Assembly (NCBI GenBank): GCA_964019335.1
Contig: OZ025735.1
Coordinates: 248,001-312,000 of the forward strand
Source of the DNA: Diplonema japonicum
Lineage: Eukaryota; Protista; Euglenozoa: Diplonemea
Reading direction: 5' to 3'
DNA length: 64,000 nucleotides
Shown: one piece after another, positions 1 to 64,000 of the stretch
How the letters are laid out: each line of letters starts with the position of its first letter
Numbering within the stretch: position 1 is the first letter of the stretch
The notes under the pieces: generated by a model
Databases searched by the model: none
The model's input: the letters and a program-made list of their open reading frames with translations, nothing else
Told to the model about the DNA's origin: nothing
Translations under genes and position numbers: made by a program

Positions 1-157
1 CAACATTTCTTTAAAAAAAAAAAAGGGAAGGTTTCAAAACAAAAACAAAAAAAAGCCCCCCTGCAAAAAAAAAAAAACACTTCTTTTTTTTTTCCTTCTA
101 AAAATCTCGTATTTTTTCAGCACTACAAAAAAAAGGGGGGGGGGGAGGCGAAGAAAA

Positions 158-883
158 ATGAAAATCCTGTACCTCCATGGGTTTGAGGAGAACCGTCAAA
201 GTGTGAAGCCGGCCTTCATCAGAAAGACGTACAGAAACATGCTCTTTCCTGACCTGGACATGTACTTATCGAAATGGAACAGCCCTGTCCGGTATGGGTT
301 GGCGTCAAGCATAGGATTGGGAGGGATTCTGACTGGCGTTGTAACAGGAATGCTGAGCAATGCGTATGTTGACGGTGGCGGTGTGCTGGTGGGTCTCGCG
401 GCGTGCTTGGCAGTGTTGTTCGGGGCGAAGGAGAAAATCGTGAGAAAAGGCGTGCAGGGCTCCTTTGACGCGACTAAAGAAATCGCGAAAGCCGCCATTG
501 AAAAACACAACCCCGACCTCATTGTAGGATTTTCATGGGGCGGTGCGGTAGCCCTTGATCTTGTTGCTAGCAAAGATTTTACCGGCCCGCTTCTCCTCCT
601 GTCGCCTGCTTACCACAAGCTTTACTCATTAATGTCTCAGCCTCTGCCTTCGTTAAGTCACAACACTGCTAAAATACATATTATTCACTCCAAGGATGAT
701 ATTGTTTGTCCTATTGACAATTCGAAGGAGCTTTGTAACTCGGTTCCGTTCACTTCCCTCCAAGAAGTGGATTTCATGGGGCACAGGTTGTGGGAGTTGT
801 GCGACACGGGGGACTTGATAAAAGGGATTGAACAGCTTTCGCCGGAGAAAGATGAGGTGAAGAAGGGTGAGGAAAAAAAATAG
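158..883 (+). CDS. Alpha/beta-hydrolase (YqiA/esterase-like) with an internal hydrophobic hairpin
   Basis: N-terminal ILYLHGF, nucleophile elbow GFSWG, acid (SKDD) and His (MGHRL) in canonical order. Gly-rich hydrophobic segment at about aa 48-90. Confidence 0.8.
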   Translation: MKILYLHGFEENRQSVKPAFIRKTYRNMLFPDLDMYLSKWNSPVRYGLASSIGLGGILTGVVTGMLSNAYVDGGGVLVGLAACLAVLFGAKEKIVRKGVQGSFDATKEIAKAAIEKHNPDLIVGFSWGGAVALDLVASKDFTGPLLLLSPAYHKLYSLMSQPLPSLSHNTAKIHIIHSKDDIVCPIDNSKELCNSVPFTSLQEVDFMGHRLWELCDTGDLIKGIEQLSPEKDEVKKGEEKK

Positions 884-1849
884 AAAGGTATTTTTTTTTT
901 TTTTTTTTTTTTTAAATCTTTTCCACTCCCTTCCCGAATATTTAAAGAAAGGAAAAAAGAAGAAAAAAAAAGAAAAAAAAAAAAAAAAAACGTTGTTCTG
1001 ATACGACCGCGTGCACATAGCCCTCTCAATTTTTTTTTTTTTTCACTTTTTGCCCCCCTGCCCCCCCTAATATTGTTCGTTGTCTTTCCCTTATTAACTA
1101 CTCACTAGCAACCACGTCATGGGAGCCAAAATTGGAGAAAAGAAAATAAAATAATTTGTTCGCTGGTATCAATCTCCCCCCCTCCCTTTTTTTATTATTA
1201 TTGTAAAGTGAAAAGAACTCCCGGACTATTCGTCAGGACGACCTTCTTTTTCACTTTTCGTTCCCCTTTGCTGCTGTGATCCCGACATATTGAGAAAGAA
1301 AAGAAAAAGAAAAGAATAGAAAAAAAAAATAATAGAGGAGCTTCATTTTTTTTTTTTTTTTTTTTTCCCACCTACTGCGTCGTTATCATGAGTTTATTTT
1401 ATTTCTATTTTTTATTTTTTTGTGATGAAGAAGGCCCCCCCCCCCCCCCCCCCCCTCTTCCTAGCACTCCTTTTAAAAAAGGATTAACGTTGCTGGTGGC
1501 CTTCCCCCGATGACCTTCCGCAAGAGAGCTGGCCCGGCCAGCGACGAGGGTAAAAAGCTCATTTTCATTGATTATAGAGGCCTCTTTGATGGTGTCGCTG
1601 TTGGGCTTAACGCATGTCTTACTTCAGCGGGCCTTGCTTGTCGCCTCCTGTCGAAGTGCTTGTTTGTGGTATTTTGAATTTATGTAACCGGGGCCCTTGG
1701 ATGAACAGAAGAAAAGAAAAAGGGAGGAAAAAAAAAGAAGCTGTTATTGTAATTATCAAAAAGAAAGAAAGAAAGAAAGAATAATTTTGTGTGAGGAGGT
1801 AGTAGTTTGTGACCCCGAGTTCTTTTTTTTTTTTTTTTTTTTTTTTTCA

Positions 1850-1914
1850 GGGGACAACGGGGACTAAGCGCAACTCGGTCGGTGAGCGCAAAAACGCATA
1901 CCTTAAAAGAATAG
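1850..1914. repeat. Short T-run-flanked dispersed repeat, copy 1
   Basis: ggggacaacggggactaag...cggtgagcgcaaaaacgcataccttaaaagaatag, shared with 43589-43653. Confidence 0.88.
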
Positions 1915-2181
1915 TTTTGCTGAAGTGATATACTCGGGAAGTTAGAACAAAGGGGAGCGTTTCACAAACAAAACCTTGATTATAAAAAGATTTTTCTTTT
2001 TCTTCATAAGAAACGTTGTAACTAATTCCTCTCCTCCCTCCCTCCCCCCTGAAAAAAACCAAATAAAATATATATATAAAAAAAAAAAACCCACCCCATG
2101 CTCTTTTTTTTTTTGTCTTCTTTTTTTTTATAAAGCCTCACCCACCCACAGTATCTAAAAAAAAAAAAAAAAAAAAAAAAA

Positions 2182-4647
2182 ATGTTAACCCGCCCAACAC
2201 CATTACAACTCTGCATATTTGTTCTCGTCGTAGCTGGCCATCTAACAACGGGCTGCGAAGGGAAGAATTTCACCTATGACAGCAGGTCGGTGATGATCAA
2301 CGGGGAGCGTGTCCTGATGCTGTCAGGTGCCGTACACTACTCAAGGGTTGTACCAGAGGACTGGGAGAAGGTGATCCTTTACGCGAAGCAGCTCGGCCTG
2401 AACACAATACAAACATACGTAATGTGGAACTACCACGAGGCAACAGAGGGAAGCTGGAGATGGGATGGAAACCGAAATTTACGCGCGTTTCTGTCCATCG
2501 TCGCAAAACACAACATGTACGCAACTGTAAGAATCGGCCCGTACGTGTGCGCGGAGTACTATTACGGGGGCATCCCGTTGTGGATGCGGGAAAAAACAAA
2601 GTGCTATCGCTGCTCCGACGAAGGGTGGGAGACAAACATGAAACGGGTCCTCTCCACCGTCGTCACAGAGATACAGGATCTCCTTGTCGTCAAATCCGGT
2701 CCCGTGGTCCTCCTACAAGTTGAGAACGAATACAACGGAGGCGATTCTTCCTATCTAGAATGGGCTGTCGACACCGCACGGAACCTCACCACCGACGTCC
2801 CGTGGATCCTGTGCCACGATTTACAAATGTGCACCGCGATCAACAAACAAACTGAAAAAGTTCTCTGCACCATCAACGGGTTCTGGATGGACGAGTACAC
2901 GAAGGACTACCACCAGCCCTCTCCAAAATGGATGCAAGACAATATAAACGGAAACCCAAAATCGCCGTTAATCTGGACGGAAGACCAAGGATGGTTCAAC
3001 CAATGGGGCGTCGCGCAACGGGTCCGCGTGTCCAGCGACCAGCTCTACGGAATGGCAAGATGGTTCGCCTTCGGCGGGTCCTGGCACAATTTCTACATGT
3101 TAACCGGTGGAAACAACTACGGCCTGCAATCAGGCGGCACTGTCACAACAGCCTACGCACAGGACACAGTGGTCGACTACCTTCTCATGAAACACGAGCC
3201 TCGCTTCAGTTGCTACCAGCGGTTCTTTGAAGTCATGGGCAACATGTCTAGCATGCTGTTGTCGCATCCCATCTCACCACGTATACCACTTACACCGCTC
3301 TCAGCGGGTTGCCCTCTGACAGTGTCGTCTTGTTCAGATTCTGACCCAGCGCACCCTGGTGTTCTCGATGTTTCTCAACAATGGGTTTTCAATAATGGGT
3401 CGATAAGGTCAAGCCTCACTGGAATGTGTTTGGAAGCGTGGGGTGCTGGTGGGCTTGCGGTGTGTAATGAATCGCTTCCGGCGCAGAATTTTGTGCTGAG
3501 CGGCGGGTCGATACGGACAAGAGACAGAATCCAAAACGAGTACCGATGCTTGAACGAAACGGCACGTTTTGAAACGTGCAACGGCGGTCCTAAGCAAGCT
3601 GTGTGGGCGTACAACACCAGCGAGCACGGGTTCTCGTCGGGCAAAGGATGTCTCACCGCATCGCAGCAACAGAATTCCGGGTGCGATTACCACCTCTACG
3701 GCGGGCTTGCTTTCCTCTCAAACACAGGAGACGCAACAGAAACCGTCATGTTTTCAGAAGGGCAGCACTTCACACTGGTGAACCAATCTGTCACAATCGC
3801 TGTTCTGAACGGGTCGGTGTGGACAAAGATCTACTCGACGGACGAGTGTGTCGACAAGCCTGTTGAAAAACCTATGAAAACGTCGAAAAGCTCGCAGTGG
3901 AAAACCTTCAGAGAGACCCCCGGATACGGGGCCGTGAAGCACACTTCCAAACACCCTTTAGAACAGCTCAACATCACTAACAACGACAGCGACTACATGT
4001 GGTACACCATCGCAACGACACCAAACACCTCAGTAAAGCCAGCCATGATCGGAGGCTCCATCGGGTACACCCACACGACAGCGAACGAAACACATATTCT
4101 ATCATGCGCAATGGGTCTTGCAAACACAGGTGTTGCCCCCACAATGGGAAAAGGTGTGGAATCTGCTTCCATTAACAACACCACGTATGCTGGAACGTGG
4201 GTGATGTCCAGCACACTTGAAGGTGAGGAGAAACAAATTTTCAATTTTTCCGGGTCGGGTGCTGTTTCATGGTCGGCCTTCACACCTGGTAGAGCGTCAA
4301 CAGCGTATACATGGTACCAAGCCGAGGTACAAGCTGAGGTGGGACACGAGTATGCTTTAGACCTTTCTTCTATGTGGAAGGGTGTTGCGTTTGTGAACGG
4401 GTTCCACCTAGGGCGGTACTGGATGATACCAGGGGCGTGTAGTGGAGCCTGTGCGCCACCGGTGAAGTCGGGACACTGCTACATGCATTGGAATAACTGC
4501 GGTAAGCCCACCCAGACGTTGTACCACATCCCCTCATCCGTGGTCTCCACGAGCGGGCCAAATCTTATCACACTATTTGAAGAAACAACCCCTGACACAG
4601 GCGTCGACGTTGACCCCACATCGGTGTTGTTACTTTCATTTCAATAA
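2182..4647 (+). CDS. Secreted GH35 beta-galactosidase with an inserted ricin-B-like lectin domain
   Basis: Signal peptide; SGAVHYSR, GLNTIQTYVMWNYHE, RIGPYVCAE, QVENEY (acid/base), IWTE (nucleophile); C-terminal KGVAFVNGFHLGRYW and PTQTLYHIP. QQW/CL repeats at about aa 380-500. Confidence 0.93.
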   Translation: MLTRPTPLQLCIFVLVVAGHLTTGCEGKNFTYDSRSVMINGERVLMLSGAVHYSRVVPEDWEKVILYAKQLGLNTIQTYVMWNYHEATEGSWRWDGNRNLRAFLSIVAKHNMYATVRIGPYVCAEYYYGGIPLWMREKTKCYRCSDEGWETNMKRVLSTVVTEIQDLLVVKSGPVVLLQVENEYNGGDSSYLEWAVDTARNLTTDVPWILCHDLQMCTAINKQTEKVLCTINGFWMDEYTKDYHQPSPKWMQDNINGNPKSPLIWTEDQGWFNQWGVAQRVRVSSDQLYGMARWFAFGGSWHNFYMLTGGNNYGLQSGGTVTTAYAQDTVVDYLLMKHEPRFSCYQRFFEVMGNMSSMLLSHPISPRIPLTPLSAGCPLTVSSCSDSDPAHPGVLDVSQQWVFNNGSIRSSLTGMCLEAWGAGGLAVCNESLPAQNFVLSGGSIRTRDRIQNEYRCLNETARFETCNGGPKQAVWAYNTSEHGFSSGKGCLTASQQQNSGCDYHLYGGLAFLSNTGDATETVMFSEGQHFTLVNQSVTIAVLNGSVWTKIYSTDECVDKPVEKPMKTSKSSQWKTFRETPGYGAVKHTSKHPLEQLNITNNDSDYMWYTIATTPNTSVKPAMIGGSIGYTHTTANETHILSCAMGLANTGVAPTMGKGVESASINNTTYAGTWVMSSTLEGEEKQIFNFSGSGAVSWSAFTPGRASTAYTWYQAEVQAEVGHEYALDLSSMWKGVAFVNGFHLGRYWMIPGACSGACAPPVKSGHCYMHWNNCGKPTQTLYHIPSSVVSTSGPNLITLFEETTPDTGVDVDPTSVLLLSFQ

Positions 4648-4800
4648 TAGGATGATCAAGATACCTTCTTCCGTTACACTGGGATGGGGGGGGGATAAAA
4701 AACGTTTTGTGGGTGTTTTCGTGCTTTTTTTTTTTTAACTATATTTTATCGTCGAAAGGAGGAGGGCGGGGAAAAAAAAAGAAGGAAAAAAAAAAAAAGT

Positions 4801-5012
4801 ATGGCGGCCGATCAGGATATCGTATACCTTAAAGCTCATGATGTGCCCACCGTGATGGAAGAGGTATATTTGTAACCCCTCCCCCCCTTTGTCCCTCTTT
4901 CTCATCCCTTCTGAACACAATACAGATTGTCTCGAAAATGTTGGCAGAGATGCCCGATGACCCCATCCCATTCTTGATCCAGGAGTTTGAAGTTTTCGCG
5001 AAGAAGTCTTGA
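4801..5012 (+). CDS. 49-aa RIIa/Dpy-30-type dimerization/docking (D/D) microprotein, 2 exons (intron 4864-4925)
   Basis: Splicing gag|GTATAT...tacAG|att gives MAADQDIVYLKAHDVPTVMEEIVSKMLAEMPDDPIPFLIQEFEVFAKKS*, matching the YLxxHx(V/I)P...PxDPIxFL D/D pattern. Not in the ORF track. Confidence 0.8.
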
Positions 5013-5212
5013 GGAAAGACCATTTTTCTTTTTTCTTTTTTTTTTTCCCTGTTTTTTTCTTGGGCGCTTTCTTATGTAAATTGGACAAAATATTTTTTTT
5101 TTTCTTTTCCCCCTTTACAAAAAAAAAAAAAAATCGTCCAGTCCACCGGGGGGAGGGTGAGAGAACAAAAAAAAAAACAAAAAAAAATAATAATAAACTC
5201 CAGAAAAAGAAA

Positions 5213-5861
5213 ATGAACGGAGAAAACAGTATCCCTCCAAGCGGCTTGGTCGCACCCCCTCCATTTATGCAGCAACAACATCAAGGTGAAGACGGCCAGC
5301 GGGCCATGACGGAAAACCCTCCAAGCAGGACACTGTGGCTCGGGGGCATCACCACGGTGCATTCCGAAGAGGCACTGTGGAAATATTTCGAGAAATTCGG
5401 GGAGCTGGACTGCATCAAGGTTCTGTACGCAAAAAATATCGCATTCGTGAACTTCATGACGATGCAGGCGGCGGTGCTGGCGAAGGCAGGTGTGGACAAA
5501 GATCTGATCGGGGGTGTACGGCTTCAACATAATTTCGCAAAGGGCAGCCCTCCTCCTCTGCAACCCACCGGGAAATGTTCCCTAGGAGAACATGAGTATC
5601 CTTCAAACATAGTGTGGATCGGCGGGCTTCACATCCCCCCCCTCACTGAGAGGTTTCTCGTCGAACTGTTCTCAGGCTTCCCCGGTCTCGTCAATGTGGT
5701 CGTGTACAGCGATAAGAAGATCGCCTTCATAAATTTCCAAACTATCCAACACGCAACCGTGGCAAGGAACTCCTTGATAGGCAAACCGCTTGCTGGGGTT
5801 CCTGTAAAGGTTTGCTACGGTAAACCCCCTGCAGCCACGCCGCAGGTATTTTCGGGACGGG

Positions 5862-5898
<37 letters not shown>

Positions 5899-7374
5899 GA
5901 AAGCCATGGGCTTCCAAGACAACCCTACCACCTACATCCTCAAGAACCTCGCCCCACCGGTGGATTACTACGCAGAGGTAAATTAGTATGTTTTTTTTTT
6001 TCTTTTTTTTTCTTTTTTTTTTTTTTTTTCTAATTACTGTAAAGTGAAAAAGTGTCGGCCTCACTGTCGGGGCGAAAGCCGTGGTGACAGATAGGCAGAA
6101 TAGCCTTGGCGAGCTTGTTTCTGCACTGCAATTTTGCACCTTTGCAGAAGGGTTGCTTCTCACCAACCCTGACCCAAGGACTTTGGAGGACTGTATACTT
6201 TTCCACCAACTGGGCCCACAATGAGGTTATACCAGCCGAGATCGCCCAGGCAAAGTAACCAAGGCCATGGCGCAAGAAGGGCACCCACCCGGAGGTACTC
6301 CTCGAGCTTGCTGCACGGCATCTCGTAGTTGGTGAATTCTCGAAATCCAGCGACGTTGGTACTATTCTCACACAAAGAATTTCACGCTGATTCATTCTCG
6401 GCTAATTTGTAGTCATACTAGAGGTAGTGATGCCTTTTCGAATTTCTTTACCATCTCAACCTTCATCCCTAGGGATGTCCGTTCCAAAACTAACAAGAAG
6501 AATTTCCCGGACAGTTTGAGTTTTTTTTTTCTTTTTTTTTTTTTTTTTTTTTACTATTATTTTTAATTCACCACCAGCCCTGACGCACTCACGGAGCAGG
6601 AAGTGGAGGATTTCATCGATCAGATCCGAGAGTACAGCCCGTCGGACCCTGACGCAATACATAAGTCGGTCAAGTGGATCCTGGCACGTGAACATAAAAT
6701 CAAAGATGTCATGAAGCTTTTGGAGCTCCGCCTGCAAGACATGTACCTCCACCAACCCGGCAAGAGGCTGCAGGCGCTGTACATGCTGTTCGCCCTGTTG
6801 AAGAAAGCGAAGAGTGAGGACTCGGCCATCATAAGCGTGCTGTCACGCGGCGGGTACATCACAAAGATCATGAAGGTGATGTGTTGGAACCAGGCCGCAG
6901 CGGCAATAGGGTTCATCAGCCAGGTCCTTAGCGGGGCCTTTGAGATTCGCACCATTAACGAAGGTGAGTTTTTAGCGCTCTCCTCCTTGATCAAAGGTGA
7001 TGCTGAGGTTCAGATGCTGAAGATGACATATGGCATAGCTGGCCCCGGCGCACCCCCTGGCATGATGCCCTGGGGCAGTGCACCTCTCCCCTTGGGGCCC
7101 CCACCCCCTGCTGCTTCTCGTGGTGCAGTCGCAGTGCGCGGAGACTCCGATTCTGAAAGGTATATTTTTTTTTCTTTTTTTTTTTTTTTTTTCCAGAACA
7201 GTGAGCACTCCCCATCACTGAAATTTTATTTAAAAAAAAAAAAAAAAAGAAGAAAAAAAAAAAAACAGCTCTGACTCCCGCCAACGCCGCCGCCGACGAC
7301 GACGTGAAGACGATTATGGCAACGCCCCACCCGCACGGGGAGGCGACAGGGGCAGAGACTTCTACAGGAGGTAG
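5213..7374 (+). CDS. RNA-processing protein: RRM-RRM-CID-like domain-Arg/Ser/Gly tail (469 aa); exons 5213-5845, 5897-5985, 6578-7159, 7269-7374
   Basis: Two RRMs (TLWLGG...IAFVNF; IVWIGG...IAFINF). CID-like helical pattern (EDFIDQI...AIHKSVKWIL...KRLQALYML). Three GT-AG introns restore one frame. Confidence 0.8.
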
Positions 7375-7616
7375 GTGAAAGAGGAAAAAAAAAGTGTTTC
7401 GTTTTTTTTTTTTTGTGAGGGGAAAGTAGTAGTGTGTGTGTCATCATAACAAATTCTTGTTTTAATTGGGCCGAAAAAAAAAAAAAAAAAAAAAAAAAAC
7501 ACAAAAGAAAGTGTCTAGTCTACTCGCTTTAAATTAGTTATTACTTTTTTGTTCAAAAACAAAAGACAAAAAAAAACAAGAAGAGGGGAGTATATATAAA
7601 AAAAAAAAAAAAAGAA

Positions 7617-8240
7617 ATGTCTCGGGTAAAGTACGAAATACGAAAGACACCCGAAATGGAGTTTGTGAGCAGTTGCAAAGAAGGCGCTTTTGAGAAGGTT
7701 GTTGAGTTGTTGGAAGGGGGTGCCGACCCCAACACGAAGGGACACGTGTATTATAAAAACAGGCTCATGGGGTTGAAATTTTCCAATGACTGGGGGAAGT
7801 ACATTATGACACACCAAAGCGAGGACAGGCTCATGGGGTCAGCGCTGCATTACTGTGTAATGGGAGGCAAACATGATGTTTTTGGACTACTGCTTGCTTT
7901 TGGCGCCACATCGGCCGCTAGGCTAAATCTTCCTCCTCATATGCCTCACGAGGTCACGGTGGAGCAGCTTATAGAAAAGCAAGATGACCCTATCTGCCAG
8001 AAGCTTACTCTCTTCTTTAAAGTGTGGTCTGTTCTTGACGCGACAAATCCCAAGAAGAGTGCCATGCTCGGGAAACTACCGCCCTCAACACACGTAGTCC
8101 TCAAACCTTACCTTGAGACGCTAGTTAAGCGACACCAGGAAGACGAAACGCTAAAAATGCTAAAGAGAGCCGTTGCTCCCTCCGACGAACTCCCGAACCC
8201 ACCTGAGACAGAGGCGTTGCTGCAAGAAATCTCTGGATAA
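7617..8240 (+). CDS. Ankyrin-repeat protein
   Basis: CKEGAFEKVVELLEGGADPN and SALHYCVMGGKHDVFGLLLAFGA ankyrin-like repeats. Confidence 0.75.
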   Translation: MSRVKYEIRKTPEMEFVSSCKEGAFEKVVELLEGGADPNTKGHVYYKNRLMGLKFSNDWGKYIMTHQSEDRLMGSALHYCVMGGKHDVFGLLLAFGATSAARLNLPPHMPHEVTVEQLIEKQDDPICQKLTLFFKVWSVLDATNPKKSAMLGKLPPSTHVVLKPYLETLVKRHQEDETLKMLKRAVAPSDELPNPPETEALLQEISG

Positions 8241-8325
8241 GGAGGGGGAGAGATTTTTTTTTTTTTTTTTTTGAGATCAATTTCCACTGTGTGCTTTTTC
8301 CCCCTTCCCCAGATTTTTTTTTTTG

Positions 8326-8372
8326 ATGAGAACAAGGGGGCGTCTCACAAAGACTTCCTTTAACTCATATAT
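8326..8372. repeat. 47-bp hairpin repeat, copy 1
   Basis: atgagaacaagggggcgtctcacaaagacttcctttaactcatatat, identical to 19429-19475. Confidence 0.9.
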
Positions 8373-8452
8373 TTTTTTTTTTTTGTATGATTCAAAAAAA
8401 AAAAAAAAAAAAAAAAAAAAGCGGGGAAGTAGCGGGAAAATAAGAATAAGAT

Positions 8453-9162
8453 ATGGCGTTTTTCAAGAAGATCATGGAGTTCTTTAAGGGGTATGGAGGG
8501 GTAAAAAAAAAAAAAAAAAAAAAAAAAAGGTTGTTTTGGAAGCAAGAGATGGAGCTGACGCTTGTTGGTCTTCAGAACGCGGGCAAAACCACCCTGCTGA
8601 ATGTTATCAGTGACGGAAAGGCGAAACCGAACACCATCCCGACGGTGGGGCTGAACATCAGAAAAATAACAAAGGGTAATGCCCCCCCTTTTCTTTTGAA
8701 AAAAAAATTTTTTTTTTCCATAGGTAACATCTCCATTAAGCTGTGGGATATCGGCGGTCAGCCCAGGTTCAGGGGAATGTGGGAGAGATACTGCCGAGGT
8801 GTTAACGCCATAGTGTACGTGGTGGACTCTGCTGACAGGTCTACTGTTGACGCGGCGCAGAAGGAGCTGATGGAGTTGATGCAGAAGCCCGCTCTTGAGA
8901 AAATTCCACTCCTGGTTCTGGGAAACAAGAACGACGTTCCGTCGCACATGAACGAGGCTGAGCTGCGCCAGGCCCTGTATGAGAAAAAAAAAAGAAAAAA
9001 AAAAAAAAAAAGAAAAAAAAAAAAAAAAAAAAAAAAAAAAACAGCGATCTCGACTCCATCAAGGGCCGAGAAGTGTGTGTCTACAGCATCAGTGCCAAGA
9101 ACTCCGTAAATATCGATGTTACTTTGCAATGGCTGATCAAGAACGCGAAAAAGAGCAGCTAG
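8453..9162 (+). CDS. ARL8: Arf-like GTPase ARL8 (184 aa); introns 8491-8529, 8676-8723, 8977-9044
   Basis: [46 protein letters not shown], and final exon [25 protein letters not shown] are ARL8 signatures. Confidence 0.95.
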
Positions 9163-9174
9163 ACATTCTTTTCG

Positions 9175-9205
<31 letters not shown>

Positions 9206-10515
9206 AAGAAGAAAGAAAGAAAGAAAAGAAAAAGAAAGAAATGAAAGAAACAAAAATTAGCGGCGCTGTAGTGAAAACGATATCTCCCCTCCCCCCTTTC
9301 CCCCTTTTTTTTTTGAAGTGTTCAAAGTTTTATTTGAAAACAGAAAAGGGGGGACGGGGAAGGGGCGAGAAGACCGAAAAAAAAAGGGGAGGGGAAAAGA
9401 GAATGGAAAAAAAAGAGAAAAAAACTAAATAAACAAAAGAGTGATCAACGCAGTGATTTTTTTTTTTAAAGAAAAGAAGATTTCCGTGATAAGGGATGAA
9501 GGGGATGTGCTTTCAAAAAGAAAGACGCAATGGCTGTATTGGATTTCCTTTTTTTTTCTTTTTGTTTCTTTGACAATTTTACTGGCCTATAATAATGTTT
9601 CTTGTAAGTCTCTTTTTGTTGGTGAAGTCATAGCTGGCACTTCTTCTTTTTCCCGCACCCATCAGTGATCCCCCCCCCTTTTTTTATCTTTTCCGTGTGG
9701 ACTTGGCACTACCTGTCTCTTTTCTTTTTTTTCTTTTTTTTTCTTTTCTTCCCCCCTGTTTCCCCCAACTTCTTTATCCCTGCTCCCCCTGTTTTCTTTT
9801 TATTCCACTGTTTTCTTCCACTCATACGTGTATCTAAAACCCCCCCCTTTTTTTTGTCATTTTTTTTCTGCTGTTTTTTTTTTCTTCTTTTTTTTTCTTT
9901 CCTTACTCGGTGCTCTCTCTCTCTCTATTCTTTTATAAAAAAAAAAAACAGAGAAACAGAAGGATGGGGAGGGGAAGGATAACAAAAGAACTTCCAGATG
10001 ATATTAGTGCCGGGAAGACAGTATTTATTTTTTTCGAAAAATGGGGGGGGGGGGGGGGGGGGACAGAAGAACTGAAGAGGGGTGGTTTTCGCAGAAAAAA
10101 AGAGAAAAAAAAAACCTTTTTTAGTAGAAACGATTTTCTGTCTTTTTTGCTGCTGATGAGCCGTAAGAAAAGCCATCCAGGGCATAATAAACTTTTAATT
10201 TTAAGCTTTTTACGAGAGTTGTTTGGTCCGTCCCTTTCCTTGTTGTTAAGTAGCTTTCTTTGATTCCTTTGTGCAGAACTGGGGGTTTAAGAGAAGAGAG
10301 AGAAGAAAAAAAGAAATGAACGGAGAGAAAAAAAAAAAACCTTTTTTTTTTTTGCCCCCTCCCCCCACACTTTTTATTTTTTTTATTTTTCATTCATTCT
10401 TTCCAATTTTTCCCCCCGCTCCCGCTTTCCTGCAACACTACCTTTCTTATTTTTTTTTTTTAAATCTTTTTTGACCAACTAAAAAAAAAAAAAAAAGAGA
10501 GAACAAACAAACAAT

Positions 10516-11376
10516 ATGACGGAATTCGGTAAACTGACAAAATTGATAAACGAGCTAAAACAAGAAATAGAGATACAGGGCCTCACAAAAAGCTTTAAGG
10601 AGAAAGCATTTTACGACGGTTGTGAAGATAAAATTGCAAAAGTCGTGAAAACCTGGGAAGAGGGCAACTGCTTCGCCAGGTGTAAAAAGCTGGATGAAAA
10701 ACTATCGGCAGGGGTTTACGGCGACGGGATGCAAAAGAAAATAGCAAACCTGAGCAAGGACGTGAGATCGCTCAGAAAAACCATCCTCGAGCTGAAGGAC
10801 TGGGCGGCTCTCAGAACTACTCAAAAAATCGAACAAATCCCACCAGCCCTCAAAGGCTGGCGAAAATGTGGAACACTAGAATACACCAACCAAACAGCCG
10901 TTTTCACACCAGGTGAAAAATGGGCTGGTGTTTTAACCATCAGAGGACCAAAATACAGCCCTTACTTCGGGTCAGACTGGAATGTTTCGATAGATAGCTT
11001 AAATGGCACTATAACGTCTGAAGGCACCCTCGGGAAGGTCATGTTTGTGCGCAACATACCTTGGGGCACTCCTCCTTGTCTCTTGACGTTCACTGCCAAC
11101 ATTTGTACTCTCATGTCCTCGCCTCGTTCTATAAAGCCTGCCGTGCATGAAGGCTTGGTACGGTCGCATGTGCAGGGGTTTGTGTCCACCATCGCCGCTA
11201 CTCGGCGGTTGAAGACCATCTTGCTCATCCTACTCCGAATGGACACCCCGACAGATCTCGTTTATTGCATGTTCCATACTTACCTTGGGTTCAGCACCTC
11301 CTCGTACACTACCGACCTTGCTTTGCAGACCACTCCTTCCCTTATGGATGTTGACCGCTTGACGAGGGTTTCCTGA
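10516..11376 (+). CDS. Hypothetical protein
   Basis: 286-aa ORF with coding-like composition, an A-rich leader and the same strand as its neighbours. No motif recognised. Confidence 0.65.
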   Translation: MTEFGKLTKLINELKQEIEIQGLTKSFKEKAFYDGCEDKIAKVVKTWEEGNCFARCKKLDEKLSAGVYGDGMQKKIANLSKDVRSLRKTILELKDWAALRTTQKIEQIPPALKGWRKCGTLEYTNQTAVFTPGEKWAGVLTIRGPKYSPYFGSDWNVSIDSLNGTITSEGTLGKVMFVRNIPWGTPPCLLTFTANICTLMSSPRSIKPAVHEGLVRSHVQGFVSTIAATRRLKTILLILLRMDTPTDLVYCMFHTYLGFSTSSYTTDLALQTTPSLMDVDRLTRVS

Positions 11377-11401
11377 TTTTTTTGGGGTTTTTTTTTTTTT
11401 T

Positions 11402-12573
11402 CCCTGGGCCGAACGCGGACACGTCTTTAGGGACGCGGTGAGGAAAGCCCGGAGCAGGTCGCTGGCGAACGAGAGGAACACAGTGAGAGGGATGGAGGCG
11501 GGAGCGGATCCCAAAACCAACCAACTATGGAAAACAGCCAAAGACCCGCTCATGTCCTACTGCCTGAGACGGGTTATCACCGGAGGGGTCCCCTACCTTA
11601 GCCCGCATGCAGGAACGAATCAAAGAAGCGTCCCCCTGGCACCAGAAGGTGACGGCACCGAAGAAGTCGAAGAGAGCATAAGCCAAGTCCCAACAACGAC
11701 AGTATCACGCACACAAGGGTTCAGGTGCGACCTGTGTGAATCACCGTACCCGGACACGGTAACCCTACTCCGCCACCAACTCTACGAGTGCGCCTGCGCA
11801 CAGGAAGAGCTAGCACAGGACGGCTTGGAACCACTGCGCAACAGGACAGGATGGCCCCTATGTCTGGAATTGCACGCGATTCTGCCGAGAGGACATGACT
11901 TTGCGTACCTAGAGAAGCTGCAACGATACTTAGCCGTGGTGGTTGAGAAACGAGACGTAGAGCTCATGCAGAAGGAGGATGTCAACACACAGCCGCTACC
12001 GTGGATTCGAAATGTGGTAGGTAAGAAATGCCCCGTTCCGATAGCTGGCGAGCTCGAAGGAGTGAGCGGGGTCCTGTCCCAGTACCTGAACCCGCTGCTA
12101 CAATGGTTGTCACAACTGCGCTGGGTGGAGAAGGACACCACCTCGGAGGTGTCGGCGGTGGAACTGGCCATTGACTTCGAATGGACGACCGGAAAGTCTT
12201 TGGGAGGCCTGCTGGAAGATAGGGCGCGCAGAATCAAAGCTCTCATCGTAAAGATAAACACAGCATGCAGGGCACGGAAGAAGCGACGCCCCTTCCCAGC
12301 GGACGAGAGAAAAAGAGTGAAGTCCCTCATCGCCATTGGAGGAAAGGCAGCTATTGGTTTCTCCAGGAGGCCTATTTTCGCCACCCGCTCCACGCACGAC
12401 AAGCTAATGGAATTGAAAGCCGACTACAAGCGGGACCGCATCACACGACTCCGCAAGACGCTCACGGCCTCAATCGGAATGAAAGCAATGCTCCAGAAGG
12501 GGAGTATTAACAGATAGACCCCCCCCCTCCCATAGGGCGGCCCTCTAGCGGGGGGCTTGTCCTGTACTTTGAG
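11402..12573 (+). mobile_element. 5'-truncated non-LTR retrotransposon (C-terminal part of the pol ORF plus 3' UTR)
   Basis: Frame is open from the first base after a T-run with no proper start. CCHC-type knuckle CDLC-x12-H-x4-C, plus WPLCLELHAILP and SAVELAIDFEWTTG motifs resembling the C-termini of protist LINE pol proteins. GC-rich 3' stem-loop; T-runs on both sides. Confidence 0.65.
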
Positions 12574-12599
12574 TTTTTTTTTTTCTTTTTTTTTTTTAT

Positions 12600-14370
12600 C
12601 CCCTAAACGCCCGGAGCCTACCTACGGTACCCCCCCCATTTTCGTTGTTGCTTTAAATACTCAAAAAAAGGGCAGCATGCAACCATAGGAAGGTGCAAGG
12701 AAAGGGTAAACGGTACTAAAATTTTCAATTCCAGGTGCCAGATTCAGATGAGAACACTTAACTATGTGTGTAAGAGGGGGGTTGAAGGTGTACTTTTTAT
12801 GTCCGATTTTGGGGGGTCTTGTCGTGGGGGGTCCGTGGAGTTATGGCTGGGGTAAATAGGGCAGCATTCAGCCCTATTTGGTGCCCTGAACTCTAGGATT
12901 GAGGTCAGTCTGGAGACTTTTTGGGGCTGTGGGATGAAAAAAGCAACTTGCGAGTTTTTTTTCCAGCTGGGGTAGCATGCAAGGGTAAAAAACACGTTTT
13001 GCATAAGGGGGTTTTGCAACAGGGGCACCACGTTTGCACCTTCTTCCCGTACCCAGGAACAGCATAGAGCACCCTCCTCACCTTCGTTCCGTTCATCATG
13101 GTCTCGGAGGTGTGATTTAGGGTCAAATCGAGACGTTTTGGGCATTTCTGAGTGAGGGAATCCTCATTGCTAGCGTGTTTGCGCTTGGGGGTCGGTGACG
13201 GTGTTGTCGGGGGGTGTGTGCTATCGGTTTTTGGGGCATGGGTGAGAAGCTTGCCAACAAGTTCTTCTTTGAAGCTCGGGAAGCCATAATTTTTGCCACA
13301 TTCCCTGCTCTTCTTCCAGATTATCGAGGGGTTGGCAACACAGCTTTCCAGGACCCAATAAAAAACGACCATGGTCCACTTCCGGGTTTTCATATGCCGA
13401 ACTCCAGTCCCCTGGAGCTGGTCTTGCAGGTCAGGGGTCGACAGCAAACCCTTAGGAGTCGACAGTACGCATGACTAGGTCCTGTGTTGCGGACTTCTTG
13501 CTGAAAATGTTGAAATTCGCCAGGTAACAGTTTTATGAGTCGCATGTAGCGATTACCTTGATGCCCACCGTGCCATGACTTTTATTGTTGTCGGGATAAC
13601 ACTGTCGTCAACAGACAACCACTTGCCAGGGGTCCGCACAGTCCAACACCGGTTGACAATGATGTCAAGAAACTTGCGCATGAGGTGCAGTTTCAGGCCT
13701 TCCAAATGCTTTCCAGGTTGTCAAAGGTGAGGTAGCGCTGTATGTCAACGAATCGGTTTCCTCATTTTCTCAAAAGCCGGGATGGTTAAATTAGAATTTG
13801 TTGTCCAGTAGCTCTTCATGTTCGGTGCCGAGCGTAAACCCATTAACAGGACCAACCCAAGCCAAATTTTGTACTCTGGGATGGAAAGATTCAGATTCCG
13901 CTGTTTTTTTGAACCGAAACGACCGTTCGTGGAAGAAACTATGAGCTCAAGTACCGCGTGTGTAAAAAAAAAAATTAAAAACACCCTCCTCATTGGCCGC
14001 TTCACCTAGAGGTGTCCCAAGCCCACCTTTTTACGGAAATGATATGTTTCGGGCCTTTGGGAGTATTTCTCCCACCCAAGCATCGTTTCCGGCCCCTCTT
14101 TGACCGCCTCATCGTCTTTTTCTTCTTTTTCTGACCAGTCGGGGGAGACGCACGTTTTCGCTGCTATTTTGACCATCTGATTTCATTTTAAGCCAACCCT
14201 GCCGGTTTCAATTAAAACAAAACTTTTAACGCAAAATGTAGTTCCAAGACAAAATAAACCGCGCAACAATGCCATATTTTGAAGTCCAGGGGCCGTGTTC
14301 AAAAAAAAGTACTTAGCGAAAAAGCAAATTTTGAAATAAGGACAAAAACGTCCGCGCGGGCGTTTAGGGG
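12600..14370 (-). mobile_element. Decayed, internally deleted piggyBac DNA transposon with 14-bp TIRs and a TTAT target duplication
   Basis: CCCCTAAACGCCCG at 12600-12613 is inverted at 14357-14370, with TTAT at 12596-12599 and 14371-14374. Minus-strand transposase pieces: FFFTHAVLELIVSSTN...WLGLVLLMGL...SYWT; PGKWLSVDDSVI; KTRKWTMVVFYWVLE; Cys-rich end WCPCCKTPLCKTCF. Confidence 0.92.
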
Positions 14371-14488
14371 TTATAATTGAAAAAATAGCCTTTTTTTTTT
14401 TATTATTATTATTCTTTGATCTTTGTTTTAAAAAAAAAAAAGGAAAAAAAAAAAACACGCACACTTGATAAGTTTAAAAAAAAAAAAA

Positions 14489-15274
14489 ATGCCGCGTCAG
14501 ATCGTTTGGCTCACTGGGATGTCCACCTCCGGGAAGACCTTCCAAGGGGACTACATGGCACAGGAGCTTGGCTTCCACCACGTTGACGGCGAGAAGGCAC
14601 TGTCACGCCCCGAGACGAAGGCCGTTGCGGACACAGTGCAAAAGTTCTACCAGGACTACGTATTCAAAGGGCTGGAGGCCCCAGAGGAGCTGTGGGTGCC
14701 CTACCACGATCTGATCTGCAGCGAGATCTTCAAGGACGCGGAGGCGGTTGGGGAGGACAAGGGAATCGTGGTGAGCCTGTCGAATTACTCCCGAAAGGTG
14801 CGGGAGTACTGCAGGAAGATGATCACGACACACTTTTCCGACAAGGCCACCTTCCGGTTTATCCACCTAGGTGTCCTTCCTGAGCACTTCGCAGCAAGGA
14901 CTCTCGTCCGGTATAAGGACTACTGCAAAATCCAGGATTTAAATTTTGAGAAGTTCTGGGAAGACATGGTGAAGAAAGGTCCTTACACTACAGAAGAAGC
15001 TGCACTTGAGGCCTTGCTAGAGGATGCGATGCTGAAAGGGTACGACAGCTACTGTGAGGAGACCGATGGGGATGATGTGTTGATTCCCACAGGGGCAGAC
15101 CACACTGGGGTTGCTGAGAGGATACACTTGTTGTTGGGGGCACCGCCTCCTTCAGAGAAGGTCACAGATCCTGACTTCATCAAGGCCATCATCAAGATCC
15201 AGCACGACCGCTTTGCGGCTGCTAAGGAGTTCCTCGCCGAGCAAATGGAAGAAGGCAAGATATCTTGTAATTAA
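14489..15274 (+). CDS. P-loop small-molecule kinase (gluconokinase/AAA_33-like)
   Basis: N-terminal Walker A WLTGMSTSGKT followed by LGFHHVDGE; ATG at 14489 after an A-run. Confidence 0.75.
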   Translation: MPRQIVWLTGMSTSGKTFQGDYMAQELGFHHVDGEKALSRPETKAVADTVQKFYQDYVFKGLEAPEELWVPYHDLICSEIFKDAEAVGEDKGIVVSLSNYSRKVREYCRKMITTHFSDKATFRFIHLGVLPEHFAARTLVRYKDYCKIQDLNFEKFWEDMVKKGPYTTEEAALEALLEDAMLKGYDSYCEETDGDDVLIPTGADHTGVAERIHLLLGAPPPSEKVTDPDFIKAIIKIQHDRFAAAKEFLAEQMEEGKISCN

Positions 15275-15969
15275 CTCGGGGGGGGGGGGGGGGGAGAAGA
15301 AAAAAATAGAAGAAATCGCCTACCTAACTCGTACACCCTGACGCCCCTCAATATCTATCCACAAGGGGCGCATGTCTATGAAGCTTGGCAAAAGGCTCTC
15401 TCTATCTCTATTTTTTTTTTTATTTTGTTTTTAATGAGCCGTTATCGAATTACATTACCTTTTTATTTCTTTTTTTCACAGATTTCAGGAAAAAAATCGG
15501 AACTACCTGGGCAAGGAATGTTGTTTCTACCACACCAAAAAAAAAGTACCAGGGGTGTTCCCGACCTTCGATTCTGAAGACGTTGATCCCTTCTTCTTTT
15601 TTTTTTGCTTTAGTATTTATTTTTTTAACGGGACAAAAAAAAAAAAGACAACAAAAAGAAAACACTTCCCTTTTTTTTTCTATCTTCCCATTTTTTGACA
15701 CACAAAACAAATCAACCCATGACGTTCTCGTGGCAAAAATTAAGCGGCTCTTGTTCACCGGTGTCACAAAAACCGAACACCGGTAAAACCTCGGTAACGG
15801 GAAAGAACAAAAAATTGGTGCGGGAGTTGGAGGTATGTAATTTATTCTAAAAAAAAGAAAACAAAAAACAAAAAAAAAAAAAAAGGCAAATGGAATAGTA
15901 AGAGACACCGCCCCATCGCCGCCTGCAAAAAACACGAAAACAAAGATTCTTTTAAATGTTTATAATCTA

Positions 15970-16701
15970 ATGAGCCCAGAAACGTATGTAATAGAACTTA
16001 TACTCCCCAATCCACACAGAAACCAAAAATTTAATTACCTCGGTGTTGGTATATACCATTCTGGAGTAGTTGTGCACGGAAAGGAGTGGAGCTTCGCGGG
16101 ATCGCGTGACCCTAACATAGGAGAAGACGTCCCGGGGGTTTTCAGCATGTTGCCCAAGACAGCTTTGGGCCCCGAAATGTTCCACTCAAGCATAGAAATA
16201 GGCGAGACAGACCTGACACAAGAACAAATTGCATGGATACTAGCGGGAATGGGGAAACAGTGGACGCTGACTTCTTACCACATATTGGGAAAGAACTGCA
16301 ACCACTTTTCTGAGGCGTTCGTGGGGAAGCTTGCAAAAGCGGCGGGTGTTAAATATTCTTTCCCTGGATGGGTAAACCGCGCGGCGAAGCTTGGTGATTT
16401 GCTAGTACCCAATGCGTTGTTGGAATACGTGATGCGGTCGCTGCCACAACCTCCACCTGAAGCATTTGCGACACCGCCCCCTTCTGGGCATAGCTGCAAC
16501 TGTCCGCACAGCCACTCCCATGCTCAAGAGTCCCGAGCGGAGACCCCCGAGCTTCCACCTATCCCGGATGACTTGTCGTCGTTGACTGTGCGGCAGCTGC
16601 GAACCATTTTGTTCTTACGAAAAATTGATTGGAAAGACTGCATCGAGAAGTCAGACATGGTGGCGAAGATAAAAGAATACCAACGGGAGCATTCTGCGTA
16701 A
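15970..16701 (+). CDS. PPPDE/DeSI-family cysteine isopeptidase with a C-terminal SAP-like helical domain
   Basis: GIYHSGVVVHGKEWSF (catalytic His) and YHILGKNCNHFS (catalytic Cys); C-terminal LTVRQLRTIL...CIEKSDMV. Confidence 0.92.
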   Translation: MSPETYVIELILPNPHRNQKFNYLGVGIYHSGVVVHGKEWSFAGSRDPNIGEDVPGVFSMLPKTALGPEMFHSSIEIGETDLTQEQIAWILAGMGKQWTLTSYHILGKNCNHFSEAFVGKLAKAAGVKYSFPGWVNRAAKLGDLLVPNALLEYVMRSLPQPPPEAFATPPPSGHSCNCPHSHSHAQESRAETPELPPIPDDLSSLTVRQLRTILFLRKIDWKDCIEKSDMVAKIKEYQREHSA

Positions 16702-16838
16702 TATAGAGAAGAAAAAAGGGGAAAAAATAAAAAAGAAAAAAGAAATACCCAAAAACCACAATTTTTCTTTTATTTATTTATCCCCCCTCCCCCCCGTTCT
16801 ATTTTTTATATACAATATTACCTCCAGTACAATACGGG

Positions 16839-18038
16839 ATGAACCAAACATGTGCGTTCGGTTCGACAGTGCTTAGCGCGGAATGTTGCGAAGAGACCAT
16901 CCTAGAAGACGGGGTGATAGAGGAGACGTTGGCACAGGACGAGGAAGCTGAGAAAATGCGGCGCGACATGCGTGAGATCAGCGAGATGGAACAACGGGTC
17001 ATGAAACGCGCGAGAAAAATGGAAAAAATCACGAACCTGTACAAGCTCGAAGAGGAAATCGGCCGCGGGGCGTACGGCGTCGTGGCGAAAGGGGTCAACC
17101 ATAAAACAGGAATCTGCTACGCGGTGAAAACAGTCAACGAGAAAAAAGCCGGAAAACAAGGCATGGCGATGGTTCAAAAAGAAGTGGCCATCTTGTCCTC
17201 AATCACACATCCCGGCGCCTTGAAGCTCACAGACTTCATCGCCACCCCCACCGCATACCACATTGTCACAGAACTGCTCCTCGGCGGACCTCTCCTTAAA
17301 CTCCTTACCGGGTTTCAGTCCTACTCCGAACGAACAGCCGCTGTTCTTGTGAGAAATGTAATGCACACACTGGAGTACATACACAGCAGGGGCATTGCCC
17401 ATCGTGACATCAAACCTGAGAACATCGTGTTGAGAATTCGTAAAGAAAGCACGACCACCGACGACTTACTATTGTCCTCCGCAACATTAATCGATTTCGG
17501 AATCGCCAGCTGGACGAGAGGAGCTGAACGGCCGTTTATAGGACTTGCTGGGACGCCGCGTTATATGGCACCGGAGGTCGTCAACGAGGTCCCTTATGGA
17601 GCTGCTGTGGATGTGTGGGCTGTGGGTGTTCTGTGTTATATTCTGATTTCCGGTGTGTTTCCATTTTCCGGAGCGAACACTCTGTCGTTGTTTAACAACA
17701 TAAAAAACGACCCGCCTTCCATGTCCGCCAAGGTCTGGCGGCCTGTGTCCCGCCCCTGCAAGGAGTTCATTCTTAAGCTCTTGAACAAGAACCCCCAGCT
17801 TCGCGCGACCCCTCGAGAGGCGCTGGAACACGAATGGCTTTCAGCGTCGCATTTCAACAGTCCTGATGCGTCGGAAGAGCTGGTGGAGTCGCGGACCTGC
17901 CTGAAGCGATTCAACGCAAGGGAAGCATTTAAAGCAGCGATCTTAAGCGTGGCGGCTGCAAGGAGGTTTGGCAAACTCTGTGGTGGTGGAGGTGGAGGTG
18001 GTAGTGAACAACAAAGCAAACGACAACGAACGATATAA
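16839..18038 (+). CDS. Ca2+/calmodulin-dependent (CAMK group) Ser/Thr kinase
   Basis: IGRGAYG, YAVK, HRDIKPEN, DFG, GTPRYMAPE, DVWAVG; CaM-binding tail KRFNAREAFKAAILSVAAARRF. Confidence 0.93.
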   Translation: MNQTCAFGSTVLSAECCEETILEDGVIEETLAQDEEAEKMRRDMREISEMEQRVMKRARKMEKITNLYKLEEEIGRGAYGVVAKGVNHKTGICYAVKTVNEKKAGKQGMAMVQKEVAILSSITHPGALKLTDFIATPTAYHIVTELLLGGPLLKLLTGFQSYSERTAAVLVRNVMHTLEYIHSRGIAHRDIKPENIVLRIRKESTTTDDLLLSSATLIDFGIASWTRGAERPFIGLAGTPRYMAPEVVNEVPYGAAVDVWAVGVLCYILISGVFPFSGANTLSLFNNIKNDPPSMSAKVWRPVSRPCKEFILKLLNKNPQLRATPREALEHEWLSASHFNSPDASEELVESRTCLKRFNAREAFKAAILSVAAARRFGKLCGGGGGGGSEQQSKRQRTI

Positions 18039-18185
18039 ACAGGGGGAGAACGAAAGGAAAAAAAAAAAAAGAAAAAAAAAAAAAAAGAAAAGTGTGCAAA
18101 CTCAATTTCTTTTCTTTTTGTTGTTTTTTTTTTTTAAGCCCTACAAAAAAAAAAAAAAAAACCTACCCGTATATCCCCCAGAGAG

Positions 18186-19220
18186 ATGGAAACAACATTC
18201 ATCGATCTCTCAGGTGAAAAGCACCTTTTGCCCCTTGAACCCGACGACACCAAGCACGATGTGGTCCGGAAGATATCGGAGATGACAGGGTACGACCCGA
18301 TGAGGTTTGACGTGAAACTTCGCGTTGATAAAGAGGGGCCTATAGGCGAGGAAGTCGTGAATGATGAAATAGAGGTGGTGATGAAAAAAGAATGGGCTGC
18401 AGTGGTAGAGTTACAGGAATTGGGTTGGTGTGCCAAGGACGTGATCCGAGCTGTAGAGGAGGGAAACATCGCTGCAGTCCGCCTGTGCTACGCAGCACGA
18501 CTCCCTTTGGGACGCGAGCTCATCGTCAACGCAGTCAAAAACGAGAATTTAGAAATGCTATGCGCGTTATACGGGACCAATGCCTCCCAGGAACCTGACC
18601 CAGACACTTTGTTCACACCATTACACCATGCAGCCTTTAAGGGGAATCTCGAGGTTCTCAAAAAGGTTATCTTGGAAACAGAAAATGTAAACCCATGTAC
18701 TGCCGAGCGGGCCACCCCTTTGCACCTAGCGTGTTTCTCACCTGGCGTTGAAATCGCTGAGGCTCTGCTTGAAGCAGGTGCTGATGTTACAAGCAGTGAT
18801 ATAGCAGGACACACACCTTTACATTATGCCGCAAGAGAAAGTACTGCTGATGTGATTGAACTGCTCCTCGATAACGGGTGCTCCGTCAATGTGAAGAACA
18901 TCAGGGGTGAAACACCGCTTCATATAGCAGTCCTGCGGAGTTCCCCTGATATAGCGACGCGTATCGCGTTTCGTGGCCAGCATGTTGATCTTGAGACTAG
19001 GGACTCGCAGGGATATACTGCCCTCCACACTGCAGCTGCTCACGGGAAGGTTTCTGTGGTTCGCATGTTGCTGCAACTTGGGGCCAGGGGTGAAGCAACT
19101 ACCCCCTCTGGGTTTACCCCAGCTGATCTTGCTTCTATGGGTCGCCATATTGAAACTGTGAGGTGCCTTCGAATCTGGAACCAAAGTGCCTCCCAGACCT
19201 GTTTGTGTACCTTATCGTAG
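18186..19220 (+). CDS. Ankyrin-repeat protein with a ubiquitin-like N-terminus
   Basis: Five TPLH/TALH ankyrin repeats. The N-terminus (TTFIDLSGEKHLLPLEPDDT...KISEMTG) resembles a ubiquitin fold. Confidence 0.88.
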   Translation: METTFIDLSGEKHLLPLEPDDTKHDVVRKISEMTGYDPMRFDVKLRVDKEGPIGEEVVNDEIEVVMKKEWAAVVELQELGWCAKDVIRAVEEGNIAAVRLCYAARLPLGRELIVNAVKNENLEMLCALYGTNASQEPDPDTLFTPLHHAAFKGNLEVLKKVILETENVNPCTAERATPLHLACFSPGVEIAEALLEAGADVTSSDIAGHTPLHYAARESTADVIELLLDNGCSVNVKNIRGETPLHIAVLRSSPDIATRIAFRGQHVDLETRDSQGYTALHTAAAHGKVSVVRMLLQLGARGEATTPSGFTPADLASMGRHIETVRCLRIWNQSASQTCLCTLS

Positions 19221-19428
19221 TTCGCTGGTGGTTCGTTGTTTTTTTATTGACCAGTGATTTTTTTTTTTTTCTTTTTTTTTTTTTCTTTCTTTTTTGTTAC
19301 AAATATTTATCTTTCAAAAAAAGAAAAAAATGATTTTATAACATATATGCAACTTGTGCCGAGCAAAAAAAAAAAAAAAAACTTTTTTTCGCAGCTTTTT
19401 TTTTTTTTTTTTTTCCTTTTGGTAGAGC

Positions 19429-19475
19429 ATGAGAACAAGGGGGCGTCTCACAAAGACTTCCTTTAACTCATATAT
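19429..19475. repeat. 47-bp hairpin repeat, copy 2
   Basis: Identical to 8326-8372; abuts a (TA)n run and the TIR element. Confidence 0.9.
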
Positions 19476-19484
19476 ATATATATA

Positions 19485-20961
19485 AAGGGGGGGCCTGAAT
19501 AATTCCCTCCCAAATAATGTGTTTTTTCCCAAATAATTCTTTTTTTTTTTTGGGGATTTTTCCACTCCAAATTTCCCAAATAATTCCCAACCCTTTCTTT
19601 TTTTTTTGGGGACCAGGGTGGGGGGGGTCACATGGTAGTCGTGCAATGGGCTTTTCTCAGTTATGCCTGTGCAGGGTACTAGCCTACCTAACCCATTATG
19701 ACACCCCTTTTTTGACCAAAAAGTCGATTTTCACCTGGTTTTGGGCACTTACGAGCAATTCCTTTGCATTTTGAACAGGGACCACAGGGTTTGGCACCTG
19801 GGGGTTATTGTGGGGGACTATTTTTCGCAAGAAGCTAGCTGGTTTGTGATGAACGGTTCAAAATTTCACAGAACCACTTAGTTCAAAGGCGCTTGTGGGT
19901 GGCCTGGGTGCTTCTGCGTTGCCGGAAGGGCATGTGCATTCATGTGTTGACAACTTATCCAGTATTTGCTTTGTTTCATGGCCCACAATGTCAATATTCC
20001 ATTCCTGAGCAAGATCCCAAAGCTGTGTCGTAGCCCACTGGCAGTATTGTGAGGCTGCTTACACAAGTAAGAGTGCTGGCCCAGTGAGCCATGAGGGCAA
20101 AAACCCCATTTTCTTCTAGAAGATGAGAAATATATTATAGTGTGACATGATCAGACTGGAACGGCCGCCCTGGGGCATCCTCTGCTCAACCCAGCAGACG
20201 TGGGAGGCCCTTCTTCAGAAGGTGCCAGTCGCTTGATCAGTGCCATCGTGCACGCTATATTTTATTAGTACAAATATAACAATCGATTGAAAAGGAAAAG
20301 TATGTATTGTGAGGCTGCTTCTCGCCATTTTGAGGGGTTAAGGGGGGCTGTGGCATGCCCCAAGCAGCCGAGGTGGGACGTTGATGACTGCAGCAGAGTG
20401 CCGAGTCAACGTGGCACTGTGGGTAGGGCAAGCACATGAGAAAGGTCATGCAACTGCTCAACACCTTTAGCTATATGCGATCTCACGGCTACCTTCCAGG
20501 TAGTTCCGAGGAGGCCATACAGCTAAGGGCACTTAGCAAAGTTTAGACAGTGCAGCAGAACGTTGTTGCAGGTGTTACAATGGACACTACACCTGATGAG
20601 ACTCCAGCAGCCTCCCAAGACCTGACAGTTTCTCAAGCCTCTCAGACCCCCGCAACCTCCCAGCAACCACCTAACGCCAAAACCAGGCGGTTTGTCTGCA
20701 ACGTTTGTGGGTTCTCCACAGCCTGGGAGAAAAACTGTTAAAATTTCCCTTGGAAAAAAAAAGGGCATGAAAAAAGTCTTGGCACGATTTGGCATGTTAA
20801 GATTTCCGAAGTGCTCTAAGCCCCGCTCCCTGCTTTCCATGTGGCAGGCCCCCCAGCCCAAATAAGTACAACCCAAATAAGTGTATTCCAAATAATTCTT
20901 TTTTTTTGGAGCCCTAACACCCCCCCACTGCCAAATAAAGGGATTATTCAGGGGGCCCCTT
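19485..20961. mobile_element. ~1.5-kb non-autonomous TIR element flanked by TA (Tc1/mariner-like by target site); complete copy
   Basis: Left end TA|AAGGGGGGGCCTGAATAAT versus inverted right end AAGGGGCCCCCTGAATAAT then TA (16/19 match). Multiple subterminal CCAAATAA repeats. A diverged second copy lies at ~45006-46497. Confidence 0.8.
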
Positions 20962-21007
<46 letters not shown>

Positions 21008-21624
21008 AAAATTCCCCCATGCACACTGAAATTTTATCGAGTTTTTTTTGCTCGTGTGAACAACAAAAGACATATAGGCAATAAAAGAATTATTTTTTTT
21101 TTCTTACTGGAACAAGTAAACAGATTTTGAAAAGAAATTGTTATTGCAAAAAAAAAAAAAAAGAATAGAGGCAGCTTGTCCGTTTATCCCTACTGTAGGT
21201 GAAAACAGCTTGCACAAACAAAAATGGCTTGCATCGACATCGATCCTTCTGAAGTAACTGCTGTTCTGTACCCTGAGGGAGGTGGATCTCGATTGCGCCT
21301 CCGGCTTGCACAAATAATCAGCCGACTTTTTTTTTTTTGTGGGCCGTTGCTAACCACTTCGTTTCCTATCATAGCGAATTTTTTTTTTTCTTATATATAT
21401 GTATTAGGACCTGGCTCTTCCATAGCCTTGTCCACACGTGGTCGGGAAAAGTACTCTCCAACCTGCTGGGACGCTAGTAGGAGCCGTTGAAGGGTGCCTC
21501 TCGCCTGAAGAGGTCTGCACCTGGAGTTGACCGAAACTGAGGGATACCTAGTACTGGCGATACCCCCCACCCCTTTTTAGGGCATGCAGCTTTCGTCACA
21601 AAGAGCTTGCATGTTAATTTGAGT

Positions 21625-21718
21625 TTATGTATTGCGTCAGGGTCCGACGGGCTGTACTCTCGGATCTGATCGATGAAATCCTCCACTTCCTGCTCCGTGA
21701 GTGCGTCAGGGCTGGTGG
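21625..21718 (-). pseudogene. 94-bp inverted copy of 6571-6664 (acceptor plus start of exon 3 of the RRM-CID gene)
   Basis: Reverse complement matches ccaccagccctgacgca...gacgcaatacataa. The ORF track gives the same peptide EDFIDQIREYSPSDPDAIHK at both sites. Confidence 0.92.
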
Positions 21719-21978
21719 CGTGATATCGTTCCTGTAGTTCTGAAGAAGGTCAGAATTCACTGTCCCAACCATTCACGTAGTCTGTGAGATGCCGTGCAGC
21801 AAGTGCTTTGCTGCTTTCTTGCTTGTGGCTGCACGCACTGTGGTCTTCCACATGAGTTGTTGTTTTTACACTCCTCTTTCTTGGGGGGCTTGGGGCCGCT
21901 GTGCCATTTACTGCATGGCGCCACTGAAACCGAGATAACTTTTCTCCCTTTTTTTTTTATTTTTGTTGCAAAAAAAAA

Positions 21979-22010
<32 letters not shown>

Positions 22011-22127
22011 AAAGAACGATACATTAACAAAGAAGGGTTTCTAACAAGAGCAGGGAGGCATTGCCTTTCTGCGGATTAGTCCTGCTGTGCAAAAAGAATC
22101 AATTAACTCTCTCTCTTTCTCTCTCTT

Positions 22128-22176
<49 letters not shown>

Positions 22177-22268
22177 TACCCTGCAATTGATATAACCGCG
22201 TTGAGCTGAACCCATACCCAAAGTCGGGGGGGGCGGTGGAGGGGAGAGTGAAAAGGACGTGAAAAAAA

Positions 22269-22529
22269 ATGCCGCCGAGAAAATCGAAACCCCCCCAGCG
22301 GTCCATCTTGAATATGCTTGGGTATGTATTCCCTTCGTGAATGAAGGGATTGGGGAAAGAGACGAATATTTAAAAAAAAAAAAAAAACAAGAAAAAAAGG
22401 TTGCCGGAACCGGAGCACAAAGTAGAGTCCCCACCACCAGCGAGAAAGACACGAAGAGTAGGAGGAAAGAAACCAGCAGCGAAAGGAGGTAAACGAAAAT
22501 GCGACTCCGACAGCGAAAGCGTGGTATTC

Positions 22530-22564
<35 letters not shown>

Positions 22565-25500
22565 ATCGCCCTCTGAAAGCCGGAGCCCGAGGAGCCCAAG
22601 ACCGTTGCTTCTAAGTGCGAAAGCACGTCCTTTGAAGGAGGGTGTTCAAGTATGAACAACCACCAAAAAAAAAAAAAAAAAAAAAAAAAAACCTCCCAAG
22701 CAGGTGACGCAGGAGAACTGCAGCACAATGTTTCGCATCAACTACGCCGACCTCGAGGTGGAAACACGGAAACGGAAGTACGGCGAAGACGGATCAGCAA
22801 GAGGCACGAGAACAGCAGAGGCAGACGCACTCCGACGAGTCCTAAGGATGCAAAGGGGAATGCAAAAGGCCACACCGTCAACATACGATCAAACACTAAA
22901 CAGAGATATTTCCGACCTCTGCGCGCCCATCCAACCAGCTCAGAAGAAAGGTGTCGTGTGCATCCCCGAAACTCTTGATTCAGACGAGTCGGGAAGCGAC
23001 GAATCTGTATTCGCAGAATTCGGCAGAATGACACAACACACCCAGCAAATGGTAATGTCAGGCGGTGCAACGCAAGTCATGAAACAAGACAGTCTTTCAT
23101 CAGTCACGGTTTCGCAAAAACCGCTTGCTTTGAAGTGTCAAAAGCCTGTTGATGCCGTACGCACCATAATACAGCACACCCTGCGGGCAAGAGGTTTAAT
23201 GGAAACAATCATCGACACTGCACAACAAGCCACAGAGTCCTCTCCTTTGCAGAAAGGCTCGCACGCCAGACGGGCCGTTCTAAGCCTGGTTCAACGTGTT
23301 TTTGTCTCATGTCTTCTAAAGAAACTCGGGCTTACATACCAGCAGTACTCCGCCAATGTCGAACAGGCAAAAGACGCGAAGGAGCCGTCTGTTCCTTGGT
23401 CTGTTCTCTACTCGCCGTCTTCATCGCACGAAGCTGTCTCGCCCTGCCCGTTGGTATCGACGGCACCGCCTTCTGCTTTAATCCGGGCTTACTTGGTCAA
23501 CTGGCGGAACCATCTGGTTCCTGATGATAAGAAAGTACTCGGTACAATCTCAACCATGTCGGCATCAGTTGTATTGCTGTGCGGGGCGATTGCAGCAGGG
23601 GTGGTTGATTGGTACACATCGTCGGTGATGGTTTTGCAAAAAGTCGGGAGGAGATATATTGAGTTCAAACCGAGGCTGAAAAAGAAACGAGGCCGACCCA
23701 ACACCGGGAAGAAAAAACCGCCTTCAACAGCACAAGCGGAACGAAAAGCAAGAAACAGCTACCACAAAGACAAAGATTCTATTGAAAGCTTCAGCGACAC
23801 CGAAGAATCAACAGAAGACGCAATGGAAGATGACATCGAAGCAGGGCTCATCGTGTACGGGAAAAAAGGTGTCGGGAAGACCGCAGCTATATACGCGGCG
23901 GCATCGGAAGCAGGGTACACAGTTGTCGAAATAAACTGCAGCAAACGACGGACGAGGGATTCATTGTTCAGTGCTTTCCGAGACGCTGTTCAATGCCGGT
24001 TAGTAGATGCAACGAATGACAGCCCTGTCCCAACAGTTGAAACGGTTATCGTTGATGATGATGGCGACGATGAGTCACCTTCACAATGGAGACGGAAACG
24101 CAAGATTCGTTCATCACCGTCGGCGTCGCCGCCGAAGAAAAAATCGCTTCTCAACAGCAAGCCCATCATCTCGACACCCAAGGCAGCGCGGTCCGAATCA
24201 CGAGGCGACTCAATTCTCATTCTTTTCGAAGGACCCGACACAGTTTTCGACGACGAGGTCGGGTTCTATTCCGCGGTACGATCGTTGATAACCGAAGCAA
24301 AATGCCCCATTATCCTATCCTGTTCGGCGTTGACTCAAGGCCTCCGCGACCTCCGATGCCCGGTGGTACAATTCAATGTCGGTTGTTCAAAACTCCAGAA
24401 TTTACCAAACGTCGGGTCGTACCCCGATTTGGACCCGAACGTGTGGCCGGGGTTCCCACCGTCATCCCACTCTGTCCCGACTCTCGGTCTCGGGATATCC
24501 GTTATGATACAAATAATTCTTCTTGCGGAAGGTTACAAAATCGCATCGCCGCAGGTCAGATCGTTGATTCTGTCCTACGGGACGGATATCAGAGCCATGG
24601 TCAACGCGTGTCAAATGTGGTTTCAAGGAACAGCGGTCCCAATGATCCATCAGATATCGAACAACGCGGAGGTTCTAATCCCGGTGGAAGCCACCGTCCG
24701 TCAGGTAGCATCAGCGTCTGTTGGTGTTCAATGGGGTTGTTCCAATGCGCTCGGCGATATGATTGAAGGCTTCGGCACACCGAACGGGAGCAGTTATCTC
24801 ACCGGGAGTACCATGCTAACGAACGCAGGAGATATCGCGTGCGGTGAGGTCATCATGAATAACTATCTGAGGTGTTTGACAGAAGACACATTGGCACCAA
24901 AGGTACCGTTATGCCACGATGGATTCCTAACACCTCCTAAAGCGGGTTTTAACAGAACGCTCTCGAACTGTTCAGACGCATCAGAAATTCTGTTCCCCAA
25001 CGCAATTGAAAAAGCAGGATCTCCTGGTGAAACCTCGGAAGAACCAACTCCAACCGTTGGTGTCCGACATGGCGCACGAGTACACCCTGTCAAAATCGGA
25101 CTCACCACAGATTGTGAAAACATCAAAGTTTGCTCTCAAACAGCTGTTTTCTACAGTTTCTGTGATACATGGCGAACCGGGTATATGCAATCGCAATTTG
25201 AAGATTTGACAAATGAAGGTCTTGTGCAGGAGGATGACATTCGGGATGGTGCTTGGTGGAGACGGGACGCGTTGAACATCGATTGGCTTTGCAACAATAT
25301 GATGGCGAACAGCTTGAAGGCACTTTTAAGAGCCCCAAATGCTTTGAGTCGATCTGATGTCGCCGCCATGTTCAGATCACCTGGGTTGTTGTCTTTTAGT
25401 GATGCGTTTTGTAAGTCGGTGTGGAGGACCGCTGTCATCTCACATCCGAACACGCATATTGAGCTTCAGGTTCGAAATTCTGTGAAGTTTTTTAATGGGC

Positions 25501-25742
25501 GGTTTTTCTTCCCTGCGCACGCGGAGAGGAAGAAGGAGGCGCACCATAGGCTTCAGGCTTTGATCTCGTACCCCGATCGGCACTTCTTCATGACAACGGC
25601 CATCCTTATCTATGCAAGCGCGCTTCGGGAGAATGTTTCAAAAACGTTGAACAGGCTTCGAAGTTTTATCCCTGAAGAGGAATGGACTGTTATCTTGGGC
25701 AATCCTTGCACGCATAGGCTCAAGAAGGTCAACAGAGAGTAA
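22269..25742 (+). CDS. ATAD5: ATAD5/ELG1-like RFC large subunit AAA+ ATPase (1100 aa); 5' introns 22322-22399, 22524-22562, 22650-22703
   Basis: LIVYGKKGVGKTAAIYAAASEAGYTVVEINCSKRR and ILILFEGPDTVFDDEVGFYSAVRSLITEAKCPIILS are typical of ELG1/ATAD5. Spliced N-terminus has a PIP-like QRSILNML. Confidence 0.8.
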
Positions 25743-26133
25743 AATTACGTTAGAGATTTAGACTTTTTATTTTTTATTTATTTTTTTTTTTTTTGAGATT
25801 TTTTTTTTTGTAATCACGGAAAACAAGAAGAAAGGGAGAAGGAAGGGAGAGAGAAATGGTAAGAAGGGAAAAAAAAAAAGAAGAACGAAAAAAAAAAAAA
25901 AAAAAAAAAAAACTTACCCCCGTTTCCCGTTTCCCCCTGTACGTATGACGACGATTTTTTTTTTTTGTTTTTTTTTTTTTCATTGGAAAAAATCTTTTTT
26001 TTTTTGACTACATTTTTTTTTTATCCCATTGTCTTTTTTTTCATTTTCTTTTTGGAAATTGTTTCCACCCCCCCCCAAAAAATAGAACATAAAAAAGGAG
26101 GAGGGAGGGAGGGAAGGGGAGGGGGATTGGACA

Positions 26134-29100
26134 ATGTCGACCAATCAAAGCCCCGGCCCTGACCGGCTGCATCATTTCATTGGGCAGATGTCCCACGAGA
26201 ACGTGGGCATAAGGGAGCGGTCAGTGAAAAACATCTTCAGCAAATTGAAACACGGCATCGTAGCGAAGGAGGACGTCGCAACAGATTCGTCGCTGATGAA
26301 AAACCTGCTGGAATTCTTCAAGCGGGAAGGAAGCAGCGGCGAGGTAACAGAAAAAGCACTGGACATGCTGCTAGATTTCACTCGCCACCACGTGAGCGCA
26401 AGATCGCTGATCCGAGAAGGCGGAGTACAATGTCTAGAAGAGTTCAGGGGGAGTACCCCAGCCATGTACCAGCCTCATGTGGATGCAGCTCTGAAAAACC
26501 TTCTATCGATCAAAGTCACGAACACTGCAACAATATATGAGGAGGAACTCCACACCGCAGGGCAACTAAAACTCCAAAGAAATCGGGAAGAGCAAGAAAA
26601 AGAATCAGAAAGGCTTAAGCTCCGCCTCCGTGACAGGATCCGATGCAAGCGCCCGACTTCAGGTGAAATCTTCTTCTCAGATCTGCGTGCGAAAATCGGG
26701 CATTCCAACCCCGACCTTGCCCTGCAGGCTTCTGCGAAGCTTAAAATGTACGTTTCAAACCAAATATCAGTAGAAACCTGGATCGAAGAGAGCAATGTGT
26801 TAATAGAAATCTGCGATATGTTTCCCATCATCAGCAAGAGATGCCGGGGGACAGAACTCGACACACGGATCCTGGAAAACCACGTGGGGACCTTGTCATG
26901 CGTGGCCCGCAGCCTTTTAAGAAAAACCCCGTCACGAACCGAAGACAAGGTAGAGGGGCTCATCATTCTGATAACTACGTCTCTCGCCTCGTCATTGGTC
27001 AGTTTAGAGGGTATCATCCACAGTGCAACAGCGAAGGTTATGCTTGAAATAGCACCGCTGTTGTCGTCCGAACACATTTCTTCGTCTGCTGTCATGTCGC
27101 ACCTTGCGGCGATCCTCACGAATGTATCCGCTTCTCTGACAGAGTCTATTGAACGAGAAGGCTGTGGTGTATGCTCCCCAGCCTCGCTTCTTGATCTCCG
27201 ACTGTTCATGTCTTTGTTGCGTTCTGCAGCATCGCACGGCAAGGCTGGCATCGATGCGCTTTGCGAACCTGCAAACGAATCCTTTCAACTCCTCCTCAAA
27301 CAGCTGACAGACGCGTCCAGCAACGACGCTGTCATTTTGAACGAGCGGTACCCTCGTTTATACAAACAGTTGTATGAAGCACGTCGACATTGCTACGGGG
27401 AGGAAGAGGTTGTTGGGTGTCTTGCCGGTGATGAAGAAACTGCGTTCAAACTAACTGTAGGCGATGCAAGGGTAGTACATGGTGCTGTGGGGCTGAGCAC
27501 GAGCACGATGGTTTGTCTCGATGCTCTGTCTGCAGTGGGCGCTTTAGCACGTGCATCGCCTGATTCATGGCATCACGTTGTGCAGATAGAAGGGTTCGCC
27601 CCGTTTTTCCGATTCCTTCAAGCCCCTGCTGGGAACAAATCCGACGCGGCTTGTGTTGAAGCCGTGTGTGGATGTCTTGAAGAATGTCTCGAGGCGTCTC
27701 TTGTTGCCCCCGATGCTCTTGGTCAGCTTGCCGTCGTCATCGAGCAGCACCTCATCCCGATACTTTTCGATGTTGCATCTCGCGAGAGAAATGAAATGGA
27801 CGCACCGCACCATAAGCACTCTTACTCTTACATCCACCACGAGACTGTTTGTTCCTGTCTCAGTCTGATCACTTCTGCTCTGGCGTCGCTTGCTTCGTCG
27901 GGTCATGCTTCCCGTGTTGCCCAGCTTGCTACCAATACCCACCTTCTCAATCACCTCTGGTCTTTGTTCTTGCAGCCTGCCACCCAGTTCCCCCCGAGAC
28001 AGCCTCGGTCGTCGCTTGAGTGGTGCGTGACGGATGGGATCCCGTCGCACCTCATCAAGCTCACGAGCGAGGCGTTAAAACTGGCCACGGTTGTGCTGAA
28101 CGTTGTGCTGACCTTCCCGTCAGGGAGCACCCCGGAGTGCGTGCAAGACGCGCAGAGCATTCTTCTCAGCAGCCTTAGCTTTATCGAGGCTAACTCTTCC
28201 GAAGAGGCCTTTGTCCTTAGCAAGTGCGGGATCTTCCACAACCGATGGGTGTCTGCAGCAATAGTATCCGGAAGCTACCTGTCCAGCATGGGTGTGGAAT
28301 GGACAGTTGGCGGAGCCATGTGGGGGCTTCGGCGGTCTTGGCCAGGGGGTTTTTACATATTGATGTCTCTTGTGTTTAAAGAATGCGAAGATGTAGGCGA
28401 GGTCGTTGAGAAGTACCCCAAAGCAGTGGCGGACGCTATCGCAGCTGTCACCGAGGGCGCGGCTTGTGCCTGTGAAGCTGCGGCGTTCCTCTTGACGCTT
28501 GTGTTGCGTATGAACGCGACCACAACAACGCTCAGCCCCGAAGCCCTCGCAGCGAAGGCGGTCCTTGAAGAAAGCCTGCGGCCTTCTCTCTTCGACACGC
28601 TTCCCAAACTCGTACACAGGCCACGGGCACTATCAGCATGCTTAGCTCTTTGCTTGGCGATGACACGAGCTTCCGGTGACCTAAGCCTTATATCCATAAC
28701 AAGCCGCCCAGGACGTGTTGGTGTGTGGAAGCTAATTGTAAAGGAAGCCTGCAGCATTCTGGCAAGCGTTGCGGATGCTGTACCGAAGGGGCGTGTTAAT
28801 CTGACTGCTGGGGAACTGAAAGACGAGGTCGTCGAGCTCAGGGAAGCTCTGGAATGGTGCAGAGGGTTGTGGGAGCTCATTTTGCTGGGAAGCGAGGCCC
28901 ACGGAGATTTAGCGGCTGCCTTGATCGAGTCGGAAGTGCAGATCACGCGTCTAGCGGTCGAATCGTTACGAGTGGCAGCACGCCAGACGCTTCACGTCAA
29001 GATATTGTCAGAATCTCTGCGGCATGACCCGTGTTCGGGGGACATCCTGAAGTGCGACGTCCTTGTTAGTGAGATCGCGTCTCTTTCAACGTACTATGTG

Positions 29101-30549
29101 AGCAACGTGTGCGGCGACACCAGCTTGTACCTGAGAGCCGCCACGTTGCGAGCGGAAGGAACGATTCGCCAGATCGTTTCCAGCTGCGAGGACATAGTGT
29201 GCGACACTGAAAACACAGCCGCTGTCCGCGCCATTCCGTGTTGCCTGCTAGCAACAGCGATTCAAGTCGACGGCGAGACGTGGTGTCGCAGCATGCCGAA
29301 CGAAGGGAGAAACATGATTTCAGGGTTGTTATCAATCCTCAACACCCCTGGGATCACAGACCGCGACTCTCGTGCTCTGCACGACGCCATTGGAGCAGTC
29401 ATGTCAGGGTGCATAGGGTGCAAGGAACATGTCTTGACCACGGACCAATATTCAAGTTGGGTCGACACGCTTGACAGCACGAGAACGTTAAAAGGAAAGC
29501 CTTCCGACTCACTGTTGCTCGACGCCTGTACCTTGCTGATCAATCTGTTGCATAACCACCCGGCAGTGGAGGGGGAGCCTCTCTGGGTTATTCGATTGGG
29601 CAGAGCAGTGCGGCCGTTGCTAGCTACGTACATGAAGCATCTTCAAATGCCAAGGAAGGGAGGTAGCTATCGGGTGTTGTCGCGGTTGCTGGACCTGACG
29701 AAATCGTATCTGTTGCTTGGGTGCAGTCAGGAGCACAAGGTTCTGTTCAAGGACCTGGTCAAGCTGTTCTTGCAGTTCTTCAAAACACCGAATCAGAAAC
29801 CGGCAACCCTCGCAGGGGTGGATGAGGTCTTCGCGTGTCTGTCATGCTGCGGCCCGCAGCCCAAGCTGCTTGAACTCGTCCCGACGCAAACTCGAACAGA
29901 GCTCATGGACAAATGGGGGGAAACCCTCTGGGGCCTCATCGGCCTCCCCGCCGCCGCTAGTGACGAAACGTCAGTTTTCATGTCAATCTTGTTGAAGTGC
30001 TGCGCTAACGTCGCTCTCTCCGAAATGGGACGAGAGTACCTTCCGAGAATCAATGACTTCTGGGAAGGCTTTTTGCACGTCATGAGGATGGAAGGATCAC
30101 CGAGGGTCGAGGCGATGCTCTTACTGCGAAACCTCTCCTTCAAGGGCCTCAACAAGGCTACAATGAGCCGTGACAGGCGTATTGTAGATATGCTGCTTGA
30201 GGTATATTCTGGGGAAGGGAAAAAAAAAAAAAAAAAAAAACTTTTTGTGCAGATTCTCCGTGCCACTGATGCATCCCTCGTGACAGTGCACCTTAAATGG
30301 CTTGCCACCTCCACCCTTTGGTCTCTTCTCTATCATCACGAGAAGGCCAAATCGAACCTCCGACAGTTTTTGACCTGTGAGGCTCTGTCTCCCATCAGAA
30401 CGCTCCTCCAGCACCACTTTTCTTTAGAAAAGGCGACCCAAGAAAGAGTCCTTCTGGGAAACAACTCGCCAACGCCCCCCTCCCCAATCCCCGCAATGCT
30501 AGAAGAAATCCTAGAGCATTTGTCCTTCATAGATAGCTTGCTTCAGTAG
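26134..30549 (+). CDS. RTTN: Rotatin-like ARM-repeat centriole protein; in-frame intron 30202-30252
   Basis: N-terminal HENVGIRERSVKNIFSKLKHGIV...LMKNLLEFF matches the rotatin N-terminal domain; C-terminal LLLRNLSF...NK and ATSTLWSLLYHHEKAK. Confidence 0.8.
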   Translation: MSTNQSPGPDRLHHFIGQMSHENVGIRERSVKNIFSKLKHGIVAKEDVATDSSLMKNLLEFFKREGSSGEVTEKALDMLLDFTRHHVSARSLIREGGVQCLEEFRGSTPAMYQPHVDAALKNLLSIKVTNTATIYEEELHTAGQLKLQRNREEQEKESERLKLRLRDRIRCKRPTSGEIFFSDLRAKIGHSNPDLALQASAKLKMYVSNQISVETWIEESNVLIEICDMFPIISKRCRGTELDTRILENHVGTLSCVARSLLRKTPSRTEDKVEGLIILITTSLASSLVSLEGIIHSATAKVMLEIAPLLSSEHISSSAVMSHLAAILTNVSASLTESIEREGCGVCSPASLLDLRLFMSLLRSAASHGKAGIDALCEPANESFQLLLKQLTDASSNDAVILNERYPRLYKQLYEARRHCYGEEEVVGCLAGDEETAFKLTVGDARVVHGAVGLSTSTMVCLDALSAVGALARASPDSWHHVVQIEGFAPFFRFLQAPAGNKSDAACVEAVCGCLEECLEASLVAPDALGQLAVVIEQHLIPILFDVASRERNEMDAPHHKHSYSYIHHETVCSCLSLITSALASLASSGHASRVAQLATNTHLLNHLWSLFLQPATQFPPRQPRSSLEWCVTDGIPSHLIKLTSEALKLATVVLNVVLTFPSGSTPECVQDAQSILLSSLSFIEANSSEEAFVLSKCGIFHNRWVSAAIVSGSYLSSMGVEWTVGGAMWGLRRSWPGGFYILMSLVFKECEDVGEVVEKYPKAVADAIAAVTEGAACACEAAAFLLTLVLRMNATTTTLSPEALAAKAVLEESLRPSLFDTLPKLVHRPRALSACLALCLAMTRASGDLSLISITSRPGRVGVWKLIVKEACSILASVADAVPKGRVNLTAGELKDEVVELREALEWCRGLWELILLGSEAHGDLAAALIESEVQITRLAVESLRVAARQTLHVKILSESLRHDPCSGDILKCDVLVSEIASLSTYYVSNVCGDTSLYLRAATLRAEGTIRQIVSSCEDIVCDTENTAAVRAIPCCLLATAIQVDGETWCRSMPNEGRNMISGLLSILNTPGITDRDSRALHDAIGAVMSGCIGCKEHVLTTDQYSSWVDTLDSTRTLKGKPSDSLLLDACTLLINLLHNHPAVEGEPLWVIRLGRAVRPLLATYMKHLQMPRKGGSYRVLSRLLDLTKSYLLLGCSQEHKVLFKDLVKLFLQFFKTPNQKPATLAGVDEVFACLSCCGPQPKLLELVPTQTRTELMDKWGETLWGLIGLPAAASDETSVFMSILLKCCANVALSEMGREYLPRINDFWEGFLHVMRMEGSPRVEAMLLLRNLSFKGLNKATMSRDRRIVDMLLEVYSGEGKKKKKKKLFVQILRATDASLVTVHLKWLATSTLWSLLYHHEKAKSNLRQFLTCEALSPIRTLLQHHFSLEKATQERVLLGNNSPTPPSPIPAMLEEILEHLSFIDSLLQ

Positions 30550-30625
30550 TGTTTTTTTTTCTTCTTTTTTTTCTTTTTTTTTTTTCTTTTTTTATATGGT
30601 TTCCTTCCCCTCCCGCAATTGTGTA

Positions 30626-30656
<31 letters not shown>

Positions 30657-30711
30657 TTCTTTTTTTTTATCAGTTTTCTGTTTTTCGATTTTTCAAAGAA
30701 ATCTTAAAGAT

Positions 30712-31575
30712 ATGGAGAGCTCCGAGATAACATTGTTATGCCCAAAGGGCGCAATCCAGTGGCCGGTGTGGCCTAGACAAGGCAGCCCACCAAGAAGGAC
30801 AGTAGGAGTAAAGAAGTTAACGAATGCCGAAAAGATAATGGAGAAGCTGATAGCAATCGCAGACGAACAACAGGTTGCCGAGAAGAAGAGTGCGGTGTAT
30901 TCCAACAATGTTAAGGTGAAAACGCCTTCTTTGATGGGGAAAACACCACTGCGAAATAACCTAACGAGGAGCTTTGAGTCGAGAAGGGTGTGTCGCGGCC
31001 CTACGTGGAAATCCAACAGAGAGGAAAATTTTGTACTGGAGGACCGCCCCCTGCCTGACGTTGTGAAAAAGAAGAAGACTAAACCCGAGTCCTCAAAGCA
31101 CAAGAGGCAGCTCCTCTCAAACGGGCAAAAGTGGGATAAACTCTTTACAATATACAGATCATTCGGAAATGTCGATTCTGGCGACCTCTCTGCAATAGAA
31201 ACCTTGGTTCTCCGTGCTTACCTCTTCGATGGAGACCATGTGAAGTCAGCAATGCAGCACCTTCGCAATGCTGGTGATGGTGGTATCTCTTGGGATTTTT
31301 TTGCTGTATGTTTTGCGTGGCCTTGCTTGTCCCCATCACGGTCGCACCTTGCCACCCTTGCGTCTCACTGGGGGCACTTCAAGACGCTCTCCTTAACAGG
31401 GTTTGTAAAATTCCTGGCACGTTGTGTTGGCACCCCTCCGTCTCCCAGCACCGCCCGCAGCCTCTATAACACGTCGGCTTTATACTGCTGTGCAAAGCTC
31501 ACAAAAGGTGTGGACTTCCCCTCCGCGGTGTGCGGGTGCTATTCGTGGGCCGTGGAAAACGGTGTAGTTGAATAG
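30712..31575 (+). CDS. Hypothetical protein
   Basis: ORF from ATG 30712 after a poly-pyrimidine tract; possible degenerate EF-hand-like C-terminal half; no firm motif. Confidence 0.6.
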   Translation: MESSEITLLCPKGAIQWPVWPRQGSPPRRTVGVKKLTNAEKIMEKLIAIADEQQVAEKKSAVYSNNVKVKTPSLMGKTPLRNNLTRSFESRRVCRGPTWKSNREENFVLEDRPLPDVVKKKKTKPESSKHKRQLLSNGQKWDKLFTIYRSFGNVDSGDLSAIETLVLRAYLFDGDHVKSAMQHLRNAGDGGISWDFFAVCFAWPCLSPSRSHLATLASHWGHFKTLSLTGFVKFLARCVGTPPSPSTARSLYNTSALYCCAKLTKGVDFPSAVCGCYSWAVENGVVE

Positions 31576-31771
31576 ATGGTTTATAGGAGGAGTTAAAAAA
31601 GGTTTTTTTAAGGGGGGGGGGAAACAGAAAAGCTTCCGCTTTTCGTCTCCCTGATTATCCCCTATGTTTTTTTTTTTCCTTCTTGAATTGGTACCCCATT
31701 AAATTTTATTCATCAACACTACAGCATAGCGATCCAAGAAGAAAAAAAAAACAAAAAAAAAAAGAAAAAAA

Positions 31772-32765
31772 ATGGGAAGGGGAACACGACACTCAAAGAG
31801 TTGTCAGATTAAACCGTACTTTACGTACGATGAGAGGAATTCAAGTATGATTTTTTTTTTTTTTTGACCACACCCCTCAATTCAACCCCCACCACTAGGG
31901 AACAACGTCTATCGGGGATTGGGGACCTCCCGAATGGCTTTGGACGAGTCCAGCGGGACGATGACAGTAAGAGTGGGGACGGATTCTCAAAAGCAGTTCA
32001 ACGCGTGCTGGTTGTGCAACCAGCGTGCAGTCACACCGGTTGTAACCGACAAAGGGCTGCTGTACTGCCGAACCTGCATCATAGAAAACATGGGCGAACA
32101 AAAGAAAGAATACAAACGCAAGCAGAAGGCGTGGGAAGAGCAGGAAGCCATGAAGGCAAACAAGAAGAACGACACAGAGTCCACAAAGCAGGTCTTAAAA
32201 GAAGAGGCCTCAAAGCGTATGGAAGACGCAATCCTACCCACGTCGGGCATTCAAATGGCAAAGGAAATCGAAGCGAAGGAACAGCTTCTCCAGAAAACCT
32301 CTGAAACAGAAAACCAAAAGGCGCAAACCATGAACTCATTCTGGGTCGCAGCCAATGCTCCGGAATGGTCGAAAGCCGACCTGGAAAAACCCGATCCCGC
32401 GCTGAAATGCCCGTTCAGCAAGAAGCCCTTGAAGCTGAAGAAGCTCCGCGAGGTCAAATGGAAGGAATCTCGAACAGATCCAGGCACCTACATGTGCCCC
32501 ATTTCCAGCACAACCTTCAAAAACGGGATCCCGATCTGCATCCTCCCAGACGGGCAAGCGGTCTCCAAATCGGGGTTGGAAAAATGCTGGGAAAAGGCCA
32601 CAGAAACTACGTATATCTGTCCCCTGTCCAGCGAGACGTGTTTAAAGTCAAATGTCATCAACCTCGCGAAGTCGGGGACGGCCTTCGCGGCATCGACAGC
32701 CGGGCAAGACATCGGCAGCACAGAGGCGAAACAATACAGGCACAGTCTGACCATGGCGATTAGCT

Positions 32766-32767
<2 letters not shown>
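31772..32767 (+). CDS. NOSIP: NOSIP-like RING/U-box spliceosome-associated protein (313 aa); intron 31845-31898
   Basis: Spliced N-terminus TRHSKSC...FTYDER; RVGTDSQKQFNACWLC...PVVTDKGLLY; SFW...; CPFSKKPLKLKKL; YMCPIS; GTAFA. Confidence 0.88.
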
Positions 32768-32809
<42 letters not shown>

Positions 32810-32947
32810 AACATATTCCCCCACCCCCCCCACCCCACCCCACCTGGAAAAAAAAAAAAAAAAAAAAAAAAAAACATAAGTTTTAAAAAGGAGGGGAGGG
32901 GAGGGGAGGAAACATAATTTCTTTTTTCTCTCTCTTTTCCAAAAAGA

Positions 32948-35131
32948 ATGTCGATTCTCCTCCAAACCGCCGCCACCGTGGTTCAGGAAAACTGGCGTCG
33001 GAAAAAACGGAGAACAACGGCAGAGATATCTGGTATTGCGAGGCTGTACACAGGAAGTTCTGTCAAACACCCGAAGAGGAAGCTCGTCGCTTCCCGGTGG
33101 GCGTCTGTGAGAAGGTCCATCGAAGAAGGCCCGCCCTCTCAACTAATCAGCACCGCGAAAGGCATACTCCTCACCGCAAACTCGCAAAATCTTGAAAAAG
33201 ACAGATGCAAGGAATGCTTACTCGAAGGCGTCGGGTACTGCGTTTCCCAAAAATCACTCAAATGGGTCACCGAACATCAGATCTCAGTCATGCTCGCTGC
33301 CGCATGGACAGGCATGGGTTTTGAAGGTGATTTTTCAGCATTTCTCACAAATCTCTTAGCAAAGGAATTCAATGGAACTTTGTACAATTCCGGAGACTCA
33401 ATAATTCTGAAACCCGAAGTCGCGGCTGCGTTGCGGGAAGCGTTAGGACCGCTGACGTGTTTGAAGCCCGCATTGAAACCCCCATCGTTAAAGCCCCCTC
33501 CTGTTTTTATAGGAACCCCGCCTTCTTGTGGAGACCTTCTTCGAGGGGTTTCAAACACAACATCCCCTGACACAAGTACTGGGTTGTTGGGCCCTGTCTT
33601 AAGAGCACCGTCAGTTGAGTTGAAACTAGAGCTTCCAACGATCGATATCGATGATCAAAACGGAGACCAAATCCTCGAAATTACTGACGACGATGACGGG
33701 CAGAAGGGTGTAGATGAAGACCTACTCGCGTACATCCGCGAGGTTTTTGACTCCATCGACACAAAATGTGCGGGAATACTAGGCTACACGCAGACTCAAA
33801 AACTTTGGAGGGCGGTTTTTCCGAATCTCAGTCATGTTGAGACTGATCGATTGACGGAAAGGATTTTCGATGATATCGATGTAAACGGCGATGGCGAGCT
33901 TCAATGGGAGGAATTATCAGAGTATTTGAGAGGAGAATGGATATCTTCGAGGAAAAAACTCGCTGTGCAGCCCGATTCTTGGAGACAATGGGTGTGGGCG
34001 GTGTTCGAACAACCCGCGTCAGAAAAATACAAATTAAAACCGCTCCGTTCCGTTTCCTTTGCGATGCTCGTCGCCATTCAGCTTTGTATCGTTGCGTCCA
34101 CCGTGAACCTGCTTGTAGAATCTCTGCCCGAATACCAGTCGTTCGACGGTAAAACAAGCGGGACGGCAACCACCTTCATCGTTGAACTCTTTTGCATCGT
34201 TCTGTTTTCAATTGAGTTCGTAGCAAGAACCGCAGCGTGCCCTTTACAAAACGATCAGAACGGAATGTTAACATTACAACGGGAATACTGGTCATCTCCA
34301 TGGACGTGGATCGATCTCATTGCAATCGCTCCATTTTACTTAAGAGTTTCCGGGGTTACAACCCGCGTGAAATCGTTAGTTCTCCTCCGGGTTTTAAAAA
34401 TAGCCCGGATAGGGAGGGCGCTGCGTATCATGAGGTTGGGGAGAAATTCCACCGGGTTGATGTTAATGCAACGCGCGCTTACAAGAGCAAAGTTTGCGTT
34501 GGGCTTCATGGGTCTTCTCTTTGTCATGACCGTTGTTTTAACTGCATCAATGGTGTTTTACGTGGAAATTGCAGACGCGGAGTACGATGGAAACGAGAAG
34601 AAATGGTATGATGAGCATACTGATGGTTCAAAATCGCTGGTTTCATTTCAGTCAATACCGGACGCGATGTGGTGGGCTGTGGTTACACTAACGACAGTTG
34701 GATACGGCGATGTTGTCCCGAAAAAACCGTTAGGAAAAGCCGTGGCTTCTGTGTCAATGATAGGCGGGATTTTCCTGATGGCGTACCCTGTCACAATCCT
34801 CAGCAACACATTCACGCAAGTTTATGACGAATGGAAGTCGGATCTTGAGAAGCAGCAACGTCGTGGGCAGCTTCAGAATCGGATTGAGCACAATATTGTA
34901 GACCGCGATGGGGTGAGGCGGTCGAGAGTGTCGTCCAGGAAAGATGCCGCGCTTCGGAGGGTGTCTTCTCGAAGGCTGTTGGAGGACAATCCTCTTCTCT
35001 ATCTGAACAGCCAAGCGAGGGCATCCTCCCGGAACACCTCTCCTAGCCTGCATCCTATGGACGCTTTAGACTCCGCGGCATCCGATTCTTCTGTGTCGTT
35101 GAACTTTAAGAGAATAAATAGTTTTAAGTAG
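32948..35131 (+). CDS. 6-TM voltage-gated K+ channel with an N-terminal IQ-like motif and two EF-hands
   Basis: Pore SIPDAMWWAVVTLTTVGYGD; S4 LRVLKIARIGRALRIMRLGR; EF-hands DSIDTKCAGILG and DIDVNGDGELQWEE; AATVVQENWRR at the N-terminus. Confidence 0.92.
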   Translation: MSILLQTAATVVQENWRRKKRRTTAEISGIARLYTGSSVKHPKRKLVASRWASVRRSIEEGPPSQLISTAKGILLTANSQNLEKDRCKECLLEGVGYCVSQKSLKWVTEHQISVMLAAAWTGMGFEGDFSAFLTNLLAKEFNGTLYNSGDSIILKPEVAAALREALGPLTCLKPALKPPSLKPPPVFIGTPPSCGDLLRGVSNTTSPDTSTGLLGPVLRAPSVELKLELPTIDIDDQNGDQILEITDDDDGQKGVDEDLLAYIREVFDSIDTKCAGILGYTQTQKLWRAVFPNLSHVETDRLTERIFDDIDVNGDGELQWEELSEYLRGEWISSRKKLAVQPDSWRQWVWAVFEQPASEKYKLKPLRSVSFAMLVAIQLCIVASTVNLLVESLPEYQSFDGKTSGTATTFIVELFCIVLFSIEFVARTAACPLQNDQNGMLTLQREYWSSPWTWIDLIAIAPFYLRVSGVTTRVKSLVLLRVLKIARIGRALRIMRLGRNSTGLMLMQRALTRAKFALGFMGLLFVMTVVLTASMVFYVEIADAEYDGNEKKWYDEHTDGSKSLVSFQSIPDAMWWAVVTLTTVGYGDVVPKKPLGKAVASVSMIGGIFLMAYPVTILSNTFTQVYDEWKSDLEKQQRRGQLQNRIEHNIVDRDGVRRSRVSSRKDAALRRVSSRRLLEDNPLLYLNSQARASSRNTSPSLHPMDALDSAASDSSVSLNFKRINSFK

Positions 35132-35151
35132 ACCCTACTGGCCTCCTTTTT

Positions 35152-35190
<39 letters not shown>

Positions 35191-35872
35191 GTTTGCTCGT
35201 GCGAACAACAAAAAGACATATGGTCATAAAAGAAATATATTTTTAATATCACTCTATGTTGTTTTTTTGTTTTGTTTTTTTTTTTTTTTTTGTTGTTTTG
35301 TTTTAACAATTCTATCGTCGAAACTATTTAAAAAAAAAAAGAAAAAAAAAAGAAATACTAATTGTTGGTAGCGCATGAGTTAATTCTTTTAGTAGTTAAA
35401 CGCTCGCGCAACCAAGTTCAGGGGGGGGGGGGGGGTGGTAAATAGCCACACTAATTCAAAAACTGAACGGGACCAACCCAAAAACCTTTTTTTTCTTCTC
35501 TTTTTTGCGACGGTATCGAACCCGGAACCCAAACACAGAACGCGCCCTGTGAATGGGGGAGATTTTCCAAGAGCAAGAAAAAGGTGGGCGCCAGTGAAAC
35601 AAAAAAAACTATAAAAAAAATCGAGAGGGGGAGGGGGAAAAAAAAAAGAGAGAAAAAAAAAAAAGGATTAACTTCTTTATCACAAGAAGAAACAAGCAAA
35701 ATATCTTCTAAGGTTTCCCTTTCCCCCCCCTCTTTTATTCTATACCCCCCCCCCCTCCAATCGTAGATAATCGGTCCGGTATTTCTTTTTTTTTTTAAAA
35801 AATAATTCTCCTTCAACTAAACTTTTAAAAATAAAAATAAAAAGGGAGGGGGAAGGGTTTACACAATACCTC

Positions 35873-38095
35873 ATGGAGCAGTCCACAGACATCGGGTCGT
35901 GGTCTGTGCAGGATGTTTGTTTGAATCTTAAAGGGCAAGTATGGGCGGATACAAATCTACTTAACGAGCTTTCAAAACATGAGATCGACGGCGCCGCCTT
36001 GTTAGAGCTGACAAAACACGACTTACGCGATGATTTCGGGATAAAAGAGCTTGGCAAGATTAAAAGAATCCTCCGCTCGCTTTCAAAAATGAAAAAGCAC
36101 AGTAAAAGGCGACACACAGCACCAACACCATCTGTGCCTGTGTACCATGAAGATGAAAAGAATGCTTCTCGTGCAGCGCCGCACACTCCAGATCTTCAAA
36201 CATTCGATCTCCCCATCGAGGATGAAGACCTGGTTAGCTCTGCAGATCAACAAGCAAATAGTTCAATACCACCCCGACCGGCACCTCCATCGCCCACACC
36301 TCTTGCCGCCGCTCCACCGCCTTGCACACCACCACCTTTCAACGAAGCCGATCTCGGAGCATTGGACATGGATATCATAGAGCTTGAGGATCTTGTCCCA
36401 GATTCTTTCACGCCGATAGAAGTTCTTGAAGAGGGTAATAATATCCCCCCTCGGCCTGTCACCGCTATAGGGCATCGTCCTCTTAATGGAATGGACTGCG
36501 GGCACCAACATGTGTGGGCTGATGACCCTGCTGTTCATATCTCAAAAGCGTCGGATTTATTGCACGACCACTCTTCAGAGGAGCTCACCCCGGAGGTTAT
36601 AAAACAGCTGTCGGACAAACCGTGGGATGTGTCACGTCCATCGCCGATCCCACGCCCCCCTGCGTCGGAGGGACCTCCTGGGAGACGGTTGCCGTCCGGA
36701 CAACGCATGCCGGATTGGGTCGACACACCGTGGGAACCGCCGCAGCTTCTATGCCATACGCAACCATTGGGGTTGTTGAAACGCGATAAAAAGGGGAACT
36801 TCGACATCGATCTCAACGCACCGCCGCACCACAACGGGATACTCGAGCAGGAGAGAAGGTACAGCGACTTACAAGAACTGTACACAACGTGGGTGACATG
36901 CACGGGAGACGACGGACCGGAGAGGTTCATTGCGTTTGAAGGGCTGGGCAGTGTGTTGATGGAGTTCTGCGGGTGGTCGGAGGAGGAGGGCGAGTTCAAC
37001 ACAACGTTGATAATGAACGAGATCGACAGCAACTCGGACGGGCAGCTTGACTGGCATGAGTTCTTCGTGTTCATGACGAGGATCACGCGTAGCATGCCGC
37101 CGACAGCGTTCGACAACCTTGTTACATTCTTCACGTGCTGCGTGGAGGGCGTCAACAAAAGACGGGAGGTAGAACGCCGCGAGGCCACCATTCGAAAAAT
37201 ATTCCACAAGATAGCCGACGATAACTCATGGTACATCTCTGAGAAAACCCTCCGAGACGTCGTGGTGCACCTTCGCAACGACGATGAAACCAGCGATGTC
37301 TCAGAACTAATCAGACAAGGCGACACAGGTGTGTGCGATGGTGTTCTTGATGAAGATGAAGTGGTCTGCCTGCTCACTAAGCTATGCGGAGAAGATTGTT
37401 CCGGTGCTGAGTTCGATCTCATGATGTTCCGCCTTGACAGAGCCATATCAACACGTAACAAGGAAGCTCCCAATCACATCAGCAAGGCGCCTAAGCTCAC
37501 TACTGATGACATAGATACCCTTGTTTCTCTTTCACCCTCCTCGTCCCCTCTAATCTTGCATGGTAACGGTGCTGACCCGACCAATGTCATATCAGAGTCC
37601 GCCACGTCTTGCGAGGTCCACCTTCGACTGCTTTTCGTCTCCTCAGATAAATCAGCTCGAACTGCATTGTGCTCGTTGGTCCGAAATGGGTTTTCCAAAG
37701 GAGAATGGCTTTGTTTCAGCATCGACCACACCTATCAGGGTTCCGACAAATTTTTAAGAGAGGTAAAAGGAAAACAAAAAAAAAAATAAAAAAATAAAAA
37801 AAAAAATAAAAATACCACAGATTGGTGTGAAATTGCAAACAGAATCCCCTTGGTCCATACACAGGAAATTCCGGCTTTGGATTTACACCCCTCAGCCATG
37901 CATCATACCCTCCATACTGTCGATCCGTTCTGTTGTATGAGTGGGGGGTTTTTTTGTTTTTAACACCTACACTTTCTACAGCTAATTGATATTTCCGACT
38001 TGGACCTAACTTCTATCATCTCCACCCTTGAGAAGAAGAGGAACCATGGGCATGGACACATCGCGATGCAGGCATTCCACAGGCGCCCTACCTGA
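35873..38095 (+). CDS. SAM + Pro-rich + EF-hand protein ending in a degenerate dynein heavy chain AAA6-like module (705 aa); introns 37763-37820, 37935-37981
   Basis: SAM (WSVQDVC...HEIDGAALLELTKHDLRDDFGIKELG); EF-hand DSNSDGQLDWHE; spliced C-terminus SPLILHGNGADP...GEWLCF...IHRKFRLWIYT...IPSIL. Confidence 0.72.
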
Positions 38096-38214
38096 GTTCA
38101 CAACACATTAAAAAAGAAATACATAGTTCGCGCACATTTATATGTGCTAACCTTAGTTTAAGTTTATTTTCTTTTTCTTGTTACCTTTGATACACGGCAT
38201 GTTTTTTCGCAGGT

Positions 38215-41200
38215 ATGCCTAGATATTTCACCTCTGCCGGCAGAGGTCTGGCGAGGCTGCTGTGCCTCGTTGTAGGGTTTGCAGGGATGTGCAGCAGCCA
38301 CACGTTGTCGTTCGGGGACTACAGCTACAAGGTGAGCGGATCGCCTGCTGGGTTCCAGGTGTGGACGACTGCCCCGTCGCACAAGATCACGGTGGACCAC
38401 GCACTCCCGAGCGGGGAAAAGGGGTCGCTGTTCCTGAGTGCTGCGCGGCACGAGTTCGAGCCGCTCCAGGTGATCATCCAAGGGACGACGGCGGGGAGCT
38501 GCGCTGTGGAGCTGGAGATGGGGACGGTGGAGAAGGTGGGGATGCACAAGGGGGGCTTCGTGGACGGGTTGCTGGACACGCTGACACCGCTGGCTGGGAT
38601 GACGACGACGGGGACAACGACGACGGCGACGCTTGCGGTGGACGGGGGCTCGAAGCAGACGGTCCTGTGGCTGACGGTGTACGTTCCCTACACGGCGACG
38701 GTGAGCGGGATGCAGACGGGGCTCGGGAAGCTCCGGCTGACGCCACCAGGGAGCTCGACCCCTTTCGAGATCCCGATCGACATGTACGTGTACAACTTCC
38801 AACTCTCGGCGGAGCTGAACTACGTGAACCACATGACCCTCGGGCTGACGGGGACGGTCCACTCGGACGAGGACGTGGCGAAGCAGATCCTGTTCGACCA
38901 CCGGATGACACCGAAGGGCGGGGCGACCTGGCCGAGCGGCTTCAACTACCAGGTGGCGTGGGAGACCAACAGCAACCCTGACAAGTGCAGCAAGTTCTAC
39001 GACGAGCCGAACGAGAGCCCACCATACTCGCTGCACCACCTTGCCCCGAAGTATGTGAAGGGGGAAGGGTGGAACTGCGCGGGCTTCCCAATCCACATGG
39101 CGGTGCAGTTTGTGAACAACAACACCCCGCGCCCGACGAGCTTCTGTGGGGAGAGCGTCGGGTCGGACCCGAAGGGGACCCCTGCCTACAACGCCGCTTG
39201 GGGAAAGTACATCGGGGAGCTTGGGAAGTACGTGAAGGACAACGGCTACGGAGACAAGGTCTTCTACTACACGATGAACGAGCCTCAGGATGCGGCGGAT
39301 GACGACACGGCGGTCGCCCTGTGCGAGCTCTCCCGAAGCGTTGCCCCCGATCTCATGATCTGCGTGAGCGAGGAACCCAAACCCGAGATTGCAGAGAGGT
39401 GCGCCTACGACATCTGGGCCTCTGCCCTTCGCGAGTACAACCAAACCTACGCCTGGAAGAGGCAGGAGCAAGGGATCCCGGGTGAGCGGGTCTGGCTCTA
39501 CTCCCTCCCTCAGGACCCGGACCCGTACCCGAACCCCTCCCAAACGGACAGGCAAGGGATGCACTCTCGTATCTGGGGCTTCCTGTCTTGGTCCCTTCGC
39601 ACCCAGGGTTACTGGTACTACGACGCGGGGACCTGGTTCAACAACAAGAACCCCACTGTGAGGCTTGAACTCTTCAGGGAGGCTTGGGAGGATTACGAGT
39701 ATGCTGCGTTAACAATAATTTGGATCATCTCCATTTTTCACTTCTTTTTAAAGGTACCTGTGGCTTGCAAACGGGAAGAAGCAACCGAAGCCCTGCACGA
39801 TGACAGCGGCTGACGTCCCTGCCTTCAGCGTGGCGAAAGGGCTGACGGACTGGACGACGAACGACGACGCGCTGATGAGCCTGCGACACCAACTGGGGCT
39901 GTACCTGGAAGGGTCCATCGCCTCCCCTCCTTCCCTGGTGGTGCCTCCTTCCCCTCCCCCCGCCCCCGTGTACATCAACTTCCAAGGGAGTTCCCCGAGT
40001 GCGGACCCCCTCGTGGTTGGGGGGAACACTTACGTGAAGATGGGGTGGGATGCCTACGACCCCGGGACGGGGATCGGCTGGGAGGGGCAGAACATCGGGA
40101 CATCCATCGTGAAAGACGGGTACCAGGACACAGGGAGCAAGGACGAGCTGTGGTACTCGTACCTGTTCGACGACTACGGGAGGGACAACGTGTTCAAGTA
40201 CCCGCTGAACCCGGGGACCTACGAGATCACTGTCGCGGTGGGGCGTCCTGGGAAGACCTACAACGACAAGTACAACGTGGTGGTGAACGGGGTGAAGGTG
40301 ATCGACAACTACCACTCGAAGGGGACAGGGGTGGACCAAACCCAGGCCTCCATCGTGATGGAAATCTCCAGCGGTCTCAGTGTTGTGTGGGGTGGGAAGG
40401 ACGACGGTGGGAGCTACGCCTACACCTTCATCGCCTGGATGACAGCGGTCCCTTCCAGTGCACCTGCAGGTCCTGACAACATGGTGGAGCTTGAGTGCCC
40501 GAAGCTCAACATCCCTGTTGTGGATGAGAGAACCTCCGCACCCTCTTGCAGGCCTTGCACCGTTGATCCTCCTGTTTGCAACCCGACGACTGCACCTGAT
40601 ACGAGCGCACCGGACACGAATACACCCGACACTGCTGCTCCTGATACCACTGCACCAGTAACCAGTGCTCCTGATACGAATGCACCTGTTACCAATGCAC
40701 CCGACACTGGTGCTCCTGATACCAATGCACCTATGACGAATGCACCCGACACAAGTGCTCCTGATACCAACCCACCAGACACCAATGCACCTATGACAAG
40801 TGCACCCGACACCAGTGCTCCTGATACCAATGCACCAGACACCAATGCACCTATGACGAATGCACCCGACACAAGTGCCCCTGACACCAATGCACCTGAC
40901 ACCAATGCACCCATCACAAATGCACCCGACACCAGTGCCCCCAATACTAATGCACCTGTTACGAATGCACCTCTTTCCAATGCACCCGACACTGGAGCTC
41001 CTGATACCAATGCACCAGACACCAATGCACCTATCACGAATGCACCCGACACAAGTGCCCCTGATACCAGTGCTCCTGATACCAATGCACCAGTAACTAG
41101 TGTTCCTGATACCAGCGCACCAGACACTAATGCACCCGACACCAGTGCTCCTGATACCAATGCACCTGCCACGAATGCACCTGATACCAGTGCTCCTGAT

Positions 41201-42715
41201 ACGAATGCACCAGACACCAATGCACCTATGACGAATGTTCCAGACACTGGTGCTCCTAATACCAATGCACCTGTCACCAACGCACCCGACACCAGTGCCC
41301 CCAATACTAATGCACCTGTTACGAATGCACCTCTTTCCAATGCACCCGACACTGGAGCTCCTGATACCAATGCCCCTGACACCAATGCACCCGACACAAG
41401 TGCCCCTGACACCAACGCACCCGACACCAATGCACCTGATACCGGTGCCCCTGCCACCAATCCTCCGGCGACACTGACCCCCGGGAAGACGTTGGCCCCC
41501 AACACGAACGCCCCCGACACTGCGATTCCCACCACAGCACCGGCCACCGGAGCTCCAGCGACCATGCCACCGAACACGAATGCTCCCGCCACAGACGCAC
41601 CGGCGACACTGACCCCTGGGAAGACCATATCCCCCGACACGAATGCTCCCGACACCGCTGTTCCAACGATGGCCCCGGCCACCGGTGCCCCAGCGACTCT
41701 ACCTCCGAACACGAATGCTCCCGCCACAGACGCACCGGCGACCCTGGCCCCTGGGAAGACTTGGGCTCCCGACACGAACGCCCCCGACACTGCGATTCCC
41801 ACCACGGCACCGGCCACCGGAGCTCCAGCGACCATGCCACCAAACACAAATGCTCCCGCCACAAACGCACCGGCGACACTGACCCCTGGGAAGACCTGGG
41901 CCCCCGACACGAATGCCCCCGACACCGCTGTTCCAACGACAGCACCCGAGACCACAGCTCCGGCAACGCTTGCCCCTGGGAAGACTTGGGCTCCTGGGAC
42001 AGAAGCTCCGGCAACAGCTGGGCCGACGACCGCCCCCGCCACAGACGCTCCGACGACGCTCACCCCTGGGAAGACTTGGGCTCCCGACACGACTGCTCCC
42101 GACACCTCTGTCCCAATAACGCTCACCCCTGGGAAGACCTGGGCTCCCGACACGACTGCACCTGACACCCCTGTCCCGGTGACGCTCACACCCGGTAAGA
42201 CCTGGGCTCCCGACACATCAGCACCCAACACAAAGGCACCTGCGACCCTCGCACCCGGGGACACGTGGGCACCTGCAACAAGGGCTCCTGAAACAGGTGT
42301 ACCTGCAACTCTGGTCCCTGGGACTACCTGGGCCCCGGACACGGCGGCACCCAAGACAGAGATCCCTGCGACGCTGGTACCGGGGACGACGTGGGCACCG
42401 AGCACGGAGACCCCAACGACGCGGGCACCCCTCGGGGACAAGGAGAGCTATGCACCCGACACACCAGAACCTGGGGCACCGTTCTTGGGGACAGGGGAGG
42501 ACTCCCCAAGAGACTCTCCGAGTGACAGTGGGGACAGTGGCGGTTTTAAGTGGTGGTACATTCTGCTTATCTTGCTGGGCGTTGGCGGTGTCTGTGGGAT
42601 CATTGCCGCCATCGCCATCAGAAAGAGGCAGTCGGAACAGCTCTACATCAACGACATGCTCGATGCGCTGGAGGAGAAGGAGATGATATCCGAGCTGAGA
42701 GGCGGCTCGATGTAA
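38215..42715 (+). CDS. Type I membrane DUF4091/GH123-like glycoside hydrolase, copy A (1481 aa, long stalk); intron 39699-39753
   Basis: Signal peptide; SAARHEFEPLQV; YYTMNEPQ; YPN...SRIWGFLSW...GYWYY; spliced TVRLELFREAWEDYEYLWL (DUF4091-type motif); beta-sandwich (YINFQ...PGTYEITVAVG); ~650-aa Thr/Pro stalk; TM WWYILLILLGVGGVCGIIAAIAI; short tail. Confidence 0.82.
40585..42470 (+). repeat. Coding minisatellite: 15-bp units (PDTNA/PDTSA/PVTNA) grading into longer TLxPGxTWAP-containing units
   Basis: Directly visible tandem repeats such as gcacccgacaccaat and accctgggaagacctgggc variants. Confidence 0.95.
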
Positions 42716-43514
42716 GCCAGAGTGGGAGCGCGAGAGTGCGTACCGCAAGATGAATATGCTGGACACGGAGGAGAGGGAATGAGGCTCCTGTGGAGTTCCT
42801 CAAACTTTGAGAAATGTTTCTTTTATGTGGAATGTCCCCCTTTCTTCCTCTTATTGTTCTTACCAAAAGCCCCCCAATGGTGCTCGCTTTTGGTTAAGTT
42901 CATATTTCTTCTTCTTTTTTTTTTTGTATTTATTTCCCCCTGACTAATCTAATCTTTTTTACCCCCCCCCCCCCCAAGAAAGGAAATAGGAAAAAGTAAG
43001 AAAAAGGGGAAGCATCTTAAGTTTTCATCCTTGATTACATACCTCCCGTTATTGCTTTGAACAAGAAACAAAAACACAAAACCAAAAAAAAAGCTTTATT
43101 ACTAATCGTAAATTATGTTCAGCTGAAACCTTTCTGCAGGATAAACCCCGATTTTGCTTGTTTTCTTTTGTCAGGGAAACGACACACCTCCCCTTAAGCT
43201 TCTACCTAGCTGCCCAGGCACAATCAGACCTTTCAAAACAGGTAACATGGAAAAAGAGTATGGAGGTGGCATTAGAAGCTCACTCCTATGTGTCGTTTGA
43301 GAAACCCCCCCCCCCCCCCCCCCCCCTGTACTTATTGTCGACTGTGGTGGTACTGAGCGCTTGTGTCCCTCCTTTAAGGCCACCTGAGCGGTGGCAATCG
43401 TCGGACACTTTAAGATAACACGGCGGAGGAGTGCAGCGATATCTTCGTACCACTCTTCTGTTGCTGTTCCAGGTAACACCCCTGCTGGTTGGAACAATAA
43501 GTCGTCGGTGGAAT

Positions 43515-43550
<36 letters not shown>

Positions 43551-43551
<1 letters not shown>

Positions 43552-43653
43552 TACCACCGCAGTAGGAACCCGCCAGAGCCCCCAGAACGGGGACAACGGG
43601 GACTAAGAACAGCGCGGCCGGTGAGCGCAAAAACGCATACCTTAAAAGAATAG
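43551..43653. repeat. Short T-run-flanked dispersed repeat, copy 2 (longer)
   Basis: Last 65 bp match 1850-1914; bounded by long T-runs; diverged relative at 58198-58238. Confidence 0.88.
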
Positions 43654-45005
43654 TTTTTTTTTTTTTTTTGAGGTTTTTATGACGCTGAAATCTGCCTGAC
43701 ATCTAGACCCTCTTCTTTTTTTTTTTTTTTCTATACTCTCACATTGGCGATGGCCGTGGTCGTTGCATAGCACCAATAAAAAAGTATTGGTTGGTTCGGG
43801 TTTTTTTAAAAAAAAGAAAATTAAAGCCCCCCCTCCCTCCCTTCCTCCCTTTATATTTTTCTAGTATCTCTTGTCCAACTTTTGCTGCCTTAAATGCGCA
43901 GTGGCACCACACCTATTTGTGAACTTCAACTTCTTTTTTTGTTACACACTGGAAGGAAAAGAGGAAAAAAAAAGGGGGGGTAAAATCGGCTTATTCATTC
44001 TTTTTCGTTCGCGCCGCATAACAACTTTGACTTGTGCAAGGTTACTCTACCTTCGACAACGCAAAGTAGCTTCCCCTCCTCTATAGTAAGTGCGTTCTCC
44101 CCTATTCCCCCCCTCCCCCCTTTTCCTTATTTTTTTGATCCCCGTCCCACGTCCTTCTTGTGTTTGACCTGTGTTTAAAGTGTCCGAAAGGTATAAAGGA
44201 GAAGGTCTGACGGTTTGTGTAAATCCGTTTCCTCTAATCTTTTTTTTTTTCTTTTTAAAAAGAGGGGGTGCAGGTTGCTTTACGTCACAATCCGTAGTTT
44301 TCACCACAAAACAAACAAAAAAAAGGTCAACCTTCCAACCTTTCACAAGGTGACCGGAGGAGATAGGCTGTGCCCCCCTCCCGTTCTAAGTGGGGTTCTG
44401 AGGACACAAGTTGATTATTGCAGTACGTCTTTTCCTTATTTTTCTTCATGTATTTTTTTTTTTTCTTTTTACAAAAAAGAAAAGAAAGACGACGAAAAAG
44501 AAAATTGAAATTGAGTGTTCCTCAAAAAAGAAAAAGAAAAAGAAAAAAAAAAAGAAAAAAAAAAGAAAAAGAAAAGAAAAGAAATGAATAGAAGGAAAAG
44601 GAGAGTGGAGGAGTGCGCTGACTTCATTCAGCGCCGACTTTCATTAGTCTAAACAACCACATTCTCCCGAAAGGTTTTTGACATGGGATTTTTTTTTCTT
44701 CTCTTTTTCTTGAGGCTCCTTTATTTTAGCAGGGATCAGTGTCGGGCTACGACAACACACGTGGTCCTTGCTTGGAGATCTACCCCTTCTAAACAGTGAT
44801 TTGTAGCCAAATGGTACTTAATGGTTCACCTGAGATATTGTCCCAAATCTTTTGTAGTTTACCGTAGATTTAGCGTGGGGGGGGGGGGGGGGGGGAATCG
44901 CTTTTTTTTTTCTCCCTCTTTTTCTTTTTTTTTTTTTTTTTTTTTTGCCTGATTAACTTGTGGTGCTGTTCCATTAACATATCTAGCTTTTCATCCCTTT
45001 TACCG

Positions 45006-46497
45006 TTTTTTTTTTCGGGGATTTTTCTGCTCCAAATTTCCCAAATAATTCCCGACCCCTTTCTTTTTTTTGGGGGGGGGACCGGGGGGTGAGGGGGTCA
45101 CGTGGTTGTCGTGCAACGGGCTTTTCTCAGTCACGCCTGTGCAGGGTACTAGCCGACCTAACCCATGTATACACCCCTTTTTTGACCAAAAACTCGATTT
45201 CCGCCTGGTTTTGGGCACTTTTTGGGCACTTACGAGCAATTCTTTTGCATTTTGAACAGGGACCACGGGGGTTAGCAGCTTGGGGTTATTGTGGGGGACT
45301 ATTTTTCTTAACGCAAGAAGCTAGATGGTTCGTGATGAATGGTTCAAAATTTCATGGAACTACTCAGTTCGAAGGCGCTTTGTGGGTGGCCCGGGTGCTT
45401 CTGCGTTGCCGGAAGGGCACGTGGATTCATGTGTTGACAACTTACCCAGTATTTGCTTCTTTCATGGCCCGCAATGTCAATATTCCATTCTTGAGCAAGA
45501 TCCCAAAGCTGTGCCGTAGCCCACTGACAGTATTGTGAGGCTGCTTACGCAAGTAAGAGTGCTGGCCCGGCGAGCTACGAGGGCAAAAACCCCATTTTCT
45601 TCTAGAAGATGAGAAATATTATAGCGCGACATAATCAGACTGGAACGGCCGCCCCGGGGCATCCTCTGCTCAACCCGGCGGACGTGGGGCCCTTCTTCGG
45701 AAGGTGCCAGTCGCTTGATCAGTGCCGTCGAATGCGCGCTATATTTTATAAGTACAAATATAACAATCGATTGAAAAGGAAAAGTACGTATTGTGAGGCT
45801 GCTTCTGTGTGGCACCGGCGATTCAGACCTACCACCATTTTGAGGGGTTAGGGGGCTGCGGCAAGCAGCCGAGGCGGGACTGCAGCAGAGCGCCGAATCA
45901 ACGTGGCACTGTGGGTAGGGCAGGCACATGAGAACGGTCATGCAACTGCTCGACACCTTTAGCTGTATGCGGTCTCGCGGCTACCTTCCAGGTAGTTCCG
46001 AGGAGACCATACAGCTAAGAGCACTTAGCTAAGTAAGCACTTTGAAGGAGTCGGGCTTTAGACAGTGCAGCACAGAACGTAGTTGCGGGTGTTACAATGG
46101 ACACTGCACCTGACGAGACTCCAGCAGCCTCCAAAGCCCTGCAGCTTCTCAAGCCCCGACAGATTCTCAAGCCTCTCAGACCCCCGCAACCTCCCAGCAA
46201 CCACCTAACGCCAAAACCAGGCGGTCTGTCTGCAACGTTTGTGGGTTCCTCACAGTCTGGGAGAAAAACTGTTTTAAAATTTCCCTTGGAAAAAAAAAGG
46301 GCATGAAAGAAATCTTGGCACGATTTGGCATGTTAAGATTTCCGAAGTGCTCTAAGCCCCGCTCCCTGCTTTCCATGTGGTAGGCGACCCAGCCCAAAGT
46401 ACAACCCAAATAAGTGTATTCCAAATAATTCTTTTTTTTTGGAGCCCTAACACACCCCTCCGCTGCCCAAATAAAGGGATTATTCGGGGGGTCCCTT
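45006..46497. mobile_element. Second copy of the TA-flanked TIR element; left TIR missing
   Basis: Colinear with ~19540-20961 apart from substitutions and indels; right end GGGATTATTCGGGGGGTCCCTT|TA. Confidence 0.88.
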
Positions 46498-46780
46498 TAC
46501 CTCTTTTATTATTTTTTTTTTCTTCCACAAAGAAGTAGGTAGTTGCAGCATGTGTTAATTACAAACCATATGCGCAGAAGCTGGTGATTATAATCAACTC
46601 CCAGATCGAAGGCTTGTCGTGCTGGCACGCTGCCCCCCTTTTTTTCTTATCCGTTTCGCTTTGCGGTGCCTTCCTGTGGGGCACTCTCAAGCTTCGTGTT
46701 TCTTATTTTATACTGCTAGCTCTCTTTATTTAGGGTTCCGGAATGTAAACCTTTTCATGGCATTACAGGAGTTCGACAAG

Positions 46781-48241
46781 ATGACCAGTCGCTCCTCTGC
46801 CGGCAGAGGTCTGGCGAGGCTGCTGTGCCTCGTTGTAGGGTTTGCAGGGATGTGCAGCAGCCACACGTTGTCGTTCGGGGACTACAGCTACAAGGGGAAG
46901 ACTTGGGCTCCCGACACGACTGCTCCCGACACCTCTGTCCCAATAACGCTCACCCCTGGGAAGACCTGGGCTCCCGACACGACTGCACCTGACACCCCTG
47001 TCCCGGTGACGCTCACACCCGGTAAGACCTGGGCTCCCGACACATCAGCACCCAACACAAAGGCACCTGCGACCCTCGCACCCGGGGACACGTGGGCACC
47101 TGCAACAAGGGCTCCTGAAACAGGTGTACCTGCAACTCTGGTCCCTGGGACTACCTGGGCCCCGGACACGGCGGCACCCAAGACAGAGATCCCTGCGACG
47201 CTGGTACCGGGGACGACGTGGGCACCGAGCACGGAGACCCCAACGACGCGGGCACCCCTCGGGGACAAGGAGAGCTATGCACCCGACACACCAGAACCTG
47301 GGGCACCGTTCTTGGGGACAGGGGAGGACTCCCCAAGAGACTCTCCGAGTGACAGTTACAGTGGGGACAGTGGCGGTTTTAAGTGGTGGTACATTCTGCT
47401 CATCTTGCTGGGCGTTGGCGGTGTCTGTGGGATCATTGCCGCCATCGCCATCAGAAAGAGGCAGTCGGAACAGCTCTACACGCCGGTCTTCACCTTGCCG
47501 CCGAACGCCGTGTGGGGAAGACAAGCTGGGCCAGCACCGAATCCAGCTGCAGCACCCCAACCGGGAGTTCAACCTCAACCACAAGCGACCGAGACACAGC
47601 AGCCTGGGCAAACGCAGCAGTCTGGGCAGTCGACGCATTTCTACACACCGCAGACGACACACACACCGCAGACGACACACACACCGCAGACGACACCGGT
47701 GATGCAGGCGCCGGCGTCGGCACCGCCATCTGCGACCTCCGGTACCGCATCCACCGACCAGTTCGTGGAATGGGCGCGAAGGATGGAACTGGAGAACGAA
47801 CAGGAGAGGAAGACCATGGAGGCCCGGCTCGTCGACATGGAGAGGAAGAACGCGTCGACGGCCAACCTGTTGATGTCCGTGCAACAGAACGTGCAAACGC
47901 TGAGCGAGCAGATGGGAGTGATGGCTGCACGTCTGGAGCAGTTGGACGTGATTGCTTCTGCGGTGAACAGCCTCGCACAGGCGGTGGGCTCAATCCAAAA
48001 GGAGATGCAGGCACAGGCGAAAGGCGGGAAGAGGGAGTGCGAGGGCGAGCCGGGCAACAAGAAAGCGGCCTCAAGTGCCCTTGTCCCCACCGCTGGAATA
48101 GGCAGGGAGATGACGCCGATGATCATGCCCAACAGCACCCCCCTTTGTGCCGCGGCAGCTGGCGGGACACCTGTGCAGCAGCAGCTAACCCCGATGGTCG
48201 CCCCCCTGGCTGTCCAGGACATCGACACCGAGTTCAATTGA
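46781..48241 (+). CDS. Chimeric headless paralog: signal peptide + distal stalk + TM fused in frame to a LINE ORF1 C-terminus (alternative ATG 46757)
   Basis: Matches the copy B 5' end up to ...GDYSYK (46894), jumps to the GKTWAP stalk/TM, then at 47481 leaves the gene family and continues as a Gln/Thr-rich coiled-coil ORF. No stop until 48239-48241. Confidence 0.6.
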   Translation: MTSRSSAGRGLARLLCLVVGFAGMCSSHTLSFGDYSYKGKTWAPDTTAPDTSVPITLTPGKTWAPDTTAPDTPVPVTLTPGKTWAPDTSAPNTKAPATLAPGDTWAPATRAPETGVPATLVPGTTWAPDTAAPKTEIPATLVPGTTWAPSTETPTTRAPLGDKESYAPDTPEPGAPFLGTGEDSPRDSPSDSYSGDSGGFKWWYILLILLGVGGVCGIIAAIAIRKRQSEQLYTPVFTLPPNAVWGRQAGPAPNPAAAPQPGVQPQPQATETQQPGQTQQSGQSTHFYTPQTTHTPQTTHTPQTTPVMQAPASAPPSATSGTASTDQFVEWARRMELENEQERKTMEARLVDMERKNASTANLLMSVQQNVQTLSEQMGVMAARLEQLDVIASAVNSLAQAVGSIQKEMQAQAKGGKRECEGEPGNKKAASSALVPTAGIGREMTPMIMPNSTPLCAAAAGGTPVQQQLTPMVAPLAVQDIDTEFN

Positions 48242-48424
48242 AGTGCGGACTGGGACGTCCGGAGGGACGTCCAGTCGGGTGGCGCCAGGGACCCCGATTC
48301 GCTCATAATCACCACACTCAATGTGGGGTCCCTGAGCAACAAGGTTGACGAGGCCCTGGCTATGAGGAGCGACGTGACATGCCTGCAGGAAGTGAAGCTG
48401 ACGGAGCACGGCCAGGAGATGGTT
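47481..48424 (+). mobile_element. Internal non-LTR retrotransposon fragment: ORF1 3' half, TGA, start of the APE-endonuclease ORF2
   Basis: After TGA 48239-48241 the same frame reads SADWDVRRDVQSGGARDPDSLIITTLNVGSLSNKVDEALAMRSDVTCLQEVKL, i.e. APE motifs I (TLNV) and II (DVxCLQE). Confidence 0.85.
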
Positions 48425-48663
48425 GGGAGAAAAACTGTTTTAAAATTTCCCTTGGAAAAAAAAAGGGCGTGAACGAAATCTTGGCACGATTTGGCATGTT
48501 AAGATTTCCGAAGTGCTCTAAGCCCCGCTCCCTGCTTTCCATGTGGTAGGCGACCCAGCCCAAAGTACAACCCAAATAAGTGTATTCCAAATAATTCTTT
48601 TTTTTTGGAGCCCTAACACACCCCTCCGCTGCCCAAATAAAGGGATTATTCGGGGGGTCCCTT
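48424..48663. mobile_element. Right-terminal fragment of the TA-flanked TIR element (part of a duplication with 2166-bp offset)
   Basis: Nearly identical to 46258-46497. Confidence 0.9.
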
Positions 48664-48946
48664 TACCTCTTTTATTATTTTTTTTTTCTTCCACAAAGAA
48701 GTAGGTAGTTGCAGCATGTGTTAATTACAAACCATATGCGCAGAAGCTGGTGATTATAATCAACTCCCAGATCGAAGGCTTGTCGTGCTGGCACGCTGCC
48801 CCCCTTTTTTTCTTATCCGTTTCGCTTTGCGGTGCCTTCCTGTGGGGCACTCTCAAGCTTCGTGTTTCTTATTTTATACTGCTAGCTCTCTTTATTTAGG
48901 GTTCCGGAATGTAAACCTTTTCATGGCATTACAGGAGTTCGACAAG

Positions 48947-51900
48947 ATGACCAGTCGCTCCTCTGCCGGCAGAGGTCTGGCGAGGCTGCTGTGCCTCGTT
49001 GTAGGGTTTGCAGGGATGTGCAGCAGCCACACGTTGTCGTTCGGGGACTACAGCTACAAGGTGAGCGGATCGCCTGCTGGGTTCCAGGTGTGGACGACTG
49101 CCCCGTCGCACAAGATCACGGTGGACCACGCACTCCCGAGCGGGGAAAAGGGGTCGCTGTTCCTGAGTGCTGCGCGGCACGAGTTCGAGCCGCTCCAGGT
49201 GATCATCCAAGGGACGACGGCGGGGAGCTGCGCTGTGGAGCTGGAGATGGGGACGGTGGAGAAGGTGGGGATGCACAAGGGGGGCTTCGTGGACGGGTTG
49301 CTGGACACGCTGACACCGCTGGCTGGGATGACGACGACGGGGACAACGACGACGGCGACGCTTGCGGTGGACGGGGGCTCGAAGCAGACGGTCCTGTGGC
49401 TGACGGTGTACGTTCCCTACACGGCGACGGTGAGCGGGATGCAGACGGGGCTCGGGAAGCTCCGGCTGACGCCACCAGGGAGCTCGACCCCTTTCGAGAT
49501 CCCGATCGACATGTACGTGTACAACTTCCAACTCTCGGCGGAGCTGAACTACGTGAACCACATGACCCTCGGGCTGACGGGGACGGTCCACTCGGACGAG
49601 GACGTGGCGAAGCAGATCCTGTTCGACCACCGGATGACACCGAAGGGCGGGGCGACCTGGCCGAGCGGCTTCAACTACCAGGTGGCGTGGGAGACCAACA
49701 GCAACCCTGACAAGTGCAGCAAGTTCTACGACGAGCCGAACGAGAGCCCACCATACTCGCTGCACCACCTTGCCCCGAAGTATGTGAAGGGGGAAGGGTG
49801 GAACTGCGCGGGCTTCCCAATCCACATGGCGGTGCAGTTTGTGAACAACAACACCCCGCGCCCGACGAGCTTCTGTGGGGAGAGCGTCGGGTCGGACCCG
49901 AAGGGGACCCCTGCCTACAACGCCGCTTGGGGAAAGTACATCGGGGAGCTTGGGAAGTACGTGAAGGACAACGGCTACGGAGACAAGGTCTTCTACTACA
50001 CGATGAACGAGCCTCAGGATGCGGCGGATGACGACACGGCGGTCGCCCTGTGCGAGCTCTCCCGAAGCGTTGCCCCCGATCTCATGATCTGCGTGAGCGA
50101 GGAACCCAAACCCGAGATTGCAGAGAGGTGCGCCTACGACATCTGGGCCTCTGCCCTTCGCGAGTACAACCAAACCTACGCCTGGAAGAGGCAGGAGCAA
50201 GGGATCCCGGGTGAGCGGGTCTGGCTCTACTCCCTCCCTCAGGACCCGGACCCGTACCCGAACCCCTCCCAAACGGACAGGCAAGGGATGCACTCTCGTA
50301 TCTGGGGCTTCCTGTCTTGGTCCCTTCGCACCCAGGGTTACTGGTACTACGACGCGGGGACCTGGTTCAACAACAAGAACCCCACTGTGAGGCTTGAACT
50401 CTTCAGGGAGGCTTGGGAGGATTACGAGTATGCTGCGTTAACAATAATTTGGATCATCTCCATTTTTCACTTCTTTTTAAAGGTACCTGTGGCTTGCAAA
50501 CGGGAAGAAGCAACCGAAGCCCTGCACGATGACAGCGGCTGACGTCCCTGCCTTCAGCGTGGCGAAAGGGCTGACGGACTGGACGACGAACGACGACGCG
50601 CTGATGAGCCTGCGACACCAACTGGGGCTGTACCTGGAAGGGTCCATCGCCTCCCCTCCTTCCCTGGTGGTGCCTCCTTCCCCTCCCCCCGCCCCCGTGT
50701 ACATCAACTTCCAAGGGAGTTCCCCGAGTGCGGACCCCCTCGTGGTTGGGGGGAACACTTACGTGAAGATGGGGTGGGATGCCTACGACCCCGGGACGGG
50801 GATCGGCTGGGAGGGGCAGAACATCGGGACATCCATCGTGAAAGACGGGTACCAGGACACAGGGAGCAAGGACGAGCTGTGGTACTCGTACCTGTTCGAC
50901 GACTACGGGAGGGACAACGTGTTCAAGTACCCGCTGAACCCGGGGACCTACGAGATCACTGTCGCGGTGGGGCGTCCTGGGAAGACCTACAACGACAAGT
51001 ACAACGTGGTGGTGAACGGGGTGAAGGTGATCGACAACTACCACTCGAAGGGGACAGGGGTGGACCAAACCCAGGCCTCCATCGTGATGGAAATCTCCAG
51101 CGGTCTCAGTGTTGTGTGGGGTGGGAAGGACGACGGTGGGAGCTACGCCTACACCTTCATCGCCTGGATGACAGCGGTCCCTTCCAGTGCACCTGCAGGT
51201 CCTGACAACATGGTGGAGCTTGAGTGCCCGAAGCTCAACATCCCTGTTGTGGATGAGAGAACCTCCGCACCCTCTTGCAGGCCTTGCACCGTTGATCCTC
51301 CTATTTGCAACCCGACGACTGCACCTGATACGAGCGCACCGGACACGAATACACCTGGTACCAGTGCTCCTGATACGAATGCACCAGACACCAATGCACC
51401 TATGACGAATGTTCCAGACACTGGTGCTCCTAATACCAATGCACCTGTCACCAACGCACCCGACACCAGTGCCCCCAATACTAATGCACCTGTTACGAAT
51501 GCACCTCTTTCCAATGCACCCGACACTGGAGCTCCTGATACCAATGCCCCTGACACCAATGCACCCGACACAAGTGCCCCTGACACCAACGCACCCGACA
51601 CCAATGCACCTGATACCGGTGCCCCTGCCACCAATCCTCCGGCGACACTGACCCCCGGGAAGACGTTGGCCCCCAACACGAACGCCCCCGACACTGCGAT
51701 TCCCACCACAGCACCGGCCACCGGAGCTCCAGCGACCATGCCACCGAACACGAATGCTCCCGCCACAGACGCACCGGCGACACTGACCCCTGGGAAGACC
51801 ATATCCCCCGACACGAATGCTCCCGACACCGCTGTTCCAACGATGGCCCCGGCCACCGGTGCCCCAGCGACTCTACCTCCGAACACGAATGCTCCCGCCA

Positions 51901-52889
51901 CAGACGCACCGGCGACCCTGGCCCCTGGGAAGACTTGGGCTCCCGACACGAACGCCCCCGACACTGCGATTCCCACCACGGCACCGGCCACCGGAGCTCC
52001 AGCGACCATGCCACCAAACACAAATGCTCCCGCCACAAACGCACCGGCGACACTGACCCCTGGGAAGACCTGGGCCCCCGACACGAATGCCCCCGACACC
52101 GCTGTTCCAACGACAGCACCCGAGACCACAGCTCCGGCAACGCTTGCCCCTGGGAAGACTTGGGCTCCTGGGACAGAAGCTCCGGCAACAGCTGGGCCGA
52201 CGACCGCCCCCGCCACAGACGCTCCGACGACGCTCACCCCTGGGAAGACTTGGGCTCCCGACACGACTGCTCCCGACACCTCTGTCCCAATAACGCTCAC
52301 CCCTGGGAAGACCTGGGCTCCCGACACGACTGCACCTGACACCCCTGTCCCGGTGACGCTCACACCCGGTAAGACCTGGGCTCCCGACACATCAGCACCC
52401 AACACAAAGGCACCTGCGACCCTCGCACCCGGGGACACGTGGGCACCTGCAACAAGGGCTCCTGAAACAGGTGTACCTGCAACTCTGGTCCCTGGGACTA
52501 CCTGGGCCCCGGACACGGCGGCACCCAAGACAGAGATCCCTGCGACGCTGGTACCGGGGACGACGTGGGCACCGAGCACGGAGACCCCAACGACGCGGGC
52601 ACCCCTCGGGGACAAGGAGAGCTATGCACCCGACACACCAGAACCTGGGGCACCGTTCTTGGGGACAGGGGAGGACTCCCCAAGAGACTCTCCGAGTGAC
52701 AGTGGGGACAGTGGCGGTTTTAAGTGGTGGTACATTCTGCTTATCTTGCTGGGCGTTGGCGGTGTCTGTGGGATCATTGCCGCCATCGCCATCAGAAAGA
52801 GGCAGTCGGAACAGCTCTACATCAACGACATGCTCGATGCGCTGGAGGAGAAGGAGATGATGTCCGAGGAGAGAAACGGCACAATGTGA
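48947..52889 (+). CDS. DUF4091/GH123-like membrane glycoside hydrolase, copy B (1295 aa, medium stalk); intron 50428-50482 (alternative ATG 48923)
   Basis: Same head as copy A; stalk 185 aa shorter; different first and last few codons (…EMMSEERNGTM). Confidence 0.82.
51314..52645 (+). repeat. Coding minisatellite stalk of copy B
   Basis: Same repeats as 40585-42470 but lacking 555 bp of the 15-bp units. Confidence 0.93.
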
Positions 52890-53476
52890 AGCTCCCATGT
52901 GCGGAGTGGAAGAGAATATTTGAAGAACCTTTACTAAACTATCTTTGTACTGTTCATATGAAGGCACCACAGGCCCAACGAAGGCATTCCCTTCGTATTC
53001 CCATTATTCTTCTGTTTTTGTTTTTCGAGGTTAAAACGATGCATTTTGGAGGAAAAAAAAAGAGGGGAGAGAAAAATAATGGTAGAACCGAGCCATTTTA
53101 TTCTTCATCTTTCTTTTTTTTTTTTTTTTTTTAAATGCTGCCCTAATGAAAATTGAGGGAGAAAGAGGGAAGGGAAAAAAAAAAAATATTTTAAAAAAAA
53201 AGAATAAAAGAACAGAGAAAACAAAAAGAGCCCATTGGTGTTATTTATTTTTTTTTTGTCAGGTGGAATACACACCAGCCCGTAAGTGGGCCTTATTTGA
53301 GTATTCTTCTTTTTTTTTGTTAGAAAAACAATTATTGTAAATGAATTGTTATTGCTAAAAAAGAGTCGAGGCAGTTTTTGTTCGGCTTTGCCCTTATACA
53401 GGATACCGCCGACTTTGCACAAAAGCAACAAACTGCCAACAGGCGTCCTGTCACATACCGCAGGTACCCTTAAATG

Positions 53477-53519
<43 letters not shown>

Positions 53520-54637
53520 CAGGGATAAGCACCGACTTTTTTAAAATTTATCTTTTAGCATTAGTAGTCGGAGCCGCCTTTACAAGGAGGCCAACATCCC
53601 CCCCCCTCCCCCACTCATCGCGCTCCCATCTTTTCGGTGAATTCTTTTATTTGCTTGCACAATGCAACTCCTCTCTCTATTCCTTTTATATCCTGCCTTT
53701 TATTTTTCCCACCCCATTTCCGATATACTTTTTGTTCTCTCCCCCCCCCTCATTTTTTATTTACTTGCCATGCGTCTTGATATCGTTCTTATTGTGTGAG
53801 GTGAAAAAAAAAAACTTTATTTAACTTAAAAAAAAAGATCCCCTGTTTCGTACCTGTGTATGATCAAGAATAAAGCCCCTGGAATTCCATTTCTTTTTTC
53901 TTTTCTTTTTCTTTTTTTTTGAACTCAGAACTGCAAATAAAAAAAAAAATAAAAAAAAAAAGAATGAACAGGTGGCTTTCTCTACCAAGTTCGGAATTCT
54001 TCAGAACTATCATACCAGTGCGTAATGGTTTTGCTTCAGGGAGCCGGGCTCTCTCTCCCCGTTAGTATTCTTCCTTGAAGAATGCTTACTTTCTCATTTA
54101 GGAGCACAAGAAAAGAAAAAGAAAAAAAAAGAATTGGAACTTATTTTTGTAAAGAAAACCTATACCCGGTTTTTGGTGTTGCCTCTTCATTTAAAAAAAA
54201 AAAAAAAACAAAAACAAAAAATGCACTTAGAATTATTTCTTGTGACAACACACCAAATAGCCTTTTAGTAGTAGTGAGTTACTTGCGAGGAGGGAAACAA
54301 AAAAAAAAAAAAAAAAAAAAAAACAACTGAGGATACAGGACAGCAACTTATATCGCGTCCCCTCTGTGCCATCTCTCCCTGAATTAAAAGTGCGAATGGT
54401 CAGCCTCTATCCTTTCCCAACCAACCTTCCCCCTTTTTTTTTTATGATGAACAGAAATTCTAGCAACAAATGGGGAGCCACCAACACCCTGCCTTCCCTG
54501 CACGTACACACAATGGATTTCTTCTTTTAACCATTGGTTGATAACCCTGTGCCTTCCTTGGCTTCGGTAAGTATTTTTTTACTAACGAAAAAAAAAAAAA
54601 AAAAGAAGATTTTTTCCTGTAAATGAAGAGAATAGAA

Positions 54638-54674
<37 letters not shown>

Positions 54675-54925
54675 AATGGACCCCTGTCTGCTGTATCCTA
54701 GTCTTAGCCTTTCAGTGCCCCATCGACATAGTTGTGGTGGTGTCCCCCACCCCCCGTGTTTGCTTTCTGACCTCGAACAGAAGAAGAAGTGAACAATAAA
54801 TAAACAAACACTCCGAGGAGGGCACCTTAGTGCCCCTCCCGGTACGGGTTCGTCTAGCTAGCTCTTTTGTTTCTTACCTAAGTCAACATCAGCTGCACTA
54901 CAGGATGGGCTGGGCGTAGTGAAGG

Positions 54926-57726
54926 ATGATGAAGTTAATCTCTTTCCTGTTCTGTGTTGCGCTTTTAGATGTCTGCAGCAGCCACACGTTGTCGTTCGGG
55001 GACTACAGCTACAAGGTGAGCGGATCGCCTGCTGGGTTCCAGGTGTGGACGACTGCCCCGTCGCACAAGATCACGGTGGACCACGCACTCCCGAGCGGGG
55101 AAAAGGGGTCGCTGTTCCTGAGTGCTGCGCGGCACGAGTTCGAGCCGCTCCAGGTGATCATCCAAGGGACGACGGCGGGGAGCTGCGCTGTGGAGCTGGA
55201 GATGGGGACGGTGGAGAAGGTGGGGATGCACAAGGGGGGCTTCGTGGACGGGTTGCTGGACACGCTGACACCGCTGGCTGGGATGACGACGACGGGGACA
55301 ACGACGACGGCGACGCTTGCGGTGGACGGGGGCTCGAAGCAGACGGTCCTGTGGCTGACGGTGTACGTTCCCTACACGGCGACGGTGAGCGGGATGCAGA
55401 CGGGGCTCGGGAAGCTCCGGCTGACGCCACCAGGGAGCTCGACCCCTTTCGAGATCCCGATCGACATGTACGTGTACAACTTCCAACTCTCGGCGGAGCT
55501 GAACTACGTGAACCACATGACCCTCGGGCTGACGGGGACGGTCCACTCGGACGAGGACGTGGCGAAGCAGATCCTGTTCGACCACCGGATGACACCGAAG
55601 GGCGGGGCGACCTGGCCGAGCGGCTTCAACTACCAGGTGGCGTGGGAGACCAACAGCAACCCTGACAAGTGCAGCAAGTTCTACGACGAGCCGAACGAGA
55701 GCCCACCATACTCGCTGCACCACCTTGCCCCGAAGTATGTGAAGGGGGAAGGGTGGAACTGCGCGGGCTTCCCAATCCACATGGCGGTGCAGTTTGTGAA
55801 CAACAACACCCCGCGCCCGACGAGCTTCTGTGGGGAGAGCGTCGGGTCGGACCCGAAGGGGACCCCTGCCTACAACGCCGCTTGGGGAAAGTACATCGGG
55901 GAGCTTGGGAAGTACGTGAAGGACAACGGCTACGGAGACAAGGTCTTCTACTACACGATGAACGAGCCTCAGGATGCGGCGGATGACGACACGGCGGTCG
56001 CCCTGTGCGAGCTCTCCCGAAGCGTTGCCCCCGATCTCATGATCTGCGTGAGCGAGGAACCCAAACCCGAGATTGCAGAGAGGTGCGCCTACGACATCTG
56101 GGCCTCTGCCCTTCGCGAGTACAACCAAACCTACGCCTGGAAGAGGCAGGAGCAAGGGATCCCGGGTGAGCGGGTCTGGCTCTACTCCCTCCCTCAGGAC
56201 CCGGACCCGTACCCGAACCCCTCCCAAACGGACAGGCAAGGGATGCACTCTCGTATCTGGGGCTTCCTGTCTTGGTCCCTTCGCACCCAGGGTTACTGGT
56301 ACTACGACGCGGGGACCTGGTTCAACAACAAGAACCCCACTGTGAGGCTTGAACTCTTCAGGGAGGCTTGGGAGGATTACGAGTATGCTGCGTTAACAAT
56401 AATTTGGATCATCTCCATTTTTCACTTCTTTTTAAAGGTACCTGTGGCTTGCAAACGGGAAGAAGCAACCGAAGCCCTGCACGATGACAGCGGCTGACGT
56501 CCCTGCCTTCAGCGTGGCGAAAGGGCTGACGGACTGGACGACGAACGACGACGCGCTGATGAGCCTGCGACACCAACTGGGGCTGTACCTGGAAGGGTCC
56601 ATCGCCTCCCCTCCTTCCCTGGTGGTGCCTCCTTCCCCTCCCCCCGCCCCCGTGTACATCAACTTCCAAGGGAGTTCCCCGAGTGCGGACCCCCTCGTGG
56701 TTGGGGGGAACACTTACGTGAAGATGGGGTGGGATGCCTACGACCCCGGGACGGGGATCGGCTGGGAGGGGCAGAACATCGGGACATCCATCGTGAAAGA
56801 CGGGTACCAGGACACAGGGAGCAAGGACGAGCTGTGGTACTCGTACCTGTTCGACGACTACGGGAGGGACAACGTGTTCAAGTACCCGCTGAACCCGGGG
56901 ACCTACGAGATCACTGTCGCGGTGGGGCGTCCTGGGAAGACCTACAACGACAAGTACAACGTGGTGGTGAACGGGGTGAAGGTGATCGACAACTACCACT
57001 CGAAGGGGACAGGGGTGGACCAAACCCAGGCCTCCATCGTGATGGAAATCTCCAGCGGTCTCAGTGTTGTGTGGGGTGGGAAGGACGACGGTGGGAGCTA
57101 CGCCTACACCTTCATCGCCTGGATGACAGCGGTCCCTTCCAGTGCACCTGCAGGTCCTGACAACATGGTGGAGCTTGAGTGCCCGAAGCTCAACATCCCT
57201 GTTGTGGATGAGAGGATGAAGGAGCCATCTTGCAGGCCCTGCTTCACAGAGTCGTTCTGTGGGACTAAGGCACCGGAGACGCCCCTGCCCCCTGGGCAGA
57301 CATACGTGCCACCGACGCCTGCCCCTGACACGGCAATCCCTGCTACTCCCTTACCTCCAGGACAAAGCTTTTCACCATCTACAGTATCCCCTGGCACACC
57401 TAGTACTCAAGCTCCGAATATCGTTGCAGATGATGGAAACTCAGTGTCGATCCCGGTGTGGGTTCCGGTGCTGATCATTATTATTGTAATGTATTTTTTT
57501 TTTCTATTTTTTTTTTTTTTTTCGAAAAAAAAACTTTTTATTCACTACACAGGCTGTAAACCTCAGTGTCGCTGCTGCCTGGTTTGCACTGCGCACCAAA
57601 AAGAAGAAAGAGGCAAACAGGCGCAACATGGTGAAAGAACTAGGCAAAGAGCTGATGGAGCAAGACACCCCGCAGCACCCGCAACCTCTGCACCAAGCCA
57701 CTGACGATTATGTCCAAACCCTATAG
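54926..57726 (+). CDS. DUF4091/GH123-like membrane glycoside hydrolase, copy C (892 aa, short stalk); introns 56383-56437, 57486-57552
   Basis: Own signal peptide MMKLISFLFCVALLDVCSS; same head; ~60-aa stalk; spliced TM VWVPVLIIII|AVNLSVAAAWFAL; basic tail RTKKKKE...DDYVQTL*. Confidence 0.82.
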
Positions 57727-58468
57727 GGGATTATCAGCCGTTTCTTTCAGAGAACTGTCCGCTTCTGAGGACATAGCAGTAGTTAATTTGTTAATTATTC
57801 TATTTTTTTGTTTATCCCCCCCCCCTTTTTTTTGATCGTCTTTTCTTTTAGTTCTCTTAGAGAACAAAATGAAGAAAAAAGAAAAGAAATAAGATAGCAC
57901 CCCTACCCCCCCCCCCCCCTCCCTGCAAGGTTTAAAAAAAAAAAGAAGAAGGTTGGCAGCTGGCTTTGTTTTTGCCAAATATCCCCTTTTTCTTTTTCCT
58001 TGTGAATCGAAGAGAAGAAAAAAAAAAGCATTTTTTCTTTTAAATACTATAATCTTTTAATGCACACCCGTTGTTCTGTGAAAAGACAAAAAAAAAAAAG
58101 GAAATATATTTAGATGCTGGTTTGAGAAAAAAAAAAAGAAAGGGGAGGGAAAATCAACCACATTTGATTTCTTTTTTTTTTTTTAAATTCTTCATTTGCC
58201 GGTGAGCACAAGAAACGCATCCTTTATCTAAAGAGTAGGTTCTTTTTTTTTTTAAATCGTGACTTTATTATTCTCGGTTTACATAAAAAAGGCCCCCCCC
58301 CCCCGGTTCCAAAACAAGATTTTCCTGTTCCACACCTTTTTTTTTAGCCTTTTTTTTGAACTTCTTTGAAGAGGAGAATAAGAAAGCAGGTTAAAAAGAG
58401 TGCCGGTCTTTTTTTTTTTTTTTTTTTTAAACAGTGAGCACTCCCATGCACACTTAAACTTTGTCGAA

Positions 58469-58523
<55 letters not shown>

Positions 58524-59229
58524 TCCTAACCGGGGGACCCCAATTAAGAAATTAGCAAAAAGCAGCGATTTCAAACATTTTAAATATCTCCCCGGTGAAA
58601 AAAAAAAAAAAAAGAACCCCAGCTTGAATTTTCAGGCGTATCACGCCAATTCAATTTGTTTGGTGTTTTCGTTGCTGACACTTCTCCCCCTTTTTTTTTT
58701 TAAACTTATGTAACAGATAGACCACCTCTTTTTTTTGTTTTGTTTTTTTTTCTCCTTTCTATCTCTCTCCATATTTTATTTTTGCGAAATAAGGTGTGTG
58801 TCTTGCTCCCACCAGGCACGTCACGTCTTAGAGGGACGCCACGCAGGTAAGAAACTTACTCCAAATGTGTTGTGTGACTTCACTCTATGTGCTTTATGGT
58901 ACACTTGGGGTCGACTGAGCCCCGGATGACTTGTGTAGGCTTTTTTGTGTACAATTCTTTTTTTTTTTTTTTTTTCCCATGAAATACCTTGACTGCGATC
59001 GCACGAACTTCTGCGTGTCCTTTCCTCTATCCCTTGTTGTCCTTGTAACTGGTCTTGCAGGTTTCTCCATTGCTCTTCTTTTGCTGGTTATACCAGTTAA
59101 GTTGCTGAGTTTCTTGCCTTTGCCAGAAGTCTCTTCCTTCTGTCCCTGCTGCCACTCTAGTTGTCTTTGTTGTTGGCAACCCCCCAAAAAAAAATCAAAA
59201 AGGGGGAGAAAAAGAAAGAAGAAAAAAGA

Positions 59230-59290
59230 ATGTCCGCCCCGTGGGCACGCGCGTGTGGTCCGGAGGACCCGTTAGACAAGTATGACCACT

Positions 59291-59324
<34 letters not shown>

Positions 59325-60265
59325 CTGCGAGAAAGAGGATCCGAAGCGTAGAAGACGTCGGCAGATGGCAGAAAACGGAGAGCTTCACACAGCTCAACAA
59401 TTTCCTGACCACGCTGGGAGACTCGGTCGCCGGGGTGAGCAACGAAGAAGGGAGGAAGACACAGCCCGGCCCCGCCATGCGGAAAATATTGGAAATCCTA
59501 GACAGGATAAAGAAAAACGTAGAAGAGATCCCCCTCCACGACATGAAGCAGCAACGGTACGGCAACAAGGCCTTCAAGGAATGGTACGGGCGCATGGACG
59601 CAACTGCTGAAAGTGACATGAGAAGCGTTCTTCGCGAAGGCGGTGCCGACGAGTCCAAAGCCGCAGAGCTCGCAGTATACTGGCGAGACGCCTTTGGCAA
59701 CCCCATCAGGATCGACTACGGAACAGGCCACGAGCTCAATTTCGTGATGGTCCTCTACTGCCTTACAAAACTAGGGGGTGTCCTCCCCACAGACCCCGTA
59801 GTTATGGTCACACAGGCTGTTACCTCATACATCTCGCTGATGAGAATCTTGCAGACCCACTACAGCATGGAACCTGCTGGAAGCAAAGGAGTCTGGGGGC
59901 TTGATGATTACCACCATCTTATCTTCTTCTGGGGTGCTGCACAACTGGTCAACCATCCCACATTGCACCCTTCGAATGTCAAGGAAACGAGTAAGGACAA
60001 CCAGCATAACTATCTCTATTTGGTGTGTGGGGGAAGGGAGGGGAGGGGAGGGATTAAAATTATAACACAGGAGGGCATCCACTGGATCCTCACAAACAAA
60101 AGCGGGTCTTTCCAGGAGAACTCACCCACTCTGGCCTCGCTCTCCGACCTGCAGTGGACCAAGATCCAGAAGGGAATGCTCAAAATGTACCATGGTGAAG
60201 TGTTGCACCAATGGCCGGTCATGCAGCACCTTTGCTTCGGTACCATATTCCCATGGCAGGGATAG
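59230..60265 (+). CDS. PTPA: PP2A phosphotyrosyl phosphatase activator (314 aa); introns 59280-59322, 60023-60070
   Basis: RYGNKAFKEW, FGNPIRIDYGTGHELNF, YSMEPAGSKGVWGLDDYH, GMLKMYHGEVL...PVMQHLCFG. Confidence 0.95.
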
Positions 60266-60499
60266 GATATAGGGGGGGGGGGGGGGGGGGGGGGGCTAGC
60301 CGCACATAAAAAAAGGTAGAAATCTGGAGAGGGGTTTTAACCCGAAAAACACGTTGCCGACACACAACGCCCCCTTTTTTTTTGCTTTTTTGAAAAAAAA
60401 AGAGGGGGGGGAAAGTGTGCGTTTTAATATTCCGTTTCATCCCCTCTTCCCTCCCGACACCACTCTTAACAGAAGGGGGGAAAAAAAAAGAAAAAAAAA

Positions 60500-61828
60500 A
60501 TGGTGAAGGTGACCGTGCTATCAGGTTTTTTAGGAAGCGGAAAGACAACCTTGTTGAAATACATTCTCCAAAATGCTGAAGGGTTGAAGGTGGCGGTCAT
60601 GGTGAATGACATGGGGGAGATCAATATTGATGCGGATATGGTGAAGAAGCTGGGCCACAAGCTGAGCGGGACAAACCAGCGGGACGAACACCTCGTGGAG
60701 CTCACCAACGGGTGCATATGCTGCACGCTGAGGGACGATATGGTACGCGAACTGTCGATTCTGGCAAAGGAAAAGGACATCACCCACATCGTCATCGAAA
60801 GCACAGGCATCGCGGAACCACTCCCGGTAGCGGCAGGTTTCACATTCGGCGTATCCGTAGAGGGCTCAAACGAACAAAAACCACTGTCAGAAATCGCAGA
60901 ACTAGACACAATGGTAACGGTGGTAGATCTTGCAAGCTTCAAGACATACCTCGCCATGGATGAAAAAGCAAGCGATCGATGGGAGAAAAAATCAAAGCCG
61001 GCGGAAGAATCTGACCCAACCAACTGCGGCGCACCGGAAGCCGAACGCGGCGTCGCAGAACTCCTCTGCGATCAGGTCGAATTTGCCAACACCATCATTC
61101 TGAACAAAACAGACCAAGTCTCCAAACAGGAGATTACCGAAGTTACGTCTATTGTTAAGGCGCTCAACAGCGACGCGAAAGTGATCACATCTGACCATTG
61201 CAAAGTACCTCTCTCAGAGGTTTTGTCTACAGGGCGTTTCTCCTTCGACTCCGCCATGCAGCACGCGTCGTGGGCGAAGGAGCTGAACGCGGACAACACC
61301 CACGTCCCCGAGACCCTCGAATACAACCTCTCTTCATTCGTCTACATCAGGCAGATGCCCTTCCACCCTGTCCGCCTGCACGAGCTCCTCACCTCCCGCG
61401 ATCTATTCTCAAAGCACAACGTGTTAAGGGCGAAGGGCTTCCTGTGGGTCCCGAATGAGTCTGATCAAATGTGTCATATGTCGAACGCGGGTGCGTGCTG
61501 GAACATCGACACGGAAGGGGAGTGGTATTGTAACCTGTCAGCGGAGAGGTTTAAGGAGGAAATGCAGGGGATTGGGTATGGATTTCTTTTTTTTTTTTGT
61601 TTTTTTTGTTTTTTTTCTACCCCCCCCCCTACCCGCAGCATGTCCGAGGAAGAGTTTAAAAAGGCGCACCCGAAGTGGAGCGACGCGCGCCATGGCGACA
61701 GGCGGCAGGAAATCGTGATAATCGGTCAGGGCCTTCAAAAGGACACAATCGAGTCGCTTCTTGACAAAGCTCTTGTCACAGAGGAGGAGTTCAATAAGGG
61801 AGAGTTGTGGTTGACTGAGGTGTGTTTG

Positions 61829-61881
<53 letters not shown>

Positions 61882-62080
61882 GTAGTTGCCTGATGTCTTC
61901 GACCTAGGTTTCTTACACGAAGAGATCGAAGTTGAGGAAGACGAGGAGGAGGAGGAGGAGGAGGAGGAGGAGGAAAAAATCCCCTGTGGTCATAGCCATG
62001 CTCACGGGGCATGTGGGTCTTCTGGGAAACGGCCTTTAGAAAACGGGGAGGCGGCAATCCAGTTGAAAAGAAGGAAGTGA
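60500..62080 (+). CDS. COG0523 CobW/ZNG1-family Zn metallochaperone GTPase (483 aa); introns 61576-61638, 61820-61885
   Basis: VTVLSGFLGSGKTT, ELTNGCICCTLR, IESTGIAEP, NKTD, CobW_C (PFHPVRL, LRAKG, GDRRQEIVIIG); acidic and His/Cys tail. Confidence 0.93.
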
Positions 62081-62750
62081 ACCGAATATTGGAGGGGGGG
62101 GAAAGGCTTTCCTCGCCTTTTATTTTTTTTTGCACCGCGAAATAGCAGTGTTCTGCTTCCCCCGACTTTTCGCACGGTTGCGTGAAAACTGTCTATTTCT
62201 AGTGCACTTTATTTTTTTTTTTCCTTAAAAAAACACTACCAGTCCACTGCTCGTTCTCTTTCTCTCTCTCTCTTTTTTTTTTTTGCAAAAACCCCCTTAC
62301 GATTCATCAAACGAGAGCAACGCAAAAGATAATGGAAAAAGAAAGGACGAAGAAAGAGAAGAACAAAAAAAAAAATCACACAAGCTAGTAGAAGCGGCCC
62401 CCCCCCTCCCTCCCTCTTCCCCCCTTTTTTTTTCCCCTCTTTTTTTTTTTATAATGAAAACAGAAGACCATTATCAACTGGTGGGGTCCATGCGCAAAGA
62501 GAAAAAAAAAGAGGGTTTTTTTTATATTCTTTTTTTCTTTTTTTTTTTTTGCCCCAGAAGGGAGAACGGGGTAGATAAGTAGAGACAAATGGGAACGTTC
62601 CAAAAAAAAAAAAAAACAGGAACCTCCCTTATCTCATCTATCTTTTTTTTTATTATTATTATTATTATTCTTTTTGCAATTCTAAGAAATTCTACCCCCA
62701 GACCAGGGAACCAAGAGAAAAAAAAAAAAGAAAAAAGAAAGAAAAAAAAA

Positions 62751-63695
62751 ATGAAAAGGCTGATTTCTGACGATGTGATGATGGCGGCAACGAAGAGCGA
62801 GCTAGAAGGGAACAAAAAATACCCCACTCAAAAAGCGGCCCTGGTCCACAGGAAAACACCGTTAGTGTACGTTCCGAGCAAACAAAGATGTTGGAAGAAA
62901 AGCGTAGGGACCATCCAACTCCTGAACGACGATGAGATTCCCGGGGTGGTGGTGGTGGAACCAAGCGAGGCCGAAGAGTACCAAGCATGGCTGAAAAACT
63001 CGAGCCTCTCCGTCCACGTTCTAGAAAAGGACGGACAAGGCGTAAGCTACGCAAGAAACGAAATTCTAAAAATCGCTTCCAACACCGACTGGTTCTGGAT
63101 TATCGATGATGACGTGTCAGGGTTCTATGAAAGCACCAAAGAAGGCGCACAGCTCATCGATATGAAAAGCACGCTTCGCTTTGCAACAGAACATGAAAAG
63201 ATCACCAGCGACCCGCAAATCGCGGTCATCGGGCTGGAATACAAAATGTTCAGCTCCGGTCTTGCCAAGCGATACGCTGGGCACTTCATCACCAACAGTT
63301 ATTGCAACGTCTGCTGCGCTTACAACAAGTCCCGCATGCCCAAAGATATCCAGTTTAATTTCCGTGTTAGGGAAGACTACGATTTCGCCCTTCAAATCAT
63401 TTCCCACAACCTGAAAACTATTCGTTTCGCCTGGCTCTCTTTCTCCTGCCCAGCCATGGGCACCACTCGTGGGGGAATGTTCGATTATTATTCTGTTAAT
63501 AAAAGAGCCTGTATGGCACAGCGAGCTGTTTTTGCGAAGAAATGGGCTAAGGTGTGCAAACCCATTATGAAGAGCAACCGTGCCGATGTGAAGATCCGCT
63601 GGCAGATGCTCGACCGATTGATGCCTCGGCAAATCGCCTACAGCAAGAACCTCGAGAAGGAAGCGAAGAAAAAAAGAAAACGATTCAGTAAATAA
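62751..63695 (+). CDS. TET/JBP-associated GT-A glycosyltransferase; candidate base J glucosyltransferase
   Basis: PLVYVPSKQR, VVVVEPSEAEEY, GVSYARNEIL, FWIIDDDV, REDYDFALQ, TRGGM: the TAGT/GREB1-like motif series. No signal anchor from ATG 62751; basic NLS-like C-terminus. Confidence 0.75.
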   Translation: MKRLISDDVMMAATKSELEGNKKYPTQKAALVHRKTPLVYVPSKQRCWKKSVGTIQLLNDDEIPGVVVVEPSEAEEYQAWLKNSSLSVHVLEKDGQGVSYARNEILKIASNTDWFWIIDDDVSGFYESTKEGAQLIDMKSTLRFATEHEKITSDPQIAVIGLEYKMFSSGLAKRYAGHFITNSYCNVCCAYNKSRMPKDIQFNFRVREDYDFALQIISHNLKTIRFAWLSFSCPAMGTTRGGMFDYYSVNKRACMAQRAVFAKKWAKVCKPIMKSNRADVKIRWQMLDRLMPRQIAYSKNLEKEAKKKRKRFSK

Positions 63696-63791
63696 ACCCC
63701 CCCCCCCCCCCCTCCTCCATTCCATTTCATCAAATCTCCGAGAAAAAAAAAAGAAAAGGGGGAAAAAAAAAAAGAAAGAGAAAAAAAAAAA

Positions 63792-64000
63792 ATGTCCCTT
63801 GGACGGAATCCGCTCATTAAATCCGGGGGTTTATCCTTTTCATCAGATTTCGACTCTGGGAATTGTTGGAAGGTCTACCATCGAAAAGGCGATCCTCAAG
63901 AGCCTATACAAGAGAACATCTATGTCGATGAGTTCAAGCCGAACGAGGAAGCGATCGAGGCACGAGAGCCCAACTCATGTTTCACCCTCGATATTTATGA
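63792..64000 (+). CDS. Cytosolic carboxypeptidase (CCP/AGBL-like) N-terminus, truncated by the window end
   Basis: MSLGRNPLIKSGGLSFSSDFDSGN... contains the FxSxF(D/E)SGN motif; frame is open to the window end. Confidence 0.7.
   Translation, partial: MSLGRNPLIKSGGLSFSSDFDSGNCWKVYHRKGDPQEPIQENIYVDEFKPNEEAIEAREPNSCFTLDIY

What the first reader, a model, noticed from the sequence alone, without database searches (positions are those of the whole stretch)
38215..57726. Modular surface-glycosidase locus: one identical GH123-like head displayed on stalks of different lengths
Seen: copies A, B and C share a ~2.24-kb block (38290-40530 = 49019-51259 = 54974-57214) in which I find no differences, including the 55-nt intron. 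Their stalks are ~650, ~470 and ~60 aa, and a fourth copy has a ~160-aa stalk and no head. Outside the identical block the genes stay homologous but diverged (PSCRPC-x-C linker; tails ISELRGGSM vs MSEERNGTM; distinct signal peptide and TM in C; different UTRs). Inference: these are older paralogs whose enzyme module is homogenised by gene conversion while targeting and regulatory ends and stalk reach stay distinct. The cell would then present the same hydrolase at several heights above the membrane.
Basis: partly seen in the sequence, partly recalled or inferred. Interest (0 to 1): 0.82.

Follow-up and report, generated by a model that had tools for sequence, protein, structure and literature searches.

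The report
Gene-converted enzyme heads on graded stalks
Three neighbouring genes of the marine protist Diplonema japonicum carry a letter-identical, glycosidase-like head on predicted surface stalks of about 655, 470 and 61 residues, likely kept identical by DNA copying between old gene copies (a known process), and the head belongs to an untested branch of its enzyme family that has asparagine in place of the usual catalytic aspartate.

Summary
The 2241-nt block is identical in A, B and C. Read contigs from three studies carry it without variants, at about threefold depth in the best DNA run, so an artefact is unlikely.

They match over almost the whole gene and differ by one SNP, a 555-nt stalk indel (one further base change beside it) and the first and last few codons. 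Only C has a head-limited tract.

Gene conversion is supported: the flanks are homologous but about 60-70% identical, and low-depth contigs of related genotypes differ from the head by about 1.3-1.5%.

The head has a predicted GH123 fold plus a malectin-like module. The family's catalytic Asp-Glu is Asn-Glu in 56 of 57 homologues, so activity is unproven.

D is a head-deleted copy fused to a multi-copy element ORF, and the fusion appears in transcripts. C transcripts end in a GPI-like signal. Expression of A and simultaneous display at three heights are not shown.

The pattern is known (Siglec-11/16, trypanosome arrays), and this scan noted it in prokaryotes (e1-1332477). The Asn-Glu branch is the new part.

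The parts
38215..42715 (+). Gene A, 1481 aa: predicted signal peptide, head, 655-aa Thr/Pro/Ala stalk, TM, tail ending ISELRGGSM; intron 39699-39753
38290..40530 (+). Head block, copy A (predicted GH123-type beta-sandwich and TIM barrel, malectin-like sandwich, start of Cys linker)
39277..39282 (+). Asn-Glu codons at the position of the GH123 catalytic Asp-Glu motif (N346-E347 in C numbering)
   Evidence: aligned to LADEP of 8K2J; N in 56 of 57 and E in 56 of 57 aligned homologues
39699..39753 (+). 55-nt GT-AG intron, identical in A, B (50428-50482) and C (56383-56437)
   Evidence: in-frame insertion at the same place in unnamed ENA proteins P0055/P0079
40580..42544 (+). Stalk of A; 40627-41184 is the segment absent from B and holds a 92-nt exact internal repeat
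45006..46524 (.). Dispersed non-coding repeat E (86% to 19541-20988); its last ~270 nt recur at 48424-48690 and lie at very high depth
46781..48241 (+). Gene D, 486 aa: B-type leader and signal peptide, 3181-nt deletion relative to B (joint at 46895), 161-aa stalk, TM, element-derived tail
   Evidence: deletion joint in run X1 and TM-element joint in spliced run X6; transcript protein P0077 carries the fused tail
47481..48423 (+). Fragment of a multi-copy element: coiled-coil-like ORF, then the start of a second ORF with a TLNVGSL...LQEVKL motif (recalled as the N-terminus of a LINE endonuclease)
   Evidence: depth 2411-2484 against about 200 in X1; one homologue at E 2.6e-22; no Pfam or PDB hit, so the LINE label is unconfirmed
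48947..52889 (+). Gene B, 1295 aa: same head, 470-aa stalk, same TM as A, tail ending MSEERNGTM; intron 50428-50482
   Evidence: P0077 matches B for its first 933 residues
49019..51259 (+). Head block, copy B
   Evidence: run X4 has one contig spanning exactly 49019-51259 with 0 other letters
54926..57726 (+). Gene C: own signal peptide, same head, diverged Cys linker, 61-aa stalk, second intron; 838-aa form ending VLIIIIVML (GPI-like) or predicted 889/892-aa TM-plus-tail forms
   Evidence: P0078 equals the 838-aa form exactly
54974..57214 (+). Head block, copy C
57491..57566 (+). Second intron of C: donor 57491 with acceptor 57552 (seen in transcript proteins) or 57566 (predicted, keeps the TM-tail frame)

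Best explanation
The locus is a tandem row of Diplonema japonicum paralogues encoding predicted surface proteins, in which one letter-identical GH123-fold head sits on stalks of different length, and the identity is likely due to recent non-allelic gene conversion between old copies.

Shown: sequence identity, in-register boundaries, diverged homologous flanks, spliced transcripts with C-, B- and D-type parts.

Inferred history: (1) a gene of likely bacterial origin gained a signal peptide, stalk and anchor early in diplonemids; (2) it duplicated into an A/B type and a C type long ago; (3) conversion now copies the head among all three and nearly the whole ORF between A and B, and stops where signal peptides, repeats or UTRs no longer pair; (4) repeat slippage or unequal exchange set the A/B stalk difference; (5) a B-derived duplicate lost its head and fused to an element ORF (D).

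Inferred function: the head is most likely a retaining exo-facing glycosidase with E347 as acid/base. I put about 50% on substrate-assisted attack on an N-acetylhexosamine with Asn as the helper residue, about 25% on another sugar or an enzyme nucleophile, and about 25% on binding only. The separate leaders and UTRs would allow copy-specific levels.
For: Identity and boundaries. Homologous diverged flanks: A/B tail 20 of 28 nt and A/C linker 18 of 30 nt, each 0 of 300 shuffles; C's linker keeps KEP-C-RPC as in Rhynchopus relatives.

Not an artefact: one variant-free head contig in X1, X4 and X6; depth in X1 is 656 against 200-220 for four single-copy junction contigs and 410 for the two-copy B/D leader.

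Homogenised after a strain split: X13 head pieces differ at 9 of 711 nt and two X14 pieces at 10 of 684 nt, which predicts 28-33 differences per 2241 nt against 0 seen. All 7 listed X13/X14 head differences are synonymous. X13 has a contig bridging head to C linker and an A/B-type TM piece.

Head GC3 is 0.87 and 0.82 against 0.51-0.70 in 15 of 15 other ORFs examined.

Fold: pLDDT 87.7; Z 30.1, rmsd 3.0 over 416 residues to 8K2F; ranks 1-17 are all GH123. Surface CAZymes with C-terminal TM or GPI anchors were found by proteomics in Paradiplonema papillatum (10.1101/2025.07.16.665091, passages).
Against: No long read or contig spans a head with both flanks, so the pairing of 5' ends with tails rests on the window's assembly. 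Transcript assemblies are chimeric (P0053 is B's start on C's tail).

Contigs drop rare variants, depth is not a copy number, and a DNA run may be the window's own source (tool caveats). In X4 the C 5' contig (5.4) does not fit the per-copy depth of about 14-15.

X13 and X14 contigs are at depth 2-7, and 37 difference rows were not shown. A third X14 piece differs at 27 of 209 nt and was left out of the rate; it may be an unconverted paralogue. No head-to-A/B-linker bridge was seen in a relative, so repeated conversion is not proven over one recent sweep.

Rhynchopus paralogue heads are only 71-76% identical to each other.

Asp-to-Asn mutants of characterised GH123 enzymes have little to no activity (PMC11087588, passage). 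A-specific contigs in the spliced run (17.5-18.9) are close to intergenic contigs (11.1-12.6), and 0 of 3 transcript proteins carry A's ends.
Confidence: 0.75

Rival explanations
1. One-off recent events rather than ongoing concerted evolution: B arose by a recent duplication of A, and C captured the head once by a double crossover.
For: Zero differences need only one recent sweep. UTRs show no detectable homology. Repeat E lies upstream of both D and B and could have driven duplication. The 87% X14 piece may be an unconverted head.
Against: A/B tails are homologous but only 20 of 28 nt identical, in register to the stop codon, which a simple recent duplication does not explain. X13 already joins a 98-99% head to the C linker. 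Raised GC3 across the whole head suggests a long history, though expression or donor composition could also cause it.
Confidence: 0.17
2. The stalk series is not adaptive: stalk lengths drift by repeat slippage, and the array serves dosage or stage-specific regulation through different leaders and UTRs, with one copy dominant at a time.
For: A's extra segment contains exact internal repeats of up to 92 nt. Stalk lengths vary widely among diplonemid orthologues. A is not clearly above background in the spliced run. D. japonicum has trophic, sessile and swimming stages (PMC5845003, passages).
Against: C's 61-aa stalk and separate anchor are old and also present in a related genotype. Conversion has not erased them.
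Confidence: 0.45
3. The head is a non-catalytic glycan-binding module (a lectin or adhesin) derived from GH123.
For: The catalytic Asp is Asn. The substrate-contacting Trp of GH123 aligns to Tyr460 (my reading). A malectin-like module follows the barrel. No polysaccharide-utilisation genes were found among 24 ORFs scanned beside three bacterial homologues.
Against: Asn-Glu-Pro is nearly invariant across bacteria and protists (56, 56 and 57 of 57), and so are pocket aromatics and acids (W392 57 of 57, Y420 56 of 57, E/D377 57 of 57), which suggests a selected active site. Asn-assisted catalysis exists in GH85 (recalled, not checked).
Confidence: 0.25
4. The identity is an assembly collapse or polishing artefact.
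For: No listed read or contig spans a whole copy with both flanks.
Against: Separately assembled read contigs give one head with 0 other letters in three studies, branching at the same boundaries, at about threefold depth in X1; junctions unique to A, B, C and D are present.
Confidence: 0.03

Closest known systems
GH123 beta-N-acetylgalactosaminidases, Groups 1-4 (Sumida et al. 2024, PMC11087588; section 11 and passages read; PDB 8K2F, 8K2J)
   Same: Predicted N-terminal beta-sandwich plus (beta/alpha)8 barrel (Z 28-30); Glu of the catalytic pair, the barrel Tyr and the Gly kept.
   Different: Asp of the DE motif is Asn throughout this branch; Trp aligns to Tyr; 11-20% identity; extra malectin-like C-terminal module; stalk and membrane anchor; no activity known.
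[quoted passage not shown]
   Same: Gene conversion keeps the glycan-recognising extracellular part alike while the rest of each paralogue stays distinct.
   Different: Animal lectins with opposite signalling; here an enzyme-fold head, three copies and mucin-like stalks; recurrence across species is shown there but only partly here.
Trypanosoma brucei tandem arrays, including the PGK array (PMC1855330, section 13 and passages read) and TbHK1/TbHK2 (PMC3195984, passages read)
   Same: Euglenozoan tandem paralogues shaped by conversion, with copy-specific ends and UTRs that give different targeting or regulation; closest match to A versus B.
   Different: In that study divergent copies with remodelled flanks usually escape homogenisation, whereas C keeps a fully identical head despite unrelated flanks. 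Those examples are intracellular enzymes.
Plasmodium falciparum DBLMSP/DBLMSP2 (PMC10919680, abstract read)
   Same: Domain-limited non-allelic gene conversion between diverged surface-protein paralogues in a protist.
   Different: There it produces polymorphic shared lineages; here the three heads are fixed and identical in the genotype examined.
Cell-membrane CAZymes of Paradiplonema papillatum (10.1101/2025.07.16.665091, passages read)
   Same: Signal peptide, catalytic domain, then C-terminal TM or GPI anchor, exposed outside the cell.
   Different: Those described are pectin and hemicellulose enzymes; the words 'stalk' and 'glycoside hydrolase' do not occur in the main text.

Membership tests
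GH123 | N-terminal beta-sandwich plus (beta/alpha)8 barrel fold | tested here: met
   Model pLDDT 87.7; VIA Z 30.1 to 8K2F, ranks 1-17 all GH123; profile E 1.6e-21 to 8K2F
GH123 | Pfam GH123_cat (DUF4091) above the curated cut-off | tested here: inconclusive
   Window head 17.4-18.7 bits, below 23.1; 4 of 4 bacterial homologues scanned pass (24.2-29.3 bits)
GH123 | Catalytic Asp-Glu (DE) motif | tested here: not met
   Asn-Glu at the aligned position; N in 56 of 57, D in 0 of 57
GH123 | Conserved barrel Tyr, Gly and Trp (Y392, G427, W431 of NgaLy) | tested here: inconclusive
   By my reading of the 8K2J alignment: Y420 (56 of 57) and G456 (57 of 57) kept, Trp is Tyr460 (56 of 57); no structural superposition of side chains was available
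GH123 | beta-GalNAc hydrolysis by substrate-assisted catalysis | not testable with these tools
   needs an enzyme assay
Concerted evolution by non-allelic gene conversion | Sharp in-register change from identity to divergence inside homologous sequence | tested here: met
Concerted evolution by non-allelic gene conversion | Paralogues closer to each other than to the orthologue of a relative | tested here: met
   0 of 2241 between copies against 9 of 711 (X13) and 10 of 684 (X14); low-depth contigs, one 87% piece left out
Concerted evolution by non-allelic gene conversion | Independent homogenisation in several lineages | tested here: inconclusive
   No relative gave both head-flank junctions; Rhynchopus paralogues not homogenised; P0055/P0079 have identical heads but their arrangement could not be fetched
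GPI-anchored proteins (form of C) | C-terminal omega site, spacer and hydrophobic end without cytoplasmic tail | tested here: inconclusive
   2 of 2 transcript proteins with C's end stop at ...DDGNSVSIPVWVPVLIIIIVML; judged by eye, no predictor run
LINE retrotransposon (source of D's tail) | ORF1 followed by an endonuclease/RT ORF2, multi-copy | tested here: inconclusive
   Multi-copy by depth; endonuclease-like start recognised from recall only; no Pfam, PDB or plasmid hit for the 64-aa piece

The most novel reading that the evidence does not exclude
The locus is a selected display series for an uncharacterised Asn-Glu branch of GH123 with its own mechanism or substrate. Conversion would keep the catalytic head identical while anchor and reach stay distinct: roughly 130-220 nm and 95-160 nm TM stalks if extended, and a 12-20 nm form switchable between GPI-like and TM anchoring by two splice acceptors 14 nt apart. 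A transcribed headless copy with a retroelement-derived cytoplasmic tail would be a newborn chimeric surface protein.
Probability: 0.2. Interest if true: 0.72.

Novelty: new variant of a known kind. Interest (0 to 1): 0.44.

Why it matters
The evolutionary process is known. The locus is still a clean, read-supported case of domain-limited gene conversion in a free-living diplonemid; my literature searches listed no such case. It also points to a testable enzyme question: a branch of GH123, shared by deltaproteobacteria-type bacteria and several protists, that has fixed Asn where every characterised member needs Asp. One recombinant head would show whether this is a new mechanism, a new substrate or a lectin, and would say which glycans these abundant marine protists process at their surface.

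Tried and rejected
No whole genome was held for the window, so other copies could be judged only from contig depth.

Single-sequence PDB searches with either exon gave nothing meaningful: 0 hits, and 2 chance hits at E about 0.7-0.8. Only the profile and fold searches worked.

Homology of 5' flanks and 3' UTRs: 0 of 5 pairs beat 300 shuffles.

My first choice of donor 57486 for C's second intron was dropped. Transcript proteins use 57491, which also fits the published D. japonicum GTATG donor consensus better (PMC12621601, passages).

No contig of the spliced run X6 was laid on C's own stalk and tail; the tool says a hole proves nothing. No run was on record as RNA; X6 is taken as RNA because it alone skips the intron.

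The exact D protein is not in the protein collection, and a homologue search found no headless isoform. D's tail gave only a sub-threshold Atlas lead (0.76).

Bacterial neighbourhoods gave no substrate clue. X12 proved to be the same genotype at low depth, not a sister species.

A rooted test of horizontal transfer was not possible. Diplonemids form one side of a branch (99-100); all eukaryote rows together have support 68, neither shown nor rejected (quick trees only; one search used 25 of the 60 rows).

Literature blanks: 'diplonemid'+'GH123' gave 0 papers; 'GH123'+'asparagine'+'GH85'+'substrate-assisted' gave 0; 'diplonemid'+'gene conversion' gave 16 papers, 10 listed, none on this by title or abstract start. 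Supplements of PMC10161547 were not read and those of 10.64898/2026.01.29.702485 are closed; their HGT or CAZyme tables may list this family.
Full report
Organism. Three EukProt proteins labelled Diplonema japonicum hold the window's head at 100% identity, and one equals gene C's spliced product letter for letter. The window is therefore from D. japonicum or an indistinguishable genotype. No whole genome was held.

The observation. The three 2241-nt blocks have no differences. Stalks are 655, 470, 61 and 161 residues and about 20% each Thr and Pro in A, B and D. The main correction concerns A and B. They are identical from codon 6 of A to the last nine codons, apart from one SNP and a 555-nt in-frame stalk indel with one further base change beside it. 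There are thus two tract sizes: nearly the whole ORF between A and B, and the head alone between A/B and C.

Artefact test. Read contigs were laid on 47490-54970 (4 of 17 listed runs). X1, X4 and X6, from three studies, each give one head contig with no other letters. In X4 it runs from 49019 to 51259, the exact limits of the block, as expected if the assembly graph forks there. In X1 the head has depth 656, four single-copy junction contigs have 200-220, and the leader shared by B and D has 410. X4 fits this (46.5, 13.9, 30.8) except for C's 5' contig (5.4). Junctions unique to A's stalk, B's tail, C's 5' end and D's deletion are present. Limits: contigs drop rare variants, depth is not a copy number, a DNA run may be the window's own source, and no piece spans a head with both flanks.

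Gene conversion. (1) Identity ends abruptly inside homologous, in-frame sequence. The A/B tails share 20 of 28 nt and the A/C linker 18 of 30 nt; no shuffle of 300 reached either score. C's linker keeps the KEP-C-RPC pattern of Rhynchopus relatives, so C is an old paralogue and not a head fused to an unrelated stalk. The boundaries do not coincide with introns. (2) Low-depth contigs of related genotypes in runs X13 and X14 differ from the head at 9 of 711 nt and 10 of 684 nt. All 7 listed differences are synonymous third positions, and 3 are shared by both runs. X13 also has a contig bridging head to C linker and an A/B-type TM piece, so both gene types predate the split. Independent evolution since then would predict 28-33 differences per head pair, and none is seen. 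I left out one X14 piece with 27 differences in 209 nt; it may be an unconverted paralogue or another species. 37 difference rows were not displayed. (3) Head GC3 is 0.87 and 0.82 against 0.51-0.70 in 15 other ORFs of the window, as GC-biased conversion would give; A's TM-tail (0.74) and D's element part (0.73) are also raised, and expression or donor composition are alternatives. Against generality: two Rhynchopus paralogue heads are 71-76% identical to each other and 96-98% identical to their counterparts in unnamed ENA records on different contigs. This fits the view that conversion needs proximity (PMC1855330, section 13). UTRs show no detectable homology.

The head. An alignment of 57 homologues gave a model with pLDDT 87.7. 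Residues 36-543 match GH123 structures (Z 30.1, rmsd 3.0 over 416 residues to 8K2F; ranks 1-17 all GH123). Residues 555-724 match YxiM and malectin-like sandwiches (Z 13-14.5; Atlas 0.91-0.94 to galactose-binding and malectin clusters). The GH123 catalytic DE motif (LADEP in 8K2J) aligns with NEP; Asn occurs in 56 of 57 rows and Asp in none. Sumida et al. report DE in 94% of 734 DUF4091 sequences and little to no activity in Asp-to-Asn mutants (PMC11087588, passages). The head therefore has the family's fold but fails its defining motif. The pocket is strongly conserved (N346, E347, P348, E/D377, W392, Y420, G456, Y460), so I favour an active enzyme, most likely with Asn assisting the acetamido group as in GH85 (recalled, not checked). 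An enzyme nucleophile among E377/E378, or binding only, remain open.

Origin. Apart from diplonemids, the hits are mostly uncultured bacteria at 36-46% identity; those with a taxon name are Nannocystaceae or Deltaproteobacteria. Many show a lipoprotein-like N-terminus by eye and already carry both domains. A few other protists also have the gene. Diplonemid rows form one side of a branch (SH-aLRT 99-100), but the trees are unrooted and quick, so a bacterial origin is likely and not shown. Tandem expansion of transferred genes is described for P. papillatum (PMC10161547, passages; neither 'GH123' nor 'gene conversion' occurs in its main text). Stalk-plus-TM ends also occur on unrelated heads in other eukaryotic proteins, such as expansin-like ones, so a head on a stalk is not unusual in itself.

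Expression. X6 alone skips the 55-nt intron and is taken as RNA. It bridges C's 5' end to the head and D's TM to the element ORF, and has B-tail and B-stalk contigs. A-specific contigs (17.5-18.9) are close to intergenic ones (11.1-12.6). The tool warns that contig depth cannot rank genes. Of the three transcript proteins, one has C's start, two have the B/D start, one has B's stalk allele, and none has A's ends. Two are chimeric, as expected with a shared head. Co-display at three heights is not shown.

Copy C's anchor. Both transcript proteins with C's end use donor 57491 and acceptor 57552, which stops the protein at ...DDGNSVSIPVWVPVLIIIIVML, a GPI-signal-like end by eye. An acceptor 14 nt further on would give a clean TM, a basic stop-transfer and a tail resembling A's. 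The two tail differences listed in X13 are both synonymous in that frame, a weak sign that it is still coding. Alternative anchoring is a hypothesis.

Copy D. D shares B's leader (2 differences in 638 nt), has lost 3181 nt relative to B at a 1-nt overlap, keeps the stalk end and TM, and continues in frame into 253 codons of a multi-copy element. X6 holds a contig identical to D's own version of that piece, whereas the DNA runs show the multi-copy consensus. P0077 carries the fused tail at 97.5% identity. The LINE label rests on a recalled motif only.

Comparison and verdict. Conversion limited to a recognition or catalytic domain with distinct anchors is known from Siglec-11/16 (abstract), DBLMSP/DBLMSP2 (abstract) and trypanosome arrays (sections and passages read). 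The locus is real and well supported but works by a known process. The features that lift it are the untested Asn-Glu branch of GH123, the possible GPI/TM switch in C and the transcribed chimera D. PMC3369871 (passages) and 10.64898/2026.01.29.702485 (passages) added nothing specific. Interest 0.44; new variant of a known kind.

Noticed in passing
window 62583-63695 +: ORF with a TET-associated glycosyltransferase domain (PF20691, E 3.9e-20); may be related to base-modifying glucosyltransferases of euglenozoans (recalled).
   Followed up: no
window 2179-4647 +: GH35 beta-galactosidase with predicted signal peptide and galactose-binding domain, another CAZyme in the window.
   Followed up: no
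window 11363-12517 +: ORF with a Cys/His finger-like motif that looks by eye like the C-terminal part of a retroelement protein; no Pfam hit.
   Followed up: partly
window 19541-20988, 45006-46524, 48424-48690: Dispersed 1.45-kb non-coding repeat; its last ~270 nt lie at very high summed depth in DNA runs and sit upstream of both D and B.
   Followed up: partly
window 6571-6664 and 21625-21718: A 94-nt piece of a coding exon recurs exactly, inverted, 15 kb away; smaller dispersed copies at 8326-8372/19429-19475 and 1850-1918/43589-43657.
   Followed up: no
proteins P0055 and P0079 (unnamed ENA records): Two 1067-aa homologues differing at 2 signal-peptide residues, both listed with a longest contig of 1,539,504 bp; possibly a parallel tandem pair in another diplonemid.
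   Followed up: partly
proteins P0058, P0059, P0080: A long-branch diplonemid paralogue clade that has lost the NE motif (reads TNP), likely non-catalytic.
   Followed up: partly
protein P0061 (unnamed ENA record): The same head fused to DOMON and two desulfoferrodoxin-like domains before the TM, in place of a long stalk.
   Followed up: no
window 32918-35131 +: Potassium-channel-like ion transport protein with N-terminal EF-hands.
   Followed up: no
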